64,000 nucleotides of DNA, taken from the NCBI GenBank assembly GCA_027318865.1, contig DAHVOJ010000003.1, forward strand, positions 10,025 to 74,024, read 5' to 3'. The stretch comes from a bacterium (GTDB taxonomy: Bacteria > SZUA-79 > Acidulodesulfobacterales > Acidulodesulfobacteraceae). Position 1 is the first letter of the stretch. Each line of letters starts with the position of its first letter. The notes beneath the pieces are model-generated. The model searched no databases. It worked only from the letters and a program-made list of their open reading frames with translations, and was not told the DNA's origin. This document shows positions 1 to 64,000 of this stretch, one piece after another. The position numbers and the translations under genes were made by a program.

Positions 1-467
1 GCTACCGGAGACAGTATTATGAGTTTTTCCCCCGCCTTATTGGAATAAACGGACTCCACCATACGGTCGATAGTTTTAGGCTCTATTTTTTTACCGCAGT
101 TATAACAGTAGGGAATCCCTATTCTGGAAAAAAGAACTCTCAGATAGTCGTATATTTCGGTAATAGTTCCTACCGTAGAGCGCGGATTTTTACTCACCGA
201 TTTTTGTTCTATCGAAATAGCCGGAGAAAGTCCTTCTACGGAATCCACGTCCGGCTTGTCCATCTGCTCCATAAACTGCCTTGCGTAAGAGGAGAGGGAT
301 TCAAGATATCTCCTCTGTCCTTCGGCAAATATGGTATCGAATGCAAGAGACGACTTTCCCGAACCGGAAAGTCCGGTAATAACGACAAGTTTATCTTTAG
401 GTATCTCGACGCTTATATTTTTTAAATTATGCTGTCTTGCCCCTTTAATAATTATTTTTCTTTCCAT
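1..467 (-). CDS. uvrA: Excinuclease ABC subunit A, N-terminal part (runs off left edge)
   Basis: Not in the ORF track. My reverse-strand translation from the ATG at 465-467 gives [65 protein letters not shown], the UvrA N-terminal Walker A region. The start overlaps the pdxA stop by 16 nt. Confidence 0.85.
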
Positions 468-1507
468 CTGTTTCTGTTCTCCGATATCCTGCGGACTAAT
501 TTTATCGATTCGAGCATGCTGCCGCAATCCGCCATATTCTTACCCGCAATATCATAAGCCGTACCGTGAACCGGAGACGTTCTGATAAATCTTAGACCTG
601 CGGTGACGTTAACTCCTTTATCGAAGTTAAGCAATTTAAAGGGTATCAATGCCTGATCGTGATACATCGCTACTATCAAATCAAAATCACTGTATTTTTT
701 TGCAAAAAAACTATCCGCCGGAAAAGGACCTTCTATATTTTCGTTATCGTTTCTAAATTCATCTATCACCGGAGTTATAACTTCTTTCTCTTCGTTTCCT
801 ATTCTTCCGTTTTCTCCCGCATGCGGATTTAAGCCAAGAACCGCTATGCGCGGATTATCTTTTCCGAAATCTATTTTTAACCATTTAAGAGAAATTTTGA
901 TTATTTTCCTTAGCAAGTCTTTCGTTATTTTAGCCGGAACATCGTAAACAGGTATATGAATAGTTGAAAGAATAGTTATGAGTTCATCCGAATAAAAAAG
1001 CATTGCAAAGTCGTCCGAACCGGCTAAATATCCGAGAAGTTCGGTATGTCCTCCGAATCTTGCGCCGCCTTTAAGCATCATATCTTTATTGATTGGAGCG
1101 GTTGCAAAACCAAGTATTTTTTCTTTTATTGAAAAATCGACTGCGGTTTTTATAAATCTTTCGACGTCTTTTGCATAAAGATGGTTAATTTCCCCGCATT
1201 TGACAGACTTATAAGACTCCGCCGCCAAATCGATTACGTTTATTTTTCCTTCTTGGTAAGCGAAATTAAGGGGTAAATCCGGTTTGATTAAATTTAAAGG
1301 AACGCCGGTCTTTGTTATATTTTGCGAGGTATATTCTATATATCCGAAAGATCCGAAAATAACGGGCTTGATATATTCATCTCTGTATATAAAATATTCC
1401 GCCGACTTTATTGCTATTTCCGGCCCTATTCCGCCGGGATCACCCATTGTAATACCTATAAAACGGCTCTCTTTGCTCAATTTTATTTTTATTTTTTTAC
1501 ACGGCAA
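452..1507 (-). CDS. pdxA: 4-hydroxythreonine-4-phosphate dehydrogenase
   Basis: 351 aa with [17 protein letters not shown] and [14 protein letters not shown] motifs typical of PdxA. Confidence 0.85.
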
Positions 1508-2537
1508 TCAATATTTTAACGTAAGAATTTTTTCTTGCTTTTTTTAAAATCTTTTTTAAATACTTGTTCGTCCTATGTTTTTCCAAGATGGTAAAAATTT
1601 CCGGTTTTACCTGTTTAAACGTTTTAAACGACCCCGTTTTCTTTCCTGCCGATTTCAATATTGCATAGCCGAATTTAGTTTTTATTACCGGACTTATTTG
1701 TCCTACATGCAGTTTAAATGCTATATCGGAAAAATTAGGGGATAATTTATTTTTATAAACATAACCTATTCTCCCGCCGTTTTTTTCGGAAGGGTCTTCG
1801 GAATATTCTCTTGCAAGCTCTGAAAAACTTTTACTTCCGGATATAGCCTCTTCTCTTATTTTATAAATCCTTTTATATATTTCTTTTCTTAGTTTTTGGC
1901 TTGCGTTTGAAGGAACGGCTAAAAAAATAAGTTTTAAATCAACCTTAGGCTCGCCTCTGAATTCTTCGACGTTTTTTTTATAATAATCGATTAACTGACG
2001 TTTCGTTATAACCATCTTATTGCCGTAAACTTTCCTTAAGAGTTCTACCTCGGCAAAGTGATTTTTAACCTGTTTTATATATGCCTTTTTGCTTATGCCT
2101 CTTTTGGCAAGAAATTTAAAAAACTGCGTAACCGTGAAATTGTTAGCGAGAGCTACTCCTCCGATATATGCTTTTAATTGTTTCGGGGTAATGAATATTG
2201 CGGCTTTTTCTTCTTCCTGCTTTATTAAGACATTATTAATTAATACATTAAGCACTTCTTTGGTTTTAGACATCACCGCCGAATCCGATTGAGTAAAAAT
2301 ACCGCGGGACGCTTCGTTTTGCATTTGCTCGTATTCTTCGAAAGCTCCCCTGTCGAATTTTGCAAATTCATACAGGGTAATCGGTGTTTTGTTTACTACG
2401 GCAATTACCTGGTCTATTATTACGGCGTTTGCATTTTTTACGAATGTCAAAAATAAAAAGACCGCAAAAATAGTTGTGGATATAAATGCTAAAATCTTAT
2501 TTTTTTTCATTTTTTTCGTTATAAATGCGAACGCCAT
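1497..2537 (-). CDS. SurA-like periplasmic chaperone / parvulin-type peptidyl-prolyl isomerase
   Basis: N-terminal signal/anchor, SurA_N-like region, and a rotamase block (EYSEDPSEKNGGRIGYV...GQISPVIKTKFGYAILK). Confidence 0.7.
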   Translation of the reverse strand: MAFAFITKKMKKNKILAFISTTIFAVFLFLTFVKNANAVIIDQVIAVVNKTPITLYEFAKFDRGAFEEYEQMQNEASRGIFTQSDSAVMSKTKEVLNVLINNVLIKQEEEKAAIFITPKQLKAYIGGVALANNFTVTQFFKFLAKRGISKKAYIKQVKNHFAEVELLRKVYGNKMVITKRQLIDYYKKNVEEFRGEPKVDLKLIFLAVPSNASQKLRKEIYKRIYKIREEAISGSKSFSELAREYSEDPSEKNGGRIGYVYKNKLSPNFSDIAFKLHVGQISPVIKTKFGYAILKSAGKKTGSFKTFKQVKPEIFTILEKHRTNKYLKKILKKARKNSYVKILIAV

Positions 2538-2599
2538 AAAAAAATCTATGCCGTTCGCAGATTTTATGTATAAACTTTTCTAAAGCTAATTCGGTTATA

Positions 2600-3529
2600 C
2601 TATCCCTGTTTTTTTCCGTTTATCCGGGGCTTAGCCTGGTTTGAAACGCCCGGAGCCGCCGATGCCGTATGTATGACCGGTAAATTTTTATAAAAATATT
2701 TAATTTTAGCTTTTTTTCTTAAATTTCCGACAAAAGCCTTTAAAATATTAGAAGCTTCCTTTTGTTTCATCATCGTAATTATCTGGTTTTTAATAGAGGA
2801 AAAAGGCTTAGGTTTTCCCGATACAACGTTATTTAATTTAATTATATCGAAATGGCCGCCTACTTTTACTATTTTTGATATGCCGCCTACCTTTGAAATA
2901 CTGAACGCGGCATTGTTAAACGCAGGGGTCGTTTGCTGAAATTTTATCCAGCCGAGCATACCGCCGTTTTTAGCGTTAGGCGCCGTTGAATATTTTTGCG
3001 CAACCGCGGGAAACGGTTTGCCGGACGCAAGCATTTTATATGCTATCTGCGCTGTCTTTGGAGAATTTAACTGCATATAGCTTACGTTAATTTTAGAAGG
3101 CAGGTTAAAAGAAAGATAGTGTTTTTTATAATATGCTTTAGCGGAGGCGGTGGTAACCTTTACTTTATTGGCAACTTCTTTATGCAATAAAAGCTGGACC
3201 AAAAGACCTTTCTTGAAATCGGAAATCTGCGTTTTATAGGATTTTGATCTGTTTACTCCTTCTTTTATAGCCTCGTTTACTAAAATCTGCCTATCGACAA
3301 GACTTTTAAGGAGTCTTTTTTCGCCCGCCGGCGTTTCTAAATAAGACCTGAGTTCCGGCGGAAATTTCGACATTTCCTGTTTAAATTTAGCAGCCGTAAT
3401 GGGCTTACCGTTTACTTCGGCTATAACCTTGGATGATACGGCTTGTTTTTTTGCGCATCCGTAAAGACCCATAGATAAAACAATCGAAAATATAGCGATT
3501 AATAAAATAGAACCTTTAAGTTTTTTCAT
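2600..3529 (-). CDS. Parvulin-type PPIase lipoprotein (PrsA/PpiC-like)
   Basis: Lipobox-like LYGCAK after a signal peptide. Rotamase block YSTAPNAKNGGMLGWI...GGISKIVKVGGHFDIIKL. Confidence 0.65.
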   Translation of the reverse strand: MKKLKGSILLIAIFSIVLSMGLYGCAKKQAVSSKVIAEVNGKPITAAKFKQEMSKFPPELRSYLETPAGEKRLLKSLVDRQILVNEAIKEGVNRSKSYKTQISDFKKGLLVQLLLHKEVANKVKVTTASAKAYYKKHYLSFNLPSKINVSYMQLNSPKTAQIAYKMLASGKPFPAVAQKYSTAPNAKNGGMLGWIKFQQTTPAFNNAAFSISKVGGISKIVKVGGHFDIIKLNNVVSGKPKPFSSIKNQIITMMKQKEASNILKAFVGNLRKKAKIKYFYKNLPVIHTASAAPGVSNQAKPRINGKKQG

Positions 3530-3595
3530 TTTCCCCTCTTAAACAAATAAAAGTTAAAATTAAATATATTAGATTTAGATTTAAATTATATATAT

Positions 3596-6500
3596 TTAAA
3601 TATTAACATAGCCGTATAATCGTTGCAAGACAATTTTAATTCCTTCCGTTTTATCCCGCATAGAATCATAATGTTTATGCCTGAACCTTATTTTAAATTC
3701 ATCTATAAAGTTAATTATATATTCCGACGAACATTCCTTATCGTTTACGAACTTAATCAGCGCCTCGAAAATAGAAGCTGCAGATTCGTGAAATTCCAGT
3801 ATAAACTCGGTCTCTTTTATTTCCATAAGACGAACTTTCGAGTTTTTCATATAAATTTTAAGTTCGGTAATTTTCAAAAGGTTTTCTACTGGTTCTTCGG
3901 TCCTGCCGAACCTGTCTTTCAGTTCGTTTTTTATATTTTCTACATCGTATATCGTAACGCAATTCATAAGTTTTCTATAAAAAGACATTTTGGTTTTTTC
4001 GTCGTTTATATATGAATCCGGGATATAAGCGGATATGGCGGTTTTAACCTCCGGGTTTATTTGTACCGGCAAGGTAATTCCGCGCATTTTTTCTATCTCT
4101 TCCCTAAGCATCTGCATACACATTTCAAGACCTACGGAGTTTATATGCCCTGATTGAGCGCCGCCGAGAATATTTCCGGCGCCCCTTATTTCCAAATCAG
4201 CCATAGCAAGTTTAAAACCGGAGCTTAATTCGCTGTAATCTTTTATCGCGTTCAGCCTTTTTATCCGCTCCTGACTTAAATCATCGAAAGCCGTCCCTAT
4301 GACCAGCAGACAGTATGCCTGTATATGAGATCTCCCGACTCTCCCTCTAAGCTGATACAGCTGGCTCAGACCGAACCGCTCGGCATTATTTATAACAATC
4401 GTATTTACGTTGGGATTATCTAGACCGGATTCTATTATAGCGGTAGAGAGGAGAATATCGTATCCTTTGTCGTAAAAAATATGCATAATATCCATAATTT
4501 CTTCGGAATCAAGCCGACCGTGAACAACCCCTATCCGCATATCAGGCATTATTTTTTTAAGCCTGCCGTAAATATAATCTAAATGGGATATTCTGTTGTC
4601 GATAAAATAAACCTGTCCGCCCCTGCTTATTTCTTTAAATATTGATTTTTTTATTATTTCTTCGTCGTAACCGGTGATTTCGGTAATAACGTTTTTTCTT
4701 CCGGAAGGCGGAGTACTTATAATGCTTAAGTCCCTTATCCCGGACATCGACATATACAGCGTCCTTGGAATAGGCGTAGCGCTCATGGCAAGAACGTCTA
4801 TGGAATATCTTATTTTTTTAATTTTTTCTTTCTGAAGCGCTCCAAACTTCTGTTCTTCGTCAATAATTAAAAGACCCAAGTCTTTATATTCTATTTTTTC
4901 CGATAATAATTTATGCGTACCTATAATTATATCTATTTCACCGGTTTTAATCCTTTTAATTATTTCTTTTTCTTCGTCTTTCTTAGCAAATCTCGAGATT
5001 CTGGCTATCTTTACCGGATATTTATCGAATCTTTTCTTAAAATTATTGTAGTGTTGATCTACCAAGATAGTCGTGGGAGCAATCAGCGCAACCTGTTTGC
5101 CGTCCATCGCCGCCTTAAAAGCCGCTCTTATGGCAACTTCCGTTTTCCCGAACCCGACGTCTCCGCATATTAACCTGTCCATCGGTTTATTGCTCTGCAT
5201 ATCCCGCAGGACCTCTTTTATTGCCTTTGCCTGATCTTCGGTTTCTTCAAACTCGAAATTTTCTTCGAATTCAAGGTAATCTTCGTCTTCGGCAGAGAAT
5301 GCAAAACCCCTGTCCGTCATTCTTTTTGCATAAAGAATTTTTAAATCTTCCGCTATCTCCTCGATTTTCTTTTTTGCTTTTATTTTTGCTTTTTCCCACG
5401 ATTTATTTCCAAGCCTGCTTAATGCAGGCGAATTATCTTCCGAAGCCGCTATATATTTATGTATAAGATATATTTTATCCGCCGGAACGAAAAGTTTGTC
5501 TCCTCCTTCGAAAATAAGCGTAAAATAGTCCGATGAAATTCCGCTAAGCGTTATATTTTTAATTTCGGTAAATTTGGCTATTCCAAACTCGTCATGAACT
5601 ACAAAATCTCCGGGATTAAGCTCTTCTATGCTTTTAAAATAATCGAATCCGGAAGTCCTTCGAGGAGTTATATTTTCGTCGATTACATCTAAATGTTCTC
5701 TAAAAAGCTCCTCCCCTTTAATAATTAAAAGTTTATTTTTTTTAGATATAAAACCGGACGAAACATTTCCGTTTTCAACCCTAAATAATCCGTCTTTTAC
5801 TTCTTCTTCTACTAAACCGATAGAATCAAAAATATTTTTAAGTCTTTCTTTATGAATTTCACTCTTTGAAACTATAATTATTTTATATTCTTTTTTTATA
5901 AGATTAAGAAATATTTTTTTTATTAAGGTTAAATTTAATTTGCCGCTCCCGTATTTCAATTTTTCGATAAAATCCATATTGCCTGATTTTATCGATGCCG
6001 ACAGCTCTCCTATACGATTGTTGTAATTCTCAACGCCGTAATATACTGCGGATTTTTTAAAATTAAAATAATAAAATTTATCTAAATTATTTAAAGCAAG
6101 GTTAAAGATGTTTTTGTTTTCGTTATCGCGGTTTAAAAATTCAAGAAGCTCGGTTTCAGGTTCTTCTATATATAAAATAGGGTTTTTAAGAGCTTCTAAG
6201 ATATTTAATTTTTTAGGATAATAATCGGAATTTATCGGAAATACGGTGAAACCGTCGATACTTTTAAAACTTATCTGCGTATTCAGGTCAAAATATCTTA
6301 AATCTTCCACAGTTTCGTCAAAAAAATCTATTCTTGCAGGATAAGAACCGTCTGCGTTAAATATGTCTATTATTTCGCCTCTGACCGCAAATTCGTTTTC
6401 GTTTTCTATCCGGTTCGTTCTTTCATAGCCGTAAGACGACAGGGTTTCTATAAGTTTGTCCCGTGAAAAATTAAAACCTTTCCTGATATGTATGAATGAA

Positions 6501-6781
6501 TTAAGAAGGCTGTCCGGTTCCGGAACCTTTGAAAAAAAAGAAACCGGCGTCATGATTATCGCGGCGGAGTCGAATTGCTTTAAATCATATAAAAGACTTA
6601 CCGGAATTATTTCTTCGCAGAAAAATATTTTTTTTGAAGAAAAAAATGAAAGGTTTCCGTATAAACCTTTAGCCGAGGCATAGCTGTCGCATAAAAAAAT
6701 ATATATTCCTTTTTCGTTTTTTATAGATAATGAAATATCTAAAGAAAAAACGGCCGGTATTTTTGATTTTATAGAATCCAA
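3596..6781 (-). CDS. mfd: Transcription-repair coupling factor
   Basis: 1061 aa. CarD/RNAP-interacting-like segment (GDFVVHDEFGIAKF), SF2 helicase motifs LICGDVGFGKTEVA and IIDEEQKFG, and a TRCF C-terminal domain. Confidence 0.9.
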   Translation of the reverse strand: MDSIKSKIPAVFSLDISLSIKNEKGIYIFLCDSYASAKGLYGNLSFFSSKKIFFCEEIIPVSLLYDLKQFDSAAIIMTPVSFFSKVPEPDSLLNSFIHIRKGFNFSRDKLIETLSSYGYERTNRIENENEFAVRGEIIDIFNADGSYPARIDFFDETVEDLRYFDLNTQISFKSIDGFTVFPINSDYYPKKLNILEALKNPILYIEEPETELLEFLNRDNENKNIFNLALNNLDKFYYFNFKKSAVYYGVENYNNRIGELSASIKSGNMDFIEKLKYGSGKLNLTLIKKIFLNLIKKEYKIIIVSKSEIHKERLKNIFDSIGLVEEEVKDGLFRVENGNVSSGFISKKNKLLIIKGEELFREHLDVIDENITPRRTSGFDYFKSIEELNPGDFVVHDEFGIAKFTEIKNITLSGISSDYFTLIFEGGDKLFVPADKIYLIHKYIAASEDNSPALSRLGNKSWEKAKIKAKKKIEEIAEDLKILYAKRMTDRGFAFSAEDEDYLEFEENFEFEETEDQAKAIKEVLRDMQSNKPMDRLICGDVGFGKTEVAIRAAFKAAMDGKQVALIAPTTILVDQHYNNFKKRFDKYPVKIARISRFAKKDEEKEIIKRIKTGEIDIIIGTHKLLSEKIEYKDLGLLIIDEEQKFGALQKEKIKKIRYSIDVLAMSATPIPRTLYMSMSGIRDLSIISTPPSGRKNVITEITGYDEEIIKKSIFKEISRGGQVYFIDNRISHLDYIYGRLKKIMPDMRIGVVHGRLDSEEIMDIMHIFYDKGYDILLSTAIIESGLDNPNVNTIVINNAERFGLSQLYQLRGRVGRSHIQAYCLLVIGTAFDDLSQERIKRLNAIKDYSELSSGFKLAMADLEIRGAGNILGGAQSGHINSVGLEMCMQMLREEIEKMRGITLPVQINPEVKTAISAYIPDSYINDEKTKMSFYRKLMNCVTIYDVENIKNELKDRFGRTEEPVENLLKITELKIYMKNSKVRLMEIKETEFILEFHESAASIFEALIKFVNDKECSSEYIINFIDEFKIRFRHKHYDSMRDKTEGIKIVLQRLYGYVNI

Positions 6782-6790
6782 ATCGATGCT

Positions 6791-9451
6791 CTAAGATTTT
6801 ACCTCTCTAATTGAAGCCTGAGCCGCAGAAATAACAGCGACCGGAACCCTGTAAGGAGAACAGCTGACGTAATTGAGATTAAGATTATGGCAGAATTCAA
6901 TAGAACTGGGGTCGCCGCCGTGCTCTCCGCATATTCCCAGTTTAATATCCTTTCTGGCGGTCTTACCTTTATGCGCGGCAATCTTCATAAGCTCGCCGAC
7001 GCCGTTTCTGTCAAGTTCCATGAACGGATCCGTCTTTAGAATATTTTTATTAAGATAATCCGGCAAAAAAGAACCTATGTCGTCTCTGGAAAAACCAAAA
7101 GTCGTCTGGGTAAGGTCGTTTGTACCGAATGAAAAAAACTCCGCCTCTCCGGCTATTTCGTCGGCTATCATGCAGGCTCTCGGAAGTTCGATCATGGTTC
7201 CGACTAAATATTTAAGCTTTATGCCGTATTGATTCATGACTTCCGCAGCTTTTTTATCGACTAATTCCTTTAATAATCTTATCTCCTCAAAAATTCCGAC
7301 TACGGGAATCATGATTTCTGGAATAATTTTATTGCCGCTTCTATGAAATTCGCATGCCGCTTCTATAATAGCCTGAACCTGCATCTCGTATATTTCCGGA
7401 TAACTGACCCCGAGCCTGCAGCCTCTATGACCGAGCATGGGGTTGACTTCGTGCAGAGAAGCAGTTTTGGCTTTTAGCTTCTCATAGGAAATACCCATAA
7501 TCTCCGATAATTCTTTTATATCTTTTTCTGTTTTCGGAAGAAATTCATGCAGAGGAGGGTCAAGCAACCTTATATTTACCGAATATCCTTTCATTTCTTC
7601 GTATAATTCAATAAAATCCGACTTCTGCATCGGAAGAAGTTTTGCAAGAGCTTTCTGTCTTTCGGCGACGGTTTCGGAAAGTATCATCTCCCTGACCGCT
7701 TTTATTCTGTCTCCTTTAAAAAACATGTGCTCGGTCCTGCAAAGTCCAATGCCTTCCGCCCCATAACTGCGCGCAACTTTAGCATCCTCCGGAGTATCCG
7801 CATTTGCCCTGACGCTAAGTTTTCTGAATCCGTCGGCAAATTTCATTATAGTCCTGAAATCTTCGTTAATTTCGGGGGTTATCATTTTTACGTAACCGGA
7901 ATAAACCTCGCCGTTTGATCCGTTTAAAGTAATAATATCGCCTCTTTTTATATTCCTGTTTCCTACCGCTATCTCGCCCTTTTTTTCGTTAATTTCCAGA
8001 ACCGAACAGCCGGTAATGGCACATTTCCCCATACCTCTCGCTACGACGGCGGCATGGGAAGTCATTCCGCCCCTTTCCGTAAGAATTCCTTCTGCTACGC
8101 TCATTCCGTGAATATCTTCGGGAGAAGTCTCCATCCTTACTAAGATTACTTTCTTGCCTTTTTTTACTTCTTCTTCGGCTTCTTCCGCGGAAAAAACTAC
8201 CTCGCCGCTTGCCGCGCCGGGTGAAGCCGGAAGTCCTTTCGCTATAACGTCTTTTTTCGCGTTGAGGTCAACCGCGGGATACATAAGCTGGGCAATGGAA
8301 TATGGGTCTATTCTTAAAACGGCGGTTTTTTTATCTATCATGCCTTCTTTTTCCATATCGACCGCAATCTTGACAGCCGCTTTAGCGGTCCTTTTTCCGG
8401 TTCTAACCTGAAGCATATAAAGCACGCCTTCCTGTATCGTAAACTCTAGATCTAGCATGTCTTTATAATGTTTTTCAAGTAGTCCGGCATATTCTATCAA
8501 GTCTTTATATACTACCGGCATAGCTTTTTCAAGCGAAAGATCCGAGGGATTTTTCTTCGAAAATTCGTTCACCGGTTGAGGCGTCCTTATTCCTGCAACG
8601 ACGTCTTCCCCCTGCGCATTAATAAGATATTCGCCGTAAAAACCGTTTTCTCCCGTAGAGGGATTTCTGGTAAAGGCGACGCCGGTAGCCGACGTTTCCC
8701 CCATATTGCCGTAAACCATGGACACCACGTTTACCGCCGTTCCCCAGTTTTCAGGAATTTTATTAAGTTTTCTGTATGTTATGGCTCTCGGTACGTTCCA
8801 AGACTCGAAGACGGCTGAAATGCCCATCCATAACTGTTCTTCCGGATCGTCCGGAAATTTAATGCCTTTTTCTTTTTCCACGACTTTTTTAAATTCGGCT
8901 ACAAGATAGCGAAGATCCGCTTCATTTAACTCATTGTCGTTTTTTACCGATTTTTCTTTCTTTTTATTTTCTAAAATAGATTCCATAATTGCAGAGTCTA
9001 TTCCAAGAACTACGTTTGAAAACATCTGAATAAATCTTCTGTATGTATCGTAAGCAAACCTTCCGTTGCCCGATTTTTCGATAAGGCCTTTAATGGTATT
9101 ATCGTTTAATCCAAGATTCAAAACGGTATCCATCATTCCGGGCATAGACACCCTTGCTCCGCTTCTGACGGAAACCAAAAGGGGGTTTTTAACATCGCCG
9201 AATTTAGACCCCATTGCATTTTCCATCTTTTTTATGTTTTCTTTTACTTCACTCTTTAATTCCTCCGGATATTTTTTATTATGTTCGTAATAGTATGTGC
9301 AAACTTCGGTAGTAATGGTAAAACCGGCAGGCACCCTTATGCCGAGATTGGTCATTTCGGCTAGACCCGCTCCTTTCCCACCAAGTAAATTTTTCATAGA
9401 ACCGCCGCCGTCCGCATGCTTGTTACCGAAAAAATAAACATACCTGCCCAT
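6791..9451 (-). CDS. ppdK: Pyruvate, phosphate dikinase
   Basis: 886 aa. ATP-grasp N-terminus, phosphohistidine motif GGMTSHAAVVARGMGK, PEP-utilising C-terminal domain (GICGEHGGDP). Confidence 0.92.
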   Translation of the reverse strand: MGRYVYFFGNKHADGGGSMKNLLGGKGAGLAEMTNLGIRVPAGFTITTEVCTYYYEHNKKYPEELKSEVKENIKKMENAMGSKFGDVKNPLLVSVRSGARVSMPGMMDTVLNLGLNDNTIKGLIEKSGNGRFAYDTYRRFIQMFSNVVLGIDSAIMESILENKKKEKSVKNDNELNEADLRYLVAEFKKVVEKEKGIKFPDDPEEQLWMGISAVFESWNVPRAITYRKLNKIPENWGTAVNVVSMVYGNMGETSATGVAFTRNPSTGENGFYGEYLINAQGEDVVAGIRTPQPVNEFSKKNPSDLSLEKAMPVVYKDLIEYAGLLEKHYKDMLDLEFTIQEGVLYMLQVRTGKRTAKAAVKIAVDMEKEGMIDKKTAVLRIDPYSIAQLMYPAVDLNAKKDVIAKGLPASPGAASGEVVFSAEEAEEEVKKGKKVILVRMETSPEDIHGMSVAEGILTERGGMTSHAAVVARGMGKCAITGCSVLEINEKKGEIAVGNRNIKRGDIITLNGSNGEVYSGYVKMITPEINEDFRTIMKFADGFRKLSVRANADTPEDAKVARSYGAEGIGLCRTEHMFFKGDRIKAVREMILSETVAERQKALAKLLPMQKSDFIELYEEMKGYSVNIRLLDPPLHEFLPKTEKDIKELSEIMGISYEKLKAKTASLHEVNPMLGHRGCRLGVSYPEIYEMQVQAIIEAACEFHRSGNKIIPEIMIPVVGIFEEIRLLKELVDKKAAEVMNQYGIKLKYLVGTMIELPRACMIADEIAGEAEFFSFGTNDLTQTTFGFSRDDIGSFLPDYLNKNILKTDPFMELDRNGVGELMKIAAHKGKTARKDIKLGICGEHGGDPSSIEFCHNLNLNYVSCSPYRVPVAVISAAQASIREVKS

Positions 9452-9498
9452 AACGCCACCCTCCGGATAAATAAAACGATATTATTTAAAAAATATAA

Positions 9499-11610
9499 TT
9501 ATAAATCTAAATTAGAAAAATCGCAAAAATTTTTGAGAAAATTCAAAACATTATTCAATAATCCGAGCCTTGAACTTCTAATATCTTCCTGTTCTGCTAA
9601 AACCGTAACGCCGTCGAAAAAATCGTTTACAGGTCGGACTAATTTATGCATTTCGCCAAATGCGGCTTTAAAATCGTCCTTTTCAAGCGAAAAAGGAGCG
9701 TTTTTACTCACGGATTTAAACATGGAAATAAGCCGTTTTTCTTCCGGTAAAGTTAATTTTTCTTCGTTAAAATAGATTAAGCCCGAAAATTTATTTGTAA
9801 TATTGTTAATTCTTTTATATACCTGCGACAATTCAAAAACTGCCTCGTTTTCCTTAAATTTTGAAAGAAAATCTATTTTAAGAAACTCCGTATAGAAATT
9901 TTCGTAGGTTCCCGAATTTACGACCGCCGTTATTTCATCGGATTTATAACCCGCAGAAAGCATAAAGTTTTTAAATCTCGTATCCGAAAAACTCATAAAA
10001 ACGGTTTTTAATTCCTCTATATTTAATTTTCGCTCCCTGAAAAATTCGTTAAAATAAAAATTGAATACGTTTAATAGATTAATTTTATATTTTTTATTTA
10101 AAATAATTTCTATTATGCCTATCATTGCTCTACGCAGATAAAAAGGGTCCGATTCTCCGGTAGGAAGTTTTTTCAGCATTACAAAAGACAAAACCGTATC
10201 TAATTTGTCGGACAAGGCGCATAGGGCGGATAAATCGTTTGAAGGGAGTATTTTCTTTTTGGCTTTAGATACCGGATAATAATGTTCTTCGATAGCCAGA
10301 GATACCAAGTGGCTTTCTTTAGCCGCTTTTGCATATATTCTTCCCATTATTCCCTGCATCTCCGGAAATTCGTAAACCGCGTGGGTTGCAAGATCGAATT
10401 TCAATAATCCTGATGCAGTTTTAAAATCCGATAAAACGCCGGGAGCAATGTTCAACTCTCCACCGATAAATAATCCTAAACTTTTGATACGTTCGGTTTT
10501 CTCGAAATATGAGCCTAATCCGTGATAAAATATAATATTCTTAGTTTCTTCGACAAATTCGGCAGGTTTTTTCTTTACGTCTTCTTTGAAAAAAAATTCG
10601 GCATCGGCAAGCCTTGCGCTCAAAACCCTTGAATAGCCCGACTTAATATTTTTCTCTAAGGATTCTTTAAGCGGGCCGGGGGGATTAACGTCCGCCAGCG
10701 CTATGAAATAAGGCATTAATTCGCCGTTTTTCGCAAGGGGAAAAAACCTCTGATGTTTGCGCATAACCACTGAAAGCAGCTCGGGCGGAATAGACAGAAA
10801 TTTTTTGTCGAATCCGCACAGTAAAGCATAAGGGCTTTCGGTTAAACCTGCGATTTCATCTATAAAATCGTCGTCGTATTCGGGAATATCGGCATTAATC
10901 GTTTTTGACGCATATTTTAAAGCGGCTTCTATGCTTTCTTTTCTTTCGGCGTTTTTTAGTATTATTCCGTTCGAAGATATAATATTAAAATAGTTTTCGG
11001 CGCCATAAACTTTTACCGGTCTCATTTTATACGAAAAAGACGGTTTTATATAGGTGCGGTTAGACGCTTTAATATCGCCGAAACCTACCGCCGCCGTTTT
11101 TCCGTCGAATATGGACAATATCCACAAAACTGGTCTTGGATAACGTATTTCTTTGTCGAGCCAGAACATAGTTTTCTTAAACGGAATTTTTTTTATCAGC
11201 AAAGGTATGTTTTCGGCAAGCAAATCTTTTAAAAGCGCACCCTTTATTTTCTTTTTGCAAGCCGTATAAACCCCTTTTTTTTGATTAACCGTATAAATTT
11301 TCTTATGGTCGGAAATTCCGGTTTTTTTCATAAACTGCAAAAGCGGCTCGGCAGGAACGCCCCCGTGATAAGAAATATTAACCGGAGGTCCTACTATTTC
11401 TATTTCTCTGTCCGGCGTTTTGAGCGGCAGTTTTTCAATAAATAAGACTGTCCGTCCCGGAGTAGTATAAGTTTCTATATGAGGTTTTTCTACAAGGAAA
11501 AGCTCATCGACCAGAAAATTTTCTACAATATTTTTTAAAGCCGGCGGTATCTTCCTTACCTCTTCGTAAGGAAGCTCGCCTGAACCTATTTCAAGTAGAT
11601 ATTCGCTCAC
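9499..11610 (-). CDS. glyS: Glycine--tRNA ligase beta subunit
   Basis: 703 aa, N-terminus MSEYLLEIGSGELPY, sits directly downstream of glyQ as in glyQS operons. Confidence 0.85.
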   Translation of the reverse strand: MSEYLLEIGSGELPYEEVRKIPPALKNIVENFLVDELFLVEKPHIETYTTPGRTVLFIEKLPLKTPDREIEIVGPPVNISYHGGVPAEPLLQFMKKTGISDHKKIYTVNQKKGVYTACKKKIKGALLKDLLAENIPLLIKKIPFKKTMFWLDKEIRYPRPVLWILSIFDGKTAAVGFGDIKASNRTYIKPSFSYKMRPVKVYGAENYFNIISSNGIILKNAERKESIEAALKYASKTINADIPEYDDDFIDEIAGLTESPYALLCGFDKKFLSIPPELLSVVMRKHQRFFPLAKNGELMPYFIALADVNPPGPLKESLEKNIKSGYSRVLSARLADAEFFFKEDVKKKPAEFVEETKNIIFYHGLGSYFEKTERIKSLGLFIGGELNIAPGVLSDFKTASGLLKFDLATHAVYEFPEMQGIMGRIYAKAAKESHLVSLAIEEHYYPVSKAKKKILPSNDLSALCALSDKLDTVLSFVMLKKLPTGESDPFYLRRAMIGIIEIILNKKYKINLLNVFNFYFNEFFRERKLNIEELKTVFMSFSDTRFKNFMLSAGYKSDEITAVVNSGTYENFYTEFLKIDFLSKFKENEAVFELSQVYKRINNITNKFSGLIYFNEEKLTLPEEKRLISMFKSVSKNAPFSLEKDDFKAAFGEMHKLVRPVNDFFDGVTVLAEQEDIRSSRLGLLNNVLNFLKNFCDFSNLDL

Positions 11611-11636
11611 TTTGTAATAGCCCGAATTATTATAAA

Positions 11637-12536
11637 TTATTTTAACTTAGGTTTCATGTTTTTATTTTCTTCGTCTTTAGCGTTAAATCCGGTATAAAGC
11701 CTTGCGCATCCCTCCGCAAGCGTCCTCACCCTCAATATAAAATTCATTCTTTCGGATACGCTTATAAGACCCCTCGCATCGAGCAAATTAAATGCATGCG
11801 AGCATTTCAGGCAATATTCGTATGCCGGTTTCACCAATTCTTTAAGTTTAAAAGAAAGAAGTTTATTAGATTCGGCTTCATACAAATTGAATAATTTATG
11901 CAGAATTTCTCCGTCCGCATATTCAAAACTGTACTTGGAAAATTGCGATTCGTCATCTTTATGTATGTCGCCGTATTTTAAAGAATCGTTCCATTGCAGG
12001 TCGAAAACGACGTCTTTATTTTGAAGGAACATAGCGATCCTTTCTAACCCGTAGGTAATTTCTATCGCCGGCTTAGAAAGCTCGATGCCGCCTATCTGTT
12101 GAAAATATGTAAACTGCGTCACTTCCATGCCGTCGAGCCAGACTTCCCATCCCAGACCCCATGCGCCGAGAGTCGGCGACTCCCAGTCGTCCTCTACGAA
12201 CCTTATATCGTGCATTAGAGGGTCGATATCGACGCTTTTAAGGCTATCTAAATATATCTCCTGAATTTTGTTAATATACGGCTGTATAATTACTTGAAAC
12301 TGATAGTATTTTCCTAACCTGTTGGGATTTTGACCGTATCTTCCGTCGGTAGGTCTTCTGGAAGGCTGAACATAGGCGGCTCTCCAGTCTTCGCTGTCCA
12401 AGCATTTAAGAAACGTATATGGCGCAAAAGTAGCCGCCCCCACTTCTAAATCGTAAGGCTCTAAAATGACGCATCCAAAATCGGACCAAAAGTTCTGGAG
12501 TTTGAATATTAATTGTTGAAATCCGGATATTTTAAT
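11637..12536 (-). CDS. glyQ: Glycine--tRNA ligase alpha subunit (5' end extended beyond the ORF-track GTG; apparent ATT start)
   Basis: The track ORF starts inside the conserved core. Reading upstream in frame gives [36 protein letters not shown], the conserved GlyQ N-terminus. See the finding on the start codon. Confidence 0.8.
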
Positions 12537-12579
12537 AGTTTTCCCTCTTTTTTAAATGTAAAATGAATTAATTATTATA

Positions 12580-13521
12580 CTAAAGGGCCAACATATTTTC
12601 AATAGATTTTCTTGCTTTAGTTCTAACGTCTTCGGGAATTTTTATAATGTTTTTCATATTAGTCAATGAATCTATAGCATCGTCTAAATGGGTTTTTTTC
12701 ATATTGGGACATACCAGACCGTTATTAGAAGAAATAAAAACTTTATCGGGATTTTCTTTTTTCATTTTGTACATTATTCCTCTTTCGGTTCCGATGATAA
12801 AATATTTTGCGGATGATTCCCTTACGAATTTGTACATACCGGACGTAGATGAAACATGATCGGCGACGTCTATCGTTTCCGGCGTAGATTCCGGATGAGC
12901 TACGAACACCGCTCCCGGATATTTCTCTTTCAATGCCTTAATATCATCTGGTTTCGTTCTTCTGTGCGGAGGACAGTATCCGGGCCAGCATATCACTTCT
13001 TTGTCGGTAAATCTTTGAACATAGCTTCCCAAATTTTTATCGGGAACCATTATTACTCTTTTAGACGGCAAAGAGTTGACGACTTTAACGGCGTTAGCGG
13101 AAGTACAGCATATATCGGAAACGGCTTTACATTCGGCGGAAGTATTGACGTAGGCGATGACCGGGGCGCCTGGATAATCGTTTTTTAAATTAACGATGTC
13201 TTTAGCGGTAATCATATCGACCATAGGACAGCCTGCATTTTCGTTTGGGAGAATGACCGTCTTTTCGGGATTCATAATAGCCGCGCTTTCTGCCATAAAC
13301 CTTACGCCGCAAAAAACTATAATATCTGCATCCGTTTTATTTGCTTTAATGGAAAGTTCCAGCGAATCGCCCTGAAAATCCGCAATCTCCTGAATCTCGT
13401 CCCTCTGGTAGTTATGAGCCAGCAATATCGCATTTTTTTTTCTTAAAAGTTCTCTTAAAATCCTTTGCTTAGATTTTATCAAGTTAAAATTTTCTTCGTT
13501 GTTTCCGTTATTATTATTCAT
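12580..13521 (-). CDS. nadA: Quinolinate synthase
   Basis: 313 aa with LAHNYQ, RFMAESA and the conserved Cys positions (CPM, CTS, CPNM) of NadA. Confidence 0.85.
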   Translation of the reverse strand: MNNNNGNNEENFNLIKSKQRILRELLRKKNAILLAHNYQRDEIQEIADFQGDSLELSIKANKTDADIIVFCGVRFMAESAAIMNPEKTVILPNENAGCPMVDMITAKDIVNLKNDYPGAPVIAYVNTSAECKAVSDICCTSANAVKVVNSLPSKRVIMVPDKNLGSYVQRFTDKEVICWPGYCPPHRRTKPDDIKALKEKYPGAVFVAHPESTPETIDVADHVSSTSGMYKFVRESSAKYFIIGTERGIMYKMKKENPDKVFISSNNGLVCPNMKKTHLDDAIDSLTNMKNIIKIPEDVRTKARKSIENMLAL

Positions 13522-13643
13522 ATTTAACCGTCATATAACCGTATATTGCCGATTATATCTCTAATCCAATTGTCGTTATTATTATATCTGCCGCTTATTA
13601 TTCTATTTATTCTGTTATTATCGTCTTCGAGATTTTTTTTAAC

Positions 13644-13672
13644 TTGTTTATAACATTATAACATAATATAAT
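13644..13672 (+). promoter_or_regulatory. Putative sigma70-type promoter of trpS (TTGTTT-N17-TATAAT)
   Basis: TTGTTT at 13644-13649, 17-nt spacer, TATAAT at 13667-13672. Only 8 nt separate the -10 box from the ATG. Confidence 0.4.
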
Positions 13673-13680
13673 CTAAATTT

Positions 13681-14724
13681 ATGGAATTAAAAATTGAAAA
13701 TGCCGCAATAGCCGACGAATCAAAGTTTAAATATAAAAGAATTTTAACCGGAGACAGACCGACGGGACCGCTTCATCTGGGGCATTATGCCGGCTCGTTA
13801 AAAAATAGGGTAAAACTTCAGGATAAATACGAAACTTTTATCTTAATAGCCGATATTCAAGCGCTTACGACAAATTTCGAACATCCCGAAAAGCTCGGAG
13901 AAAATATTTTTCTCGTTGCCTTAGACTATCTTTCCGCCGGAATAAACCCGAAATTATCCACAATAATAATACAATCCATGATACCTGAAATTTCCGAACT
14001 AACGACTTTTTTTTCTATGCTTATTTCAATAAATCCTTTAAGGCATAATCCTACGATTAAAACCGAAGCAAAAGAAAGGGGCTACAAAGAATTAACTTAC
14101 GGATTCCTAGGATATCCTGTAAGCCAGACTGCCGATATAGCTATTTTTAAAGCAGATTTAGTCCCTGTAGGCATAGACCAGCTTCCGCATATCGAACTCG
14201 CAAGAAAAATAGTCAGAAAATTTAACGAATTATATTGCGGAAAATTAATAGAACCTTCGGCTCTCATCGGCGAATCTCCTAAACTTATAGGACTCGACGG
14301 AAATTTAAAAATGAGTAAATCTTACGGAAACGCTATAAACCTTTCCGACGATTTTGATTCTATAAAAACTAAGATAAAATCCGCTCTGACCGACAAAAAC
14401 AGAATTCATCCGACCGACAAAGGGAATCCGGAAATCTGCACTATTTACTCTTATCACAAGGCTTTTTCCGAAGACGGTTTGATTAAAGAAACCGAATATA
14501 ACTGCAAAAACGGAAAAATAGGATGCGTAAAATGCAAGGAGAATCTGTTCGAAGTTATTAAATCGCTTCTCGAGCCTATGAACGAACAAAGAACTTATTA
14601 TTTAAAGAACAAAGATGAAGTATGGGACATTCTGTTTGCCGGAACAAAAAAAGCTAAAATAATTGCTTCGGAAACGATTAAAGAGGTTAAAAATTCGATG
14701 GAAATATTATATAAGACTTTATAA
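13681..14724 (+). CDS. trpS: Tryptophan--tRNA ligase
   Basis: 347 aa class I aaRS with a HIGH-type motif (GPLHLGHY), KMSKS and the overall TrpRS layout. Confidence 0.8.
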   Translation: MELKIENAAIADESKFKYKRILTGDRPTGPLHLGHYAGSLKNRVKLQDKYETFILIADIQALTTNFEHPEKLGENIFLVALDYLSAGINPKLSTIIIQSMIPEISELTTFFSMLISINPLRHNPTIKTEAKERGYKELTYGFLGYPVSQTADIAIFKADLVPVGIDQLPHIELARKIVRKFNELYCGKLIEPSALIGESPKLIGLDGNLKMSKSYGNAINLSDDFDSIKTKIKSALTDKNRIHPTDKGNPEICTIYSYHKAFSEDGLIKETEYNCKNGKIGCVKCKENLFEVIKSLLEPMNEQRTYYLKNKDEVWDILFAGTKKAKIIASETIKEVKNSMEILYKTL

Positions 14725-14823
14725 ACCCAAAATTTCCTGTTGCAAGTAAACATGCTTTAATGTTATTCTAACAAAGACAAATATTTTGCAAAAATTTACA
14801 AAAAAAACGGAGGAATTATTACA

Positions 14824-15201
14824 ATGGCAAACAAACTTTTTATTATGCTTCAAAACACCTCGCCCTTAAATCCGCACGCTCTCGGGGCCCCTTTTTTTCA
14901 AGCGGCGGCGGCGGCAACCATGGACTATGAAGTAGAAGTAGTTCTCACCGCGGACGCAGGTCTATTGATGAAAAAAGGCGTGGCGGAAAATCTCAGGGTT
15001 AAAGAAGGAAGCCCGAAATCTGTCTATGATTTTATAAAAGACGCTTATGAAGTTGGGGTAGTCTTTAAAGTATGCACGCCGGCGCTGGAATTAAATAACC
15101 TTACTAAAGAAGATCTCATAGAAGAATGCGGCGGCGTCGTGGGAGGCGCCTATGTCGTTGAAATGGTAATGGACGATAACGTTAAAACACTGTCGTATTA
15201 A
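14824..15201 (+). CDS. DsrE/DsrF-like family protein
   Basis: 125 aa. The overall pattern (FIMLQN..., VEVVLTADAGLL, VCTPAL) resembles small DsrE-fold proteins. Recalled from memory only. Confidence 0.45.
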   Translation: MANKLFIMLQNTSPLNPHALGAPFFQAAAAATMDYEVEVVLTADAGLLMKKGVAENLRVKEGSPKSVYDFIKDAYEVGVVFKVCTPALELNNLTKEDLIEECGGVVGGAYVVEMVMDDNVKTLSY

Positions 15202-15851
15202 GCGCCGTTCATATTCAGCGCATATTCTTTAACGCCTTCGAGCAGGGTAAACCTGTCTAAAATTACCGTCTCACACGGCATAGATTCCACAAAAAGCCTG
15301 TTCCGGACAAGTCCGCCCGTAAGATATATCTTCTTGGGCTTCCTTGCAAACCTGTACATAGAGATACATACGCCCTTGATTAATCTTGCGGCGGCTATCT
15401 CGGGTTCTACTCCCGCCGCTACCAGATCGAAAACGTGACCCATTCCGAGAAGTCCGCAGGTTGCCGTTATAAATTCTTTCTGAGGCTCTATTTTTGAATA
15501 ATCGATATTTAAATAATTCCCGAGAATTTCTATAGCCTGACCTGTGAACGCGCCGCATTCGGTATTCCAGTCGGAATGTATAAAACTGCCGTTTTCAAAC
15601 ACTACGTATTTTGCATCCCTCGAACCGATGTCGAGAAGCGTAAAAGAATTATCTTTTATAAGGCTTTTGCCCGCATTAGCAAGGGCGATAATTTCGTTGA
15701 CCGAACGGTTTGCAAATCTGTTAATATTATGTCCCGTTCCCACATCCGCCCTGAAGGTTTTTTCGAGGTCGGATACTCTTTTAACCGTCCTTTCATCAGT
15801 TTCGGTATCTAATATTTTTGCATAGGTCGTTCCCGCATCAAGCAGTATCAT
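15198..15851 (-). CDS. BadF/BadG/BcrA/BcrD-type ATPase (short activase-like protein)
   Basis: N-terminal LLDAGTTYAKI phosphate-1 motif, CGAFTG (compare CAAGTG of HgdC-type activases), C-terminal LTGGLVRN. Confidence 0.55.
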   Translation of the reverse strand: MILLDAGTTYAKILDTETDERTVKRVSDLEKTFRADVGTGHNINRFANRSVNEIIALANAGKSLIKDNSFTLLDIGSRDAKYVVFENGSFIHSDWNTECGAFTGQAIEILGNYLNIDYSKIEPQKEFITATCGLLGMGHVFDLVAAGVEPEIAAARLIKGVCISMYRFARKPKKIYLTGGLVRNRLFVESMPCETVILDRFTLLEGVKEYALNMNGA

Positions 15852-15878
15852 TTCTTTCCTCTATGGGTTAGTTAAATC

Positions 15879-16817
15879 TTAAATAACTTTATTTAATTGC
15901 AAAAATGCCGTTAATTTTGCAACCGTGCTTCTCGTCAGCCCTATATCCATATCTATAAACATTCCGCGCGGATGCTTGTTTGCAAGGTAAGAGGCGAGAC
16001 CCGCCTTCGGACAGAAACTTTGAGAGAAGAACACCGTAGGAACGTCCGGATCGAACTCTAATTCTAATTTAAGGTCCCCGGGGGTCAGATTTTCAACGCA
16101 CCTTGTCCATCCGTATATATGGGTTTCGTCGGGAAAATAATTTGCTATAGAAAAATCCCCCCAGGGAGGCGTTCCCCAAAAAGCGCATTTGGGTTTAACG
16201 TATTCCGGTTTAAACGGCTTTTTCCTTTCAATATCGCGGTAAAAATAACCGGCTATTTTGCCGAACTTTTCGTCTAAGGGAATACCGCTTTTGCAAATAA
16301 AATCGCCCTTTCTTTCGATATCGTTATTTTTTACGCGCCTTAATTTAATTTTAAGCTCGTTTTCGATAAAATCCGCAACAAACCCCATTTCGTTGCATCT
16401 GCAAATTTCGGAATCTTCGATTATTATCTCCGAAATCGGATTTCTGCCTACCAAAACAGAATCCATAACGTCTTCGTTCCAAAAGTCCGTTACCGATAAA
16501 ATGTTGGCGATTATTCTTTTAATCTGGGCGCAATAAGCCTTAGGAAGTATATTATCGGTAGGCTCGGTTATCAGCCGGTCAACCTTGTACATATCTAACG
16601 ACAGAATAACCGCGTCTTCTTTTATTAATTCCTCCATAACTTCTTTTGGAGGAACGCCTATAATTCCTATAAAAGGCTTGTCTTTAGGGTTTTTAAGAAA
16701 AGATTGCTCTTTTCCCCTGACGAATCCGTGCCTCGTTAAAACCATATCCTGCATAGGATTATAATTGTTTTCGTTTCCGCCGTTTTCCAATTTATAAACA
16801 CCTCTGCTCTGTTCCAT
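15879..16817 (-). CDS. Hypothetical Cys-rich protein, possibly a 2-hydroxyacyl-CoA dehydratase-family partner of the adjacent ATPase
   Basis: 312 aa ORF immediately upstream of the activase-like gene. The family assignment rests only on context and scattered Cys residues. Confidence 0.3.
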   Translation of the reverse strand: MEQSRGVYKLENGGNENNYNPMQDMVLTRHGFVRGKEQSFLKNPKDKPFIGIIGVPPKEVMEELIKEDAVILSLDMYKVDRLITEPTDNILPKAYCAQIKRIIANILSVTDFWNEDVMDSVLVGRNPISEIIIEDSEICRCNEMGFVADFIENELKIKLRRVKNNDIERKGDFICKSGIPLDEKFGKIAGYFYRDIERKKPFKPEYVKPKCAFWGTPPWGDFSIANYFPDETHIYGWTRCVENLTPGDLKLELEFDPDVPTVFFSQSFCPKAGLASYLANKHPRGMFIDMDIGLTRSTVAKLTAFLQLNKVI

Positions 16818-16895
16818 AAAATTAATTTTAAATATCCATACTATAATTTTATAGGATTTTGAAAAGTTAATAAATGACTTTTGTCACAAAAAAAA

Positions 16896-17810
16896 TTAAC
16901 AAATATCGCAGATATACTCTGTTGCGGATGTTGACGCAAGTGCTCCCTCGCCCACGGCGGTGGCAACCTGAAGCAATTTTTTTGAATGAGAGTCGCCGGC
17001 GCAAAATACGCCGGGCATCGACGTCATTAAGGTATAAGGATCGGTTTTTATAAATCCATTTTCATCTTGTTCTATATTTTTTAAAAAAGATGTCTGCGGC
17101 TTTATGCCTATAAAAATAAAAACGCCTTTAACGGGCACAGTCTTTTGTTCTTTAGTTTTCACGTTTTCGATAATTATCGATTCCACCGTTTTATTTCCGT
17201 TAATAGAAACGGCGACATGCTCCAATTCCATAGCTATATTCTTTGCATTATGCAGCCTTTCCTGAATTATTTTTTCTGCCCTGAATTCCTTTCTTCTATG
17301 AATTAATGTTATGAATTTAACGATTTTTGTCAGATAGTTAGCTTCTTTTAGAGCGGCGTCTCCGCCGCCTACGACGGCGATATCTTCATCTTTGAAAAAC
17401 GGTCCGTCGCATGTAGCGCAGTATGATACGCCTCTTCCCGTAAATTCCCGTTCACCGGGTATATTCAGTTTTTTAGGGGACGCTCCTACCGTTATTATAA
17501 CCGTCTTTGCCTGATAACTTTCGTTAGCGCCTCTGAGAGTCTTATATTCTCCATTATCCGCTATCTCTTTTATTTCGTCGTATATAATATTTAAACCCAA
17601 ACCTCTGGCATGTTCTTCAAATTTTTGCATAAGCTCTATGCCGGAAAGCGAAGGAAATCCGGGGTAATTTTCTATGTTATCGGTAAGGGATATCTGTCCT
17701 CCGACTGCCGTTTTTTCTATCAAAACAATGTTGAGACGCGCCCTCAAAGCATATATGGCTGCCGAAAGTCCTGCAGGACCGCCGCCGATTATAATTAAAT
17801 CGTAAATCAT
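16896..17810 (-). CDS. trxB: Thioredoxin-disulfide reductase
   Basis: GGGPAG FAD motif, redox-active CATCDG, second dinucleotide fold VVGGGDAA. Confidence 0.9.
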   Translation of the reverse strand: MIYDLIIIGGGPAGLSAAIYALRARLNIVLIEKTAVGGQISLTDNIENYPGFPSLSGIELMQKFEEHARGLGLNIIYDEIKEIADNGEYKTLRGANESYQAKTVIITVGASPKKLNIPGEREFTGRGVSYCATCDGPFFKDEDIAVVGGGDAALKEANYLTKIVKFITLIHRRKEFRAEKIIQERLHNAKNIAMELEHVAVSINGNKTVESIIIENVKTKEQKTVPVKGVFIFIGIKPQTSFLKNIEQDENGFIKTDPYTLMTSMPGVFCAGDSHSKKLLQVATAVGEGALASTSATEYICDIC

Positions 17811-17958
17811 ACGATTTGCCTCCTCAAAAATATTTTATGATTATTTTATGGTTGTTTTATGTAAAAATGATTAATATAATACATTAAATCATATACGGTT
17901 TTTTAAATCAAATAAATCGAACCTTTAAATTAGATAAATAATGTAATAATATAATGTA

Positions 17959-19530
17959 ATGAAAAAATCTTTAAACCTTTTACAGCTCACGTTTGCCTCG
18001 ACAAGCGCAATAATTGGTTCAGGATGGCTTTTAGGCGTTTACGTCAGCGCTAAAGACGCCGGTCCCGCATCTATATTTTCATGGTTTATCAGCGGATTTG
18101 CCATAATGCTGATCGCTCTCGTTTACAGCGAGCTTGGAGCTATGCTTCCGGCGGCGGGGGGCCTTGCAAGATACCCTAAATATACCCACGGAGCATTTCT
18201 GGGATTTATAACGAGCTGGATACTTATTATAGCAGGCGCCGCGGTCAGCACCATAGAAACGGAGGCTACCGTTCAATATCTTAATTTTTATGTTCACGGA
18301 CTTTTTATAAATAAATCGCTTGCGCCGGAAGGGATGATTTTTGCTTTTTTTATACTTATCGTTTTCTTTCTGCTTAATCTGTTCGGAGCTAAGATATTTG
18401 CCAAAACCAACACTTTTCTTACTTATTTCAAAATTTTGATAGTCGCGGCGGCGGCGGGCGCGCTTATTTATGTTTCCGTCAAAAGCGGGAATATTAAAAA
18501 CCTTGAGGGATATAATTTAATGCCCTACGGATACGACGGAATTATGAAAAGTATATCTCTGGGAGGCATTATATTTTCGTATCTCGGTTTCAGGCAGGCT
18601 ATAGATTTATCCGGCGAAGCAAAAAATCCGGGAAGAGACGTTCCCGTTGCTACCATACTGTCGGTCGTTATAGGAATAACGGTCTATACGCTGCTTGCTT
18701 TCAGTTTTATAATATCCGTCCCGCAGGTAAAAAATAATCTATGGAATACGCTGAATTTATCCTCCCCTTTCGTAAATTTACTAAATCTTTACGGACTTCC
18801 CGCATTTGCCTTAATGGTAATACTGGGGGCGGTTATATCCCCTTTTGCAACGGGACTGGTATATATGGGAACTACTTCGCGAATCACGTTTGCTATGTCA
18901 AAAATGAAATTTTTACCGAAAAGTTTTCATTTGAATTTTAACAGGTACGGAACAGCTTATATTTCCTTGATTTTTACATTTTTTCTGTCGGCATTATACC
19001 TTCTTCCGTTTCCGAGCTGGCAGTCCTTAGTCGGCATAATCACGTCGGGAATGGTATTCACTTATATTCTGGGTCCAATAGGATTAATGACCTTCCGAAA
19101 ATTAGACCCTCATAAAAAGAGGCCTTTTTATCTTCCGTTTGCAAACACTATTTCTTTGCTGGCATTTATAGTCGGAACGCTGATAATCTACTGGTCAGGC
19201 TTCGATGTTTTATGGAAGCTCGGCATAGGAATATCCGCGGGAGTTATACTTTTTATTTTTACGAATTTTAATAAAATTAAAAGAAAATTAAAAGAAACGA
19301 TTATACCGGGACTCTGGTTTCTGTTTTATATAATTGCTATTTTAACGGTATCCTTTTTCGGAAGTAAAAGTTTCGGCGGAAAGAATATGCTCAAATCGCC
19401 CTACGACTTGATTGCCGTGATTTTAACCGCCGTCTTATTTTATTTCATCGCAATCAACACCTCGATAAAAAAAGAAGAGATGGAAATGATAATAGAAGAG
19501 GAATTCATCGGCGAAGAGTTTGAGATATAA
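17959..19530 (+). CDS. APC-superfamily amino acid/polyamine permease
   Basis: 523 aa, about 12-14 hydrophobic segments, N-terminal IIGSGWLLG motif typical of APC transporters. Confidence 0.65.
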   Translation: MKKSLNLLQLTFASTSAIIGSGWLLGVYVSAKDAGPASIFSWFISGFAIMLIALVYSELGAMLPAAGGLARYPKYTHGAFLGFITSWILIIAGAAVSTIETEATVQYLNFYVHGLFINKSLAPEGMIFAFFILIVFFLLNLFGAKIFAKTNTFLTYFKILIVAAAAGALIYVSVKSGNIKNLEGYNLMPYGYDGIMKSISLGGIIFSYLGFRQAIDLSGEAKNPGRDVPVATILSVVIGITVYTLLAFSFIISVPQVKNNLWNTLNLSSPFVNLLNLYGLPAFALMVILGAVISPFATGLVYMGTTSRITFAMSKMKFLPKSFHLNFNRYGTAYISLIFTFFLSALYLLPFPSWQSLVGIITSGMVFTYILGPIGLMTFRKLDPHKKRPFYLPFANTISLLAFIVGTLIIYWSGFDVLWKLGIGISAGVILFIFTNFNKIKRKLKETIIPGLWFLFYIIAILTVSFFGSKSFGGKNMLKSPYDLIAVILTAVLFYFIAINTSIKKEEMEMIIEEEFIGEEFEI

Positions 19531-19595
19531 TTATATTGCGATTGCTCGCCGCCTTATTTATCGGCCGCGCCCTTTTCCGTCCGCCGTTTCTGTTT

Positions 19596-20753
19596 TCATT
19601 TTTTAATCCTCATAATTAAGAGATAGCAAATCAAAGAAGATATAATTAGAATCGCCGGTATAAAACCCCGGTAACTTTCATATAATAAACCTGCTATGCT
19701 TCCGCCGGCAAAACTTCCCGAAAATTGCAAGGTGTTGTAAATCCCCATCGAAGTTCCGATAAAAGACTTATCCGAAGAAGACGACACTAAAGAAGGCATT
19801 ATAGGTTCCGTGATGGAAAAACCGGTGAAAAACAGTATTCCGCCGATTATAATTACAGGCAGGGCATAACCCTTGGGATCAGAAAATATAAAAATGCTTG
19901 AAATGCCCATTAATACAAAACTTAGCTTTAAAAGATGAACTTCATATCCCATATCGGCTTTTTTTGAAGCTTTCATCATGGCAAAAAGAGAAAACGCGAC
20001 CATAGGGATTAGAACCTTATAATAATATCCGGTTCCTAATTCATGCTTAACTATTAAAGGCAGGCCGAAAAAGAAAACGGTCATAAAGAAAGACAATAAA
20101 AAACCCTGAACTGAAAGATTTGCAAGCGTTTTGTTTTTCAAAACGGCAACGGCATCCTTAAGTGAAACTTCTATTTCTTTCAGCATTTCTTTGCTCTTGG
20201 GTTCCTCCACCAGAACTATAATTAAAACGGCGGAAATAATGCCGAATATGCCGGAAATATAGAATAAAAAAGGATAACCGAAGTAATAAGAAAGCAAAGG
20301 ACCCATTACGATACCCACGACAAAACTTAATCCTATAGGGATACCGAGAAATGCCATAGCTTTTGTCCTGTCGCTCTCGGAAACGGCATCTGAGACCAAA
20401 GCGAACGCCACCGAACTTTCGGCGGCTACTCCCTGAAGAAACCTCAACGAGATAAGCTCGTAAATATTGTCGGAAAAACCTATTATAAAAGTAAATATGC
20501 CGAATAAAAGCATGCCGAAAAACAAAACGTTTTTTCTTCCTATTTTATCGGAAATATAACCGAACGGAATCTGAAAAATCGCCCTCGATAAGCCGTAAAT
20601 ACCGAATGCAATTCCGATTAAAATAAAACTTGACGTAAATTTTTCGGCGAACAGCACGAAAACCGGCAAAACAAGAAATACCGCAAGCATCCTTAAACCC
20701 ACTACGGAACTCATTGCCGCTATATTTTTTTTTTGCGTTTTGTTAAAAGCCAA
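19596..20753 (-). CDS. MFS transporter
   Basis: 385 aa polytopic protein with the MFS loop 2-3 motif GYISDKIGRK. Confidence 0.7.
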   Translation of the reverse strand: MAFNKTQKKNIAAMSSVVGLRMLAVFLVLPVFVLFAEKFTSSFILIGIAFGIYGLSRAIFQIPFGYISDKIGRKNVLFFGMLLFGIFTFIIGFSDNIYELISLRFLQGVAAESSVAFALVSDAVSESDRTKAMAFLGIPIGLSFVVGIVMGPLLSYYFGYPFLFYISGIFGIISAVLIIVLVEEPKSKEMLKEIEVSLKDAVAVLKNKTLANLSVQGFLLSFFMTVFFFGLPLIVKHELGTGYYYKVLIPMVAFSLFAMMKASKKADMGYEVHLLKLSFVLMGISSIFIFSDPKGYALPVIIIGGILFFTGFSITEPIMPSLVSSSSDKSFIGTSMGIYNTLQFSGSFAGGSIAGLLYESYRGFIPAILIISSLICYLLIMRIKK

Positions 20754-20777
20754 AACGTAGTCTCCGAAAAATCATTA

Positions 20778-21680
20778 TTATTTTCCCGCTCTGATTTGAC
20801 GGGATTGATAGCTTCTTATAGCTCGTAAAAAATCTATTTCCCTGAACTCCGGCCAATATGCATCGCAGAAATAAAACTCGGAATAAGCGCTCTGCCACAG
20901 CAAAAAGCCGGATAATCTGATTTCTCCGCTCGTCCTGATAATCAAATCCGGGTCCGGAGAGCCTTTTGCATAAAGATGTTTTGATATGCTTTCTACGGTA
21001 ATAATATTCGACAGGTAATCGCAGTCATCGACAAAATCCGAAGGACATCGCGGCAGACTGTTTTCTGCCGGAGACGAATCGCAGGAAATAGATACTTTTT
21101 TATTGCCGCCGATGCTTTCGTTGCTTTCATATATATGATTTAATTTATTTTTAATATAAATATTGTCCGAAATACAATTTATTATTGCATCGCATATTTC
21201 CTGCCTTCCGCCGTATCCAACGGCGATATAAAGCTTTAAATTCACATAATCTTTGGTTTTATTCTCAAGCCTGTCTATTACTTCTAATAAATCCTTGGAC
21301 AGAAGTTCCCTTTTGCCTATAACGGAAACTTTTATTTTATTATCGTTTATAAATTTCGAATTTATATAAAATTCTAGCTGGTTTTTTATTATATCCATTA
21401 AATCCAAAACTTCTGATTTACTCCTTTTAAAGTTGTCCGTTGAAAACGCCCAGACGGTAACAATCTTTATATTTAACTCCAAACACCAGGAAAGCACTTC
21501 ATATAGTTTATCCGCCCCCTTTTTATGCCCCCTGCTTGTATCGTTAAAACCGTATTTTTTGGCATATCTCCTGTTTCCGTCTAATATTATTCCGATATGT
21601 TCGGGAATTTTATTTTTTAATATATCTTTTTTAAGCCTATTTTCATAATAAAAATAGGCTATTTTTTTTATTAAAGTCAT
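20778..21680 (-). CDS. uppS: Undecaprenyl-diphosphate synthase (cis-prenyltransferase) with an internal insertion
   Basis: HIGIILDGNRRYAKK, WAFSTDNFKRS and RTSGEIRLSGFLLWQSAYSEFYF motifs. An extra segment of about 40-50 aa lies before the last block. Confidence 0.85.
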   Translation of the reverse strand: MTLIKKIAYFYYENRLKKDILKNKIPEHIGIILDGNRRYAKKYGFNDTSRGHKKGADKLYEVLSWCLELNIKIVTVWAFSTDNFKRSKSEVLDLMDIIKNQLEFYINSKFINDNKIKVSVIGKRELLSKDLLEVIDRLENKTKDYVNLKLYIAVGYGGRQEICDAIINCISDNIYIKNKLNHIYESNESIGGNKKVSISCDSSPAENSLPRCPSDFVDDCDYLSNIITVESISKHLYAKGSPDPDLIIRTSGEIRLSGFLLWQSAYSEFYFCDAYWPEFREIDFLRAIRSYQSRQIRAGK

Positions 21681-21751
21681 TACTTATTGTGTTATAATAA
21701 AATGAATTTACTTTATATCTCGTAAATAATATATCATACTTCAACAAATTT

Positions 21752-22624
21752 TTGAATATTCCTATGCCGTATATAAAATTAAATAACGCGGGAATGAAAA
21801 TTTTCTATATTTTTCACGGCGCTGGGGTTAAAGATCGAAATAACGATAATCAAAGATACGCCGTCTTGATTCACGGCGCCGGCGGCAATCATCTTTCGAT
21901 GCTTTCGATTTTTAATTACATAAAAATAAAATTCGGCGCAACTTATAATATACTCGTTCCCGATTTGCCGTTTCACTTTAGATCTGCTTCCGCCGCCGGC
22001 AATCCGGCGGAAATTAATTTTTTAATGCCCGAAAACGACGGGATAACGTTTTATGCTTCAACCGTAAATTTACTAACGTCAGAATTGTTTGAATATAACA
22101 AAAACATCGTATTGATAGGACATTCTATGGGGGCGCAGGTGTGTATAAAATATGCGTCTTTATTTCCGGAAAATATCGAAAAAATTATGCTTATAGCAGG
22201 ATGTCATAATACCGGCATAAGCGATAGCTTTATTAATAGCCTTACAAATTCGTTTGACAGAACTATCATGCTTTTTTTACAAGACGCTCTCGGTTCAAGA
22301 GATAAAAATATTTTAAATAAAGCTTTAGCGGACGTCAAAAGAACGCCCGCTCAGGTCGTCGTTAACGATTTTAAATACTCTAAATACTATGGTTATAGTA
22401 TGAATTATAAAAAGGATATAGATTTAATTAACTCCGACTACGGAAAAATTTTTTTTAATATTATATACTCGGAAAAAGACCTGATTATAAGACCCGAATG
22501 CGTTAAAGAACTATCGAAAAAGATCAGCAATTCCGCTATTAATTCTATTCCTGCGAAGAATCATTTAGATTTTTTATACGGAAATTATTACATGGAAAAA
22601 GAAATAAATAAATTTTTAAAATAA
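21752..22624 (+). CDS. Alpha/beta-fold hydrolase
   Basis: Nucleophile elbow GHSMGA and the overall length and pattern of the fold. Confidence 0.6.
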   Translation: MNIPMPYIKLNNAGMKIFYIFHGAGVKDRNNDNQRYAVLIHGAGGNHLSMLSIFNYIKIKFGATYNILVPDLPFHFRSASAAGNPAEINFLMPENDGITFYASTVNLLTSELFEYNKNIVLIGHSMGAQVCIKYASLFPENIEKIMLIAGCHNTGISDSFINSLTNSFDRTIMLFLQDALGSRDKNILNKALADVKRTPAQVVVNDFKYSKYYGYSMNYKKDIDLINSDYGKIFFNIIYSEKDLIIRPECVKELSKKISNSAINSIPAKNHLDFLYGNYYMEKEINKFLK

Positions 22625-22715
22625 ATTTTTATTGACATAAGCGGTATTAAAATTATAAACTTTAAAATTGAACAAAAAATCCTGCCATTTTAAAATTTGG
22701 AGAAATATAGTAAAA

Positions 22716-24485
22716 ATGCGAACATTATGCGAAGATATTAAAGAATCCGATATCGGCAAAGAGTTTACGTTTAAAGGATGGGTAATGCATTACCGCGATC
22801 ACGGCGGCTTGATTTTCATCGATTTAAGAGATTATTCCGGCATACTTCAGATTGTTTTCGACGAAAACATAGAAGGCGAATCCTTTAAATCGGCAAAAAA
22901 ACTAAAAAACGAATATGTGGTTTCCGTCGCCGGAACCGTAAGAAAAAGACCCGACGGAACCGAAAATACAGGCTTAAAAACCGGCAATATAGAACTTCTT
23001 GTAAAATCCGTCGAAATTCTTAATATATGCGAAGTTTTGCCTTTTCAAATAGACGAAGAAACCGAAGTCAACGAATTTACGAGACTTAAATACAGATATC
23101 TCGATTTAAGAAGCAAAAGATTAAAAGACAACTTAATATTCAGGTCTAAATTTACGCATCTCATAAGGGAATTTCTAAACGGCAAAGGTTTCTTCGATAT
23201 AGAAACGCCCTTTTTAACAAAAAGCACTCCGGAGGGATCAAGAGACTTTTTAGTTCCCTCCAGATTAAATAAAGGCCGTTTTTTTGCTCTTCCGCAATCT
23301 CCTCAGTTATTTAAACAAATTTTAATGGTCAGTGGATTTGAACGATATTATCAAATTGTCCGCTGTTTCAGGGACGAAGATTTAAGGGCGGACAGACAAC
23401 CGGAATTTACGCAACTCGATATGGAAATGTCGTTTGTCGAAACTAACGACGTTATTTCTATAACCGAAGAATTATTCGCTTTAATATTCCAAAAACTTTT
23501 GGGTATAACTGTCTTCCGTCCGTTTAAGATTCTTGATTACGACGAAGCAATGGACAAATACGGAAGCGATAAGCCGGATACCAGATTCGAATTAATTATT
23601 CATAACTTAACAGACATTTTTGCAAACTCCTCGTTAAACGTATTTAAGGATAATATTCAAAAAGGCGGCGTTATTAAAGCAATCTGTCTGCCGGACGGAG
23701 TTAATCTTCTTTCGAGAAAAGATATCGACGAACTTCTAAATACGGTAAAAGAATTTGGAGCAAAAGGTCTTGCATGGACTAAAATAGGCGAAAATAATTT
23801 ACTTGAAGGAGGAATTTCTAAATTTATATCGGACGAAGAAAGAAATAACCTGATCGCAAAAACCGGAGCTAAAAACGGCGATATCATTCTTTACCAGTCC
23901 GATTCAAAAAAAATTGCGGAAAACGTCCTCGGAAGATTAAGGCTTCACCTTGCTAAAAAATATAATCTTATACCGGAAGGCAGATTCGATTTTTTATGGG
24001 TCGTCAATTTTCCTTTATTTGAATATTCAGAGGAGGAAAAAAAGATAGTAGCGGTGCATCATCCTTTTACTTCCCCGTCAGTAAAAGATTTAAACGAACT
24101 CGAAACCGACCCGCTTTCTGTAAAATCCGACAGCTACGACCTCGTGCTTAACGGAGAAGAAATCGGCGGCGGCAGTATAAGAATACATAATCCGGGACTA
24201 CAGGAAAAAATTTTTAAAATTCTTTCTATACCGGATGAAGAAGCGAAGATAAAATTTGGATTTCTTTCGGATGCGCTCGGCTTCGGCGCTCCTCCGCACG
24301 GGGGCATCGCATTCGGAATCGATAGAATACTAATGATACTTAGAAACGAAGATTCAATCAGGGACGTAATTGCTTTCCCCAAAACTCAGAAAGCATACTG
24401 TCCGCTTACCGATGCGCCTTCGTCCGTAAATGAAACGCAAATTAAAGAATTAGGGATAAAACTTCGTGAAACGACGGTTATATAA
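22716..24485 (+). CDS. aspS: Aspartate--tRNA ligase
   Basis: OB-fold N-terminus (GWVMHYRDHGGLIFIDLRD), class II motifs (FRDEDLRADRQPEFTQLD, GGGSIRIH, GIAFGIDR). I prefer the ATG at 22716 to the track's TTG at 22668. Confidence 0.9.
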   Translation: MRTLCEDIKESDIGKEFTFKGWVMHYRDHGGLIFIDLRDYSGILQIVFDENIEGESFKSAKKLKNEYVVSVAGTVRKRPDGTENTGLKTGNIELLVKSVEILNICEVLPFQIDEETEVNEFTRLKYRYLDLRSKRLKDNLIFRSKFTHLIREFLNGKGFFDIETPFLTKSTPEGSRDFLVPSRLNKGRFFALPQSPQLFKQILMVSGFERYYQIVRCFRDEDLRADRQPEFTQLDMEMSFVETNDVISITEELFALIFQKLLGITVFRPFKILDYDEAMDKYGSDKPDTRFELIIHNLTDIFANSSLNVFKDNIQKGGVIKAICLPDGVNLLSRKDIDELLNTVKEFGAKGLAWTKIGENNLLEGGISKFISDEERNNLIAKTGAKNGDIILYQSDSKKIAENVLGRLRLHLAKKYNLIPEGRFDFLWVVNFPLFEYSEEEKKIVAVHHPFTSPSVKDLNELETDPLSVKSDSYDLVLNGEEIGGGSIRIHNPGLQEKIFKILSIPDEEAKIKFGFLSDALGFGAPPHGGIAFGIDRILMILRNEDSIRDVIAFPKTQKAYCPLTDAPSSVNETQIKELGIKLRETTVI

Positions 24486-24513
24486 AAATATAAAAAAATA
24501 GGGAGGTATCGAA

Positions 24514-26010
24514 TTGGAAAAAAAATCTGGTTTTCCTCATCCGTACTTTGAATCTCATCCAAATTGGAAATGGTTTATACTTTCAACGGTTCTGGTAGGC
24601 GCTACTATGTCTGCTTTAGACGTGAGCATAGTCAACGTCGCTATGCCGACGATGGAAAAAGGCTTTCAAGTAAATATGGCGGTTATAGAATGGGTTGCAA
24701 TGGCATATATGCTTACTTTGACGGTTTTTTTGCCTTTATTCGGAAGACTCGCCGATATGTTCGGAAGAACAAAGATGTATAATACCGGTTTCGTTGTTTT
24801 TACCGTCGGTTCGGCGCTTTGCGGCATCGCGCCTAATGCAAATTTTATTATTTTTTCCCGCGTTCTCCAGGCGGTCGGGGCGGGGCTTCTTCAGGCAAAC
24901 TCCGTAGCAATAATCACGCAGGCTTTTCCTTCTAATGAACTTGGCAAAGCTATCGGACTTCAGGGTTCCGTTCAGGCTATCGCAATGTCTGTTGGACCGT
25001 TTGTAGGCGGTATGATTATTGCGGCTATAGGATGGCGCTGGATATTTTACGTAAACGTGCCGATTGGAATCGCAGGAACGTTTATGGCATTATTTATACT
25101 GCCGTCAAGCAAAGCCGATATTTTGAAGAAAAAAGAAAAAATAGATTACTTCGGAATTTCTTTTTTTGCGGCTGGGCTTGCATTTCTTATCCTTGCAATC
25201 AACGAAGGAACAAAATTCGGCTGGTCGTCGCCTATAATAATTACTTACTTCGTTATTGCCGCAGTTTTACTGCCGCTTTTCGTTTACACGGAAATTAAAG
25301 TGGAACACCCTATGATAGACTTAAAGCTATTTAAAAAATGGGGGTTTTCTGCCGGAAACGTTACCGGTATGTTATCTTACTATGTTTTATTTGCCGTCCT
25401 GTTCCTTATGCCTTTTTATCTTGAAAATTTACTGGGTTATAATGCGGCAGCCACAGGTTCGCTTTTAACCCCGATTCCTCTTTCTATGGCTATAATCGCT
25501 CCTTTTGCCGGCGCTATCTCCGATAAGGTCGGTTCAAGAATCATGACTACGCTTGGCATGTTCGTATGCGCCGTAGCTACGCTTCTATTGTCGTTCTTGG
25601 GAAATTCCATAAATATTTATTTACTTATTTTTGATTTTATTATTCTCGGCGTAGGAATGGGAATATTTACTCCGCCTAATAACAGCGCAATCATGCTTTC
25701 GGCTCCGCCGGAAAGATTAGGCGTGGCAGGAGGAATACTCAATATGATGAGAGCTCTCGGTCTTATATTCGGCGTTGCTTTCTCGGGGTTACTAGTTTCA
25801 TCGACAAAACTCGGCTATGCAAAAAGCCACGGTTTTGCGGTACTTAAAAATTTGCCGAAAGCTATAGGCAATGCCGGTTTTCTGCATGGTTTTACTATTG
25901 TAATGTTCACTCTCCTCGGTATTAACGTCTTTGCGACAATAATGTCCGTTGCAAAGAAAGACGTAAAAATTAAAAAAATCGAAGGTGCAGAGCCGATCGA
26001 CTTAATGTAA
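24514..26010 (+). CDS. MFS transporter, DHA2 (EmrB/QacA-like, 14-TMS) family
   Basis: 498 aa. LDVSIVNVAMP and GRLADMFGRTK motifs, about 14 hydrophobic segments. Confidence 0.75.
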   Translation: MEKKSGFPHPYFESHPNWKWFILSTVLVGATMSALDVSIVNVAMPTMEKGFQVNMAVIEWVAMAYMLTLTVFLPLFGRLADMFGRTKMYNTGFVVFTVGSALCGIAPNANFIIFSRVLQAVGAGLLQANSVAIITQAFPSNELGKAIGLQGSVQAIAMSVGPFVGGMIIAAIGWRWIFYVNVPIGIAGTFMALFILPSSKADILKKKEKIDYFGISFFAAGLAFLILAINEGTKFGWSSPIIITYFVIAAVLLPLFVYTEIKVEHPMIDLKLFKKWGFSAGNVTGMLSYYVLFAVLFLMPFYLENLLGYNAAATGSLLTPIPLSMAIIAPFAGAISDKVGSRIMTTLGMFVCAVATLLLSFLGNSINIYLLIFDFIILGVGMGIFTPPNNSAIMLSAPPERLGVAGGILNMMRALGLIFGVAFSGLLVSSTKLGYAKSHGFAVLKNLPKAIGNAGFLHGFTIVMFTLLGINVFATIMSVAKKDVKIKKIEGAEPIDLM

Positions 26011-26042
26011 TCTTAATGCAATAAAGCTATAAAATAAATTTT

Positions 26043-27821
26043 ATGCGAATTTTTGGAAAAAACAATAAATTAACCGTCAAAAACAGCAACGGCGAATTTA
26101 TTTCCGGAATAGAATATATAATAAAAAGAACTTTAAACAACGGAATAAACAATATATTCTTGGAAGACAATATCGTAAAGGCAATGCCGGAAATTCCTAA
26201 ACTTTTTTCCTTAAACATAGAATCGGAACTTGAATTTTTGTGGACGGAAGTTTACATGTTGTCCGCAACTAACCGCAGGTCAATGGTTTTCGCTTATGAC
26301 ATGTCATTTATAAATTTTATAAATTTAGAAGAATATTTTATTAAGAATACCGCTTTAAAAGGCGGCATTGTATTATTTCTTTTTAAAAAACAGTGCATAA
26401 AAAAAATCTCTTTCGAATTTAAAAGTATTTTCCCCGTCTATAATTATTATAAAACTTCAAATTTTATAGATTATCTTCCTTACTATTTTGAACTTTCCGA
26501 AAAATTAAAACTTCCTGTCATTATTTATCTGAACGATTCGGTAATGAACGAATACTGCCCGGATGAAAAAAAAGAATATACTGAAAGAACTGCGGTAAAA
26601 CCCGATTTTTTTTTAATTAATAACGGTAATGATATTAACTTATCCGATACTTATAAACTTCAACGAAATATTCAATTATTTAAAAATACGGGCAGGCACA
26701 TTGAATTTTTCAAAGGGGAATCCGAAGTAACAAATATAAATAATCTGATTCTTACGGACGCTAAAAATTTTCATCGCATTATAGAAAACAAAAGCTTTTC
26801 CGAAAATTCGGATATTATATTGTTCAACCTGTTAAATCCGATTGACGATTCAAGTTTAATCGGAATTATAAAATCGGAATGCGGTATTTTTTATAAAAAT
26901 GTTTATATATTCGACTCTTATTCCCTGCTGACCTCCCGGCTTATCGATATTTTTAAGAATAACAAAAATATACTCGGCTACGAAAATTTATCGGTGGCGG
27001 AAGATAAAAATAATACGGGGATTGAATTTGGATTCTGCTCCGACGACTTTAATATCGCCGATACCAAAACGCCGAAATCTTTTTGCATTGGATGCGGTTT
27101 ATTTACGTTTTTGAATAGTCTTGAAAAAAAGATAGGTAATTCCGGAAATGACATATTAATCGGAGACAAAGGATGCTTCTCCCTTTTAACGTCAAGCTCG
27201 TTAAAATTTTCCTTTCAGAGTATAACGGAAGCCGAAAATCCTATTTTTTTTTCTTATAGCCTGAATTCAAAAGATTTAAGCAAAAATTTTTATATTTTCG
27301 TTTCTTCGCTTCATTTTTACGAACATATGGATAAATTCTTTAAAATACACAACGGCGGAAATGTAAAAAATAGAATTGTATTCATCGTATATAAATCTAT
27401 TTTTGATTTTAATTTTAACATAGAAAACTTAATTTTAAACCCCATGCTGAAGCCTGTTAAAAAAAATGTTTTAAGAAAAGGCAATAGACTTAAAGATTTA
27501 AATATAGCATATGACCGCGTGTCAATTATATTTATCGATAACGACTGCCTCAATTTTGCAAAATCGGGACGCAATTTAAATTATACGTCATACCTTGTTA
27601 TAAATAACAACGTATGCGCTAAATTCGAGTGCAGACTCTGTTATCAAAAAACAAAATGCCCCGCAATTAAGATTTATAAAGACGGAGATATATTTATAGA
27701 CGCAGAAATTTGTAATTTTTGTAAATTATGCATTGACATATGTCCGTATAATGCGATTAGACCTAAAAAACGCAAAAAAATTAAAATAAAAAAATCGTTA
27801 GAAAGTAAAATTAATCTTTAA
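26043..27821 (+). CDS. Highly diverged indolepyruvate:ferredoxin oxidoreductase alpha-like protein with C-terminal ferredoxin domain
   Basis: Length about 590 aa, GDKGC block in the position of a TPP GDxG motif, C-terminal Cys clusters (CAKFECRLC...CP and CNFCKLCIDICP). Followed by an IorB-sized gene. Confidence 0.4.
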   Translation: MRIFGKNNKLTVKNSNGEFISGIEYIIKRTLNNGINNIFLEDNIVKAMPEIPKLFSLNIESELEFLWTEVYMLSATNRRSMVFAYDMSFINFINLEEYFIKNTALKGGIVLFLFKKQCIKKISFEFKSIFPVYNYYKTSNFIDYLPYYFELSEKLKLPVIIYLNDSVMNEYCPDEKKEYTERTAVKPDFFLINNGNDINLSDTYKLQRNIQLFKNTGRHIEFFKGESEVTNINNLILTDAKNFHRIIENKSFSENSDIILFNLLNPIDDSSLIGIIKSECGIFYKNVYIFDSYSLLTSRLIDIFKNNKNILGYENLSVAEDKNNTGIEFGFCSDDFNIADTKTPKSFCIGCGLFTFLNSLEKKIGNSGNDILIGDKGCFSLLTSSSLKFSFQSITEAENPIFFSYSLNSKDLSKNFYIFVSSLHFYEHMDKFFKIHNGGNVKNRIVFIVYKSIFDFNFNIENLILNPMLKPVKKNVLRKGNRLKDLNIAYDRVSIIFIDNDCLNFAKSGRNLNYTSYLVINNNVCAKFECRLCYQKTKCPAIKIYKDGDIFIDAEICNFCKLCIDICPYNAIRPKKRKKIKIKKSLESKINL

Positions 27822-27826
27822 ACGAT

Positions 27827-28429
27827 ATGGAAAACATAAATTATAATCTTATTCTAAACGGAGCCGATTTCAAAGAGATAACTTATTTAAGTAAATTTCT
27901 CTACCATGCTTTAAAAAACGAGAATTTTAACGTTTCGCTATTGATTAAGCCCGTATCGAATATATCGAACTACAGTATCACGTATGCCGTTATAAAAATA
28001 GGAAAGTTTGAATCTATAAGCTGCGTTCGGAATATTGACGCAATTATCAGTTTAGATTTTCAATCATTATTAAACTACCTTCCGTTTATTAACAAAAACA
28101 CCCTTTTATTGTCCGATTATTCCGCCTTTAACGTATGCGATTTCTGGTTGACGGATAACGAAACGACGTTTAAAAGATTAAACGAAAAAACGGGAAATAT
28201 TTATAAAATACCGCTTAAAGATATAATAGATCAGGATTCCATGGGGAAAAACAGGGTAAGTTCCTATATTGCGCTAATAGGAGCATTTATATCGAAAAGC
28301 AACCTGTTAGATCTTGATTCCGTATTAAGACAAACCGACTCGTTCTCGGAAAACGATGCGGGGAAAAAAAATATGATTCAAGCTATTTTAAAAGGTTACG
28401 ATTACGTAGCAGAAAATCAAGAAAATTAA
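27827..28429 (+). CDS. IorB / pyruvate-ferredoxin oxidoreductase gamma-like protein (diverged)
   Basis: 200 aa, 5 nt downstream of the IorA-like gene. Size and position fit the beta/gamma subunit. Sequence recognition is weak. Confidence 0.3.
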   Translation: MENINYNLILNGADFKEITYLSKFLYHALKNENFNVSLLIKPVSNISNYSITYAVIKIGKFESISCVRNIDAIISLDFQSLLNYLPFINKNTLLLSDYSAFNVCDFWLTDNETTFKRLNEKTGNIYKIPLKDIIDQDSMGKNRVSSYIALIGAFISKSNLLDLDSVLRQTDSFSENDAGKKNMIQAILKGYDYVAENQEN

Positions 28430-28436
28430 AATTCCG

Positions 28437-28910
28437 TTAAAATTTATTATTATAACATGAACCGCATAATCCGTAAAATTCAAGTCCGTAACTGTTTATA
28501 TAATAATTTTCGGTTAACTTTTCTTTTATTTTAGTCTCAAAAAATCCGGCAAAGTCAAACTCGCCTATTTTAACGTCTATTATTTTACCGCATTTTTCGC
28601 ATATAGCATGACCGTGCGCAGAAATATCTCCGTCGTAATGCACGGAATTCTGCAACGTTCTGATTTCTTTCACTTCATGGATAGAAGAAAGCATTGAAAG
28701 ATTCTTATAAACCGTATTTAACGAAATCATCGGATATGATTCCTTTAGCTTGCCGTAAACGTCCGTAGCGGAAGGATGACTTTTTGATTCCGCGACTATT
28801 TTAATAATTTCAAGTCTTTGCGGCGTCAGGCTGTAGCCCATTTTTTTGATTTTAGAGACAATATCGTTTAATCTCGAATCAGATTGTTTATTTTGTTTAG
28901 TTAAATTCAC
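28437..28910 (-). CDS. Fur-family metalloregulator
   Basis: Winged-helix N-terminus (TPQRLEIIKIV...HPSATDVY), metal-site pattern HGHAICEKCGKI and C-terminal CGSC. GTG start. Confidence 0.8.
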   Translation of the reverse strand: MNLTKQNKQSDSRLNDIVSKIKKMGYSLTPQRLEIIKIVAESKSHPSATDVYGKLKESYPMISLNTVYKNLSMLSSIHEVKEIRTLQNSVHYDGDISAHGHAICEKCGKIIDVKIGEFDFAGFFETKIKEKLTENYYINSYGLEFYGLCGSCYNNKF

Positions 28911-28988
28911 GTATTTAATTCTCCGTAAATATTATAGCCAATATATTGATTATATAATATTTATTATCATTTAATAATAAAAAAGTCA

Positions 28989-29066
28989 AATGTTTTCAGG
29001 CAATGTTTTCAGGCAATGTTTTCAGGCAATGTTTTCAGGCAATGTTTTCAGGCAATGTTTTCAGGC
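28989..29066. repeat. Perfect tandem repeat, 6 x 13 nt (AATGTTTTCAGGC)
   Basis: Counted directly: units at 28989, 29002, 29015, 29028, 29041 and 29054. Spans the stop codon of the 29048-32062 gene and the region upstream of the fur promoter. Confidence 0.95.
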
Positions 29067-32062
29067 TTAAATTTGAAATCTTTTATGCTGTCGAAAAAAG
29101 CTTCTAGTCTCGTAACATAACCTGCATCTGCATTATGCTCGTCTATTTCTATTTCAAGGTAAGGCTTATACTTCATATATTCGGCGAAAAAAGTCTTGAT
29201 AAAAGAATCGGGGCCGCAAGCATAATTAGTAACGTAAATTGCGTTTAGTATAGGATTTTCCATAACTATCTTTGCCGCAGATAAAATTTTATGACCGGAG
29301 TGCCAGAACATATTGTCGTGTTCCCCATAAATAGAAACTTCGCCTATATCAAGAAAATCCATAGGAATGACCGTTATCCCAAGAGAAGATACTTTATTTG
29401 AAATAGATAAATTAATTCCTTCATCTTGCGTATTATACGGTCTGCCGATTAATACGGTAATATCATCGTATTTTTCCATAACTTCTCTGCCTTTTGTTTT
29501 TAATTTTTCAAAAAAAATTCTTTGTTTTTCAAGAGCATCGTCAAAAGCAAAAATAATTTGCTTTTTTGAAATGCCGAATATTTTAAGGCTTTTGAAAAAA
29601 TGGTCAATCGTTAAATCATTATCGTGTTTATCGCCGAACAGTCTGACCTCAGGCGAAATAACATGTATTTTATTAAATTCCAGCGATGATTTAGTAATAT
29701 AGGGAACGCCCTGTATATAAGGACACTGATACGTATTTTCCTGAAAATCGTGATTTTTTTCTCTATTTATTAAAGCAGGCAGAAAAATTGCATCAATTTT
29801 TTTATCTATGAGGTTTTTAACGTGACCCGACACTACTTTTACGGGAAAGCACGTGTCCGTCACCGAAAGCATATTGGATGAATTTATTATAGACCTATTG
29901 GTTTCGGTTGATAAAATAACGTTAAAGCCGAGTTTTTTAAAAAATTCGTTATAAAACGGGAAAAGGTCGTATGTTTCGAGACAGAAAGGAACCCCTAAGC
30001 GAGGTTTTGAATAATCCGCTTCATTTTCCTCCGAATAACCTTCTAATAAAAGTTCCTTTCTGTATTTAAAAAAGTTCTCGCCTTTTTTTGTTTTAGATTT
30101 ATCTACTTCAAATATATCGCATCTTGCTCCGTAATAATGCGGACTTTCATTTTCTACGGTAACTTTATTGACGTCGCATAAATTTGAACATTTAAGGCAT
30201 TCAAAAGATTCCCTGACATATTTTCTGTTTCTTAAATCAAAGCCTGCAAACTTTGACTCGACATTATTACTAAAAGCTATAAGCGCGCTGCCGATAGCTC
30301 CGGTTACCTCATTATGCTCTGGAACTATAATTTTTTTTTCTAGAAGAGTTTCGAAAGCGCTGACAACGGCTTTATTCAGCGCGACGCCTCCCTGAAAAAG
30401 TATATGTTCGCCTATCTGTTTTCCGAGAACTACTTTATTTAAATAGTTCTCTACTATAGAATACGCAAGACCCGCAATAAGCTGGTCTTTATTTGCTCCT
30501 TTCTGCTGATGCGATACTAAGTCGGATTCCATAAATACGGTGCATCTGTCTCCAAGATTGCAAGAACTTGCGGCATTAAAAGCTTTTTCCGAAAATTCTT
30601 TTATAATATCTATATTAAGTTTCTGCGCCTGTTCCTCCAGAAACGAACCCGTACCGGCGGCGCATGCTTTATTCATTTCAAAATCTACCACGACTCCGTT
30701 TTGAATCCTTATATATTTAGAATCCTGTCCTCCTATTTCAAAAACGGTATCGGCGTCTTTATCGATAAATATAGATGCCGCGGCCTGCGCCGTTATTTCA
30801 TTTTTGACAATATCCGCCCCGACGTAATCGGCTATTAAATATCTTCCGGAACCTGTAGTACAGACTCCTTTGACGGTAACGTCCATGTTAAAATTTTTTA
30901 GTTCGAGATAAATTTCGTAAAGAGTGTCCCTCACTACTTCTATCGGTTTACCGTTGGTTTTTTTATATTTTTTAACCAAAAGATTTTTATTTTCGTCTAA
31001 TAGAACTATGTTTGTGGAAACCGAACCGGTATCTATACCTATATAAACCGGAATATTTTGACCGGAACGGCATTTAAGGGCATTCAAGTTATTTATTTCT
31101 GCGTTATTGAACCTGCCGTCCACATCTTGATCGACCTTTAACCGTTCCCTGTATCTCCCTGTAGATTTGTCTTTTTCTATAAATTCTTTAAGCGGTTCTA
31201 GTCCGTTAAACTTAAAATTTTTTTCGTTACGCGATATTATAGCTATACCTATAGCAGACATAACGGTGTGATGCTCCGGGATTATAAGTTCGCTATCTTT
31301 AAGTTCCAGAATGTCTTTGAACGCTCTGATCATGCCAAGGTTAAACGCAACTCCCCCTTGAAAAATCACGGGCTTCTCAAATTTTTTCCCCTTAGCTACC
31401 GTTCCTATAAAAGTTCTTGCGACGGCGTAACACAATCCGGCAACGATGTCCGGTATAGGCGTTGAAACCTGCTGTAAATGGATCATATCCGATTTGGCAA
31501 ATACCGTACATCTTCCCGCAATTTTAGCTGGATTTTTAGATTCTGAAGCCAGCCTTCCGAATTCATTCTCGATGTTTATATGAAGTCTTTCCGCCTGTTG
31601 GTCCAGAAAAGAACCCGTTCCTGCGGCGCATAAATCGTTTAATCCAAAATCTTCGAGAAAGATCTGACCTGTTTCTTTATTTTTTCTAAGCATGAGAAAT
31701 TTCGAATCCTGTCCGCCGATTTCGATAACGGTTTTAACATCCGGATAAAAATATTTTACGGCTTCGGTTTGCGCTACAAGTTCGTTTATATTAGGAATGC
31801 CTAAAACCTCGCCTACCGCGCGGGAACCTGAACCTGTAGCTCCTATGCCTGCAAAACAATCTTCGGGATATTCGTTAAAAATATTTTTTAAAACATTATA
31901 CGCCGTTTTTATAGATTCTCCGTTAGATCTTATATAATCTTTTATTAAAACATTGAGATTTTTGTCTAAAATTGCAAATTTAACGGTGGTTGAACCTATA
32001 TCTATGCCGAGATACAGTTCTTTAACCTCACCGCTTTTTATCTCTTTCATATTCTTTTCCAT
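29048..32062 (-). CDS. Fusion protein: two HgdC/BcrA-type activase ATPase modules plus a C-terminal dehydratase-related domain
   Basis: Two copies of DIGSTTVKF/DTGSVSTN, CAAGTGSFL and RCTVF motifs, then an uncharacterised C-terminal region of about 350 aa. Confidence 0.7.
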   Translation of the reverse strand: MEKNMKEIKSGEVKELYLGIDIGSTTVKFAILDKNLNVLIKDYIRSNGESIKTAYNVLKNIFNEYPEDCFAGIGATGSGSRAVGEVLGIPNINELVAQTEAVKYFYPDVKTVIEIGGQDSKFLMLRKNKETGQIFLEDFGLNDLCAAGTGSFLDQQAERLHINIENEFGRLASESKNPAKIAGRCTVFAKSDMIHLQQVSTPIPDIVAGLCYAVARTFIGTVAKGKKFEKPVIFQGGVAFNLGMIRAFKDILELKDSELIIPEHHTVMSAIGIAIISRNEKNFKFNGLEPLKEFIEKDKSTGRYRERLKVDQDVDGRFNNAEINNLNALKCRSGQNIPVYIGIDTGSVSTNIVLLDENKNLLVKKYKKTNGKPIEVVRDTLYEIYLELKNFNMDVTVKGVCTTGSGRYLIADYVGADIVKNEITAQAAASIFIDKDADTVFEIGGQDSKYIRIQNGVVVDFEMNKACAAGTGSFLEEQAQKLNIDIIKEFSEKAFNAASSCNLGDRCTVFMESDLVSHQQKGANKDQLIAGLAYSIVENYLNKVVLGKQIGEHILFQGGVALNKAVVSAFETLLEKKIIVPEHNEVTGAIGSALIAFSNNVESKFAGFDLRNRKYVRESFECLKCSNLCDVNKVTVENESPHYYGARCDIFEVDKSKTKKGENFFKYRKELLLEGYSEENEADYSKPRLGVPFCLETYDLFPFYNEFFKKLGFNVILSTETNRSIINSSNMLSVTDTCFPVKVVSGHVKNLIDKKIDAIFLPALINREKNHDFQENTYQCPYIQGVPYITKSSLEFNKIHVISPEVRLFGDKHDNDLTIDHFFKSLKIFGISKKQIIFAFDDALEKQRIFFEKLKTKGREVMEKYDDITVLIGRPYNTQDEGINLSISNKVSSLGITVIPMDFLDIGEVSIYGEHDNMFWHSGHKILSAAKIVMENPILNAIYVTNYACGPDSFIKTFFAEYMKYKPYLEIEIDEHNADAGYVTRLEAFFDSIKDFKFKPENIA

Positions 32063-32730
32063 TTACCGCCTTCTTCTAGTATTTCTTTTTTCCATATAGG
32101 AACGGTTTCTTTTATATTATCTATTAAAAATTTTGACGCCAAATAAGAGTCTTTTCTGTGGGCGCTGGAAATTCCTATCGAGATAGAAATGCCTCCAATA
32201 TCTATTTTCCCCGTTCTATGAATCACGCATACTTTTATAATATTATATTTTTTGAATGACTCTTCAATTAATTTTTTAATTTCTTTAACCGCCATTTCTT
32301 CATACGCTTCATAAAATAAGTATTCTACCGGTTTTCCGTCTTCATTATCCCTGACCGTTCCGTTAAATAAAAGAACGGAGCCTGCCGACGGGTCGGAAAC
32401 AAAACCAAGAACTCTGGCGTCATCTATTTTTTCGCCGGTTATTTCTATATGCATATTCGTATCCAATCCTGAATCGGAGCAAACGCCGCCGCTGACGGGC
32501 ATAATAATAGTTATCTCGTCTCCCTCGACCAATTTTTTTTCGATATTTATATATTCCATATTAACGGCATACTTAGAAATTTGAATAATTTTTTTTACCG
32601 CCGGATAAGTTTCCTCTATGACCGCAATAACGTCTTTTACGGATGAACCTTCCGAAATTTGCAAATTTAACTGATTTTCCCCGATTATTTCTTTTAAGGC
32701 GGCAAAAAGCCGGACTTTTATATTTATCAT
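32047..32730 (-). CDS. moaDE: Molybdopterin synthase MoaD-MoaE fusion
   Basis: N-terminal ubiquitin-like MoaD ending in the PVSGG motif, then a MoaE-like domain (LLFNGTVRDN..., SSAHRKDSYLASKFLID, VPIWKKE). Confidence 0.7.
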   Translation of the reverse strand: MINIKVRLFAALKEIIGENQLNLQISEGSSVKDVIAVIEETYPAVKKIIQISKYAVNMEYINIEKKLVEGDEITIIMPVSGGVCSDSGLDTNMHIEITGEKIDDARVLGFVSDPSAGSVLLFNGTVRDNEDGKPVEYLFYEAYEEMAVKEIKKLIEESFKKYNIIKVCVIHRTGKIDIGGISISIGISSAHRKDSYLASKFLIDNIKETVPIWKKEILEEGGKWKRI

Positions 32731-32772
32731 TTTTAGACCTTATATATATATTAAAAAGCGGAAGGCGGGATT

Positions 32773-33300
32773 TTAGGGAAGATGTTTGGATATTTCATAA
32801 TATAGATGGCCCAGCTCATTGAGTATTATTTTATCCATTGCTAATTTTACCGCATTCAACGAACCCGGCACCGAAAAAATTATTTTACCGTTATATATTC
32901 CTGCGGAAGCACGGGACATAATAGCGGCAGAGCCGATTTCGTTATAGCTTAAATATCTGAATAATTCTCCAAAACCGTATAATTCCTTGTCGTATAAATT
33001 TTTCAACGTTTCATAAGTTATATCTTTAAAGGAAACCCCCGTTCCGCCGTTTATAATAACCGCGTCTGTTCTTTGTTCCTGTTCCGGAACACAAACTTTC
33101 ACGATTAAATTTTCAAGCAAATCTTCGTCGTCTTTTATTAAACTGTAGCCCGATATTCCGTGATTTGCGGATATAAGCGACTTTTTTATATAGTTTCCGC
33201 TTTCGTCTTCATTTTCTTTTCTTGAATCGCTCAATGTTACGATATAAACATTCAGAGATTTCCCCGCTCTTATATTTTTTTTATGCTCTATATGCCCCAT
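32773..33300 (-). CDS. moaB: MoaB/MogA-family molybdenum cofactor biosynthesis protein
   Basis: 175 aa with the IINGGTGVSFKD motif and PGS near the C-terminus. Confidence 0.7.
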   Translation of the reverse strand: MGHIEHKKNIRAGKSLNVYIVTLSDSRKENEDESGNYIKKSLISANHGISGYSLIKDDEDLLENLIVKVCVPEQEQRTDAVIINGGTGVSFKDITYETLKNLYDKELYGFGELFRYLSYNEIGSAAIMSRASAGIYNGKIIFSVPGSLNAVKLAMDKIILNELGHLYYEISKHLP

Positions 33301-33357
33301 ATTTATTGAATTTTAAACTATTATAAAAAAAAAGTCAATTTTACCCGCCGCCATACC

Positions 33358-33397
33358 AAAAAAACGCCGAAAATACCAAACTTCCGGTACTTTCGGC
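33358..33397 (-). terminator. Rho-independent terminator downstream of groEL
   Basis: Minus strand reads GCCGAAAGTACC-GGAAGTTT-GGTATTTTCGGC followed by GTTTTTTT. This is a 12-bp stem with one G-U pair. Confidence 0.75.
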
Positions 33398-33440
33398 GCT
33401 CTTAACATAATGGTTATTTACTTGAACATAGCAGTCATTC

Positions 33441-35102
<1,662 letters not shown>

Positions 35103-35130
35103 TTAAATTATTTAATTTGTTTAAAATTAC

Positions 35131-35421
35131 TTACTTTTCTACTACAGCTAAAATGTCGTCTTCCTTCATAATAAGATATTCCTTGTCGTCGATTTTAACG
35201 TCGTTGCCGGAATATTTTGCAAATAAAACAATGTCGCCTACCTTAACGTCCATCGGAATTTTTTTTCCATCTTCCAAAACTCTGCCGTTTCCTGCGGCTA
35301 CCACTTTACCCTGCATGGGTTTTTCTTTTGCGGAATCAGGAATAAACAAACCACCTTTAGTTTTTTCTTCTTCCTGAAGTCTTTCTACTAAGACTCTGTC
35401 TTGCAACGGTTTAACTTTCAT
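35131..35421 (-). CDS. groS: Co-chaperonin GroES
   Basis: 96 aa, [15 protein letters not shown]..., directly upstream of groEL. Confidence 0.97.
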
Positions 35422-35473
35422 AAACTTCTTCTCCTTATTAATTTAATTTGTTTTAATTGCATTAAAATTTTAA

Positions 35474-35500
35474 TTAGCACTAATAACGTTTGAGTGCTAA
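35474..35500. promoter_or_regulatory. CIRCE operator (HrcA binding site)
   Basis: TTAGCACTA-N9-GAGTGCTAA, one mismatch to the consensus TTAGCACTC-N9-GAGTGCTAA. Lies just downstream of the putative groES promoter. Confidence 0.85.
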
Positions 35501-35507
35501 CTCTTTT

Positions 35508-35536
35508 AATATACACTTATGCTTTTAAAAAAACAA
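35508..35536 (-). promoter_or_regulatory. Putative groESL promoter (TTGTTT-N17-TATATT, TG-extended)
   Basis: Minus strand reads TTGTTT (35531-35536), 17-nt spacer ending in GTG, then TATATT (35508-35513). CIRCE starts 8 nt downstream. Confidence 0.5.
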
Positions 35537-35684
35537 TACTATAAATCTTTTGATATTTATTAAATATTACAAGAATTTTTAAATATAAATTAATTTAAAT
35601 CGTTTTTTCTTTAATTTAATCAATTTATCTAATATTTATGTTCTTTTAGTATATTTTTTAATAAAAGTGATATAATTAAATCAA

Positions 35685-36407
35685 ATGGAAAATTATATCT
35701 TAGATGTTGAATGCCTGACAAAAAGTTTCAGCCGTTTTAAAGTCCTGAATAATATTTCGTTTAAAATAAAATCGGGAGATTTTTTCGGTCTTATCGGACC
35801 CAACGGCGCCGGAAAATCGACGCTGTTAAAAATTCTGTACGGTATCGTAATTCCCGACTCGGGTTCTATTAAAATTAAAGGTTTAAACCTCCTGTCCGAT
35901 TATAAAAAAATTAAATATTCTCTCGGCGTTGTCCCTCAAGACGACAATTTAGACGACGATCTCGGCGTTTATGAAAATCTGTTAATATACTCCATGTATT
36001 TTGGAATTTCCAGAACGGAATCGCTTAAACGGTCAAACGAGCTTCTTAATTTTTTCGATATGAACGAAAAAAAATATTCTAAAGTTTCAGACTTGTCGGG
36101 TGGATTAAAAAGGCGGCTTATGATTGCAAGAGCTTTAATCAATAATCCCTCTTTAATAGTTTTAGACGAACCTACAAGCGGATTAGACCCGGAATACAGG
36201 CAAAATATTTGGGGGAAACTTAAAGCATTAAACAAAAACGGCGTTACTATCCTTATGTCGACGCACTATATGGAAGAAGCAGAACATCTTTTTAAAAATA
36301 TGATAATATTGCATCATGGAAATATAGTGCTGCAAGGAAACATAAACGACATTACATTAAATAAAAAATCATTAGAAGATATTTTTCTCGACATCGCAAA
36401 AAATTAA
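35685..36407 (+). CDS. ABC transporter ATP-binding protein
   Basis: Walker A GPNGAGKST, signature LSGGLKRR, Walker B LIVLDEPTSGLD. Confidence 0.9.
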   Translation: MENYILDVECLTKSFSRFKVLNNISFKIKSGDFFGLIGPNGAGKSTLLKILYGIVIPDSGSIKIKGLNLLSDYKKIKYSLGVVPQDDNLDDDLGVYENLLIYSMYFGISRTESLKRSNELLNFFDMNEKKYSKVSDLSGGLKRRLMIARALINNPSLIVLDEPTSGLDPEYRQNIWGKLKALNKNGVTILMSTHYMEEAEHLFKNMIILHHGNIVLQGNINDITLNKKSLEDIFLDIAKN

Positions 36408-36415
36408 TTAAATAA

Positions 36416-37213
36416 ATGAAATTTTTAAAAAAAATAATCCAAACAAATTCAAATTTAAGTTTAGGTTCATTTACGGTTTTTTATAGAAACTATTTGGTCT
36501 GGCTTAGATATTATAAACCGGGCATAATAGGCGACATTCTTGAACCTCTTTTATATCTGGCGGCTCTCGGATTAGGCATAGGCAAATTTATACATAATAT
36601 AAACGGAATATCTTACGTTAAATATATAGTTCCCGGGATTATAGCGTCATCGTCCATGTATGCGTCCGCATTCGAATCTACGTTCGGCGCATATACAAGA
36701 ATGGTCACCAACGGGATTTACGAAGCTATTCTTCTCACGCCCATCGGAATCGAAGATATAGTTTCGGGTGAAATTTTATGGGGGACGGCAAAAGCGTTCA
36801 TGAGCGGCATTGCTGTATTCGTAATAGGCGCCGCATTTAGATGGATAATATCGCCGTTAGCTCTTATTATTCCTATCGTTATCGTTCTTAACGGTATTCT
36901 ATTTTCTTCGTTATCGCTTTTAATAACTTCGTTTTCGCCGTCATACGATTTCTTTTCTTATTATTTTACTATAGCAATATCTACGATGTTTTTATTTTCC
37001 GGCGTATTTTATCCGGTTTCTTCGCTTCCTCATTTGGTTAGATATTTCGTTTACGTTATGCCGCTATATTATACCGTAAGCATAATGAGAATGCTGGACG
37101 AGGGTAAAATTAATACTTTATTATTATCTTCATATCTGCTGATAATAATATTATTTGCGCTTACATTTTTTTACGCGTCGATTTATTTTATAAAAAAAAG
37201 AGTAATAAAATAA
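36416..37213 (+). CDS. ABC-2 type transporter permease
   Basis: 265 aa, about 6 TMS, immediately downstream of the ATPase gene. Confidence 0.7.
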   Translation: MKFLKKIIQTNSNLSLGSFTVFYRNYLVWLRYYKPGIIGDILEPLLYLAALGLGIGKFIHNINGISYVKYIVPGIIASSSMYASAFESTFGAYTRMVTNGIYEAILLTPIGIEDIVSGEILWGTAKAFMSGIAVFVIGAAFRWIISPLALIIPIVIVLNGILFSSLSLLITSFSPSYDFFSYYFTIAISTMFLFSGVFYPVSSLPHLVRYFVYVMPLYYTVSIMRMLDEGKINTLLLSSYLLIIILFALTFFYASIYFIKKRVIK

Positions 37214-37216
37214 ATT

Positions 37217-37762
37217 TTAAAGACGCGGAAGGGTTATGCCGACCTGAGACTGATATTTACCTTTTTTATCTTTGTAAGATACTTTAGGCTCTTCGCCTTC
37301 GAAGAAAAGAACCTGCGCAATACCTTCATTGGCATAAATTTTAGCAGGAAGCGGAGTGGTATTTGATATTTCAAGGGTAACATACCCTTCCCATTCGGGT
37401 TCGAAAGGCGTAACGTTAACCACTATTCCGCACCTCGCGTAAGTGGATTTGCCGAGACATATAGTAACGACGTTTCTTGGAATTTTAAAATATTCGACGG
37501 ATCTGCCGAGAGCAAAAGAATTAGGCGGAACGATACAAATATCCGATACTAAGTCTATAAAAGATTTCGAATCGAAATTTTTGGGATCGACTACGGTATT
37601 GTTAATATTGGTAAATATTTTAAATTCGTTCGATATTCTTAAATCATAGCCGAAAGAAGAGACTCCGTAAGATATAACGCCGTTTCTCACCTGAGAATTT
37701 TCAAAAGGTTCTATCATTCCTTCTTTAGCCTTTTCTTCTATCCATTTGTCGTTTTTAATCAT
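37217..37762 (-). CDS. dcd: dCTP deaminase
   Basis: 181 aa. [13 protein letters not shown] and [20 protein letters not shown] blocks typical of Dcd. Confidence 0.85.
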
Positions 37763-37794
37763 ATTTTATATTTTATAGTTTTGGTTTTACGATG

Positions 37795-38478
37795 TTATAA
37801 ATTATAATTTAAAATATAGTCGGTTATTTCGTCGGGATCGTCCATAATTTTAATTATATCGAAATCATCGGCCGAAATGAAAGAATTCTGCAAGGTATAG
37901 CTCTTAATCCAGTCAATCAATCCTCTCCAATAACGGGAACCATATAAAATTACCGGGAAAGGCTTCGTTTTGCCGGTCTGAATCAACTCTACCGTTTCAA
38001 AAAGTTCGTCTAAAGTTCCAAAACCGCCCGGCATCATAATATATGCCGAAGCATATCTGACAAGCATGACTTTTCTTACAAAAAAATATCTAAACTCTAT
38101 AGTAACGTCGGCAAACATGTTTAGCGTCTGCTCGTGGGGCAGTTTAATATTTAGCCCGACGGAGCTTACATTTAAATCATGCTTCTCCTTTGCTTCCCTA
38201 CAGCCTCTGTTTGCGGCTTCCATTACTCCGGGTCCTCCGCCGGAGATTATGGAAAATCCTTTCAACGCTAATTTATAAGCTAATTCTTTAGTTTGTATAT
38301 ATACGGCTTCATCTTCCTTCACTCTTGCGCTTCCGTATATAGTTACGGCAGGACATACCGACGGCAGAAGGTCGAATCCGTCCACAAACTCTCCCATAAT
38401 TCTGAAAAGTCGCCAAGGTTCGGATTTATCGAAAGAATTAAGTTCGTATCCTTTTATATTTTCTCTTTTAATAGACAT
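37795..38478 (-). CDS. LOG-family (TIGR00730-type) nucleotide phosphoribohydrolase
   Basis: GGGPGVMEA and PGGFGTLDE motifs. Confidence 0.8.
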   Translation of the reverse strand: MSIKRENIKGYELNSFDKSEPWRLFRIMGEFVDGFDLLPSVCPAVTIYGSARVKEDEAVYIQTKELAYKLALKGFSIISGGGPGVMEAANRGCREAKEKHDLNVSSVGLNIKLPHEQTLNMFADVTIEFRYFFVRKVMLVRYASAYIMMPGGFGTLDELFETVELIQTGKTKPFPVILYGSRYWRGLIDWIKSYTLQNSFISADDFDIIKIMDDPDEITDYILNYNL

Positions 38479-38494
38479 AAAAATTATAAAAAGT

Positions 38495-38531
38495 AAAGGT
38501 AGAGCATTTTATATTAATTTTCTCTACCTTT
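38495..38531 (-). terminator. Hairpin downstream of the ferredoxin gene (possible terminator)
   Basis: Perfect 10-bp inverted repeat AAAGGTAGAG / CTCTACCTTT with a 17-nt loop, followed on the minus strand by ACTTTTT. Confidence 0.4.
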
Positions 38532-38576
38532 AAATTTATTTTAGATTAATAAAACTTAACTTAGCTGCTTATTTAA

Positions 38577-40200
<1,624 letters not shown>

Positions 40201-40315
40201 TTTTACATTACCCTCTAAAACGGTTATATTGAAATTTTAGAAAATGCGTAAGTATTATAACATTTTTTTTATTTAATAAAAATATTTTTTCTTTTTATTT
40301 TTTCTTTTTACCTTC

Positions 40316-41776
40316 TTATAAAGCGTTTATTCCGCCGATTGTTTTATCGATAAGAATACCGGCTGCCTTTTCATCTTTGCTCTCGGCATAGATTCTCAAA
40401 ACCGGTTCCGTCCCCGAAGGACGTATTAAAAGCCATGAACCGTCGTTATATTCGAACTTGAATCCATCGGTAAAATTAAAAGTAACAATATTATTCTTAA
40501 ACGGCGTATTAAAGCCGTCCGTTTTGAGTTTTTCGACGAGCAGTTTCTTTTTGGTTTCATCTATGCTAATATCTTCGCGTTTATAAAAATAAGGATAATT
40601 TTTACCGAATATGTCCGTCAGAAGTTCGTTTAAATTTTTTTGATTCGTGATCATAATTTTAAGAAGCATTAACGCGTTAAAGATACCGTCTCTTTCCGGC
40701 AAATGCGAAGTAATGCCGATTCCGCCCGATTCTTCCCCGCCTATGAACACGTCGCTTCCGTTTTTTATCATAAGCGCCGCTATATTTTTAAAGCCTATCG
40801 GCGTTTCATACAGTTTTATATTGCTTTTTTTGCAAATATCGCCGATAGATCTAGAAACCGAAACGGTTTTAACTACGCTTCCGCAATAACCTTCTTTTAT
40901 AAGATAATTTAAAATTATTGCAAAAATTTTATGAGAATCTATAAAATTACCCCCGTCGTCCACAGCTCCTATCCTGTCGGCATCTCCATCGGTTGCAAAA
41001 CCTACCGCAAATTTATTTTTTGTCCCTCTTTTTTTTAAAGTATATCTTAACCTGCAAAGATTATTATCTATCGGTTCAGGGTTCAATCCCGGAAAAGCGG
41101 GATTAACGGTATTATTAATAGAAGTATGCTTAATAGAAAATTCTTTCAATATAGAAGATAAATAACCCATCCCGGCGCCAAACATCGGATCTATGACTAC
41201 GTCTAACGACTTCAGAAAATCCTCGTCTGCGTTTATTGCGGCTTTATCTATTCCGGTTAAGTTAATTATATGCCGCACATAATCTTTTTTGAAATCTGCA
41301 TATTGAAAATTATTTGTATTTTTTTTGCAATTATTATAATTAATCTTATTGTTTTCATTGGCTATTTTTTCTATTTTTTTGACTTCCGATTCAAGCATAG
41401 AAGCGCCGAACCGGCTTTTAAATTTTAATCCGTTAAACATAAACGGATTATGGCTTGCCGTTATCATTATGCCGGCATCATAACCGTTATTCTTAACAAA
41501 ATAAGATAAAACGGGAGACGGACAAAAATTATCGCTCAGCGTTACGTTAATCCCCATTGAAACAAGCGATTCCGTTGCTCTAAGCGCAAATTCTTTTGAT
41601 AAAAAACGGGTATCGTATCCGATTGCAACTTTTTTCGGCAAATTTTCTTTTAGATATTCACCGAGCGCGAGACTTATGCGGCTGACATGGTCGAATGTAA
41701 AATTGTCTCCTATGACTCCCCTATACCCGTCGGTACCGAAATTAATTAATATAGGCGTATTATTACAAGATTTCAT
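40316..41776 (-). CDS. Phosphoglucomutase/phosphomannomutase family protein
   Basis: Active-site TASHNP, metal loop ATDGDADR, GEESGG sugar-binding motif. Confidence 0.85.
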   Translation of the reverse strand: MKSCNNTPILINFGTDGYRGVIGDNFTFDHVSRISLALGEYLKENLPKKVAIGYDTRFLSKEFALRATESLVSMGINVTLSDNFCPSPVLSYFVKNNGYDAGIMITASHNPFMFNGLKFKSRFGASMLESEVKKIEKIANENNKINYNNCKKNTNNFQYADFKKDYVRHIINLTGIDKAAINADEDFLKSLDVVIDPMFGAGMGYLSSILKEFSIKHTSINNTVNPAFPGLNPEPIDNNLCRLRYTLKKRGTKNKFAVGFATDGDADRIGAVDDGGNFIDSHKIFAIILNYLIKEGYCGSVVKTVSVSRSIGDICKKSNIKLYETPIGFKNIAALMIKNGSDVFIGGEESGGIGITSHLPERDGIFNALMLLKIMITNQKNLNELLTDIFGKNYPYFYKREDISIDETKKKLLVEKLKTDGFNTPFKNNIVTFNFTDGFKFEYNDGSWLLIRPSGTEPVLRIYAESKDEKAAGILIDKTIGGINAL

Positions 41777-41847
41777 TATATTTGTATTTTGTAGAGTATC
41801 AATAACTTTTGGAACTTACAAATCTGTAAAATACCCGACTTTTTAGA

Positions 41848-41924
41848 TGGTGTGTCCGGAGGGATTCGAACCCTCTGCCTCAGGAGTCGGAGTCCTGAAC
41901 TCTATCCGGATGAGCTACGGACAC
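41848..41924 (-). tRNA. tRNA-Arg (anticodon CCG)
   Basis: Hand-folded cloverleaf: acceptor GTGTCCG/CGGACAC, anticodon arm CAGGA-CTCCGAC-TCCTG, T arm GAGGG-TTCGAAT-CCCTC, encoded CCA. Confidence 0.85.
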
Positions 41925-41998
41925 GCATAAAAAAACATAACTACAGTAATGCATTACAAGAGTTAAAATTTATATAGCATATATTATATAATATATGC

Positions 41999-42691
41999 AT
42001 GGAGAAAAAAAACAAAAAAAATATACTGCTTAATCTACTGAATTCTAAAGCTGTAAAACTTTCCGATATTATTGAACAGAATATCGAAGAAATTTTAAAC
42101 GAGCTTATTGCCAATAATTACAGGATACACGAAAACGCGGCCGGTAATCTTATAGCCGGAGATAAAAACATCGTCAAAGTTATATGCGGCGAGATAGATG
42201 AAATATCAATAAATATATTAGAAAATAATAACGCGGTATTTTTTAAGTCGGCATGCAAGAAAAAATATACAAAGCGTTCCGACCTTATACGCAAAACCGT
42301 ACGCATAATAAAATTTGCAGAGCAATTGCGAAATATCCATCATAATATAGAATTAATTAAAATCAATATTAATGAACTTTACAAATACCCCGTGTTCAAA
42401 AATCAGATATACATAGCGGAATTATGCCTTGCGCTCAGTTCTTTTTTTAAAGAAAATATAGATAGATTTTTTATGGACTATGCAGATAACGAAGAAATAA
42501 AAAATTTAACTGCGGAAAAGTTGTCCAAAGTAATATCTCTCGGAAACAGAATAATAAATGAATTTTATGTAAGTATAACATCCGAAAACAAAAATAATCT
42601 CAAGGATGCAGGGCAAGTTATTTATCATTCCAATATAATATCGCTTATAGAATTAATATCAATTAACAGCGTTGAATTTACCCTCTTATAA
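41999..42691 (+). CDS. Hypothetical protein
   Basis: 230-aa ORF with no antisense competitor. No motif recognised. Confidence 0.4.
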   Translation: MEKKNKKNILLNLLNSKAVKLSDIIEQNIEEILNELIANNYRIHENAAGNLIAGDKNIVKVICGEIDEISINILENNNAVFFKSACKKKYTKRSDLIRKTVRIIKFAEQLRNIHHNIELIKININELYKYPVFKNQIYIAELCLALSSFFKENIDRFFMDYADNEEIKNLTAEKLSKVISLGNRIINEFYVSITSENKNNLKDAGQVIYHSNIISLIELISINSVEFTLL

Positions 42692-42763
42692 AATTATCTC
42701 ATTTATTTATTTTTAAATTTGATGTTTTTCGTTACAGAAAATAAATGACCTTTAAGTCATTTT

Positions 42764-44314
42764 GTGATAAAATCTATTTATATGTACTCTAAAGAATATA
42801 AAAACCTGATTTTAATACTGCTTGTAGCATTCTTTTTTATGGTTATGCTCGATATGAGCATAGTAACTATAGCTATACCAAAGATTATGTCAAGCCTCGG
42901 CGTAAATCTTGAAGACGTGGACTGGGTTATGATTGCGTATAACGTCGCTACGGCAATAATAATAATGCCTATAACGTTTATAATAAGAAAAATAGGGCTT
43001 AAAATCCCTATTGCTTTGAGCATAATATTTTTCACTATTTCTTCTATAGCTTGCGGCTTTGCAACCTCTATAAATATGCTTATAGCATTCCGTATAATAC
43101 AGGGGCTTTCCGGAGGAGGCATTGCCCCTCTTGGATTAGCGCTTATGGGCAAAGTTTTTGAGCCGCACGAAAGAGGAAAAGCCATGGGCATCTGGGGCAT
43201 AGGAGCAATGGCGGCGCCTGCGATAGGCCCCACTCTCGGCGGATGGATTACCGACCATCTGACATGGAGATGGGTATTTTTCGTAAATGCTCCCGTTGCC
43301 GTAATAACCCTTATAGGAATACTTATAATAATGGAAGACGACCATAAAGGGCTTAATTTTAAAGCAAATTTTGATTTCTTGGGATTTGCATTTTTTGCAA
43401 CGGCTATAGCTTTTATGCTTGTGGCTTTCAACGAAGGTCAGAATAAAGGTTGGGATTCAAACTACATTCATATCTGCGAAATTCTTAGCGCCGCAGGATT
43501 TTTTATGTTTTTTTTATTCGAACCGTTCATTTCTCATCCCTTAATAGATTTTAAAATATTTAAAAATTATAATTTTACATTCATAACGTCTATCAATGCA
43601 GTAAGGGCTATAGCTTTGTTCGGCTCGCTGTTTATTATGCCGGTCTATTTGGAAAACATCATGGATTACACTCCTTATATGACGGGTCTTATTATGATGC
43701 CGTCTGCCATAGCTGTTGCTTTATCGGCTCCCGTTTTCGGCAAAATGGCGGATAAATGGGGTCCAAAATATTTTATCGTTTCAGGTATGCTTGTAACCGC
43801 AATCTCTCTTTTTTTATACTGGGACATTTCTACTCAGTCAAGCCTCTACGATATAATATATCCGTCGATTATCAGGGGCATAGGGCTGGGCATGCTATAT
43901 TCTCCGATTATGAGCGCCGGCCTTAACTCCGTTAAAAATGAACAAATACCGGAGGCGTCAGGGCTTCTGCCTATAACGATGAGACTTGCTTCGGGCTTCG
44001 GCATAGCATATTTTGCGAACTATCTGGCAACTAAAAAAGTATATTATCTCACAAGATACGGCGATAAAATAAACTATAAAAACGATACGTTTATTAAAAT
44101 GCAATCTATGTTTAACGGCAAAGGGGTTTTCAAAGCAAATACGGGAGTATTGGCTAATTCCGCAAAAATAAATCCAGGTTTAGGATTTATAGACTCTATC
44201 GTAAAAATGTTTGCAACGGTTCAATCCTACGACGACGTATTCATAGTAGCAGGGGTTATATGCCTTTTCGGAATAATTCCCGCTTTGATGTTAAAAAACA
44301 AAATACAACGTTAA
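42764..44314 (+). CDS. MFS transporter, DHA2 (EmrB-like) family
   Basis: 516 aa. LDMSIVTIAIP and GWITDHLTWRWVFFVN blocks, about 14 TMS. The start codon is uncertain (GTG in the track). Confidence 0.75.
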   Translation: MIKSIYMYSKEYKNLILILLVAFFFMVMLDMSIVTIAIPKIMSSLGVNLEDVDWVMIAYNVATAIIIMPITFIIRKIGLKIPIALSIIFFTISSIACGFATSINMLIAFRIIQGLSGGGIAPLGLALMGKVFEPHERGKAMGIWGIGAMAAPAIGPTLGGWITDHLTWRWVFFVNAPVAVITLIGILIIMEDDHKGLNFKANFDFLGFAFFATAIAFMLVAFNEGQNKGWDSNYIHICEILSAAGFFMFFLFEPFISHPLIDFKIFKNYNFTFITSINAVRAIALFGSLFIMPVYLENIMDYTPYMTGLIMMPSAIAVALSAPVFGKMADKWGPKYFIVSGMLVTAISLFLYWDISTQSSLYDIIYPSIIRGIGLGMLYSPIMSAGLNSVKNEQIPEASGLLPITMRLASGFGIAYFANYLATKKVYYLTRYGDKINYKNDTFIKMQSMFNGKGVFKANTGVLANSAKINPGLGFIDSIVKMFATVQSYDDVFIVAGVICLFGIIPALMLKNKIQR

Positions 44315-44922
44315 TCGTCTATATATTTATTTTTTATTTTTCCTTTATAAGAATAGCTTATTTTTGACGACCCTATTTTTAATATAAAAACGCCGTCGAT
44401 ATTTTCTCCGGTATGGACGTAATGCCTGTTTCCGTTTATTCTAACGAGGGCTATCTTTCCGCTTGTAAATATTAAAGATACGACCTGATTCTTTTTTCTC
44501 GGAAATCCTTTAAATTTTATATTTTTAACAATATTATCTAAATCTCCTCCGCCCAAAAAGTTTGAATCGGACAAACCTGCCGGCAATGCCGGCATAGAGT
44601 TTCTAACGCCGTCTTTTGCCTTTTTTGCCGATAACATAAACAGCCGGCTAAATTTAGAGTATTTTTTGCCGGGAAGATTAAAAATATCTTTAAGGCTTTT
44701 TTTAGAATAATGCCGATACGCTCCCTGCTTTGACATTGCGCTTGAGATACTTTGCTTTTTTATTTTTTTTATTTCGTAGTTATTATAAGCCGCCGGCATT
44801 TTATGCAACGTATGCAATGTTCGCTTAGTCCCGTTTGCAAATCGATTTAATACGGATAATATTACGACAAATAAAAAGACTGAAAGAGAAAATATGAAAA
44901 ATTTTTTAAGTTTTAATCTCAT
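44311..44922 (-). CDS. Membrane-anchored hypothetical protein, last gene of the secretion/pilus operon
   Basis: N-terminal TM segment, 203 aa, in an operon with the assembly genes. A role like PilP or GspC is only a guess from position. Confidence 0.3.
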   Translation of the reverse strand: MRLKLKKFFIFSLSVFLFVVILSVLNRFANGTKRTLHTLHKMPAAYNNYEIKKIKKQSISSAMSKQGAYRHYSKKSLKDIFNLPGKKYSKFSRLFMLSAKKAKDGVRNSMPALPAGLSDSNFLGGGDLDNIVKNIKFKGFPRKKNQVVSLIFTSGKIALVRINGNRHYVHTGENIDGVFILKIGSSKISYSYKGKIKNKYIDD

Positions 44923-44948
44923 CGGCTACCTCTATTTTCTATTATCTA

Positions 44949-45440
44949 TTATTTATTATAAAAACCTATCAGCTTTGCGCCGATAACGGCATCAATTTTC
45001 TTACCCGATTTAATAGAAATTTTTTTTATTTCGAATGGAAACGCCTTGAGCGTATTTAATAATGAAAATACGACCCCTATATCCGAAAAATCGCTTAACA
45101 CGATTTTTAAATCCGAATTTTTTATTTTTATATTTTTTCTATTTATAATTTTTATTCTGACATCTAACCCTGCTTCTTTTAAGTAGCGTATATAAGATAA
45201 AACCGTCAGCAAGTCTGTCGAGAACCTATGATTCCCCGCGGTAAACTTAAAAGGTTTTACGTTATTCTCTCTATAGAGCCTCATTCTGAGCGTTTTTACC
45301 GTATTAGATCTGCCGCTCAAAACTTGCCTTAATTTATAAAAACCGCGCATCGAAGGGATTACCCTGAATAATAATATATAAATTGAGATCAACGACAATA
45401 TAAATAATATTAATAATTTTTTGTCTTTTAACTGTTTCAT
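44949..45440 (-). CDS. Bitopic membrane protein, PilO/GspM-like by position
   Basis: 163 aa, a single N-terminal TM, operon context. Confidence 0.3.
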   Translation of the reverse strand: MKQLKDKKLLILFILSLISIYILLFRVIPSMRGFYKLRQVLSGRSNTVKTLRMRLYRENNVKPFKFTAGNHRFSTDLLTVLSYIRYLKEAGLDVRIKIINRKNIKIKNSDLKIVLSDFSDIGVVFSLLNTLKAFPFEIKKISIKSGKKIDAVIGAKLIGFYNK

Positions 45441-45461
45441 GTTTTTTTATCTTTTATTCTT

Positions 45462-46643
45462 TTATTTTAATATTCCTAAAAATTTCATAACAGGTTTTCC
45501 AAATTTATCCACAGAGTACGAAATTTTTAAAATTCTCCGAAAACGTAACTTTTTAATAATTAAATTGTAATTATCGGCAAATTTTCTGTAGCCGCCGCTA
45601 TCAAAAGCGGTTCCTTTAACAATATATTTATCGCCGGATTTTATTATATTTATATCTTTTATTTTTATGCCTTCGGGAAAAAGATTGAAAATTTTTTTTA
45701 AATAACCTGTTATATTCACATTCATAAAATGCTTATCGAATAAAATAATATGCTCATCTTCCTGAACTTGCAGAGATAAAACAGATATATTCTTGTTCAG
45801 TAACACTAATTTTTGTTTTTCGTGATATATTTTATTATCGTATGACAAGTATGCGGTTTCCATAAAAATTATGAAAAATATTAGAACGGCAATATAAATA
45901 TTTTTTAATCTGTTCTTTTTGTCCTCTAATTTTTTAAATTTTATTTCTATATTTTCGAAGTGGGGAATTGTCCCGCTTATATCTTCGAAGTATTCAAAAA
46001 AATCTTTCGACGTAAAATTTACTATTCCGGTATTACCGAAAAAAATACCGAAATTGTCACAATCGCAGTTCGTTACGATTTTTTCTATTTTAATATCTTT
46101 TGAATCAAGTTTTGCTTTTAAAATATTTAAATTGTCGTTTAACATATCTGCGTTGAAACTTGCAACCGGGACAACGGTAAATCCGTTCGAAACAACCATA
46201 ATTTTATATATGTCTTCGGTCTTTTCTATGAATATAAAAGTTTCTTGCAGATTAAGATTGGGCGATTTTTCTTTTAAAAAAGATATTGCCAGATAATCGT
46301 AAGGGATAACCATATTTATTCCATGAAATAATGCATAGTATTTCTTTATATTTAAAGGCAGGGTATGATAAGCCCCATATTCTCCGTTGACGCCCGATAT
46401 ATAAAAATAAGATTCGTTCTTGTAATATTTGCCAAGATAACGATTTAAAGAAAATTTTTTCACGGCTTTTAAGTTTTTTTTCGGAATAGCAGAAAAAATT
46501 ATATTTTTAGATATTACCGAAACCGCCGATTCGATTCCGGAATCTTCGGCGGCATCGATATAATTATGCGAAAAAAAAGATTTATCGCCGTCAAAATACT
46601 GGTATATATCGTATTCTTCGATGTAAATTAAATTTCTATACAT
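45462..46643 (-). CDS. Bitopic assembly protein (GspL or PilM-PilN-fusion-like architecture)
   Basis: About 240-aa cytoplasmic part, one TM (IYIAVLIFFIIFMETAYL), about 130-aa periplasmic part. Operon context only. Confidence 0.3.
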   Translation of the reverse strand: MYRNLIYIEEYDIYQYFDGDKSFFSHNYIDAAEDSGIESAVSVISKNIIFSAIPKKNLKAVKKFSLNRYLGKYYKNESYFYISGVNGEYGAYHTLPLNIKKYYALFHGINMVIPYDYLAISFLKEKSPNLNLQETFIFIEKTEDIYKIMVVSNGFTVVPVASFNADMLNDNLNILKAKLDSKDIKIEKIVTNCDCDNFGIFFGNTGIVNFTSKDFFEYFEDISGTIPHFENIEIKFKKLEDKKNRLKNIYIAVLIFFIIFMETAYLSYDNKIYHEKQKLVLLNKNISVLSLQVQEDEHIILFDKHFMNVNITGYLKKIFNLFPEGIKIKDINIIKSGDKYIVKGTAFDSGGYRKFADNYNLIIKKLRFRRILKISYSVDKFGKPVMKFLGILK

Positions 46644-46656
46644 AATTCAAAATTTT

Positions 46657-47625
46657 TTAATTTAATGTGTTAGATTGGTTTAAATTTATTAGATTCGGAA
46701 GATAACTTGCCGGTATTTCTATTTCGTATCCCGGGGGTTCTATCGCAACATAATCCATTCCTCCTTCCCAGTAGGTGTATTTAACGTTTCCCCAAACCTC
46801 CGGAAGATATGGATTTTGGAATGCGCCTCCTACCCAATCGCTATAAGTATAAGTATCGCCGGCACTGTTAGTGTACGATGATCCGCCGGAACACCCCGAC
46901 AAAGGATTATTTGCATAGCTTAAAATCGCATTGTTTCCGCTGACGCCTTCAACTATAAAATATAAAGACAAGTCACTTCCAAACGATGTGCTGGAGTGTG
47001 TTATGCCTCTTCCAACGTTTAAAGATGCGATTTCGGTAGTATAGCAAATTGCGCCCGTTATATAGAAACTTTTCCCTACATATTGTCCGTAAACCCCGCT
47101 TTGATTATCGTTAACGGCTATAGGATCGATATAAATTATCTCATTTCCGTTAAGCAAGGTACTGCCCGGTATATTATGTCTTATTTCGGTATAAAAATTA
47201 TAATAGCTATCGGGTTCGTCATTTTGCGACGGCATAATTGCAAGCGTATAACTTATTTCATGAGTCGTCCCGCCTTGTGTCTCATCGTTGACGCTTAAAC
47301 ATATTTTTGTATCGTCGTTTTGCGTTATACTTCCGTATATGCAATCGGAAGCGGGATTTTCTCCTGCAAAATCTATCCCGAAACCTTTAGCAATGTATCC
47401 GTAAGATTGAAGGGAACTTATGGTGCTGAATGTATTATTGTTATTAACATAGGCGCTTTCCGCGTTTATTAAAGTATTTGCAAGAGTAGATACGTTATTT
47501 GCCCTGTTTTCGAAGACCATACCCTGAAGCGCGGGAATTGAAAGCGCCGCCATAATCGAAACCACAAGCATTGAAATAATAATTCCGGCAAGAGAAAATC
47601 CCTTATTATTCTTTAAAATCTTCAT
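46657..47625 (-). CDS. Large pilin/pseudopilin-like protein lacking Glu+5
   Basis: Short basic leader MKILKNNKG followed by FSLAGIIISMLVVSIMAAL, a class III signal-like sequence with Gly at +5. Confidence 0.5.
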   Translation of the reverse strand: MKILKNNKGFSLAGIIISMLVVSIMAALSIPALQGMVFENRANNVSTLANTLINAESAYVNNNNTFSTISSLQSYGYIAKGFGIDFAGENPASDCIYGSITQNDDTKICLSVNDETQGGTTHEISYTLAIMPSQNDEPDSYYNFYTEIRHNIPGSTLLNGNEIIYIDPIAVNDNQSGVYGQYVGKSFYITGAICYTTEIASLNVGRGITHSSTSFGSDLSLYFIVEGVSGNNAILSYANNPLSGCSGGSSYTNSAGDTYTYSDWVGGAFQNPYLPEVWGNVKYTYWEGGMDYVAIEPPGYEIEIPASYLPNLINLNQSNTLN

Positions 47626-47644
47626 ATTATCCAGCCCTCCTCTT

Positions 47645-48286
47645 TTAAAAAAGACTTATTATCGACGTAAAAAAACCTATTATCGCCTGAATTCCTTTGC
47701 CGAGCAAACTTGTTTGAGTTCCGGCGGTATCGGTATAATTCATTCCTCCATTCGCGTCTGGACTTGTAAGGGTCGAACTAATAGGCGGAGCAGAACCGGG
47801 ATTGGAAGCAAAAGAGGGTGGATTACCGTCAAGGTTAAAAGCGATAACCCAGAGACCGTCTATATATGAAACCTGCCCGGTCTTACCGGTTATACCCTTG
47901 CTTATTTCACGGCTAACCGCATCCGAATAAAACAGATTGGATGGAATATAAACTTCCAGCATTTCTTTCTGCAAATTTACGCAGATATTCATAATGTTTC
48001 TAAATAATATTTTATTTATGCAAGTCTCGCCGTTGAAATTATAAACCTGCATAGGACTCAAATATGCAGGACTGCTCGACTCAAGACCGGTTATGTCCGT
48101 AAAACCTCCTGAATTCTGAAAATAAGCATGCTCGGCTTTTAAAATAAGATCTGCCGTATTCACTATATTTTGCGCTTCTAAATTATAAATCTCCCCCTTA
48201 ATCATTCCAAAACATAATCTTGAAGCAAACAGAATATAAAAAAAGACAGTCGCTATAGAAATAATACAATACCTCATACCCGTCAC
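47645..48286 (-). CDS. Membrane-anchored hypothetical protein in the pilin gene block
   Basis: 213 aa, N-terminal hydrophobic segment, no canonical prepilin cleavage motif. Confidence 0.3.
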   Translation of the reverse strand: MTGMRYCIISIATVFFYILFASRLCFGMIKGEIYNLEAQNIVNTADLILKAEHAYFQNSGGFTDITGLESSSPAYLSPMQVYNFNGETCINKILFRNIMNICVNLQKEMLEVYIPSNLFYSDAVSREISKGITGKTGQVSYIDGLWVIAFNLDGNPPSFASNPGSAPPISSTLTSPDANGGMNYTDTAGTQTSLLGKGIQAIIGFFTSIISLF

Positions 48287-48300
48287 CGCTTTACTTTAAT

Positions 48301-48927
48301 TTAATTAAACGTAAACGTTAAATTTCCCTGAAAGTTAGAATTATTTGCCGAAGCGGCATTTCCGTCGAATAGATCGCTTAAGCAGTTCTGTCCGCTACCT
48401 ATATTAAAAACGGGACCGCCGCCGGCATTAACGCCTGAAATCGAATTTTCTAAAGAATTGCATATGTTTAATGCCTGAGCGTTAGTCATCTGAGGAGCGT
48501 TTATACCTATTACGTAAATATATTGCCCCGGATTTGAATTTGTAGAAATCTGATAACCGGCAACAAAACCGGCATTCGGGGGTATGACGTTATCCCCGCT
48601 GACAGTCCACGACGAAGGAAGCAGGTTATCTTCCTGCATAGCATAAGGAAGAGAAATGCCTGACGGCGGAATAATGCTTCCTCCGTTTACCTGCATATAA
48701 GAATTTACGGCTGATTCTAATTTTATAACGGATTGAACAGTTGCCGTAACGTTGGAAGAACCTATTAACCCGTTATAAACCATAAGTCCGCCTGCAGAAA
48801 GTATTCCTACGACTATCATTGCGACTATAATTTCCATCAGCGTAAAACCGCCGTTATTTTTTTTCGATTTTCCCTTATTTTGACTCAGGCTTTTGTTTTG
48901 ATTCCTGCTCTGTTTTAGCTTTAGCAT
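48301..48927 (-). CDS. Prepilin-type (pseudo)pilin with long leader
   Basis: Canonical class III signal ...NNGG/FTLMEIIVAMIVVGILSAG after a basic leader of about 26 aa. Confidence 0.75.
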   Translation of the reverse strand: MLKLKQSRNQNKSLSQNKGKSKKNNGGFTLMEIIVAMIVVGILSAGGLMVYNGLIGSSNVTATVQSVIKLESAVNSYMQVNGGSIIPPSGISLPYAMQEDNLLPSSWTVSGDNVIPPNAGFVAGYQISTNSNPGQYIYVIGINAPQMTNAQALNICNSLENSISGVNAGGGPVFNIGSGQNCLSDLFDGNAASANNSNFQGNLTFTFN

Positions 48928-48982
48928 ATTGTTGCCCCTCCTAAATTTAATTAAATTTAAATTTTTATATATCGGTAATTTA

Positions 48983-50260
48983 TTAATAGTTTGCCGACAG
49001 ACCGACCATCCCCTGAATAAGCGGCAGAAATAAAGAGAAAAACATCAATAACAGAAAAAATACTACGCCGGTCATCGCCAAGAAAAACAGCCCTTTGGTG
49101 AATATTTTCATATATCTGTCCGATTTATCCTTAAATTCGCCCGACAATCTTAAGACCGTTTCCGATAAAAAACCTCCTATTTCGGCATATCTTATAGATT
49201 CGACAACGTCTTCGGATAAAAAATTTGCTTTATATATCGATTCGAATAGCGAGGCTCCCTTCATCAAGTCTTCATAAACCGATTTGAATTTATTTCTAAA
49301 ATAAGTTTTAGAGGTGTTTTTGCCTAAATAATTAAATACGGCGTTGACGGTAACGCCTGACGAAACCATTAATGAAAATTGATAAAATATCCAGTTTAAA
49401 TACCCGTAATTTATGATATTTCTTATTTGCGGAATATTTTGTATAAAAGAAAACGCCTTCGTTTTGATTCCGGATAAATCGGCCATAAAAGCGGCAAAAA
49501 TAGACGCGGTAAAGATTATGCAATATACAAATATATTTTTTAAATATTTGAATAATCCCAAAGTATATAGAGTTGACTCCGGAATATGAGGAAATTGTTT
49601 AAAAAATATAGAAAAAGCCGGAACTATATAATACAGAAATACGGAAAATGCAACAAACAGCAATAAAAACAAAAATAACGGGTAAGCTAATATCCCTATA
49701 ATATTTTTTTTATAAATATTTTTTGTTTCGAAATATTCCGAAATTTTCAAAAAAGCTTCCGAATAATCGCCCGTTGATACTGCTAAATCAAGCAATGACA
49801 GAACTATTTCTTCGAAATTATTTAATGCAAAAATTTTCTTGACGCTTTCGCCCCCGTCTATTAACTCTAGACAATTTCTTATAAATTTTTGCCTGTTTTT
49901 AATTTGAGATTGCCTGTGATTATAATAAAGCCGTTTTGCCGCATATAACAAATCAAATTTCCCTATATATTCCGGCTTCGCAATATCTTTATTCATATAG
50001 CCTAAAGCCTTGCTTACGGAACCGGTAGATTTAACAAGCTGATAGAGTTCGTTAAAAAACATCGAAAGTTCGGCGTCTTTCATGCCGGCATTCGATATGG
50101 GACGCAATAGATCTAAAAATATATTGGGTAAAATAACGGAGGGCATATAGCCTTCTTCTAAAATTATCGATTCTGCATCCGATAAACTGCCCGCCTTAAT
50201 ATTTTTTATTAAACTTTTGCCTTCGGGGGTATAAAACTTTATCAAATAATTTTTTAACAT
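48983..50260 (-). CDS. GspF/PilC-family inner-membrane platform protein
   Basis: 425 aa, two-repeat T2SSF-like layout with three hydrophobic segments, located directly after the ATPase gene. Confidence 0.7.
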   Translation of the reverse strand: MLKNYLIKFYTPEGKSLIKNIKAGSLSDAESIILEEGYMPSVILPNIFLDLLRPISNAGMKDAELSMFFNELYQLVKSTGSVSKALGYMNKDIAKPEYIGKFDLLYAAKRLYYNHRQSQIKNRQKFIRNCLELIDGGESVKKIFALNNFEEIVLSLLDLAVSTGDYSEAFLKISEYFETKNIYKKNIIGILAYPLFLFLLLFVAFSVFLYYIVPAFSIFFKQFPHIPESTLYTLGLFKYLKNIFVYCIIFTASIFAAFMADLSGIKTKAFSFIQNIPQIRNIINYGYLNWIFYQFSLMVSSGVTVNAVFNYLGKNTSKTYFRNKFKSVYEDLMKGASLFESIYKANFLSEDVVESIRYAEIGGFLSETVLRLSGEFKDKSDRYMKIFTKGLFFLAMTGVVFFLLLMFFSLFLPLIQGMVGLSANY

Positions 50261-50271
50261 ATAATTACGAT

Positions 50272-51948
50272 TTACCTCGACAGGTTAAAATAAACGGCGG
50301 GATCTATCTCCCCAATAAGTAATTTATTAAATGCCTGAATTTTTAAAGATTCAAAACCGGATAAATTTATCAACAGGGACTCTAAAGAAGACGGATTAAA
50401 TAAAATATTTAAATCTCTATATATTTCTTCTCTTGCCGCATAGTTAAACTCGGCAATTTCGATAAGAGGTTTTCTTTTATCGTATCCGGTGCCGCCGCAC
50501 CTATCGCAACTTTTTTCTCCTCTTACGAAAATCGAATCCGGATCCGTAAATTTTTCTGAATTATTCATTTTATACGTTACTTCCACGGACGATCTTACAT
50601 CCTGCATAAGAGCATTTTTGTAAATCGACGGTAATTCTTCGAAATAAATTTCTTTTTTACATTCGGAACACAATGGATTATATAGCCTCTGCGCGGTAAC
50701 AAATCTTAAAACGGAAAACAATTGAACGGCATCTATATTTAAAGATTTAAACCTTCCGAATATCGACAGCGAAGAATTTGTGTGAAGCGTCGTAAGAACG
50801 AGATGTCCGGTTTCAGCCGCTATCAATGCATGTTTTGCAGTAGTTTCGTCTCTAATTTCCCCTATCATCATGATATCCGGTTCGCTCCTCAACATTACAC
50901 GGACGGCTTCCGAATAACCGAAATCTTCCGATATGCTCATTTGCGTTATATTAGATTCGCGCAGTTCAATTTCTACTGGGTCCTCTATGGTTAAAATAGT
51001 GCTTTTTTTCTGCGACAAAAGTTTCAGCATTGCATAAAAAGTCGTTGTTTTTCCGGATCCCGTAGGTCCGGTAGCGATAATTAGCCCATGCGGATGGATA
51101 TAAGATTTCTTTAATAAACTCGCTTTGTCTTCGGTAAACCCTATAGATTTAAAATCAAATACTTTGTTCAGACCGTGAATTCTAAGAACTGCTTCGAAAA
51201 GCGTTAACTCCTTGTCTAATTTGGAAGAAATAGGTAAAAATGCGACTCTTATGCTTACCCTTAATCCTTTATAAAAATTTGAAACAAATATAAATTTAGC
51301 ATCAAGCCCTTCCCCTCTTTTCAAAGTTATCTGGCAATTTGCGGCAATTATATTTATTATTCTCTGTCCCGATTCTAAACTGACCGCTCTTATATTTTCC
51401 TGATTAATCTCGCCGTCCATTATAATCATATAAAAATTTTCCGACCTCTTAATTCTCAAATTGGGCGATCCTTTTAACAACGCAATTTCAATTGCCTCAT
51501 TTAAAATTTCTTTTTCCGAAAATTCTTTATTGTTTATAAATATTCCGTTAAGAGCTTCGTAAATTTTTCTTTTTGTAGAAAACCCTACTTTAAATGCTTT
51601 AAAATTTTCGTCGAAAGCCATCCTTTCCGATAAAGCGGCGGTAATTTCACTGCAAATTATATAACGAACATCGCCTTTTCGTGCGGCTACCGCAGGAATA
51701 TCGTAAAGCATACCGAAACCTAAGTTTTCATTTTCTTTTTTGTCTATATGCAATGAACTTAAATCGTTAAAAAAATCTCTGCCTGAATTGTGAGCGAGAT
51801 AAACTGCGACATCGAAATCGGTAACGTAGCCGCCGTCCATTAAAATTTCGCCCAGCCTCTTTTTTCCTATAGACTGCACAAAAAGAGCGTCTTTCAACTG
51901 CTCCTCCGTTATCTTTCCTTTTGATATAAGATATTCGCCTATTTTCAT
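50272..51948 (-). CDS. GspE/PilB-family secretion ATPase with MshEN-like N-terminal domain
   Basis: Walker A GPTGSGKTTT, Asp box, Walker B and His box region, tetracysteine CSEC...CDRCGGTG, N-terminal tandem RLGxx(L/I) motifs. Confidence 0.9.
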   Translation of the reverse strand: MKIGEYLISKGKITEEQLKDALFVQSIGKKRLGEILMDGGYVTDFDVAVYLAHNSGRDFFNDLSSLHIDKKENENLGFGMLYDIPAVAARKGDVRYIICSEITAALSERMAFDENFKAFKVGFSTKRKIYEALNGIFINNKEFSEKEILNEAIEIALLKGSPNLRIKRSENFYMIIMDGEINQENIRAVSLESGQRIINIIAANCQITLKRGEGLDAKFIFVSNFYKGLRVSIRVAFLPISSKLDKELTLFEAVLRIHGLNKVFDFKSIGFTEDKASLLKKSYIHPHGLIIATGPTGSGKTTTFYAMLKLLSQKKSTILTIEDPVEIELRESNITQMSISEDFGYSEAVRVMLRSEPDIMMIGEIRDETTAKHALIAAETGHLVLTTLHTNSSLSIFGRFKSLNIDAVQLFSVLRFVTAQRLYNPLCSECKKEIYFEELPSIYKNALMQDVRSSVEVTYKMNNSEKFTDPDSIFVRGEKSCDRCGGTGYDKRKPLIEIAEFNYAAREEIYRDLNILFNPSSLESLLINLSGFESLKIQAFNKLLIGEIDPAVYFNLSR

Positions 51949-51963
51949 AAAAAAATTCCCCTC

Positions 51964-53691
51964 TTATTTTATTACTTCAGGCGTCAGCATAATCAGCAAA
52001 TCTTTTTTTTGATTTGAATCGTTTATCGATTTAAACAAGTTTCCTATCAGTGGAATTTTAGACAACAACGGAATTCCATAGGTATTTTTAACTTTATCGG
52101 TAGTAAGTATCCCTCCTACTAATATAGTAGAACCCGATTTTACGTTTACCGTATCGGAAAAACTTTTAGATTCTATTACGGGATTGCTGAAACTTTCTCC
52201 TCCTACAGAAAAAGATTGGTATCCCGTAATCGAATTATCGATTAAACTTAAGGTAACGGAAACGGAATCGTCTTTAAAATCGATGTGAGGAGTAAAAGAT
52301 ATAGAAAGACCGGACTGCACCTGAGATATAACCGGATAAGTTTCTGTTTGCGACAGGCTTAACGTCATTGTTTGGATACTCGAAACATAAGGCGTTATCG
52401 TTCCCGACGAAATTAGCCTTGTCTGACCGTCCATTAAAACAAGTCTTGGTTGTGATATTACATCGACGGAACCCTGAGTCTTAAGAGCGTTTAAAATTGC
52501 GCTATTGCTGCCTGAGCCGTTAAATCCTATATATGGAGTGTTTGAGATATTGTTTCCGGATGCAAACTGCGCCGAAACTGATACCGAATCCACACCTAAA
52601 ACATTTGATTTAAACGCTTGATTGAATAGTAAATTCCAGTTTATACCCGCCTGAAATCCTTTATTTAAACTTACGTCGATTACCTCGACTTTTAAGAAAA
52701 CCTGTTTTGAAAGAAACTTATTTATTCTTTTTATATATGCCGCAACTTCATTTACGTTGGAAACCCTGTCTTTAACCCATATCAATCCGTCTTTGGGATT
52801 AATAAAATATTTTCCCTTTTCAGTCAGCATTTCCCTAATATTCCTTGAAATTATAGAGTATAAGCTTTCCGATTCTGAAAGAGTTAACGATAACGAACCT
52901 GAAGGATTGCCGGAATAAGCTCCATTTCTGCCGGAATTTCCGGATGAGTTTATCGAATTGACGGACGACGGAGCGGAAGCGGATTGTCCTGCGTTTCCTG
53001 TTCCGGCAAGCTGTCCTTCGGAAACTCCTTGCGCGTTTCCGTTATTATAGTTTGAACCGTAGCCGTTATTTTCTCCCGCGGTTCCTCCTTGACCCATTTC
53101 CGTCATTCCGACGGTGGACGAGAAAGACGACAACAGATCCGAAACCGGAATATGAAATGTTTTTTCTTCTACCGCATAAACATATAACATTCCGTTTTTG
53201 TAGGTATAAGTAAAACCGTTGGAAATTAAAAGTCCTTTTAGAACCTTATAGAGCGGGACATTTCTGTAATATGCGTCGTTTTTTAATTTGTCGGGAAAAC
53301 CTCTGTAAATAACAAAAGGAACGTCTGTTTCTTGCGACAGCAACATTAATGCCGATTTTATACTGCCTTTTCCCGAAAGCGAAATTTTTTGCCTTAGAAA
53401 ATACGCGATATTAATCTTAATATGATTTTTTTTAATGTTTTTGATGCCGGCAGATATGGATATATGCTTGTTATTAGCGTGTTTTATTATCCGTTTATCC
53501 CTTTTTTTATTGAAATTAATAGGAATGATTTTGGCTCTTTTTATATTTATGCCGTATTTTTTAAACAAATTTTCCCAGTTTTCATTCTTATTCTTATGAT
53601 TATCGGCGCCATATGCTTTTATAGGCTGAACTCTACAAATATCGAACATCGTTAAAATTAATATTAAAATTAATAAATTTTTGTTTTTCAT
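51964..53691 (-). CDS. Secretin (GspD/PilQ family) with G/S/N-rich low-complexity insert
   Basis: Signal peptide. C-terminal secretin block (ISQPRLVLMDGQ..., GIPLLSKIPLIGNLFKS, LLIMLTPEVI). Confidence 0.8.
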   Translation of the reverse strand: MKNKNLLILILILTMFDICRVQPIKAYGADNHKNKNENWENLFKKYGINIKRAKIIPINFNKKRDKRIIKHANNKHISISAGIKNIKKNHIKINIAYFLRQKISLSGKGSIKSALMLLSQETDVPFVIYRGFPDKLKNDAYYRNVPLYKVLKGLLISNGFTYTYKNGMLYVYAVEEKTFHIPVSDLLSSFSSTVGMTEMGQGGTAGENNGYGSNYNNGNAQGVSEGQLAGTGNAGQSASAPSSVNSINSSGNSGRNGAYSGNPSGSLSLTLSESESLYSIISRNIREMLTEKGKYFINPKDGLIWVKDRVSNVNEVAAYIKRINKFLSKQVFLKVEVIDVSLNKGFQAGINWNLLFNQAFKSNVLGVDSVSVSAQFASGNNISNTPYIGFNGSGSNSAILNALKTQGSVDVISQPRLVLMDGQTRLISSGTITPYVSSIQTMTLSLSQTETYPVISQVQSGLSISFTPHIDFKDDSVSVTLSLIDNSITGYQSFSVGGESFSNPVIESKSFSDTVNVKSGSTILVGGILTTDKVKNTYGIPLLSKIPLIGNLFKSINDSNQKKDLLIMLTPEVIK

Positions 53692-54009
53692 AATTTTTTT
53701 GTTTTTGCGGTTAATTTAATTTTTAAATATAATTCAATTATATTTTTTTAATGTTTCTATATTATGACGATTTCGTTACATTTGTATTAAATTTTTGTTA
53801 AATTAATGTTACAAATTGGGTTTAAAAATTTATACAACCACGGTTTATAGACTTTTTACCGGAATAAAAAAATTTAAAAAGTTATCGATATTATTTTGCT
53901 GAATTTTTTTCGGCGAATAACTTTGGTAATAGCTTTGAAAAATACGCTTGACAAGGGTCAAATATTTGCGGACGGCGGAGATATTTTTGGGAGGATATTT
54001 TTGGGAGGA

Positions 54010-54038
54010 TTGACAGAAATTGGTATAAATGATATTAT
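54010..54038 (+). promoter_or_regulatory. Putative promoter of tRNA-Arg(TCT): TTGACA-N17-TATTAT with TG extension
   Basis: TTGACA at 54010-54015, TGA-TATTAT with the -10 at 54033-54038. The tRNA starts 25 nt later. Preceded by a 14-nt direct repeat (GATATTTTTGGGAG x2, 53980-54007). Confidence 0.55.
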
Positions 54039-54062
54039 TAAATGAATATATTTTCCTTCTAT

Positions 54063-54139
54063 GCGTTCATAGCTCAGTCGGATAGAGCAACAGCCTTCTA
54101 AGCTGTGGGTCGCAGGTTCGAATCCTGCTGGACGCACCA
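54063..54139 (+). tRNA. tRNA-Arg (anticodon TCT)
   Basis: Hand-folded: acceptor GCGTTCA/TGGACGC, D arm GCTC...GAGC, anticodon loop CTTCTAA, T arm GCAGG-TTCGAAT-CCTGC, encoded CCA. Confidence 0.9.
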
Positions 54140-54173
54140 TTAAAATCAAGACTTTGCGGTAGGTTTGAAATAA

Positions 54174-54374
54174 TTAATTTTTTTGACTGTGGTCGTTTTT
54201 GTGGTCAAAAGATTTTTCAAATTCCGATAGCTCTTCTTCAATATCTTTAATAGCCTGATTAAAGCCTTTTTGAAAAAGGTTTGTAAGTGTAATGTTTTTA
54301 TCGAATTTCTTTAATTCGACATATCTTTCGTGGAGTTCCTTCTTTAACTCAAAATTCATAATTTTCTTAAACAT
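54174..54374 (-). CDS. Small Lys/Glu-rich hypothetical protein
   Basis: 66-aa ORF with ATG and an AGGA-type SD about 7 nt upstream. No motif recognised. Confidence 0.3.
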   Translation of the reverse strand: MFKKIMNFELKKELHERYVELKKFDKNITLTNLFQKGFNQAIKDIEEELSEFEKSFDHKNDHSQKN

Positions 54375-54515
54375 TTTTTTCCTTAATTAAAGTTTTTTGC
54401 CTTTCGCTTTTGCCTTTCTCCCCCTTTGCTAAGGGGGCCGGGGGGTTAGGTGCTTTTAAATTTAAAAGATTTTGACCGCCGTTCCTCGCAATTTTCAGAA
54501 AAGTTATCAACAAAA

Positions 54516-54547
54516 TTAGATAGCCGGCTTTTTGGCTGTCTAATTTT
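54516..54547. terminator. Hairpin with T-tracts on both strands (candidate bidirectional terminator downstream of the CRISPR array)
   Basis: TTAGATAGCC (54516-54525) pairs with GGCTGTCTAA (54534-54543) with one G-U. It is flanked by CAAAA on the left and TTTT on the right. Confidence 0.4.
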
Positions 54548-54752
54548 GCGTAGCATTGATTTTTAGGAAATTTGATAGCGTTTTTTGCTGTCAAATTTCC
54601 GTTAAAAAAATCAATGTTGATTACTTTTCGTTTTGAAAATTGCCTCGCTTTAATGCCTATCGTAAGTCTATAATGTGATAATTCGAGTGCAATAAAATGC
54701 TTTTTACAATAATATAACGTTTTAAGGAAGTGGATAAAATGTACGAAGCACA

Positions 54753-55041
54753 ATCTACAATAGTAGAAATTACATATAACGTTTTAAGATATTGGTATTT
54801 ATTCGATACCTTATTCATCTACAACAGTAGAAATTGTATATAACGATTCAAGATTTAGTTCTTTAACCTTTTGCACCACCATCTACAACAGTAGAAATTG
54901 TATATAACGATTCAAGTCCCGCCTCATGTCCGTATGTATCATATCTACAACAGTAGAAATTGTATATAACGATTCAAGTCAACGAACACCAACCAACTCG
55001 CAAAAATCTACAACAGTAGAAATTGTATATAACGATTCAAG
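54753..55041 (-). CRISPR. Type V-A CRISPR array: 5 repeats of 36 nt, spacers of 26-28 nt, plus a decayed sixth repeat at 54691-54726
   Basis: Plus-strand repeats ATCTACAACAGTAGAAATTGTATATAACGATTCAAG at 54817, 54881, 54943 and 55006, and a 5-mismatch copy at 54753. The reverse complement ends AATTTCTACTGTTGTAGAT, the Cas12a crRNA handle. Confidence 0.95.
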
Positions 55042-55045
55042 AGAT

Positions 55046-55074
55046 AATATATGTTATTTTAAAAGGTTTGTCAA
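55046..55074 (-). promoter_or_regulatory. Putative CRISPR leader promoter TTGACA-N17-TATATT
   Basis: On the minus strand, TTGACA is at 55069-55074 and TATATT at 55046-55051. The -10 ends 4 nt before the first repeat. Confidence 0.55.
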
Positions 55075-55156
55075 TTTTCTTTTAATTTTTAAAGAACGAT
55101 TTTATGACGCTTTCCGGTCGATATTTTCTATAAAGACCGGGGTTTACAAATTACCG

Positions 55157-58100
55157 TTATGAGTTCCCGCCCTGTGCGAATTGCAACCATTCATCGCCGG
55201 ACAACCGCAAATCGACTTTTCTTATATTTTCTGACTGTTTTATTCTGTTAAGCAGTATCAGTCCTTTACGAGCTATATTATAAGCTCCGTTTGCGGCAGC
55301 GTTTTCCGGTAAAGCTTTGTCGTTAGGCTTGCGGCTATCGTAAAATTTTCCTGACTTATCCATTGCTGGCGATATAATAAAATCGCCGTTACGCATTTGA
55401 ACGGTAAGCCTGAATAACGATAAAAGCCTTACAAAAAAATCTTTATCGTTTAGCGACAAAATAAATTCTTCTAAATCGCCTTTATAATCAACTGAGTAAT
55501 CAGAAAATAAATTTTTAAATTCTTTGGTTAGGTCTATTTTTCTAAATTTCGGCTGATTATTATCGTTAAACCTTTCGATTCTTTCGCCGTAAGTATAAAC
55601 CGTCCATTCAGTCCTTGCGCTCTGGATCTTGTCTTTATCCGTAAAATTATCATAATTAAACGTAAATTCAAATAAATTCGTTTTTTCGTTATAGGAGATA
55701 TTTTTAAACTTACCGAAAAAGTCTTTAGATTTATTCACGTTAAAATAACGGGTATCAAATAAATTAACAAAGCCCGTGACAGGGTCTATATCCGTTACTT
55801 TATATGGCGATACGTAAAATATCATTCCGCTTTCTTTTCCTATTCTTTCAAAACTTACGAATTTATTTGCGAGTTGCAAAGGTTTAAGCAGTCCGCCTAA
55901 TTCCTCCGGTTCTTTCTTTTTATCTGCGTAAAAATTAAGCTTATCTATAAGCATTTTCTCGAATTTCTGATAAACAGGTTTTTCTATCGCAGACCTCTCC
56001 CTGATAAAATCATAACTTAAATCTTCCATTGCGCATACTGCGTTATACCTTACCATTAAGGCTGCTATTTTCGATATTACATTACTTAAATAGCCTTCCT
56101 TTAATTCTTTAATATTGCCTATAACGCCCCAATTAACCCTTGCTCCATCCCTTTCTTCGCCTCTTTTTTCGAGTTTTTCCATATAGTTGATATTTTTTCC
56201 GTTATAGCCTTCTATCTCGTTCAAAGAATGTTGTTCTATGATATTACCCGCTGAATCCAAAACGGTAATATAAACTAAATGATTTTCCGCCCTGTGAACG
56301 CCTACGACGTTAATATCGTTAGATTTTATAAAATCCCTACATATATCGTTAATATTGCCGCGATCCGGAGCATTAGGATTTAATGTAATAGGAACGTTAA
56401 ATTGAAACTTATCGAAAGCAAACCTGCGGTCTTTAATTATTGCGTAATTGAATTTACCCTTTAGTTCTTCGGCATGATGTCCGTTTTTCATTATTTCTTC
56501 GGAGTAGTTTAAGGATTTTTTTCTGTAAAACATTTCCGCCCCGCCGTTAAGCTTATAAACGGTATCTTTGAGGTTGCGTTCGTCAAAAAGCATTTTAAAA
56601 TAAAGGGTGTGCAGATTAGGCGTTCCCTTGCTATAAACCGAAAAATCTTTATTATAAATCTTAAATAAATAAACTTTGCCGTCTTTTACGAGTTCGTTGA
56701 TATAGCTTGCTGTTATATCCCTAAAAGTTATGACGTAGCCTTGAGAATCGACGTCATCGTAAAATTCGTTTATTTTTTGGTATTCTTCAGTCGGTCTAAA
56801 ATTAAAATTATAACATGACCATTCGGGATTTTTAGAGATAGATTCTTTGTAAAAATCTATTAACGTATGTAAATCGCCAGTATTAAAATTATCGCCGGCT
56901 TTAAAAGTTCCGTCGTTATATATTCTTATTATTTCATCGGACGGTTCGTATTTAGATTTATTGCCTTCGGCGAAAAAAACTTTTGGCAGCATCATATACG
57001 ATTTCGGCAGTAATTTATATTCCATTTTTTTATATGCGTCTTCGCCGTATTCCGCCGAAATAGCGTTTTTAAAGATTTTATTATGTTCTTTATTTATAAT
57101 GCCGAGATAGTAATAATCGCCTTTACTGAACAATACGGAAGCGTTATCTATTTCTTTATTTACGTCCCATCCCGCTAAAAGCGTGCTGTTGCCGAAGTTT
57201 AGTTTTATTTTTTCTACCGAATACGGTTTTTTAGTGATAAAATTCCGGACTTCGTTATAAAGTTTTACCGCTCCGTCCATGCCGTCAAATATACGGTCGA
57301 AAGACTCGTAAAAAACAAGGTCTTTATCTAAGCCTTCAAAATCGAAAACCTTAAACGTTCTATGTAGAGCTATAATATTATCCATTAAGCCTTTTAAATC
57401 CGGAACGCTGTTTTGGTTATTAATCCATAATTCGTAAGACCGTCTTATATCTGCTACGGTATTTATTATTTTGTTATAGAAAAATTCAAACATAAAGTCT
57501 TTATCGGCGTTAGGTAACGTCGCCTGAACATTTGCAATACTAAAATAGGCTATTTTTAAAAATTCTTTTTCGGGATTTTTAGATTTAGGATTATTCGCAA
57601 TATAATTTTCTAATAAAACGTTCTTTAGAAAGTTAAAATCCTTAAACAATTCGTGGGATAAGTCCGTAAGAAACCTGCTTTTAATATAAATGCCGGTATA
57701 ATCGTAGCTTTTGCCGTCCGGCGCGAATATGTCGGCCGCGGATGCAAGAACGGATTTAATATTATTATAAAATTCGACTACGGCGTTATTCATCGAGTCT
57801 TTATTTTTAAATCCTTCAGTTATCCAAGCAGGAACATTCTTATCGCCCAAAATCTGCTTTTTAAGCTGTTTAAGCATGGGAACGGATTTGCCGTCTAATT
57901 TATTAGACTGACGGAATAAATTTACTTTTTCGTTAAATCCTTGTATTTTTTTGCCGTCTTCTAAGCTTTCTCCGCCTATCATTTTATTATAAAGGTCTAT
58001 GCCTGACTGAGTTAGGGTTTTAGAAAACCATTCGGTAGAAAACATATCCTCGACTTTTTCGCCATTTAATAAAGGCTCTACGGATTTTTTAATATCTTCT

Positions 58101-58699
58101 ATTAATTCGGGATAAGAATTTTTAATAGCGTTAAAATTTTTCTTATTTATGATGAATAAAGGCAGGTTCTCGTGTATTACCCTGTATGCGTGGCTTGCAT
58201 GCTTTTCCTCTGCGCTATAAATATTTTCTCTCGTTTTGTAATAATTTACAAAATAAGTCGTAAAAGTTTTAAATTTATTTATGAGATTTTTTTCTTCTTC
58301 TGTTTTCGCAAATTCAGGAAGTTCTTTGCGAATAAGGTCGGCAGATCCAAGCAGTTTAAATTTGGGATTTTTAGCCAAATAAGATACTACCTCCTTACGC
58401 AGTTTTGCCTTAATGTCGTTAAATTCTTTTTCGTCTTTTTCATTCCTCGGAAAGAGATTATATTTTTCCTCATAAATTAACAAATTTTCTAAACTTAATG
58501 AAACGCCGGCAAGGGATTCATTAATAAAATTTTTAAGCCAAGTGTCTGCAATTTTTTTAACTTTTTTAAAGTCTTCGGCAAGTTTCTCGTCTTCCGTTAA
58601 TATCCCCGCCTTTTCGATATTATTTAACGTGTCGCCTTGCGGAATAAGGCTAAAGCGTAAGGTTTTTGAAGTTGAAAATAAATTAGTAAATGATTTCAT
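55157..58699 (-). CDS. cas12a: Cas12a (Cpf1) orthologue, 1180 aa, with substituted RuvC-I and RuvC-III catalytic Asp residues
   Basis: N-terminus MKSFTNLFSTSKTLRFSLIPQG. Also GWDVNKE, MLPKVFF, LFKIYNKDFSVYSKGTPNLHTLYFKMLFDERNL, AVCAMEDL, EKPVYQKFEKMLIDKLNF, DPVTGFVN, VQMRN, ANGAYNIARKG. AGGAGA SD 5 nt upstream. Cas12a-type array 115 bp downstream. Confidence 0.93.
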   Translation of the reverse strand: MKSFTNLFSTSKTLRFSLIPQGDTLNNIEKAGILTEDEKLAEDFKKVKKIADTWLKNFINESLAGVSLSLENLLIYEEKYNLFPRNEKDEKEFNDIKAKLRKEVVSYLAKNPKFKLLGSADLIRKELPEFAKTEEEKNLINKFKTFTTYFVNYYKTRENIYSAEEKHASHAYRVIHENLPLFIINKKNFNAIKNSYPELIEDIKKSVEPLLNGEKVEDMFSTEWFSKTLTQSGIDLYNKMIGGESLEDGKKIQGFNEKVNLFRQSNKLDGKSVPMLKQLKKQILGDKNVPAWITEGFKNKDSMNNAVVEFYNNIKSVLASAADIFAPDGKSYDYTGIYIKSRFLTDLSHELFKDFNFLKNVLLENYIANNPKSKNPEKEFLKIAYFSIANVQATLPNADKDFMFEFFYNKIINTVADIRRSYELWINNQNSVPDLKGLMDNIIALHRTFKVFDFEGLDKDLVFYESFDRIFDGMDGAVKLYNEVRNFITKKPYSVEKIKLNFGNSTLLAGWDVNKEIDNASVLFSKGDYYYLGIINKEHNKIFKNAISAEYGEDAYKKMEYKLLPKSYMMLPKVFFAEGNKSKYEPSDEIIRIYNDGTFKAGDNFNTGDLHTLIDFYKESISKNPEWSCYNFNFRPTEEYQKINEFYDDVDSQGYVITFRDITASYINELVKDGKVYLFKIYNKDFSVYSKGTPNLHTLYFKMLFDERNLKDTVYKLNGGAEMFYRKKSLNYSEEIMKNGHHAEELKGKFNYAIIKDRRFAFDKFQFNVPITLNPNAPDRGNINDICRDFIKSNDINVVGVHRAENHLVYITVLDSAGNIIEQHSLNEIEGYNGKNINYMEKLEKRGEERDGARVNWGVIGNIKELKEGYLSNVISKIAALMVRYNAVCAMEDLSYDFIRERSAIEKPVYQKFEKMLIDKLNFYADKKKEPEELGGLLKPLQLANKFVSFERIGKESGMIFYVSPYKVTDIDPVTGFVNLFDTRYFNVNKSKDFFGKFKNISYNEKTNLFEFTFNYDNFTDKDKIQSARTEWTVYTYGERIERFNDNNQPKFRKIDLTKEFKNLFSDYSVDYKGDLEEFILSLNDKDFFVRLLSLFRLTVQMRNGDFIISPAMDKSGKFYDSRKPNDKALPENAAANGAYNIARKGLILLNRIKQSENIRKVDLRLSGDEWLQFAQGGNS

Positions 58700-58774
58700 A
58701 AAAGTCTCCTTTTTAACTACCCGCGCCTAAAGCCACAGGCTTCCTGTTTCATCGTATGTTTACTATATCCGATA

Positions 58775-59005
58775 TTATAGATTTTTATAGATGTATGTCG
58801 CAATGACGAATCCTAAAGATCCGAGCCAAGACAATACATAACCGCCTATAGCATTTAAAGTTATCAAAAGCCCGAATTTAGTCCCTTCAAAATGTTTCGG
58901 TGAAAAGCCGGAGTATTTCCCGCCTTGTATGAATAATTCAATGCTCATGAAGAAAAAAAGTATTACTGCCGCATAATAAGCGTAATTTTTAACCTTTTCA
59001 AACAT
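58775..59005 (-). CDS. Small two-TMS membrane protein
   Basis: 76 aa with two hydrophobic helices (YYAAVILFFFMSIELFI and GGYVLSWLGSLGFVIATYI). GGGGG SD. 75 bp upstream of cas12a on the same strand. Confidence 0.5.
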   Translation of the reverse strand: MFEKVKNYAYYAAVILFFFMSIELFIQGGKYSGFSPKHFEGTKFGLLITLNAIGGYVLSWLGSLGFVIATYIYKNL

Positions 59006-59062
59006 AAAACCCCCGTTATTTAATATTAATATTATAAATCTATATCATATCGATATATGATA

Positions 59063-59410
59063 TTAACATAGTTTTTCAAGCTCTTTTACCGCCTTTTGCA
59101 ACGTTTCAAGAACAGCTTCTTTCTTTGCTTCCAGTCCAACATCTTGACTGTGCTTTTTAAGCCTTTCTTCAAGCTCCGCCCTTGCGCCGGTTATCATTAT
59201 ATCGTTGATACTCTCCTTTTCATCAGCGTAGGCCTCTAAGTATTTTTTGAGTTCTATATACAGACTTTCCGGGATTCTTGCGACGAAAGATATTTTCTTT
59301 TCGGCTTTTTTTCTTCCAATCGGCTTTGCTGGCTCGGAAGTTCCCTGCCCCGCAGCTGCTTGATTGACCCACGTATCAGAATTATTTGGATTAGATTTTT
59401 TAATTGCCAT
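59063..59410 (-). CDS. Ribbon-helix-helix-like DNA-binding protein (ParG/CopG-like candidate)
   Basis: 115 aa. Disordered basic N-terminus, then KKISFVARIPESLYIELKKYLEAY, a beta-strand plus helix pattern typical of RHH proteins. Lies downstream of parA. Confidence 0.45.
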   Translation of the reverse strand: MAIKKSNPNNSDTWVNQAAAGQGTSEPAKPIGRKKAEKKISFVARIPESLYIELKKYLEAYADEKESINDIMITGARAELEERLKKHSQDVGLEAKKEAVLETLQKAVKELEKLC

Positions 59411-59475
59411 GTCAATTTCTCCTTTGTATAATATTAATATTAATATATGATACCGATATTATACAATATTTTAAA

Positions 59476-59706
59476 TTATTCGGCACTCTCTTTCTTTTTG
59501 GGAATAACGGTAATGTTCATTATGGGCTGAATAAAATTTTTTAAATTTTCGGCTGTTTCGTTAGATATGTTAAATTTACTGCCATCCAGCATGCAAAGAA
59601 TAAGAGAGTCTTCTTCGTCGTCATAATAAAAACACGATATAGCTTCTCTATTTATATATATTTCTTTATTTAGATCTATTTCTCTATTTTCGATTTTTAA
59701 AAACAT
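59476..59706 (-). CDS. Hypothetical protein
   Basis: 76-aa ORF between parA and the RHH gene. Confidence 0.35.
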   Translation of the reverse strand: MFLKIENREIDLNKEIYINREAISCFYYDDEEDSLILCMLDGSKFNISNETAENLKNFIQPIMNITVIPKKKESAE

Positions 59707-59734
59707 GATATAGTCTCCTTTTGTTAATGTTAAA

Positions 59735-60382
59735 TTATATTAGATTAATTATTTCGTTAAATAAGTCTTTCACTTCCGCCGTAGCCTTATTGTCCGTATT
59801 TAGTTCGCTTACGCCCAAGCCTTCGGATATAGACTTCCTATATACAGCGCGGTCCTTTAGATAGGAACCTAAAATCTTAACGTCCGGAAAGTCTTTGAGG
59901 AACTCAAGCATTTCGTCTTTTTCTTTGGACTTCCAGTTTGCCGTTATCTTGTTTAAGACGACGTATGCCTTTAGTTTTGAGTTAAAAGCCTGTGCTTCCT
60001 GATACAGCTTATATATCTTTTCGAAGCTCCATGCGTCTAACTGGCTCGTTATTAGCGGTATAATAAACTTATCCGATATCAGCATGGACTTACGCATTTC
60101 TATCGAGTCCCTGCCGCCCGTGTCTATCAGGACGATATCAAAACCGCTTTCTAAAGCTTTGACGTCTTTATCAAGAGCGCCGCCTGTTTTCTCTATGACG
60201 ATTATTTCCGGCAAACCCGCAGGATTTTCTCTGCGGGTATTAGAAAACATAGTCGTAGATTTTTGAATATCGGCGTCTATAAGAAGAACCTTTTTTCCGG
60301 ACCCGGCAAATTCTGTTGCAAGGTTAATCGCAATAGTAGATTTGCCAACGCCGCCTTTTTCGTTTCCGATAGTTATAATCAT
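59735..60382 (-). CDS. parA: ParA-family partition ATPase (small, plasmid type)
   Basis: Deviant Walker [29 protein letters not shown]. 215 aa. Confidence 0.88.
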
Positions 60383-60397
60383 TTTTATTCTCCGTCA

Positions 60398-60760
60398 CTA
60401 TACTAATATTTTAAAAATATTTTCGTCATCGTCATATTCATAATCCCGCGCTGGTGCATTATCAAATATTTTATCAACGATAAAATATTTACACTCCTCG
60501 AGATATTCTAAATATTGCGATTTTTTTGCTCTCGGTTCTCCAATATCTTCTTTCCATTCTTTAAACGATAAAATATCGCCATCTTGACCTTGCATAACAT
60601 AAAACCAAATTTCTTCGTCTTTATTTAACCTATGTTGTCCTTTATACAAAGTTTCCCAGACTCCAGATTTATATACTATGTATTCTCTTTCTAGATCTTT
60701 TTCTCTTGAAATTATTTCGTCCGCTATTTCTCTTGCAATTTCTGAAAGTTCTTTTTCCAT
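60398..60760 (-). CDS. Acidic hypothetical protein
   Basis: 120-aa ORF with AAGGAGA SD. First gene after a consensus promoter. Confidence 0.4.
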   Translation of the reverse strand: MEKELSEIAREIADEIISREKDLEREYIVYKSGVWETLYKGQHRLNKDEEIWFYVMQGQDGDILSFKEWKEDIGEPRAKKSQYLEYLEECKYFIVDKIFDNAPARDYEYDDDENIFKILV

Positions 60761-60808
60761 TTTAGTTTCTCCTTTTAATTAAAGTGATATTAATTTAATA
60801 TATCAATA

Positions 60809-60837
60809 TATATATCATAATATTATATCAATGTCAA
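60809..60837 (-). promoter_or_regulatory. Consensus-like promoter TTGACA-N17(TGA)-TATATA upstream of the 120-aa ORF/parA operon
   Basis: On the minus strand, TTGACA is at 60832-60837 and TATATA at 60809-60814. It lies in a 41-nt block (60801-60841) that is near-identical to 61654-61694. Confidence 0.6.
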
Positions 60838-60858
60838 TATCAATTTTATATATCGATA

Positions 60859-61116
60859 TTATATTAAGTTAGAACATTCGTTTGACATAACGTCACGAAG
60901 ACTTATTATTGCGGTATTAAGCATATTATCAACTGATACAATCATTACGTCTCTGCAGTTATCAAAGTCCTCGTCGCTTAAATCTTTATTTGTCAAATAC
61001 AATCCCTTCCCTATTTCTTTAATTTTACTAATCAGTTCCTCTTCATCCCCCCGTAAATTAATAGCTGTAGTTGGATTTAAAACTACCGTTACCGTAATTT
61101 CTTTTTTTGCATCCAT
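60859..61116 (-). CDS. Hypothetical protein
   Basis: 85-aa ORF with AAGGAGG SD. Confidence 0.4.
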   Translation of the reverse strand: MDAKKEITVTVVLNPTTAINLRGDEEELISKIKEIGKGLYLTNKDLSDEDFDNCRDVMIVSVDNMLNTAIISLRDVMSNECSNLI

Positions 61117-61258
61117 TTTTAAGCCTCCTTTGCTTTAAGTTATTATTAAATTTTTTGTTATTGTATATATAGCGAAGTTGCGTTTTAAATATCGCTTTTA
61201 TTTTTCTTGCCTATACATTTATCCCTTAAACCCTGCTTTCCCCGCCTTAAAACGCTTC

Positions 61259-61618
61259 CTACGAAGCCGTTTTTTTATTTTTTCCCCAAATACCTTTAGA
61301 AAACGCTTTTCTTTTAATTTCAAAGGCAAGATTTAAAAATTCGACGACTTCTTTTTTATTCCTGAATCTCTCCTTGGTTACCCCTGCCGGAATATATAAG
61401 TCGTAAAAAATCACCAGCAGGTTTTCCATGCTTTTTATAAAAATCTCCATAACAATAATATCATCCTGATTTTTGAATTCTGCTGTAAACTTATAAATCT
61501 TAAGAAAATTATATAGAAGTTCATAGATATTATTTTTTGCTTTTTTTAACCTGTATTTATATATTTGAAATCTAATATATAAACTTACATAGTCATAAGT
61601 CTTTTTAATTATGCCCAT
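61259..61618 (-). CDS. Hypothetical protein
   Basis: 119-aa ORF, predicted helical, first gene after the second consensus promoter. Confidence 0.4.
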   Translation of the reverse strand: MGIIKKTYDYVSLYIRFQIYKYRLKKAKNNIYELLYNFLKIYKFTAEFKNQDDIIVMEIFIKSMENLLVIFYDLYIPAGVTKERFRNKKEVVEFLNLAFEIKRKAFSKGIWGKNKKTAS

Positions 61619-61661
61619 TATTGCCGCTCCCTTATATTAATATTAATATCTTATATTGATA

Positions 61662-61690
61662 TATATATCACATTATAATATCGATGTCAA
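61662..61690 (-). promoter_or_regulatory. Consensus-like promoter TTGACA-N17(TGA)-TATATA downstream of the relaxase gene
   Basis: On the minus strand, TTGACA is at 61685-61690 and TATATA at 61662-61667. The 16-nt palindrome ATATTAATATTAATAT (61634-61649) follows. Confidence 0.6.
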
Positions 61691-61724
61691 TATCTAAATT
61701 AAATATTAATATCAAAATATTAAA

Positions 61725-64000
61725 TTAATGCAACTGCTGCTGCTCTTGCTCTTGCCTTTGTTCCTGCTGTTCGTGTTCTATCTCTTGATTTTGTTCTTGC
61801 TCCTGTTCCTGCTCTACCGCCTGTTCTATCTGTTCTTCTTTATCTATTTTTGAGACTTCTTCTTCGGTAAGCGCAAACGCAAGATTTTTGACGTTTTCTG
61901 AAAGCTCGTTCCTAAAGTCTTCGGTTTCTTTTGCAAACTCGATATTTTCTTTGAATTTCTCAACTTCGACTTCAGTTCCGTAAATCTTAATTTCATCCGT
62001 CGATCTCGTGCCTGCGACGTAAAACTTTTCCTCGAAATTTTCGGAATAAGCGCCGCTATTTAACGAATACAAGGTTTTATTGACGGTCTCGCCCTGACTC
62101 TTATAAGTCGTCAAAGCATATCCCAAATCGAAATTTTTATATTCTTCCGGATTAAAAATTACTACGTCGCCGTTTTCTTTTATTGCCGTGATATTACCGG
62201 CTTCGCCTATCGATTTAACGGTCGCCAGTTCGCCGTTATTGACGTTAAGATTTTTATCATTTTTCAGGAAGACGATTTTATCGTTCTCGGCCACTTCGAT
62301 ATCTTTCTCGATATATACCTGTATATTATCTTTGTTCTTATTTGTAAGATTGAAGCTTTTTTCTTCGCCGTCTTCGGCCTGAAGCTTTAGAATGTTTTTG
62401 TCTTTATCGATGTCTTCTACCGTATAAACCTGATAAGTTTTATCCGCTATGATTTTTTCACCAGGATTATACGATTCGACAAATCCGGCGTTTTCGGCCG
62501 ATATAACCCTATTTTCGTAAACTTTAAAATTTTGTCCGTTTTTGCCGATTAGTTCCTTTTCTTTTAAGCCTTCGACAATAAGAGAATTCAAAGCGTTCCT
62601 TTCTAAGTTAGTATCAACTAAAATTAATGTATTTTTCGATACGTCCTTAAAATACTCTTCCTTGATAGCATTAAACTTTGCAGTTAAGGCCTCAAGGTTA
62701 TTAGTCTCGCTCTCTTTAAAGCTTATGACGTTTCCAGCGCTCTCTATTTTTTCGAAAGCTCCTTTAAAATCTTTGCCGGCTAAAGTCAAGGCAATACGTT
62801 CCTGAGTATCATTATGATAGCGGACCGGAATATCCATATTAGTATATACGCCGAGCCCAGACAATTTGGACGCTTCCGAAGCTTCTTTAAAGAAATCGCC
62901 GCGCTCGATAGACTTAAACTGTTTTTCGTCGCCGATATAATTTATTTTTGAAGCGTCCAAAGAATTAAGGAATTTAGCCTGTTTGTCTGAAACCATCGAC
63001 GATTCATCTATGAAGAGAACCGTTTTTTCGTCGAATGTAATTTTGCCGTTTTCGACGAGATTTTGAAGCCTTGAAATAGTATAAATGTTTTTTATATTAG
63101 AATCTTTTAAGACTTCTGTAGCCTTGCCGGTATGGCTCGCTCCTATGACTGTATAACCTTTATTTTCGAGAAATTCATTTATTAAATTTAAGGCGTTTGT
63201 TTTTCCGGTTCCTGCGTCTCCCTGAATAATGTTAAATTTATATCTACTCGACAATATATTATGACCCATCGAGACTTGAGACTCCGTTAAGGTTTTGCTG
63301 TTTTTTTCCTGCCAAGTTTCTATCTTTCTACTAATATCTTTCTCTGTGAAATAGGTTTTTGATTCCGCATTTTGCAAAATAGTATTGTAATTCTGCTTAA
63401 TATCCCGCAAAACTTCTTTAGTCGTAAAATATTTCGTAGAATAAGTATGTTTTACCTCTACCACATCTTTATTCGATTTAATTGCAGAAGCAATTACCTG
63501 GACGTCGGTTTTACCAAAATTATGCTTAATAGTTACGTTTTCGGCTTTTTCATATTTATAGGTTCGGTAATTTTCGGTTATGTCCTTAAGCCCTTGCCTT
63601 AGCGCCGCTTTAGTGTTTTTAAACTTTTCGAATTCGCTTTCTTTGGGCTGCGCTATATTATTTTTAGCGGTTTCCACGACGTTATTAAGTTTTTTAAGTT
63701 CTTCATTGGATAGCCTTTGTTCCACGAATTTCTTAGTTTCTTCGTATGTCGGATTATGCTCCTTGCGCTGACGCGTGGCTTTTTCGGCAAGCTGCCTTAA
63801 ATCTTTTTCCGTCATTGTCGGATATTTTTTTCTTAGTTCTTCTACCTTATTATCGATTTCCGCTTGCCTGGTAGAGAACCGCTCTTTTAAATCTTTGAGT
63901 TCTTCGCCTTCAAGCTTAATATCCGTCATAGCCTTAGAGCGGTCGGAGTCTATCGTATAACCCAGCGTTTGCAATTTCTGCGCAAATTTATTCTCCTGTA
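61725..64000 (-). CDS. Conjugative relaxase-associated helicase (TraA/TrwC-type RecD-like domain), N-terminus outside the window
   Basis: Walker A IIQGDAGTGKTN, Walker B LFIDESSMV, TYKSQGETV, AGTRSTDEI. The frame stays open upstream of the track's TTG at 63974 to the window edge. The C-terminus has a Q/E repeat tail. Confidence 0.7.
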   Translation of the reverse strand, partial: QENKFAQKLQTLGYTIDSDRSKAMTDIKLEGEELKDLKERFSTRQAEIDNKVEELRKKYPTMTEKDLRQLAEKATRQRKEHNPTYEETKKFVEQRLSNEELKKLNNVVETAKNNIAQPKESEFEKFKNTKAALRQGLKDITENYRTYKYEKAENVTIKHNFGKTDVQVIASAIKSNKDVVEVKHTYSTKYFTTKEVLRDIKQNYNTILQNAESKTYFTEKDISRKIETWQEKNSKTLTESQVSMGHNILSSRYKFNIIQGDAGTGKTNALNLINEFLENKGYTVIGASHTGKATEVLKDSNIKNIYTISRLQNLVENGKITFDEKTVLFIDESSMVSDKQAKFLNSLDASKINYIGDEKQFKSIERGDFFKEASEASKLSGLGVYTNMDIPVRYHNDTQERIALTLAGKDFKGAFEKIESAGNVISFKESETNNLEALTAKFNAIKEEYFKDVSKNTLILVDTNLERNALNSLIVEGLKEKELIGKNGQNFKVYENRVISAENAGFVESYNPGEKIIADKTYQVYTVEDIDKDKNILKLQAEDGEEKSFNLTNKNKDNIQVYIEKDIEVAENDKIVFLKNDKNLNVNNGELATVKSIGEAGNITAIKENGDVVIFNPEEYKNFDLGYALTTYKSQGETVNKTLYSLNSGAYSENFEEKFYVAGTRSTDEIKIYGTEVEVEKFKENIEFAKETEDFRNELSENVKNLAFALTEEEVSKIDKEEQIEQAVEQEQEQEQNQEIEHEQQEQRQEQEQQQLH

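Follow-up and report, generated by a model that had tools for sequence, protein, structure and literature searches.

The window analysed here, a stretch of 64 kb, comes from a Ca. Acidulodesulfobacterium-like bacterium whose habitat is acid mine drainage. A tRNA-Arg(TCT) gene lies at 54063..54139 on the plus strand, where the earlier note had placed it, and was identified by both ARAGORN and the Rfam tRNA model (73.7 bits). The left flank is chromosomal: it encodes enolase, GlmM and GroEL, along with a secretin/PilB/PilC cluster conserved in Ca. Acidulodesulfobacterium. To the right of the tRNA gene is a block of minus-strand genes which, read in the direction of transcription, begins with the C-terminal 757 codons of a TrwC/MobF-family relaxase-helicase (61725..64000; TraA_Ti, TraI and MobF NCBIfam models, Pfam AAA_30). 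This gene is cut by the window edge, its N-terminal domain falling past the window end; a 95%-identical full-length copy of 968 aa in locus L006 matches PF08751 TrwC at 2e-54. The gene had been described as a RecD-like relaxase helicase; it is a relaxase-helicase, but is rather the C-terminal part of a TrwC/MobF relaxase. Two orphan ORFs of 119 aa (61259..61618) and 85 aa (60859..61116) follow, the first separated from the relaxase gene by an AT-rich repeat region (61631..61729) with the box GATATTGACATCGATATTATA. This box is related to the box GATATTGACATTGATATAATA of another set of AT-rich direct repeats (60787..60859), which lies upstream of an operon containing a 120-aa acidic ORF (60398..60760; synteny kept on at least nine contigs) as its first gene and parA. 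The co-oriented series was otherwise as previously listed, but two rather than three orphan ORFs of at least 50 aa precede the 120-aa ORF.

The parA gene (59735..60382) encodes a small partition ATPase of 215 aa that matches NF041546 ParA_partition over its full length at 160 bits, under the cut-off of 180, as well as Pfam AAA_31, CbiA and MipZ and phrog_164 (7e-49). Immediately 3' of parA is a 76-aa acidic ORF (59476..59706), followed by a 115-aa ORF (59063..59410) with a basic N-terminal tail and then helices. Family searches with the 115-aa protein gave no significant match and its AlphaFold2 model had a pLDDT of 53, so that its earlier designation as RHH-like was not borne out; we consider it a candidate for a small protein with a centromere-binding or regulatory role. 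A 76-aa hydrophobic ORF (58775..59005; hydrophobic windows at residues 8-29), for which family searches gave no match, ends 75 nt upstream of the dcas12a gene (55157..58699). Beyond dcas12a are a 115-nt leader (55042..55156), a CRISPR array with type V-A repeats (54699..55041, minus strand), and a 66-aa ORF (54174..54374) that is the terminal gene of the element and adjoins its att core. The 66-aa protein gave no match in family searches; the exact protein is found on nine contigs, in each case 3' of the array.

Several observations bear on how this block came to adjoin the tRNA gene. In two related species the same tRNA-Arg adjoins the secretin gene and the element is absent, one of the two having a tyrosine-integrase remnant at the empty spot. 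The junction found in the window recurs in L011 and L012, which are independent assemblies. In L029 and L031 the element is joined to tRNA-Arg(TCT) in a second host background, with the 5' part of the other host's tRNA and its flank found beyond a 49-nt core (54091..54139) that spans the tRNA from its anticodon loop to its CCA end and is common to the alternative junctions. L032 is the same as the window through this core and then diverges, with only 147 nt of sequence past the core; this junction may represent attP or else a tandem insertion. Three further contigs stop at or near tRNA-Arg(TCT); contigs L030 and L033 stop 1 nt past the core. Insertion at a tRNA 3' end with a core of this kind is typical of tyrosine-recombinase integration. 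In the 64 kb covered here of the 74.8-kb source contig, no attR, integrase or mating-pair-formation gene was seen. The composition of the block deviates from that of the chromosome (z = 3.8), and L007, which is 100% identical, shows a TrwB-type coupling protein upstream of the relaxase, just outside the window. The best explanation of these sequence comparisons is that an integrative mobilisable or conjugative element is inserted into the 3' 49 nt of tRNA-Arg(TCT), with 54091-64000 as its tRNA-proximal end and the tRNA gene marking the attL side. The element would be at least 12.5 kb in length and carry TrwB, TrwC, ParA and small orphan genes, with dcas12a as cargo; its gene order recurs on 10 or more contigs drawn from many samples. 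The chromosomal flank, the empty sites, the second host background and the TrwB/TrwC genes thus support the earlier proposal of mobile-element cargo, possibly integrated.

The dcas12a product is a full-length Cas12a of 1180 aa that reaches 1152 bits with TIGR04330, whose cut-off is 300, contains all five Cas12a Pfam domains and has Cas12a proteins as its nearest solved structures. Alignments to ReChb, Lb2Cas12a and LbCas12a show that the RuvC triad is H802-E-A1135 in place of D-E-D, confirming the dead RuvC site noted before: the RuvC-I motif reads VGVHRAENH rather than the IGIDRGERH of active proteins, and the RuvC-III motif reads ENAAANGAYN rather than DADANGAYN. A single Asp-to-Ala change at these positions abolishes DNA cleavage in FnCas12a and LbCas12a. 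In a motif table of 60 homologues, both Asp residues were lost in all six members of a clade spanning 88-62% identity (the window protein, P0001, P0002, P0003, P0005 and P0006) and kept in 53 of the 54 other homologues, the exception being P0017 with a His at RuvC-I. The dN/dS ratio was 0.07-0.10 both for residues 1-779 and for the RuvC and Nuc part, and 271 of the 297 near-invariant columns of active Cas12a (91%) are kept. These comparisons indicate a protein with a dead nuclease site that is maintained under purifying selection. The stretch GHH...IIKDRRF, which probably is the WED RNase region, judging by the known FnCas12a residues, is shared unchanged with the nearest active relatives. Near-invariant residues changed outside RuvC include K569M and H768N, so the protein may deviate from canonical Cas12a in how it reads the PAM or processes RNA.

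The array begins exactly 115 nt after the dcas12a stop codon and holds five spacers (W1-W5) of 26-28 nt. Four of its repeats are identical 36-nt sequences (CTTGAATCGTTATATACAATTTCTACTGTTGTAGAT), the fifth is degenerate and the sixth truncated; the 3' end of the repeat, AAUUUCUACUGUUGUAGAU, forms the canonical 5-bp stem on folding. Within the leader, a consensus match to a promoter (TTGACA-17-TATATT, 55074..55046) stops 5 nt short of the first repeat, promoter-like sites being no more numerous in the region than chance would give. Searches of the ORFs with Pfam and NCBIfam found no cas1, cas2 or cas4 in the whole 64 kb, a tblastn search of all 64 kb with type V-A Cas4, Cas1 and Cas2 gave a best E of 0.55, and none of these genes was found in L007, confirming the earlier description of an effector and array without adaptation genes. 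Nor was a compatible Cas1 tied to the host found. The array, termed a mini-array in the earlier note, is not fixed but polymorphic between samples. At least five variants were found (W1-W5; A1,A2,W1-W5; A1,W1-W5; A1,W2-W5; W4-W5), which differ at the leader end and conserve the trailer end, and these differences occur between samples with identical dCas12a protein. The leader-end variation implies that spacers are acquired in trans. An array accompanies each clade member for which enough sequence is available, with up to 18 spacers in a sister array.

We also examined the spacers for their targets. W1-W5, A1 and A2 had no target in the window or the fetched loci, nor in PLSDB or phage records, the plasmid and phage search proposed earlier being negative for W1-W5; W1-W4, A1 and A2 had none in IMG/VR, and A1 none in JGI metagenomes. 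The case of cross-targeting consists of one spacer from the array of a sister system, L035, which belongs to P0002, a dCas12a of 82% identity. Spacer 16 of this array matches a protospacer within the 76-aa hydrophobic ORF (58887..58862, minus strand) next to a 5' TTTG PAM (58891..58888), at 25 of 26 positions in the window and 26 of 26 in the variant L015, with a chance expectation of about 5e-6. This is not a self-match, since the upstream gene of L035 itself is unrelated. The spacer has coding-strand sense, so that its crRNA would pair with the template strand, and engineered ddCpf1 represses best when the crRNA pairs with the template strand (PMC5460296).

Taken together, these data lead us to favor, as rather probable, the reading that dCas12a, as cargo of the tRNA-integrated element, serves in conflicts between mobile elements through RNA-guided binding and silencing of DNA. 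DNA cleavage would have been lost long ago through the change of the RuvC-I Asp to His and of the RuvC-III Asp to Ala, with the effector kept by purifying selection. The leader may drive transcription of the array, and the retained WED RNase site presumably processes the transcript. The dCas12a-crRNA complex would then bind, but not cut, TTTV-flanked targets on rival mobile elements, blocking target transcription and possibly replication or transfer too. Leader-end spacers would come from Cas4-Cas1-Cas2 acting in trans, encoded by a complete V-A locus elsewhere in the cell or in its community. The conserved dead RuvC and the PAM-flanked sister spacer support, without proving, the earlier suggestion of inter-element competition over classical immunity. 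The dCas12a element would be a type V-A counterpart of several known systems: type IV-A3, found on conjugative plasmids, has neither acquisition module nor nuclease and relies on spacer acquisition in trans (10.1101/2023.06.23.546257), Cas12m gives protection through binding instead of cleavage (PMC11013384), and inactivated Cas12 variants with mini-arrays include Cas12b3 on a conjugative plasmid (PMC12669027). Adaptation modules accompany 36% of plasmid systems versus 88% of those on chromosomes (PMC9071438).

An unlikely alternative is that the target is still destroyed, either by a separate host or element nuclease that dCas12a recruits or by residual cleavage or nicking at the altered site with its His and Glu. 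Non-cleaving or inactivated Cas12 proteins are known to be paired with other nucleases, as in Cas12m-Cas3 and in inactivated Cas12 with the IscB nickase (PMC10910872). RuvC and Nuc, which retain the RuvC-II Glu and the Nuc Arg, are as strongly constrained as the remainder of the protein. However, the genes upstream of dcas12a are unrelated among the window, L003, L010, L035 and L036, no conserved nuclease or helicase gene adjoins it across the clade, and two of the three metal-binding carboxylates are lost, when single Asp-to-Ala mutants of FnCas12a and LbCas12a are already without DNA cleavage.

We regard as a little less probable still that dCas12a-crRNA is a fixed regulator of host genes or of the copy number, transfer or partition genes of its own element. 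The earlier note had suggested control of copy number and gene expression, which for the element itself lacks support. A dead nuclease is compatible with pure regulation, dcas12a sits in a maintenance block, beside parA here and adjoining parB in the P0003 element, and Cas12b3 with its mini-array offers a precedent (PMC12669027). Against this, even with as many as 4-5 mismatches allowed, the spacers match neither the window, the element nor related chromosomal loci, and the sole target identified sits on a different element. The gain and loss of leader-end spacers and the 18-spacer sister array are the behavior of a defence array and not of an operator guide.

That dCas12a serves as an anti-CRISPR decoy, soaking up crRNAs of a resident active V-A system or shielding protospacers of the element and so guarding it from host immunity, is improbable. 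Host V-A crRNAs could load, given the canonical repeat handle, and an active Cas12a followed by cas4 (P0007) was found in the same sample series; a phage-encoded Cas9 with inactivated RuvC has been proposed as such a mimic (PMC10910872; PMC12669027). This Cas9 is without an array, whereas the dCas12a clade members with enough sequence have their own, with spacers that turn over. The basal clade member P0006 retains cas4-cas1-cas2, and a spacer against a rival element would be needless for a passive decoy.

There is very little likelihood that the dead Cas12a guides the element's insertion or recombination, in the manner of type V-K CASTs. Nuclease-dead Cas12a beside Rpn-like PDDEXK proteins and topoisomerases has been read as RNA-guided mobility by Rybarski et al. 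(10.1101/2021.08.16.456562), and a topoisomerase lies downstream in the P0003 locus, but transposase, Rpn-like and TnsB/C genes are absent from the block and from the loci of its relatives. No spacer matches the tRNA-Arg or its flank, and the insertion has the features typical of tyrosine-recombinase integration described above. Least credible of all is a functionless, decaying V-A remnant hitch-hiking on the element, a view that fits the missing adaptation genes, lost catalytic residues and degenerate last repeats but is contradicted by the intact 1180-aa ORF, the low dN/dS among members 62-88% identical, the conserved near-invariant positions and the leader-end array variation among samples with identical protein.

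The preferred role of dCas12a in silencing by binding is in keeping with the combination of a conserved dead Cas12a, a changing array and a sister spacer, which suggests that rival mobile elements silence each other by RNA-guided binding.

The dcas12a open reading frame (window 55157..58699, minus strand) encodes a protein of 1180 amino acids that scored 1152 bits in a profile search against TIGR04330, the Cas12a/Cpf1 equivalog with a cut-off of 300, and that carries PF18501, PF21918, PF22222, PF18516 and PF18510 (REC1, REC2, PI, RuvC and Nuc), all above their cut-offs. The RuvC and Nuc residues were read from alignments to the solved structures of ReChb, Lb2Cas12a and LbCas12a, with the catalytic triad D-E-D (LbCas12a D832, E925 and D1180) as reference. 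In RuvC-I, the IGIDRGER of active Cas12a is VGVHRAEN in the window protein, with His in place of Asp (H802), and in RuvC-III DADANGAY is NAAANGAY, with Ala in place of Asp (A1135); the RuvC-II Glu (in MEDLS) and the Nuc Arg (in QMRNG) are retained. The alignments give H802, Glu and A1135 where active proteins have D-E-D, and by its sequence the protein is a Cas12a homologue by descent, not a Cas12a nuclease. The single Asp-to-Ala changes D917A and D1255A in FnCas12a and D832A in LbCas12a each abolish DNA cleavage, and the window dCas12a would not be expected to cleave its target. The window protein shares the GHH...IIKDRRF motif with its nearest active relatives; this motif may correspond to the pre-crRNA-processing site of the WED domain (FnCas12a H843, K852 and K869), for which activity is predicted.

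Relatives of the window protein were drawn from a search of 5.8 billion proteins. The window protein groups in a dead clade with P0001, P0002, P0003, P0005 and P0006, Cas12a homologues to which it is 88%, 82%, 80%, 72% and 62% identical, respectively. The dead triad is fixed in all six members (62–100% identity), RuvC-I having His or Asn and RuvC-III having Ala throughout; the lid is altered in every member from FGFKRGRFKV to YDFIRERSAI, and the YVPAWNTSKIDP motif to YVSPYKVTDIDP. Both RuvC Asp residues are kept in the homologue P0007 (56% identity) and in 52 of the 53 further homologues tabulated beyond it, which are mostly Campylobacterales-type and Bacteroidales-type Cas12a at 42–50% identity. 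The exception, P0017, comes from a 6.2-kb Logan contig and lies outside the dead clade at 48% identity; it reads IGLHRGERH at RuvC-I (His) and VQMKNS in Nuc (Arg to Lys), keeps the RuvC-III Asp, and may represent an independent partial inactivation. No close dCas12a relatives were found in JGI metagenome contigs, and no accessory gene upstream of dcas12a is conserved across the clade.

Pairwise dN/dS within the dead clade was 0.07–0.10, for residues 1–779 and for the RuvC and Nuc part alike; with dS near saturation this figure is approximate, and the robust result is that pN falls far short of pS. The window protein retains 271 of the 297 columns that are near-invariant among 53 active homologues. 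The 26 columns changed in all dead members include both Asp residues and residues of the lid, plus K569M and H768N outside RuvC, the latter in FQF[H/N]VPIT and found only in the dead clade. Given the dN/dS values and the conserved columns, dCas12a is not decaying, and the effector is maintained by selection.

The CRISPR array (54699..55041, minus strand) consists of four identical 36-nt repeats (CTTGAATCGTTATATACAATTTCTACTGTTGTAGAT), a degenerate fifth and a truncated sixth, and contains five spacers of 26–28 nt. The first repeat lies 115 nt past the dcas12a stop codon. The 3' end of the repeat, AATTTCTACTGTTGTAGAT, has a predicted fold of a 5-bp stem and a 4-nt loop, which is the canonical Cas12a handle: a 3' stem-loop UCUAC-N4-GUAGA that the spacer follows on its 3' side. 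A promoter-like TTGACA-17-TATATT stops 5 nt short of the first repeat, in an AT-rich region where such matches are no commoner than chance. Array variants exist between samples despite an identical Cas12a protein. Leader-first, the spacers run W1-W2-W3-W4-W5 in the window and in contigs L011 and L033, A1-A2-W1-W2-W3-W4-W5 in L030 and L031, A1-W1-W2-W3-W4-W5 in L032, and A1-W2-W3-W4-W5 in L029, and L012 carries W4-W5. The trailer end is constant, and variation takes the form of additions at the leader end and internal deletions, which is the classic signature of polarised acquisition. Elsewhere in the clade, 18 repeats directly follow the dcas12a of P0002, and the P0003 locus has 8. The P0002 array (L035:3847-4962) is composite, with two repeat variants (9 + 9) and one spacer tandemly duplicated, which suggests that two arrays fused or that the repeat changed while the array was growing. 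At the P0005 locus, 2–3 degenerate solitary repeats follow dcas12a (L009:3763-4184), one of them behind a 74-aa ORF; genes with CheW and SocA_Panacea domains come next, a context unlike that of other members.

A tblastn search with type V-A queries found no cas4, cas1 or cas2 in the entire 64 kb (best E = 0.55). The earlier note had described, from the sequence, an orphan V-A module lacking these three genes, with a dead RuvC site and an array beginning 115 bp after the cas12a stop, and each of these points is borne out. The cas4-cas1-cas2 genes are absent from the P0003, P0002 and P0005 loci as well. At the P0006 locus (L010:794-6179, JGI 3300027919), cas4, cas1 and cas2 directly follow the dead cas12a; P0006 is the most basal dead member, at 62% identity, and has Asn and Ala in place of the two Asp. 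In P0007, the nearest active relative, cas4 is the next gene after cas12a. P0007 and its cas4 lie beside genes for DUF3987, DUF3991/Toprim and HTH_17 proteins (L036:603-10496, ENA ERZ27233564); this context, too, is mobile-element-like, and it comes from the same sample series as the dCas12a element. Mobile-element DNA also surrounds the P0003 locus, which has ParB upstream, a coupling-protein fragment and a topoisomerase downstream, and replication-initiator-like genes, S24 repressors and Fic farther upstream. Because the basal dead member P0006 still has cas4-cas1-cas2, nuclease loss would have preceded adaptation loss, and we infer that the nuclease was lost first and that the system shed its adaptation module and came to reside on mobile elements afterwards. 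Since the locus lacks adaptation genes, spacer acquisition must be in trans. The source would be a borrowed module, for which P0006 and P0007 are candidate donors within the same clade and sample series; a search for V-A Cas1 homologues found no adaptation module tied to the element's host.

The genes upstream of cas12a all lie on the minus strand. Going away from cas12a, these are a hydrophobic 76-aa ORF 75 nt upstream of dcas12a, a 115-aa ORF, a second 76-aa ORF, a ParA of 215 aa, a 120-aa acidic ORF, ORFs of 85 and 119 aa, and the C-terminal 757 codons of a relaxase-helicase of the TrwC/MobF family, which the end of the window truncates. Ten or more short contigs, drawn from many assemblies, repeat the gene order relaxase, 119, 85, 120, ParA, 76, 115, 76, dCas12a. 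A full-length copy of the relaxase on contig L006 (968 aa, 95% identical) has a TrwC domain (2e-54) followed by a helicase domain, and contig L007, 100% identical over the overlap, has directly upstream a TrwB/TraD-type coupling protein of 700 aa (TrwB_AAD_bind, 8e-53); the relaxase and the coupling protein that mark an ICE or IME are both present. ParA matched NF041546 over its full length at 160 bits, below the cut-off of 180. This small ParA and the upstream repeats at 60787-60859 may belong to a type Ib partition system, for which the 115-aa ORF would be the candidate RHH centromere-binding protein; that ORF has no family match, no RHH match and a low-confidence AlphaFold2 model (pLDDT 53). 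AT-rich repeats were seen in two regions, 60787-60859 (upstream of the 120-aa/parA operon) and 61631-61729 (upstream of the 119-aa ORF), which share a box of ~21 nt, GATATTGACAT[T/C]GATAT[A/T]ATA, including a −35-like TTGACA. The shared box may be a common operator or centromere for partition or regulatory proteins; the short core TATATCAAT on its own is no commoner than chance.

The tRNA-Arg(TCT) gene (54063..54139, plus strand) has on its left a flank that is chromosomal. This flank contains enolase, GlmM, GroEL and a secretin/PilB/PilC/pilin cluster, and the 90%-identity clusters of its GroEL and enolase contain proteins of Ca. Acidulodesulfobacterium or 'Deltaproteobacteria bacterium', which assigns the host to this lineage from acid mine drainage. 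The pilus cluster, nine genes at window 44311-53691, adjoins the tRNA. It was considered as a part of the element and rejected, the same neighbours being found in related species that lack the element; since its order is kept across Ca. Acidulodesulfobacterium relatives, the cluster is chromosomal and outside the element. Secretin orthologues of related species (72–75% identity) lie in the same setting of pilus cluster and MFS transporter, with tRNA-Arg(TCT) adjacent. Past the tRNA, the related contig L023 continues with SLAC1 and housekeeping genes and L024–L026 with an NHL-repeat gene, and the element is absent from these sites. What is left of a tyrosine integrase, its C-terminal part (...HTFASW...LLGHKDIKMTLRYSHL), adjoins the tRNA 3' end at L024:6680-6946 and L025:2335-2526, where a different element formerly used this tRNA-Arg site. 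Because the relatives keep the tRNA without the element, with an integrase remnant on two contigs, the block is not syntenic and the tRNA is a real integration hotspot.

Junctions were collected by exact look-up of the 66-aa ORF at the end of the element. The window junction was reproduced in independent assemblies (L011/L028 and L012), and a chimeric assembly at the tRNA was rejected on this ground. L029 and L031 show the element attached to a tRNA that resembles that of L023 in its D-loop and upstream flank; the flank matches L023 at 52/57 and 57/62 positions and the window at 38/57 and 43/62. A second host lineage thus carries the element at this site. Contig L032 is identical to the window through a 49-nt 3' core of the tRNA (54091..54139, anticodon loop to CCA) and then continues with 147 nt of unrelated, non-tRNA sequence, a junction of the attP type or from a tandem. 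This contig has the 16-mer CACAAAAACGACCACA on either side of the att core (1441-1456 and 1685-1700), one copy in the 3' end of the 66-aa ORF and the other 131 nt past the core at the contig end; the copies may represent recombinase sites of the arm type, or a tandem remnant may begin here. L030 and L033 stop 1 nt past the 49-nt core and L013 begins 16 nt outside the tRNA, contig ends that would be expected if the assembly graph branches at the tRNA or next to it. Site-specific insertion is evident in the 49-nt core, the L032 junction, the second host and the empty sites of L023 and L024–L026. The block also differs in composition, with a GC content of 0.340 versus 0.366 in the chromosomal part and a tetranucleotide distance 3.8 sd above that of chromosomal windows of the same size, which themselves contribute to the reference profile. 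These observations uphold the view of the earlier note that the effector is cargo of a mobilisable plasmid or ICE, possibly integrated: relaxase, coupling protein, tRNA junctions and core are in place, composition deviates from the chromosome, and relatives keep the tRNA-Arg without the block. A transferable element has integrated at the tRNA, and the block forms one of its ends. The element is known from this tRNA-proximal end, which lies on a source contig of 74,765 bp, and from the 2.6 kb beyond the window on L007; this stretch shows no attR, no integrase and none of the mating-pair-formation (type IV secretion) genes by which an ICE differs from an IME, and the element may be either. The element moves between Acidulodesulfobacterium lineages in acid mine drainage.

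The window spacers had no match in the window or in any fetched locus at up to 4–5 mismatches. The plasmid and phage targets to which the earlier note had looked did not emerge, blastn of the concatenated spacers against PLSDB plasmids and GenBank phages giving chance-level matches (E about 9–10) or nothing; eight exact 22–24-mers had no match in IMG/VR, nor did spacer A1 in JGI metagenomes. When all 33 distinct clade spacers were compared with 313 kb of fetched DNA, one matched with a PAM, and the others gave no match in this small set or in the public collections. This was spacer 16 (AAGGGACTAAATTTGGGCTTTTGATA) of the array at L035, the locus of the P0002 dCas12a (82% identical to the window protein), and its protospacer, window 58887..58862, falls within the 76-aa ORF 75 nt upstream of dcas12a. 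The window agrees with the spacer at 25/26 positions and the variant contig L015 at 26/26, and the 5' flank TTTG is a canonical Cas12a PAM of the TTTV type (n = 1, in the target of a sister system). By our estimate, about 5e-6 matches of a 24-mer with no more than one mismatch would be expected by chance in a search of this size. The single mismatch, at protospacer position 14 (window 58874), is synonymous, TTC in the window versus TTT in the sister spacer and L015, and could be a neutral polymorphism or a partial escape. Because the upstream gene of L035 itself is unrelated, the match represents one element targeted by a sibling system and not a self-match. Spacer 16 is in coding-strand sense, and its crRNA would pair with the template strand. 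Engineered DNase-dead Cpf1 blocks elongation best with a crRNA on the template strand (PMC5460296), a parallel that carries little weight for a single case.

The best-supported reading is that of a nuclease-free RNA-guided DNA-binding system on a transferable element, aimed at competing elements and with its spacers renewed in trans. In this reading dCas12a would process its pre-crRNA and, with guides from the array, bind the DNA of competing elements without cutting it, the predicted outcome being silencing; the spacers would be replenished by the adaptation module of another V-A system. The earlier note had named both inter-element competition and control of copy number or gene expression. 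Competition gains from sister spacer 16, which hits the element, whereas regulation of the element itself or of the host by dCas12a is disfavored by the lack of self-targets and by an array that is dynamic. Target destruction by a separately recruited nuclease, or by residual cleavage, is improbable with no partner gene conserved and two carboxylates gone. An anti-CRISPR decoy fits poorly with a system that has its own evolving arrays. RNA-guided mobility is less probable again, the system being without a transposase, no spacer matching the insertion site, and the insertion being typical of recombinase integration at a tRNA. A decaying remnant is contradicted by the dN/dS of 0.07–0.10.

Beyond this competition-directed reading, we put forward a fuller account only tentatively, as one that is possible but rather less than probable. 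A Cas12a lineage would have lost its nuclease and then its adaptation genes, and would now serve the tRNA-integrating transferable elements of bacteria from acid mine drainage as their standing weapon. Sibling elements would use it for non-destructive, RNA-guided incompatibility or exclusion, silencing one another, including the operon of the rival's dCas12a, and would renew their guides via Cas1-Cas2-Cas4 borrowed from complete V-A systems.

With the canonical type V-A systems (FnCas12a, LbCas12a and AsCas12a, with cas4-cas1-cas2 and an array), the window system shares the domain order REC1, REC2, PI, WED, RuvC, Nuc, an identity of 43–50% to active Cas12a, an identical repeat 3' handle (AAUUUCUACUGUUGUAGAU) and spacers of 26–28 nt; a TTTG PAM flanks the one protospacer found, that of the sister array. 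It differs in having H-E-A rather than D-E-D, an altered lid and YVPAWNTSKIDP motif, no adaptation genes, and a location on an integrated transferable element instead of in a chromosomal defence locus. A dead Cas12a associated with Rpn has been described (Rybarski et al. 2021, PNAS; 10.1101/2021.08.16.456562), with D908I and ~24% identity to AsCas12a, beside Rpn-like PDDEXK proteins and with atypical self-targeting spacers, and read as a possible transposon guide. Like it, the window protein is a natural, metagenomic homologue among DNA-processing genes, in which the RuvC-I Asp (AsCas12a D908) is replaced and the putative crRNA-processing residues are kept. Unlike it, the window clade has Asp to His or Asn together with Asp to Ala, no self-targets were found, and the system resides on a tRNA-integrated element with a spacer against a rival; no Rpn-like PDDEXK gene (transposase_31) was found in the window block or among the Pfam hits of the neighbours at L003, L004, L009, L010 and L035.

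Inactivation of RuvC is recurrent in type V, having occurred in V-K, V-C, V-M, V-O, V-P and Cas12b3 (PMC12669027). Cas12m (V-M) and Cas12c (V-C) do not cleave their targets, and act by tight RNA-guided binding and transcriptional silencing (PMC11013384, PMC10442227, PMC12669027); they belong to other Cas12 lineages, Cas12m being much smaller, and the silencing is experimental there and predicted here. Cas12b3 (Makarova et al. 2025, PMC12669027), an inactivated V-B variant encoded by a conjugative plasmid of Actinomyces, likewise combines an inactivated RuvC and a setting of conjugative-plasmid genes with a mini-array that lacks an adaptation module; the window system differs in its subtype, in an array whose leader end varies across samples, in direct evidence of integration and in a cross-element spacer. 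Type IV-A3 systems reside on conjugative plasmids without a nuclease or adaptation of their own, acquire spacers in trans and act in plasmid conflicts (Benz et al. 2024; 10.1101/2023.06.23.546257). The transferable carrier, the lack of nuclease and adaptation module, trans acquisition and, as we infer here, element conflict are shared, but type IV-A3 belongs to class 1, with several subunits in a complex and a DinG helicase, and the window system consists of a single class 2 effector. By analogy, dCas12a would most likely work like Cas12m or type IV-A3. Adaptation modules accompany 36% of plasmid-borne CRISPR-Cas systems versus 88% of those on chromosomes, and borrowing in trans has been supposed (PMC9071438). 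The element itself resembles tRNA-integrating ICEs and IMEs with MOBF relaxases in its TrwC relaxase-helicase, TrwB-type coupling protein, ParA, insertion at a tRNA 3' end and more than one host background. The literature searched, coverage of which was incomplete, held no account of a clade of dead Cas12a proteins that resides on tRNA-integrating transferable elements and has evolving arrays and cross-element spacers.

Gene silencing with engineered dCas12a is standard practice, and the dead clade suggests that nature reached the same solution. The 1180-aa protein, a predicted natural binder ~20–120 residues shorter than the Lb, Fn and As proteins, is compact and may suit CRISPRi. The relatives form a graded series, from an active relative with cas4, through a dead member with cas4-cas1-cas2, to dead members on transferable elements without adaptation genes, and the order of steps from immune nuclease to mobile-element weapon is therefore directly testable. 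Nuclease-free CRISPR plasmid conflict, as in type IV-A3 and Cas12m, would be extended to the best-studied type V effector. If true, the proposed account would make this system a naturally occurring form of CRISPRi based on Cas12a, and would give the plasmid warfare of type IV-A3 its first counterpart in class 2, type V-A.

Follow-up and report, generated by a model that had tools for sequence, protein, structure and literature searches.

A probable naturally nuclease-dead Cas12a as a putative RNA-guided DNA-binding effector of a mobile element

What can a Cas12a do for the mobile element that carries it when two of its three RuvC carboxylates are missing? This question is raised by dcas12a, an intact open reading frame read on the minus strand of a 64-kb window, as the whole stretch of DNA analysed is called here (Table 1). 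The protein scores 1152 bits against NCBIfam TIGR04330 (cas_Cpf1; cutoff 300), matches five of five Pfam Cas12a domains (REC1, REC2, PI, RuvC and NUC; PF18501, PF21918, PF22222, PF18516 and PF18510) and is also matched by the PADLOC Cas12a models. Every one of its best PDB sequence matches is a Cas12a, with collinearity across residues 2-1176, and its PDB fold matches are Cas12a only. The REC1-REC2-WED-PI-RuvC-BH-Nuc architecture and family-level similarity are both present. An AF2 model (pLDDT 70.8, pTM 0.37), with low confidence at the lid, the TSK motif and residues 1102-1132, was too poor for viewing the pocket. Residues were mapped by HMMER alignment to FnCas12a, where the coordinates of chain 5mga_A coincide with those of the native-length 8y0b_A (1300 residues).

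The RuvC triad of FnCas12a consists of D917, E1006 and D1255 (PMC9508855). In native Fn numbering, these positions align with H802, E892 and A1135 of dcas12a, giving H/E/A in place of D-E-D, and N1133 and R1103 align with D1253 and R1218. The motifs around the triad have drifted from IDRGER to VHRAEN and from DADANGAY to NAAANGAY. In the lid, which has newly acquired acidic residues, Ile899 aligns with Fn K1013, a lysine that contacts D917 (PMC9508855). Six residues present in other Cas12a (Fn ~1220-1225) are deleted directly after QMRN(G), and Nuc-loop, TSK-motif and R921-equivalent residues are likewise lost in the dcas12a clade. The original prediction had described a protein collinear with Cas12a, with His802 and Ala1135 in place of D917 and D1255, Glu892 as the sole surviving triad member, an intact Nuc-domain Arg1103, drifted active-site neighbours and a Nuc domain shortened past MRNG, and had proposed a profile alignment as a check; the alignment bears out each of these points, and the codon reads agree at both substitutions. 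Zetsche is said to have found in 2015 that D917A and E1006A abolish cleavage and that D1255A strongly reduces it, and it is from homology with such mutants of other orthologues that we infer DNase loss. Because only one of three metal-binding carboxylates is left and remodelling has affected the lid, the Nuc loop and the TSK motif, two-metal DNA hydrolysis by dcas12a would not be expected.

Table 1. Positions of dcas12a, its functional residues and neighbouring features in the window
Feature	Position	Strand	Basis
dcas12a, full-length Cas12a homologue, 1180 aa, RuvC triad H/E/A	55157..58699	-	
His802 codon CAC, at Fn D917 position (RuvC-I)	56294..56296	-	codon read directly; alignment
Glu892 codon, equivalent of Fn E1006 (RuvC-II), kept	56024..56026	-	alignment
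Ala1135 codon GCC, at Fn D1255 position (RuvC-III)	55295..55297	-	codon read directly; alignment
Lid segment, residues 892-907, EDLSYDFIRERSAIEK versus Fn EDLNFGFKRGRFKVEK	55979..56026	-	alignment
Junction QMRN-G-D of the Nuc domain (residues 1103-1106), with Fn R1218 retained as Arg1103	55382..55393	-	alignment
Candidate RNase segment for pre-crRNA processing, HHAEELKGKFNYAIIKD (residues 740-756), shortened in the subfamily relative to Fn H843...K852...K869	56432..56482	-	alignment
Lys515, equivalent of Fn K613, PAM readout, WED domain	57155..57157	-	ungapped alignment
Lys573, equivalent of Fn K671, PAM readout, PI domain	56981..56983	-	ungapped alignment
CRISPR array; 36-nt repeat CTTGAATCGTTATATACAATTTCTACTGTTGTAGAT in four identical copies, plus a degenerate copy and a terminal copy that is truncated	54712..55041	-	
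Sigma-70-like promoter match TTGACA-17-TATATT, 11/12, in leader	55046..55074	-	consensus match only
Predicted membrane protein gene, 76 aa, directly upstream of dcas12a, targeted by L007 spacer	58775..59005	-	
Protospacer (58862-58887) with TTTG PAM (58888-58891), matched by L007 spacer 16	58862..58891	-	
ParA-type partition ATPase encoded by the mobile element	59735..60382	-	
MobF/TraA-like conjugative relaxase-helicase, N-terminus beyond window edge	61725..63974	-	
tRNA-Arg(tct), flanked by the element (array end) and by a type IV pilus/T2SS-like cluster	54063..54139	+	

The H/E/A triad is shared by five orthologues (P0001-P0005); P0004, a fragment of 941 aa, does not differ from the window protein, and the identity range of the H/E/A orthologues is 72-88%. 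A sixth orthologue (P0006, 62% identity) has N/E/A and still has cas4-cas1-cas2 adjacent, and P0007 (56% identity) and closer canonical relatives have D/E/D. The His codon is CAC in every H/E/A orthologue and the Ala codon GCC or GCT, and the RuvC-I codon forms a single-step series, GAC > AAC > CAC.

Judged by its sequence, dcas12a has a dismantled DNA-cutting site and retains the parts for guide-RNA and DNA recognition. Pre-crRNA processing in FnCas12a relies on the triad H843/K852/K869 (PMC9508855), which falls within segment ~731-756 of dcas12a in the alignment; the earlier assignment of this triad to H697/K702/K727 was wrong and has been rejected. Throughout the subfamily, nuclease-intact members included, the segment takes the form of a shorter conserved motif, S.E...KGHH...LK.KF.Y.IIKDRRF, in which H740/H741, K746/K748 and K756, all conserved in the dcas12a clade, probably take the place of the triad, although sequence alignment does not fix which histidine is meant. 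The claim that the PAM lysines K515 and K573 are intact holds: in an ungapped alignment of residues 490-598 they correspond to Fn K613 and K671, which read out the PAM (PMC6507119). The two lysines agree with a T-rich 5' PAM, for which TTTG is supported by a single natural protospacer. The array repeat is a canonical Cas12a repeat, and its 3' stem-loop, AAUUUCUACU-loop-GUAGAU, is predicted to fold as the Cas12a crRNA 5' handle. The proposal that the protein processes its array and binds but cannot cut stands in part: PAM lysines, repeat and promoter-preceded array are intact, the RNase residues had been misassigned, and the loss of cutting is a prediction by homology.

The array lies downstream of the dcas12a gene and has spacers of 26-28 nt. 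The promoter match ends 5 nt ahead of the first repeat; such matches are not enriched in the region. Two loci whose protein and leader are identical to those of the window (L004 and L005; leader identity 100%) carry two additional leader-proximal spacers. Spacer gain is polarised to the leader end, and the array is actively updated. A search with 36 spacers returned one protospacer only, in which spacer 16 of the sister element L007 matches the window element at 25 of 26 positions; the chance expectation of such a match is estimated at ~2e-7 for ~300 kb searched with these 36 spacers. The sole mismatch is synonymous (TTC/TTT, Phe). Within the 76-aa gene, the L007 crRNA would anneal to the (+) strand, which is the template, and template-strand pairing is what engineered ddCpf1 requires for elongation block (PMC5460296). 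The window's own spacers gave zero matches to plasmids, phages and IMG/VR, and zero at <=5 mismatches to the 64-kb window and the compared loci. Polarised spacer gain and the TTTG-flanked protospacer fit a working guide-directed DNA binder.

The reading preferred here, to which a probability of about 0.6 is given, is that dcas12a is a naturally nuclease-dead Cas12a and an RNA-guided DNA-binding, CRISPRi-type interference effector for its mobile element, most likely silencing rival mobile DNA through binding and not cutting. The array would be transcribed from the leader promoter, and the RNase site in the WED domain, to judge from its conserved residues, would release guides bearing the customary Cas12a 5' handle from the pre-crRNA. 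The complex would then locate TTTV-flanked targets via the PAM lysines, a PAM supported by the one TTTG protospacer, and form an R-loop. Bound dcas12a would block transcription of the target and possibly its replication or transfer. Targets would be rival mobile elements in the same host lineage, as in the L007 case, and the spacers gained at the leader end would come from an adaptation module acting in trans. Silencing would avoid lethal chromosome breaks where the rival, like the window element, is chromosomally integrated.

The surroundings of dcas12a are those of a ParA/MobF-relaxase element beside tRNA-Arg(tct), a possible integration site, in a chromosome whose own genes occupy 1-42 kb of the window. 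The adjacent cas4-cas1-cas2 genes of type V-A are missing: cas1, cas2 and cas4 were found neither in the ~9 kb of the element visible in the window nor in the H/A loci L001-L008. Neighbours include ParB, a T4SS coupling-protein fragment and a downstream topoisomerase in L001 and phage/plasmid replication genes in L002. Of the loci from independent dead lineages, L014 has parA-parB alongside, L015 lies within an integrase island and L017 adjoins ArdC/PcfM, with pol III subunits nearby. In such a setting, dead Cas12a could mark a site on which a partner enzyme acts, as in Cas12k CASTs or Rpn-associated Cas12a, and the original prediction had offered recruitment as an option. This role has been proposed for nuclease-inactive Cas12a near an Rpn-family PDDEXK protein, a topoisomerase, a polymerase subunit and helicases (bioRxiv 10.1101/2021.08.16.456562). 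The topoisomerase of L001 and the pol III subunits of L017 agree with it, as do the occurrence of the cas12a-array cassette in differing backbones across the clade and the position of the sole known protospacer, 87-163 bp upstream of the cassette start in the window element. However, no gene next to cas12a is conserved across these backbones, no transposase, Rpn-like or TnsB/C/TniQ match (Pfam, NCBIfam) occurs among the neighbours within the visible element, which continues past the window end, and no terminal inverted or direct repeats were found flanking the cassette. The array turnover, moreover, resembles that of immune arrays and not a fixed homing guide, and a recruitment or transposition module is considered unlikely.

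The repeat bears on a second alternative, a dominant-negative decoy that loads the crRNAs of an active V-A system of the host or a rival, sharing this repeat, and either sequesters them or shields the protospacers of its own element by occupying them. The repeat's handle, AATTTCTACTGTTGTAGAT, is common to V-A systems generally, which makes cross-loading plausible, and a phage Cas9 with inactivated RuvC and intact HNH has been proposed as a biomimicry anti-CRISPR (PMC10910872). In addition, the nuclease-intact P0007 comes from an assembly numbered next to one carrying the window protein (ERZ27233564 versus ERZ27233565). Such a role is nonetheless improbable, as dcas12a retains its own promoter-preceded, spacer-gaining array, P0006 keeps a full adaptation module, and the L007 spacer is directed at a correctly PAM-flanked site in a rival element, which is offensive and not protective.

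A third possibility, a fixed-guide regulator of the element or of host genes, domesticated like TldR, dCas12f or CreR-type circuits, is suggested by L008 of the same clade and by L015/L016 of an independent dead lineage, where three dispersed solitary repeat handles replace the regular array. The adjacency of par genes to dead cas12a in three independent backbones also speaks for it. Convincing targets of these solitary guides were looked for and not found, however, and the window's spacers lack the matches in the window and compared loci that such a regulator would call for. Variation of the array at its leader end between samples would be intolerable for a fixed regulator, which makes this explanation doubtful.

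Nuclease-inactive Cas12a was already known computationally (Rybarski 2021; bioRxiv 10.1101/2021.08.16.456562), so that the novelty first claimed was overstated; the window protein is another such variant, with H/E/A. In a survey of RuvC residues in 270 Cas12a homologues, ~18 independent lineages have non-canonical residues, with mostly polar replacements at RuvC-I (H, N, S, T, K). The RuvC-II Glu is present in 269 of the 270 (the remaining one is truncated) and in every substituted lineage. Metal coordination by His802 and Glu892 is in principle still conceivable. Within the dcas12a clade, pairwise comparisons with dS ranging up to saturation give dN/dS values of 0.07-0.13 for the whole protein and 0.06-0.135 for the RuvC-Nuc region, and 13 of 15 lineage-specific changes at positions >=85% conserved fall in the RuvC/Nuc half. 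These comparisons indicate that two of the three RuvC carboxylates were lost long ago and clade-wide, and that strong purifying selection on the H/E/A orthologues followed, in agreement with the earlier argument for long-standing catalytic loss.

Whether the protein might still be a nuclease, with His802 and Glu892, perhaps aided by lid Asp897/Glu901, allowing nicking, Mn-dependent cutting or RNA cleavage, was also weighed. The retained Glu in all ~18 lineages, the polar replacements, the continued selection on the RuvC-Nuc region and the acidic residues of the lid would suit such an activity. Against it, both Asp are reportedly needed in the studied orthologues, P0006 has Asn at RuvC-I, so His is not required there, and the Nuc-loop, TSK-motif and R921-equivalent residues are lost too; residual cutting is rated as quite improbable. 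A decaying pseudogene or a sequencing or assembly artefact, which has only the substitutions themselves in its favour, is refuted, because the reading frame is intact, an identical protein occurs in two further assemblies (three in all), diverged orthologues share the substitutions and dN/dS is low.

As a binding effector of this kind, dcas12a can be placed among known systems. With canonical Cas12a (Fn, Lb, As) it shares the five Pfam domains, the TIGR04330 equivalog, 36-47% identity to solved structures, the repeat handle, the PAM lysines and an array downstream of the gene. It differs in having H/E/A instead of D/E/D, a remodelled lid, TSK motif and Nuc loop, and a locus without cas4-cas1-cas2 on a conjugative or mobilisable element. 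Cas12m (V-M) and Cas12c (V-C) belong to other Cas12 families and resemble it in type V crRNA-guided binding that blocks transcription without target cleavage; V-M systems are often plasmid-borne. Huang and Wu reportedly showed in 2022 that Cas12c and Cas12m retain the RuvC site and use it for pre-crRNA processing, whereas dcas12a, with its RuvC site dismantled, would depend on the distinct RNase site of the WED domain for processing.

The Rpn-associated nuclease-inactive Cas12a of Rybarski 2021, a putative non-Tn7 CAST known from a computational report only (bioRxiv 10.1101/2021.08.16.456562), likewise lacks the RuvC-I Asp and adaptation genes, keeps RNase residues and has nucleic-acid-processing genes nearby. 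It has Ile at As D908 and ~24% identity to AsCas12a, and it is marked out by an Rpn/PDDEXK gene next to it and by self-targeting spacers of an atypical kind, whereas here His is combined with a missing RuvC-III Asp, none of the sequenced flanks contains an Rpn gene, the array is regular and gains spacers, and a target lies in a rival element. Cas12b3 (Makarova et al. 2025, PMC12669027) is similarly an inactivated variant within a nuclease subtype, carried together with a short array by a conjugative plasmid; it differs in being of subtype V-B, needing a tracrRNA and having RuvC-I and RuvC-II substituted, and evidence of spacer turnover is not known to have been reported for it. Type IV-A3 systems (Benz et al., bioRxiv 10.1101/2023.06.23.546257) are plasmid-borne, lack an adaptation module, acquire spacers in trans and share the proposed logic of nuclease-free silencing of rival plasmids, but they are class 1 multi-subunit complexes with a DinG helicase and are unrelated in sequence.

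The behaviour expected of dcas12a is that of engineered dCas12a/ddCpf1 (e.g. AsCpf1 E993A), which keeps RNase activity and PAM-dependent binding, represses transcription and does so best with a template-strand guide (PMC5460296), the orientation of the sole natural protospacer. In the engineered proteins, an otherwise nuclease-optimised scaffold is altered at just one residue, often the Glu, whereas the natural clade has kept the Glu, lost both Asp and would have evolved for a long time as a binder.

By sequence, the window protein (dcas12a) is a Cas12a whose RuvC triad departs from the family's catalytic D/E/D. It matches all five Cas12a Pfam domains, the PADLOC Cas12a models and the NCBIfam equivalog TIGR04330 (1152 bits against a cutoff of 300), and a PDB sequence search finds solved Cas12a chains collinear with it over residues 2-1176, with the synthetic ancestral ReChb ranking first and Lb2, Lb, Fn, Mb and As coming next. 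Re-alignment of residues 680-1180 and 490-600 with PDB chains places His802 opposite FnCas12a D917, Glu892 opposite E1006, Ala1135 opposite D1255, Asn1133 opposite D1253 and Arg1103 opposite R1218; native Fn numbering is used because the alignment coordinates of chain 5mga_A equal those of the 1300-residue, native-length 8y0b_A, and the roles of D917, E1006 and D1255 are described in PMC9508855. Ungapped alignment over residues 490-598 equates Lys515 and Lys573 with the PAM lysines K613 and K671 (role in PMC6507119), and six residues present after QMRN-S in the Nuc domain of other Cas12a proteins are deleted. In the original prediction of a candidate natural DNase-dead Cas12a, the two replaced codons, the intact PAM lysines, the retained Nuc arginine and the shortened Nuc domain are confirmed, and the observation is real. 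Assignment to Cas12a2, a3 or a4, which keep their RuvC motifs and target RNA (PMC12851939), was rejected because the protein has a Cas12a PI domain and the PAM lysines. An AF2 model from a 27-sequence alignment (pLDDT 70.8, pTM 0.37) is too weak to view the RuvC pocket; Foldseek recovers the Cas12a fold from it locally (E about 1e-72), with TM scores of only 0.28-0.43.

An ENA assembly and an NCBI MAG contig (GCA_021837065.1) both encode the identical protein, and a protein search yielded four close homologues at 72-88% identity (P0001, P0002, P0003 and P0005), all H/E/A at the positions of Fn D917/E1006/D1255, which together with the window protein form the H/A clade. The sister protein P0006 (62% identity) is N/E/A. 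P0007 (56%) comes next and is D/E/D, as are all homologues with about 50% identity or less in that search. The RuvC-I codon forms a series of single first-position steps, GAC in P0007, AAC in P0006 and CAC in the H/A clade, and the RuvC-III alanine codon is GCC or GCT. Between orthologues that are all H/E/A, dN/dS (Nei-Gojobori) is 0.07-0.13 for the whole gene, 0.07-0.21 in REC, 0.06-0.14 in WED/PI and 0.06-0.135 in RuvC-Nuc, at dS values from 0.56 up to saturation, which indicates that selection kept the protein long after its catalytic residues were lost. These orthologues, codons and ratios bear out the earlier argument for long-standing loss rather than read error; a pseudogene or artefact is likewise rejected, given the identical protein elsewhere, the substitutions shared by diverged orthologues and the low dN/dS.

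The CRISPR array begins about 115 nt past the dcas12a stop codon on the same strand and comprises four identical 36-nt repeats (CTTGAATCGTTATATACAATTTCTACTGTTGTAGAT), one degenerate and one truncated terminal repeat, with spacers of 26-28 nt; the 3' part of the repeat is predicted to fold as a Cas12a handle stem-loop. The leader contains a sigma-70-like TTGACA-17-TATATT element (11/12, a consensus match only) ending 5 nt before the first repeat. Two database contigs, L004 and L005, encode a protein identical to the window's behind a 100% identical leader and carry two additional spacers between the leader and the window's first spacer, a hallmark of polarised spacer uptake by a locus that has no adaptation genes of its own; the other clade arrays hold 5, 7 and 17 unrelated spacers. 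After the shared spacer, both contigs repeat the pair CTAAATTC.../TTTTGCGAG... to their end, a pattern that reflects a genuine duplication or else a loop in the short-read assembly. Two hairpin inverted repeats just past the degenerate array end may be terminators of the array transcript. The variability of the window's array argues against a regulator with a fixed guide, a role that is plausible for L008 (P0005, same clade) and L015 (P0161, an independent S/E/A protein; same in L016). These loci lack a regular array and have instead three solitary repeat handles each, 64-322 nt apart and 3' of cas12a, that resemble fixed guides or else processed 5' UTRs; the third handle of L008 ends 38 nt ahead of the next ORF's start codon. 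Their guides gave only AT-rich, chance-level matches, with no target in the comparison loci.

Residual or altered catalysis at the substituted centre is harder to sustain, as the sister lineage has Asn at the His site and several other active-site features are lost. When the clade was compared with 244 D/E/D homologues at positions at least 85% conserved, REC-lobe changes were mostly common to the nuclease-intact P0007, and nearly all changes absent from P0007 lay in the RuvC/Nuc half, so that the damage is concentrated on the nuclease centre. They comprise D802H, G804A, R806N/S (Fn G919, R921), I814L and E847G; G897D/N and K904A in the lid; Q956E; T968V/S969T/K970D (the TSK motif); S1105G with the loop deletion; and D1135A. 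Outside this half only H768N and G152N were found. The predicted drift at neighbouring active-site residues is evident in G804A and Asn1133. P0006 shows part of this set (N802, A904, VTD, A1135, the deletion and N768) and retains G804, R806, E847 and Q956, which places inactivation before the split between P0006 and the H/A clade and further remodelling after it. In the lid (Fn F1005-K1021, in which K1013 contacts D917; PMC9508855), the window protein has the acidic residues Asp897 and Glu901, and Ile899 replaces the contacting lysine, a change given little weight because that lysine is not universal in active Cas12a.

The pre-crRNA processing residues had been placed at H697, K702 and K727. 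These are conserved, but the assignment was wrong: the PNLHT histidine corresponds to Fn 804, and the Fn RNase site (H843, K852, K869; PMC9508855) aligns opposite residues about 731-756. The segment, of subfamily sequence S.E...KGHH...LK.KF.Y.IIKDRRF, is about 6 to 9 residues shorter, depending on the orthologue, in the window protein and its relatives, nuclease-intact Sulfurimonas/Campylobacterales Cas12a among them. Since GHH740/741, K746/K748 and K756 are conserved across the whole dead clade, processing is probably intact there; HMMER and MAFFT place the gaps differently, so that sequence alone does not name the catalytic histidine.

A natural target is revealed by L007, whose effector P0002 is 82% identical to the window protein. 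Its spacer 16 matches the 76-aa gene directly 5' of dcas12a, next to TTTG, a canonical Cas12a PAM; by our estimate, chance would yield such a match about 2e-7 times (36 spacers, about 300 kb, both strands). The sole mismatch is a synonymous Phe codon (TTC vs TTT), as expected if the spacer came from an allele of this gene, and because the upstream region of L007 is not homologous to the window's, the protospacer is a target in another element. The guide would anneal to the template strand, the arrangement that lets engineered ddCpf1 block elongation best (PMC5460296). An evolving array of its own and an offensive target make it improbable that dcas12a serves as a decoy against active V-A systems. 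All 36 spacers (concatenated) gave no match among PLSDB plasmids and one chance-level match among INPHARED phages (E = 5), exact 20-mers of the four window spacers gave none in IMG/VR, and the window spacers had no self-match within 5 mismatches; the lack of other targets is unsurprising for an uncultured lineage.

Positions 1-42 kb of the window are ordinary chromosome (Mfd, PPDK, GlyS, AspRS, GroEL, PGM), with a GroEL 96-98% identical to that of 'Deltaproteobacteria bacterium' MAGs and 89% to that of Candidatus Acididesulfobacter guangdongensis. Together with this chromosome and the tRNA gene, the ParA and MobF genes indicate that dcas12a is carried by a conjugative or mobilisable element that is either integrated into the chromosome or assembled together with it, beside the tRNA gene; no cas1, cas2 or cas4 occurs in the roughly 9 kb of element that the window shows between this tRNA gene and its own end. 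Two tRNA-Arg genes bracket an MFS transporter and a type IV pilus/T2SS-like cluster that may be part of the mobile element or else a host feature. Elsewhere in the window, a tandem repeat covers the first ~19 nt (5' end) of a BadF/BcrA-type activase gene and extends into the intergenic region upstream of it.

Every H/A locus combines cas12a and an array without adaptation genes, on differing backbones. L001-L003 have ParB and three hypotheticals upstream and a T4SS coupling-protein fragment, topoisomerase, HD protein and secretin downstream, L002 carries replication and repressor genes of phage/plasmid type, and in L006 and L007 another gene lies upstream; no homology between backbones was found for the gene that precedes cas12a. 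In three unrelated backbones, partition genes (ParA, ParB or both) sit a short way upstream of dead cas12a. In L009, the N/E/A P0006 is directly followed by cas4, cas1 and cas2, a type V-A locus that pairs a dead effector with an entire adaptation module. A recruitment or CAST-like role, an option in the original prediction, is unlikely: the window flanks share only cas12a, the secretin (44% identical to that of L001) and one pilus-cluster gene with the H/A loci and hence no conserved partner protein, and neither a transposase among the sequenced neighbours nor transposon ends around the cas12a-array cassette were found.

Positions of the features discussed, in the window and in related database contigs
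Sequence	Feature	Position (strand)	Detail
Window	dcas12a, H/E/A	55157-58699 (-)	1180 aa
Window	His802 codon (RuvC-I)	56294-56296	CAC, read directly
Window	Ala1135 codon (RuvC-III)	55295-55297	GCC, read directly
Window	Protospacer of L007 spacer 16	58862-58887 (-)	25/26; preceded by TTTG
Window	Three small ORFs, ParA ATPase, three more small ORFs		5' of dcas12a, same strand; first three without family match
Window	Partition gene	59735-60382	
Window	MobF/TraA-type relaxase-helicase		Farthest 5', same strand as dcas12a; runs off window edge
Window	Hairpin	54511-54548	15-nt arms, 8-nt loop
Window	Second hairpin	54555-54611	25-nt arms, 7-nt loop
Window	66-aa ORF, tRNA-Arg(tct), secretin/T2SS-E/T2SS-F/pseudopilin cluster		Past array
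Window	tRNA-Arg(tct)	54063-54139	
Window	Type IV pilus/T2SS-like cluster	about 44-53.7 kb	
Window	tRNA-Arg(ccg)	41848-41924	
Window	Tandem repeat	28989-29066	Six perfect 13-nt units AATGTTTTCAGGC
Window	Activase gene	29048-32062 (-)	
Window	Other ORF flanking the repeat	28437-28910 (-)	
L001	Partition genes	598-1407	
L014	Partition genes	100-1907	
L004	Repeated pair after shared spacer	6029-6343	
L005	Repeated pair after shared spacer	3805-4119	
L008	Solitary handles	3763-3798, 3827-3862, 4149-4184	
L015	Solitary handles	13786-13821, 13952-13987, 14105-14140	
L009	P0006, cas4, cas1, cas2	794-6179	
L012	Cas12a fragment with cas2 and array following	12-1286, 1846-2331	Contig RRZU011036510.1

Loss of RuvC catalytic residues extends across the family. 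Among 270 aligned homologues (the top 120 word-index matches plus the top 150 representatives of clusters at 50% identity), 244 are D/E/D, and beyond the H/A clade about 18 lineages carry a non-canonical residue at RuvC-I (H, N, S, T, K, A), at RuvC-III (A, Y, E, T) or at both. Nearly all have a canonical protein as their nearest neighbour (P0150 and P0220 pair together), which points to independent events. The RuvC-II Glu is never replaced (269/270, the remaining one being truncated); together with the mostly polar RuvC-I replacements, this suggests that these positions retain a non-catalytic role. Single-residue cases on single metagenomic contigs could be errors; the multiply degenerate ones are not. 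The contexts examined fit a link to mobile elements: parA-parB directly adjoin the gene of P0131 (S/E/A; L014), P0161 lies in an integrase-rich island with HipAB nearby, and P0150 (N/E/D) has HicA/IS200 TnpA on one side and pol III subunits, RadC, ArdC and PcfM on the other; P0017 (H/E/D) keeps cas4. Single-protein peptide-pattern scans of GTDB genomes and JGI metagenomes, whose patterns were too specific, returned no related loci. A scan with the degenerate DNA motif G[IV][HN]R[AG]E.HL[IV]Y returned only the known MAG contig from GTDB genomes, nothing from IMG/VR and, from metagenome contigs, one unrelated Cas12a fragment (L012) with RuvC-I Asp replaced by Asn, Nuc Arg by Lys (QMKNS) and RuvC-III Asp kept, followed by cas2 and a 7-repeat array. 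Annotation pipelines label such proteins plain 'Cas12a/Cpf1' (TIGR04330), so that, if biochemistry confirms the inactivity, databases conceal dead lineages.

The finding stands, with more support than the DNA by itself could give, and it is less unprecedented than claimed, in view of these lineages and of Rybarski et al. 2021 (bioRxiv 10.1101/2021.08.16.456562). That study reported a putative nuclease-inactive Cas12a beside Rpn-family PDDEXK proteins, with As D908 changed to Ile, ~24% identity to AsCas12a and its RNase residues kept, proposed such proteins as candidate non-Tn7 CASTs, and found inactivating mutations in 8% of Cas12 genes without cas1/2 neighbours. Experimental characterisation of a natural dead Cas12a was not found in a literature search that most subscription papers lay beyond. 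The available portion of the 2025 classification text (PMC12669027) describes repeated RuvC inactivation in type V, demonstrated for V-C and V-M, predicted for V-O and V-P, and extending to Cas12b3, encoded with a mini-array on a conjugative plasmid, and to the V-K systems of transposons; it mentions no inactivated V-A variant. What is notable here is the dead effector with an adaptation module, the in-trans spacer turnover, the element-versus-element protospacer and the number of independent dead lineages within the best-known family of CRISPR nucleases.

The best-supported reading is that mobile elements turn nuclease-free DNA binding, guided by crRNA, on elements related to them, and that adaptation proteins acting in trans supply the spacers. 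The data show the loss of catalytic residues, selection on the protein, turnover of the array, a single PAM-flanked target in a rival element and a mobile-element setting; that all cleavage is absent, that the RNase is active, that repression results and where adaptation comes from are inferred. In the joint scenario, to which we assign a probability of roughly 45%, Cas12a, the archetype of DNA-cutting type V enzymes, would have turned repeatedly, in independent events, into an RNA-guided DNA binder without nuclease activity, in the H/A clade's ancestor while cas4-cas1-cas2 were still present. Conjugative or integrative elements would later have taken up the dead effector with its array, which would continue to be updated in trans with spacers from adaptation proteins elsewhere, and the elements would silence one another without breaking the host chromosome that they share.

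If biochemistry agrees, type V-A needs an inactivated variant beside V-C, V-M, V-K and V-B3, and non-cutting interference between mobile elements evolved convergently in class 2 from its best-known cutter, with a visible intermediate in the dead effector that still has its adaptation module. A selected binder with a remodelled lid, Nuc loop and non-target-strand pocket could then outdo point-mutated nucleases as a scaffold for CRISPRi, base editors or recruitment. Most likely, the window protein acts in the manner of those type V and type IV systems that only bind their targets. Its element would follow the logic outlined for plasmid type IV-A3, of whose warfare it would be the class 2 counterpart, and its expected chemistry is that of engineered dCas12a, of which it would be a naturally optimised form.
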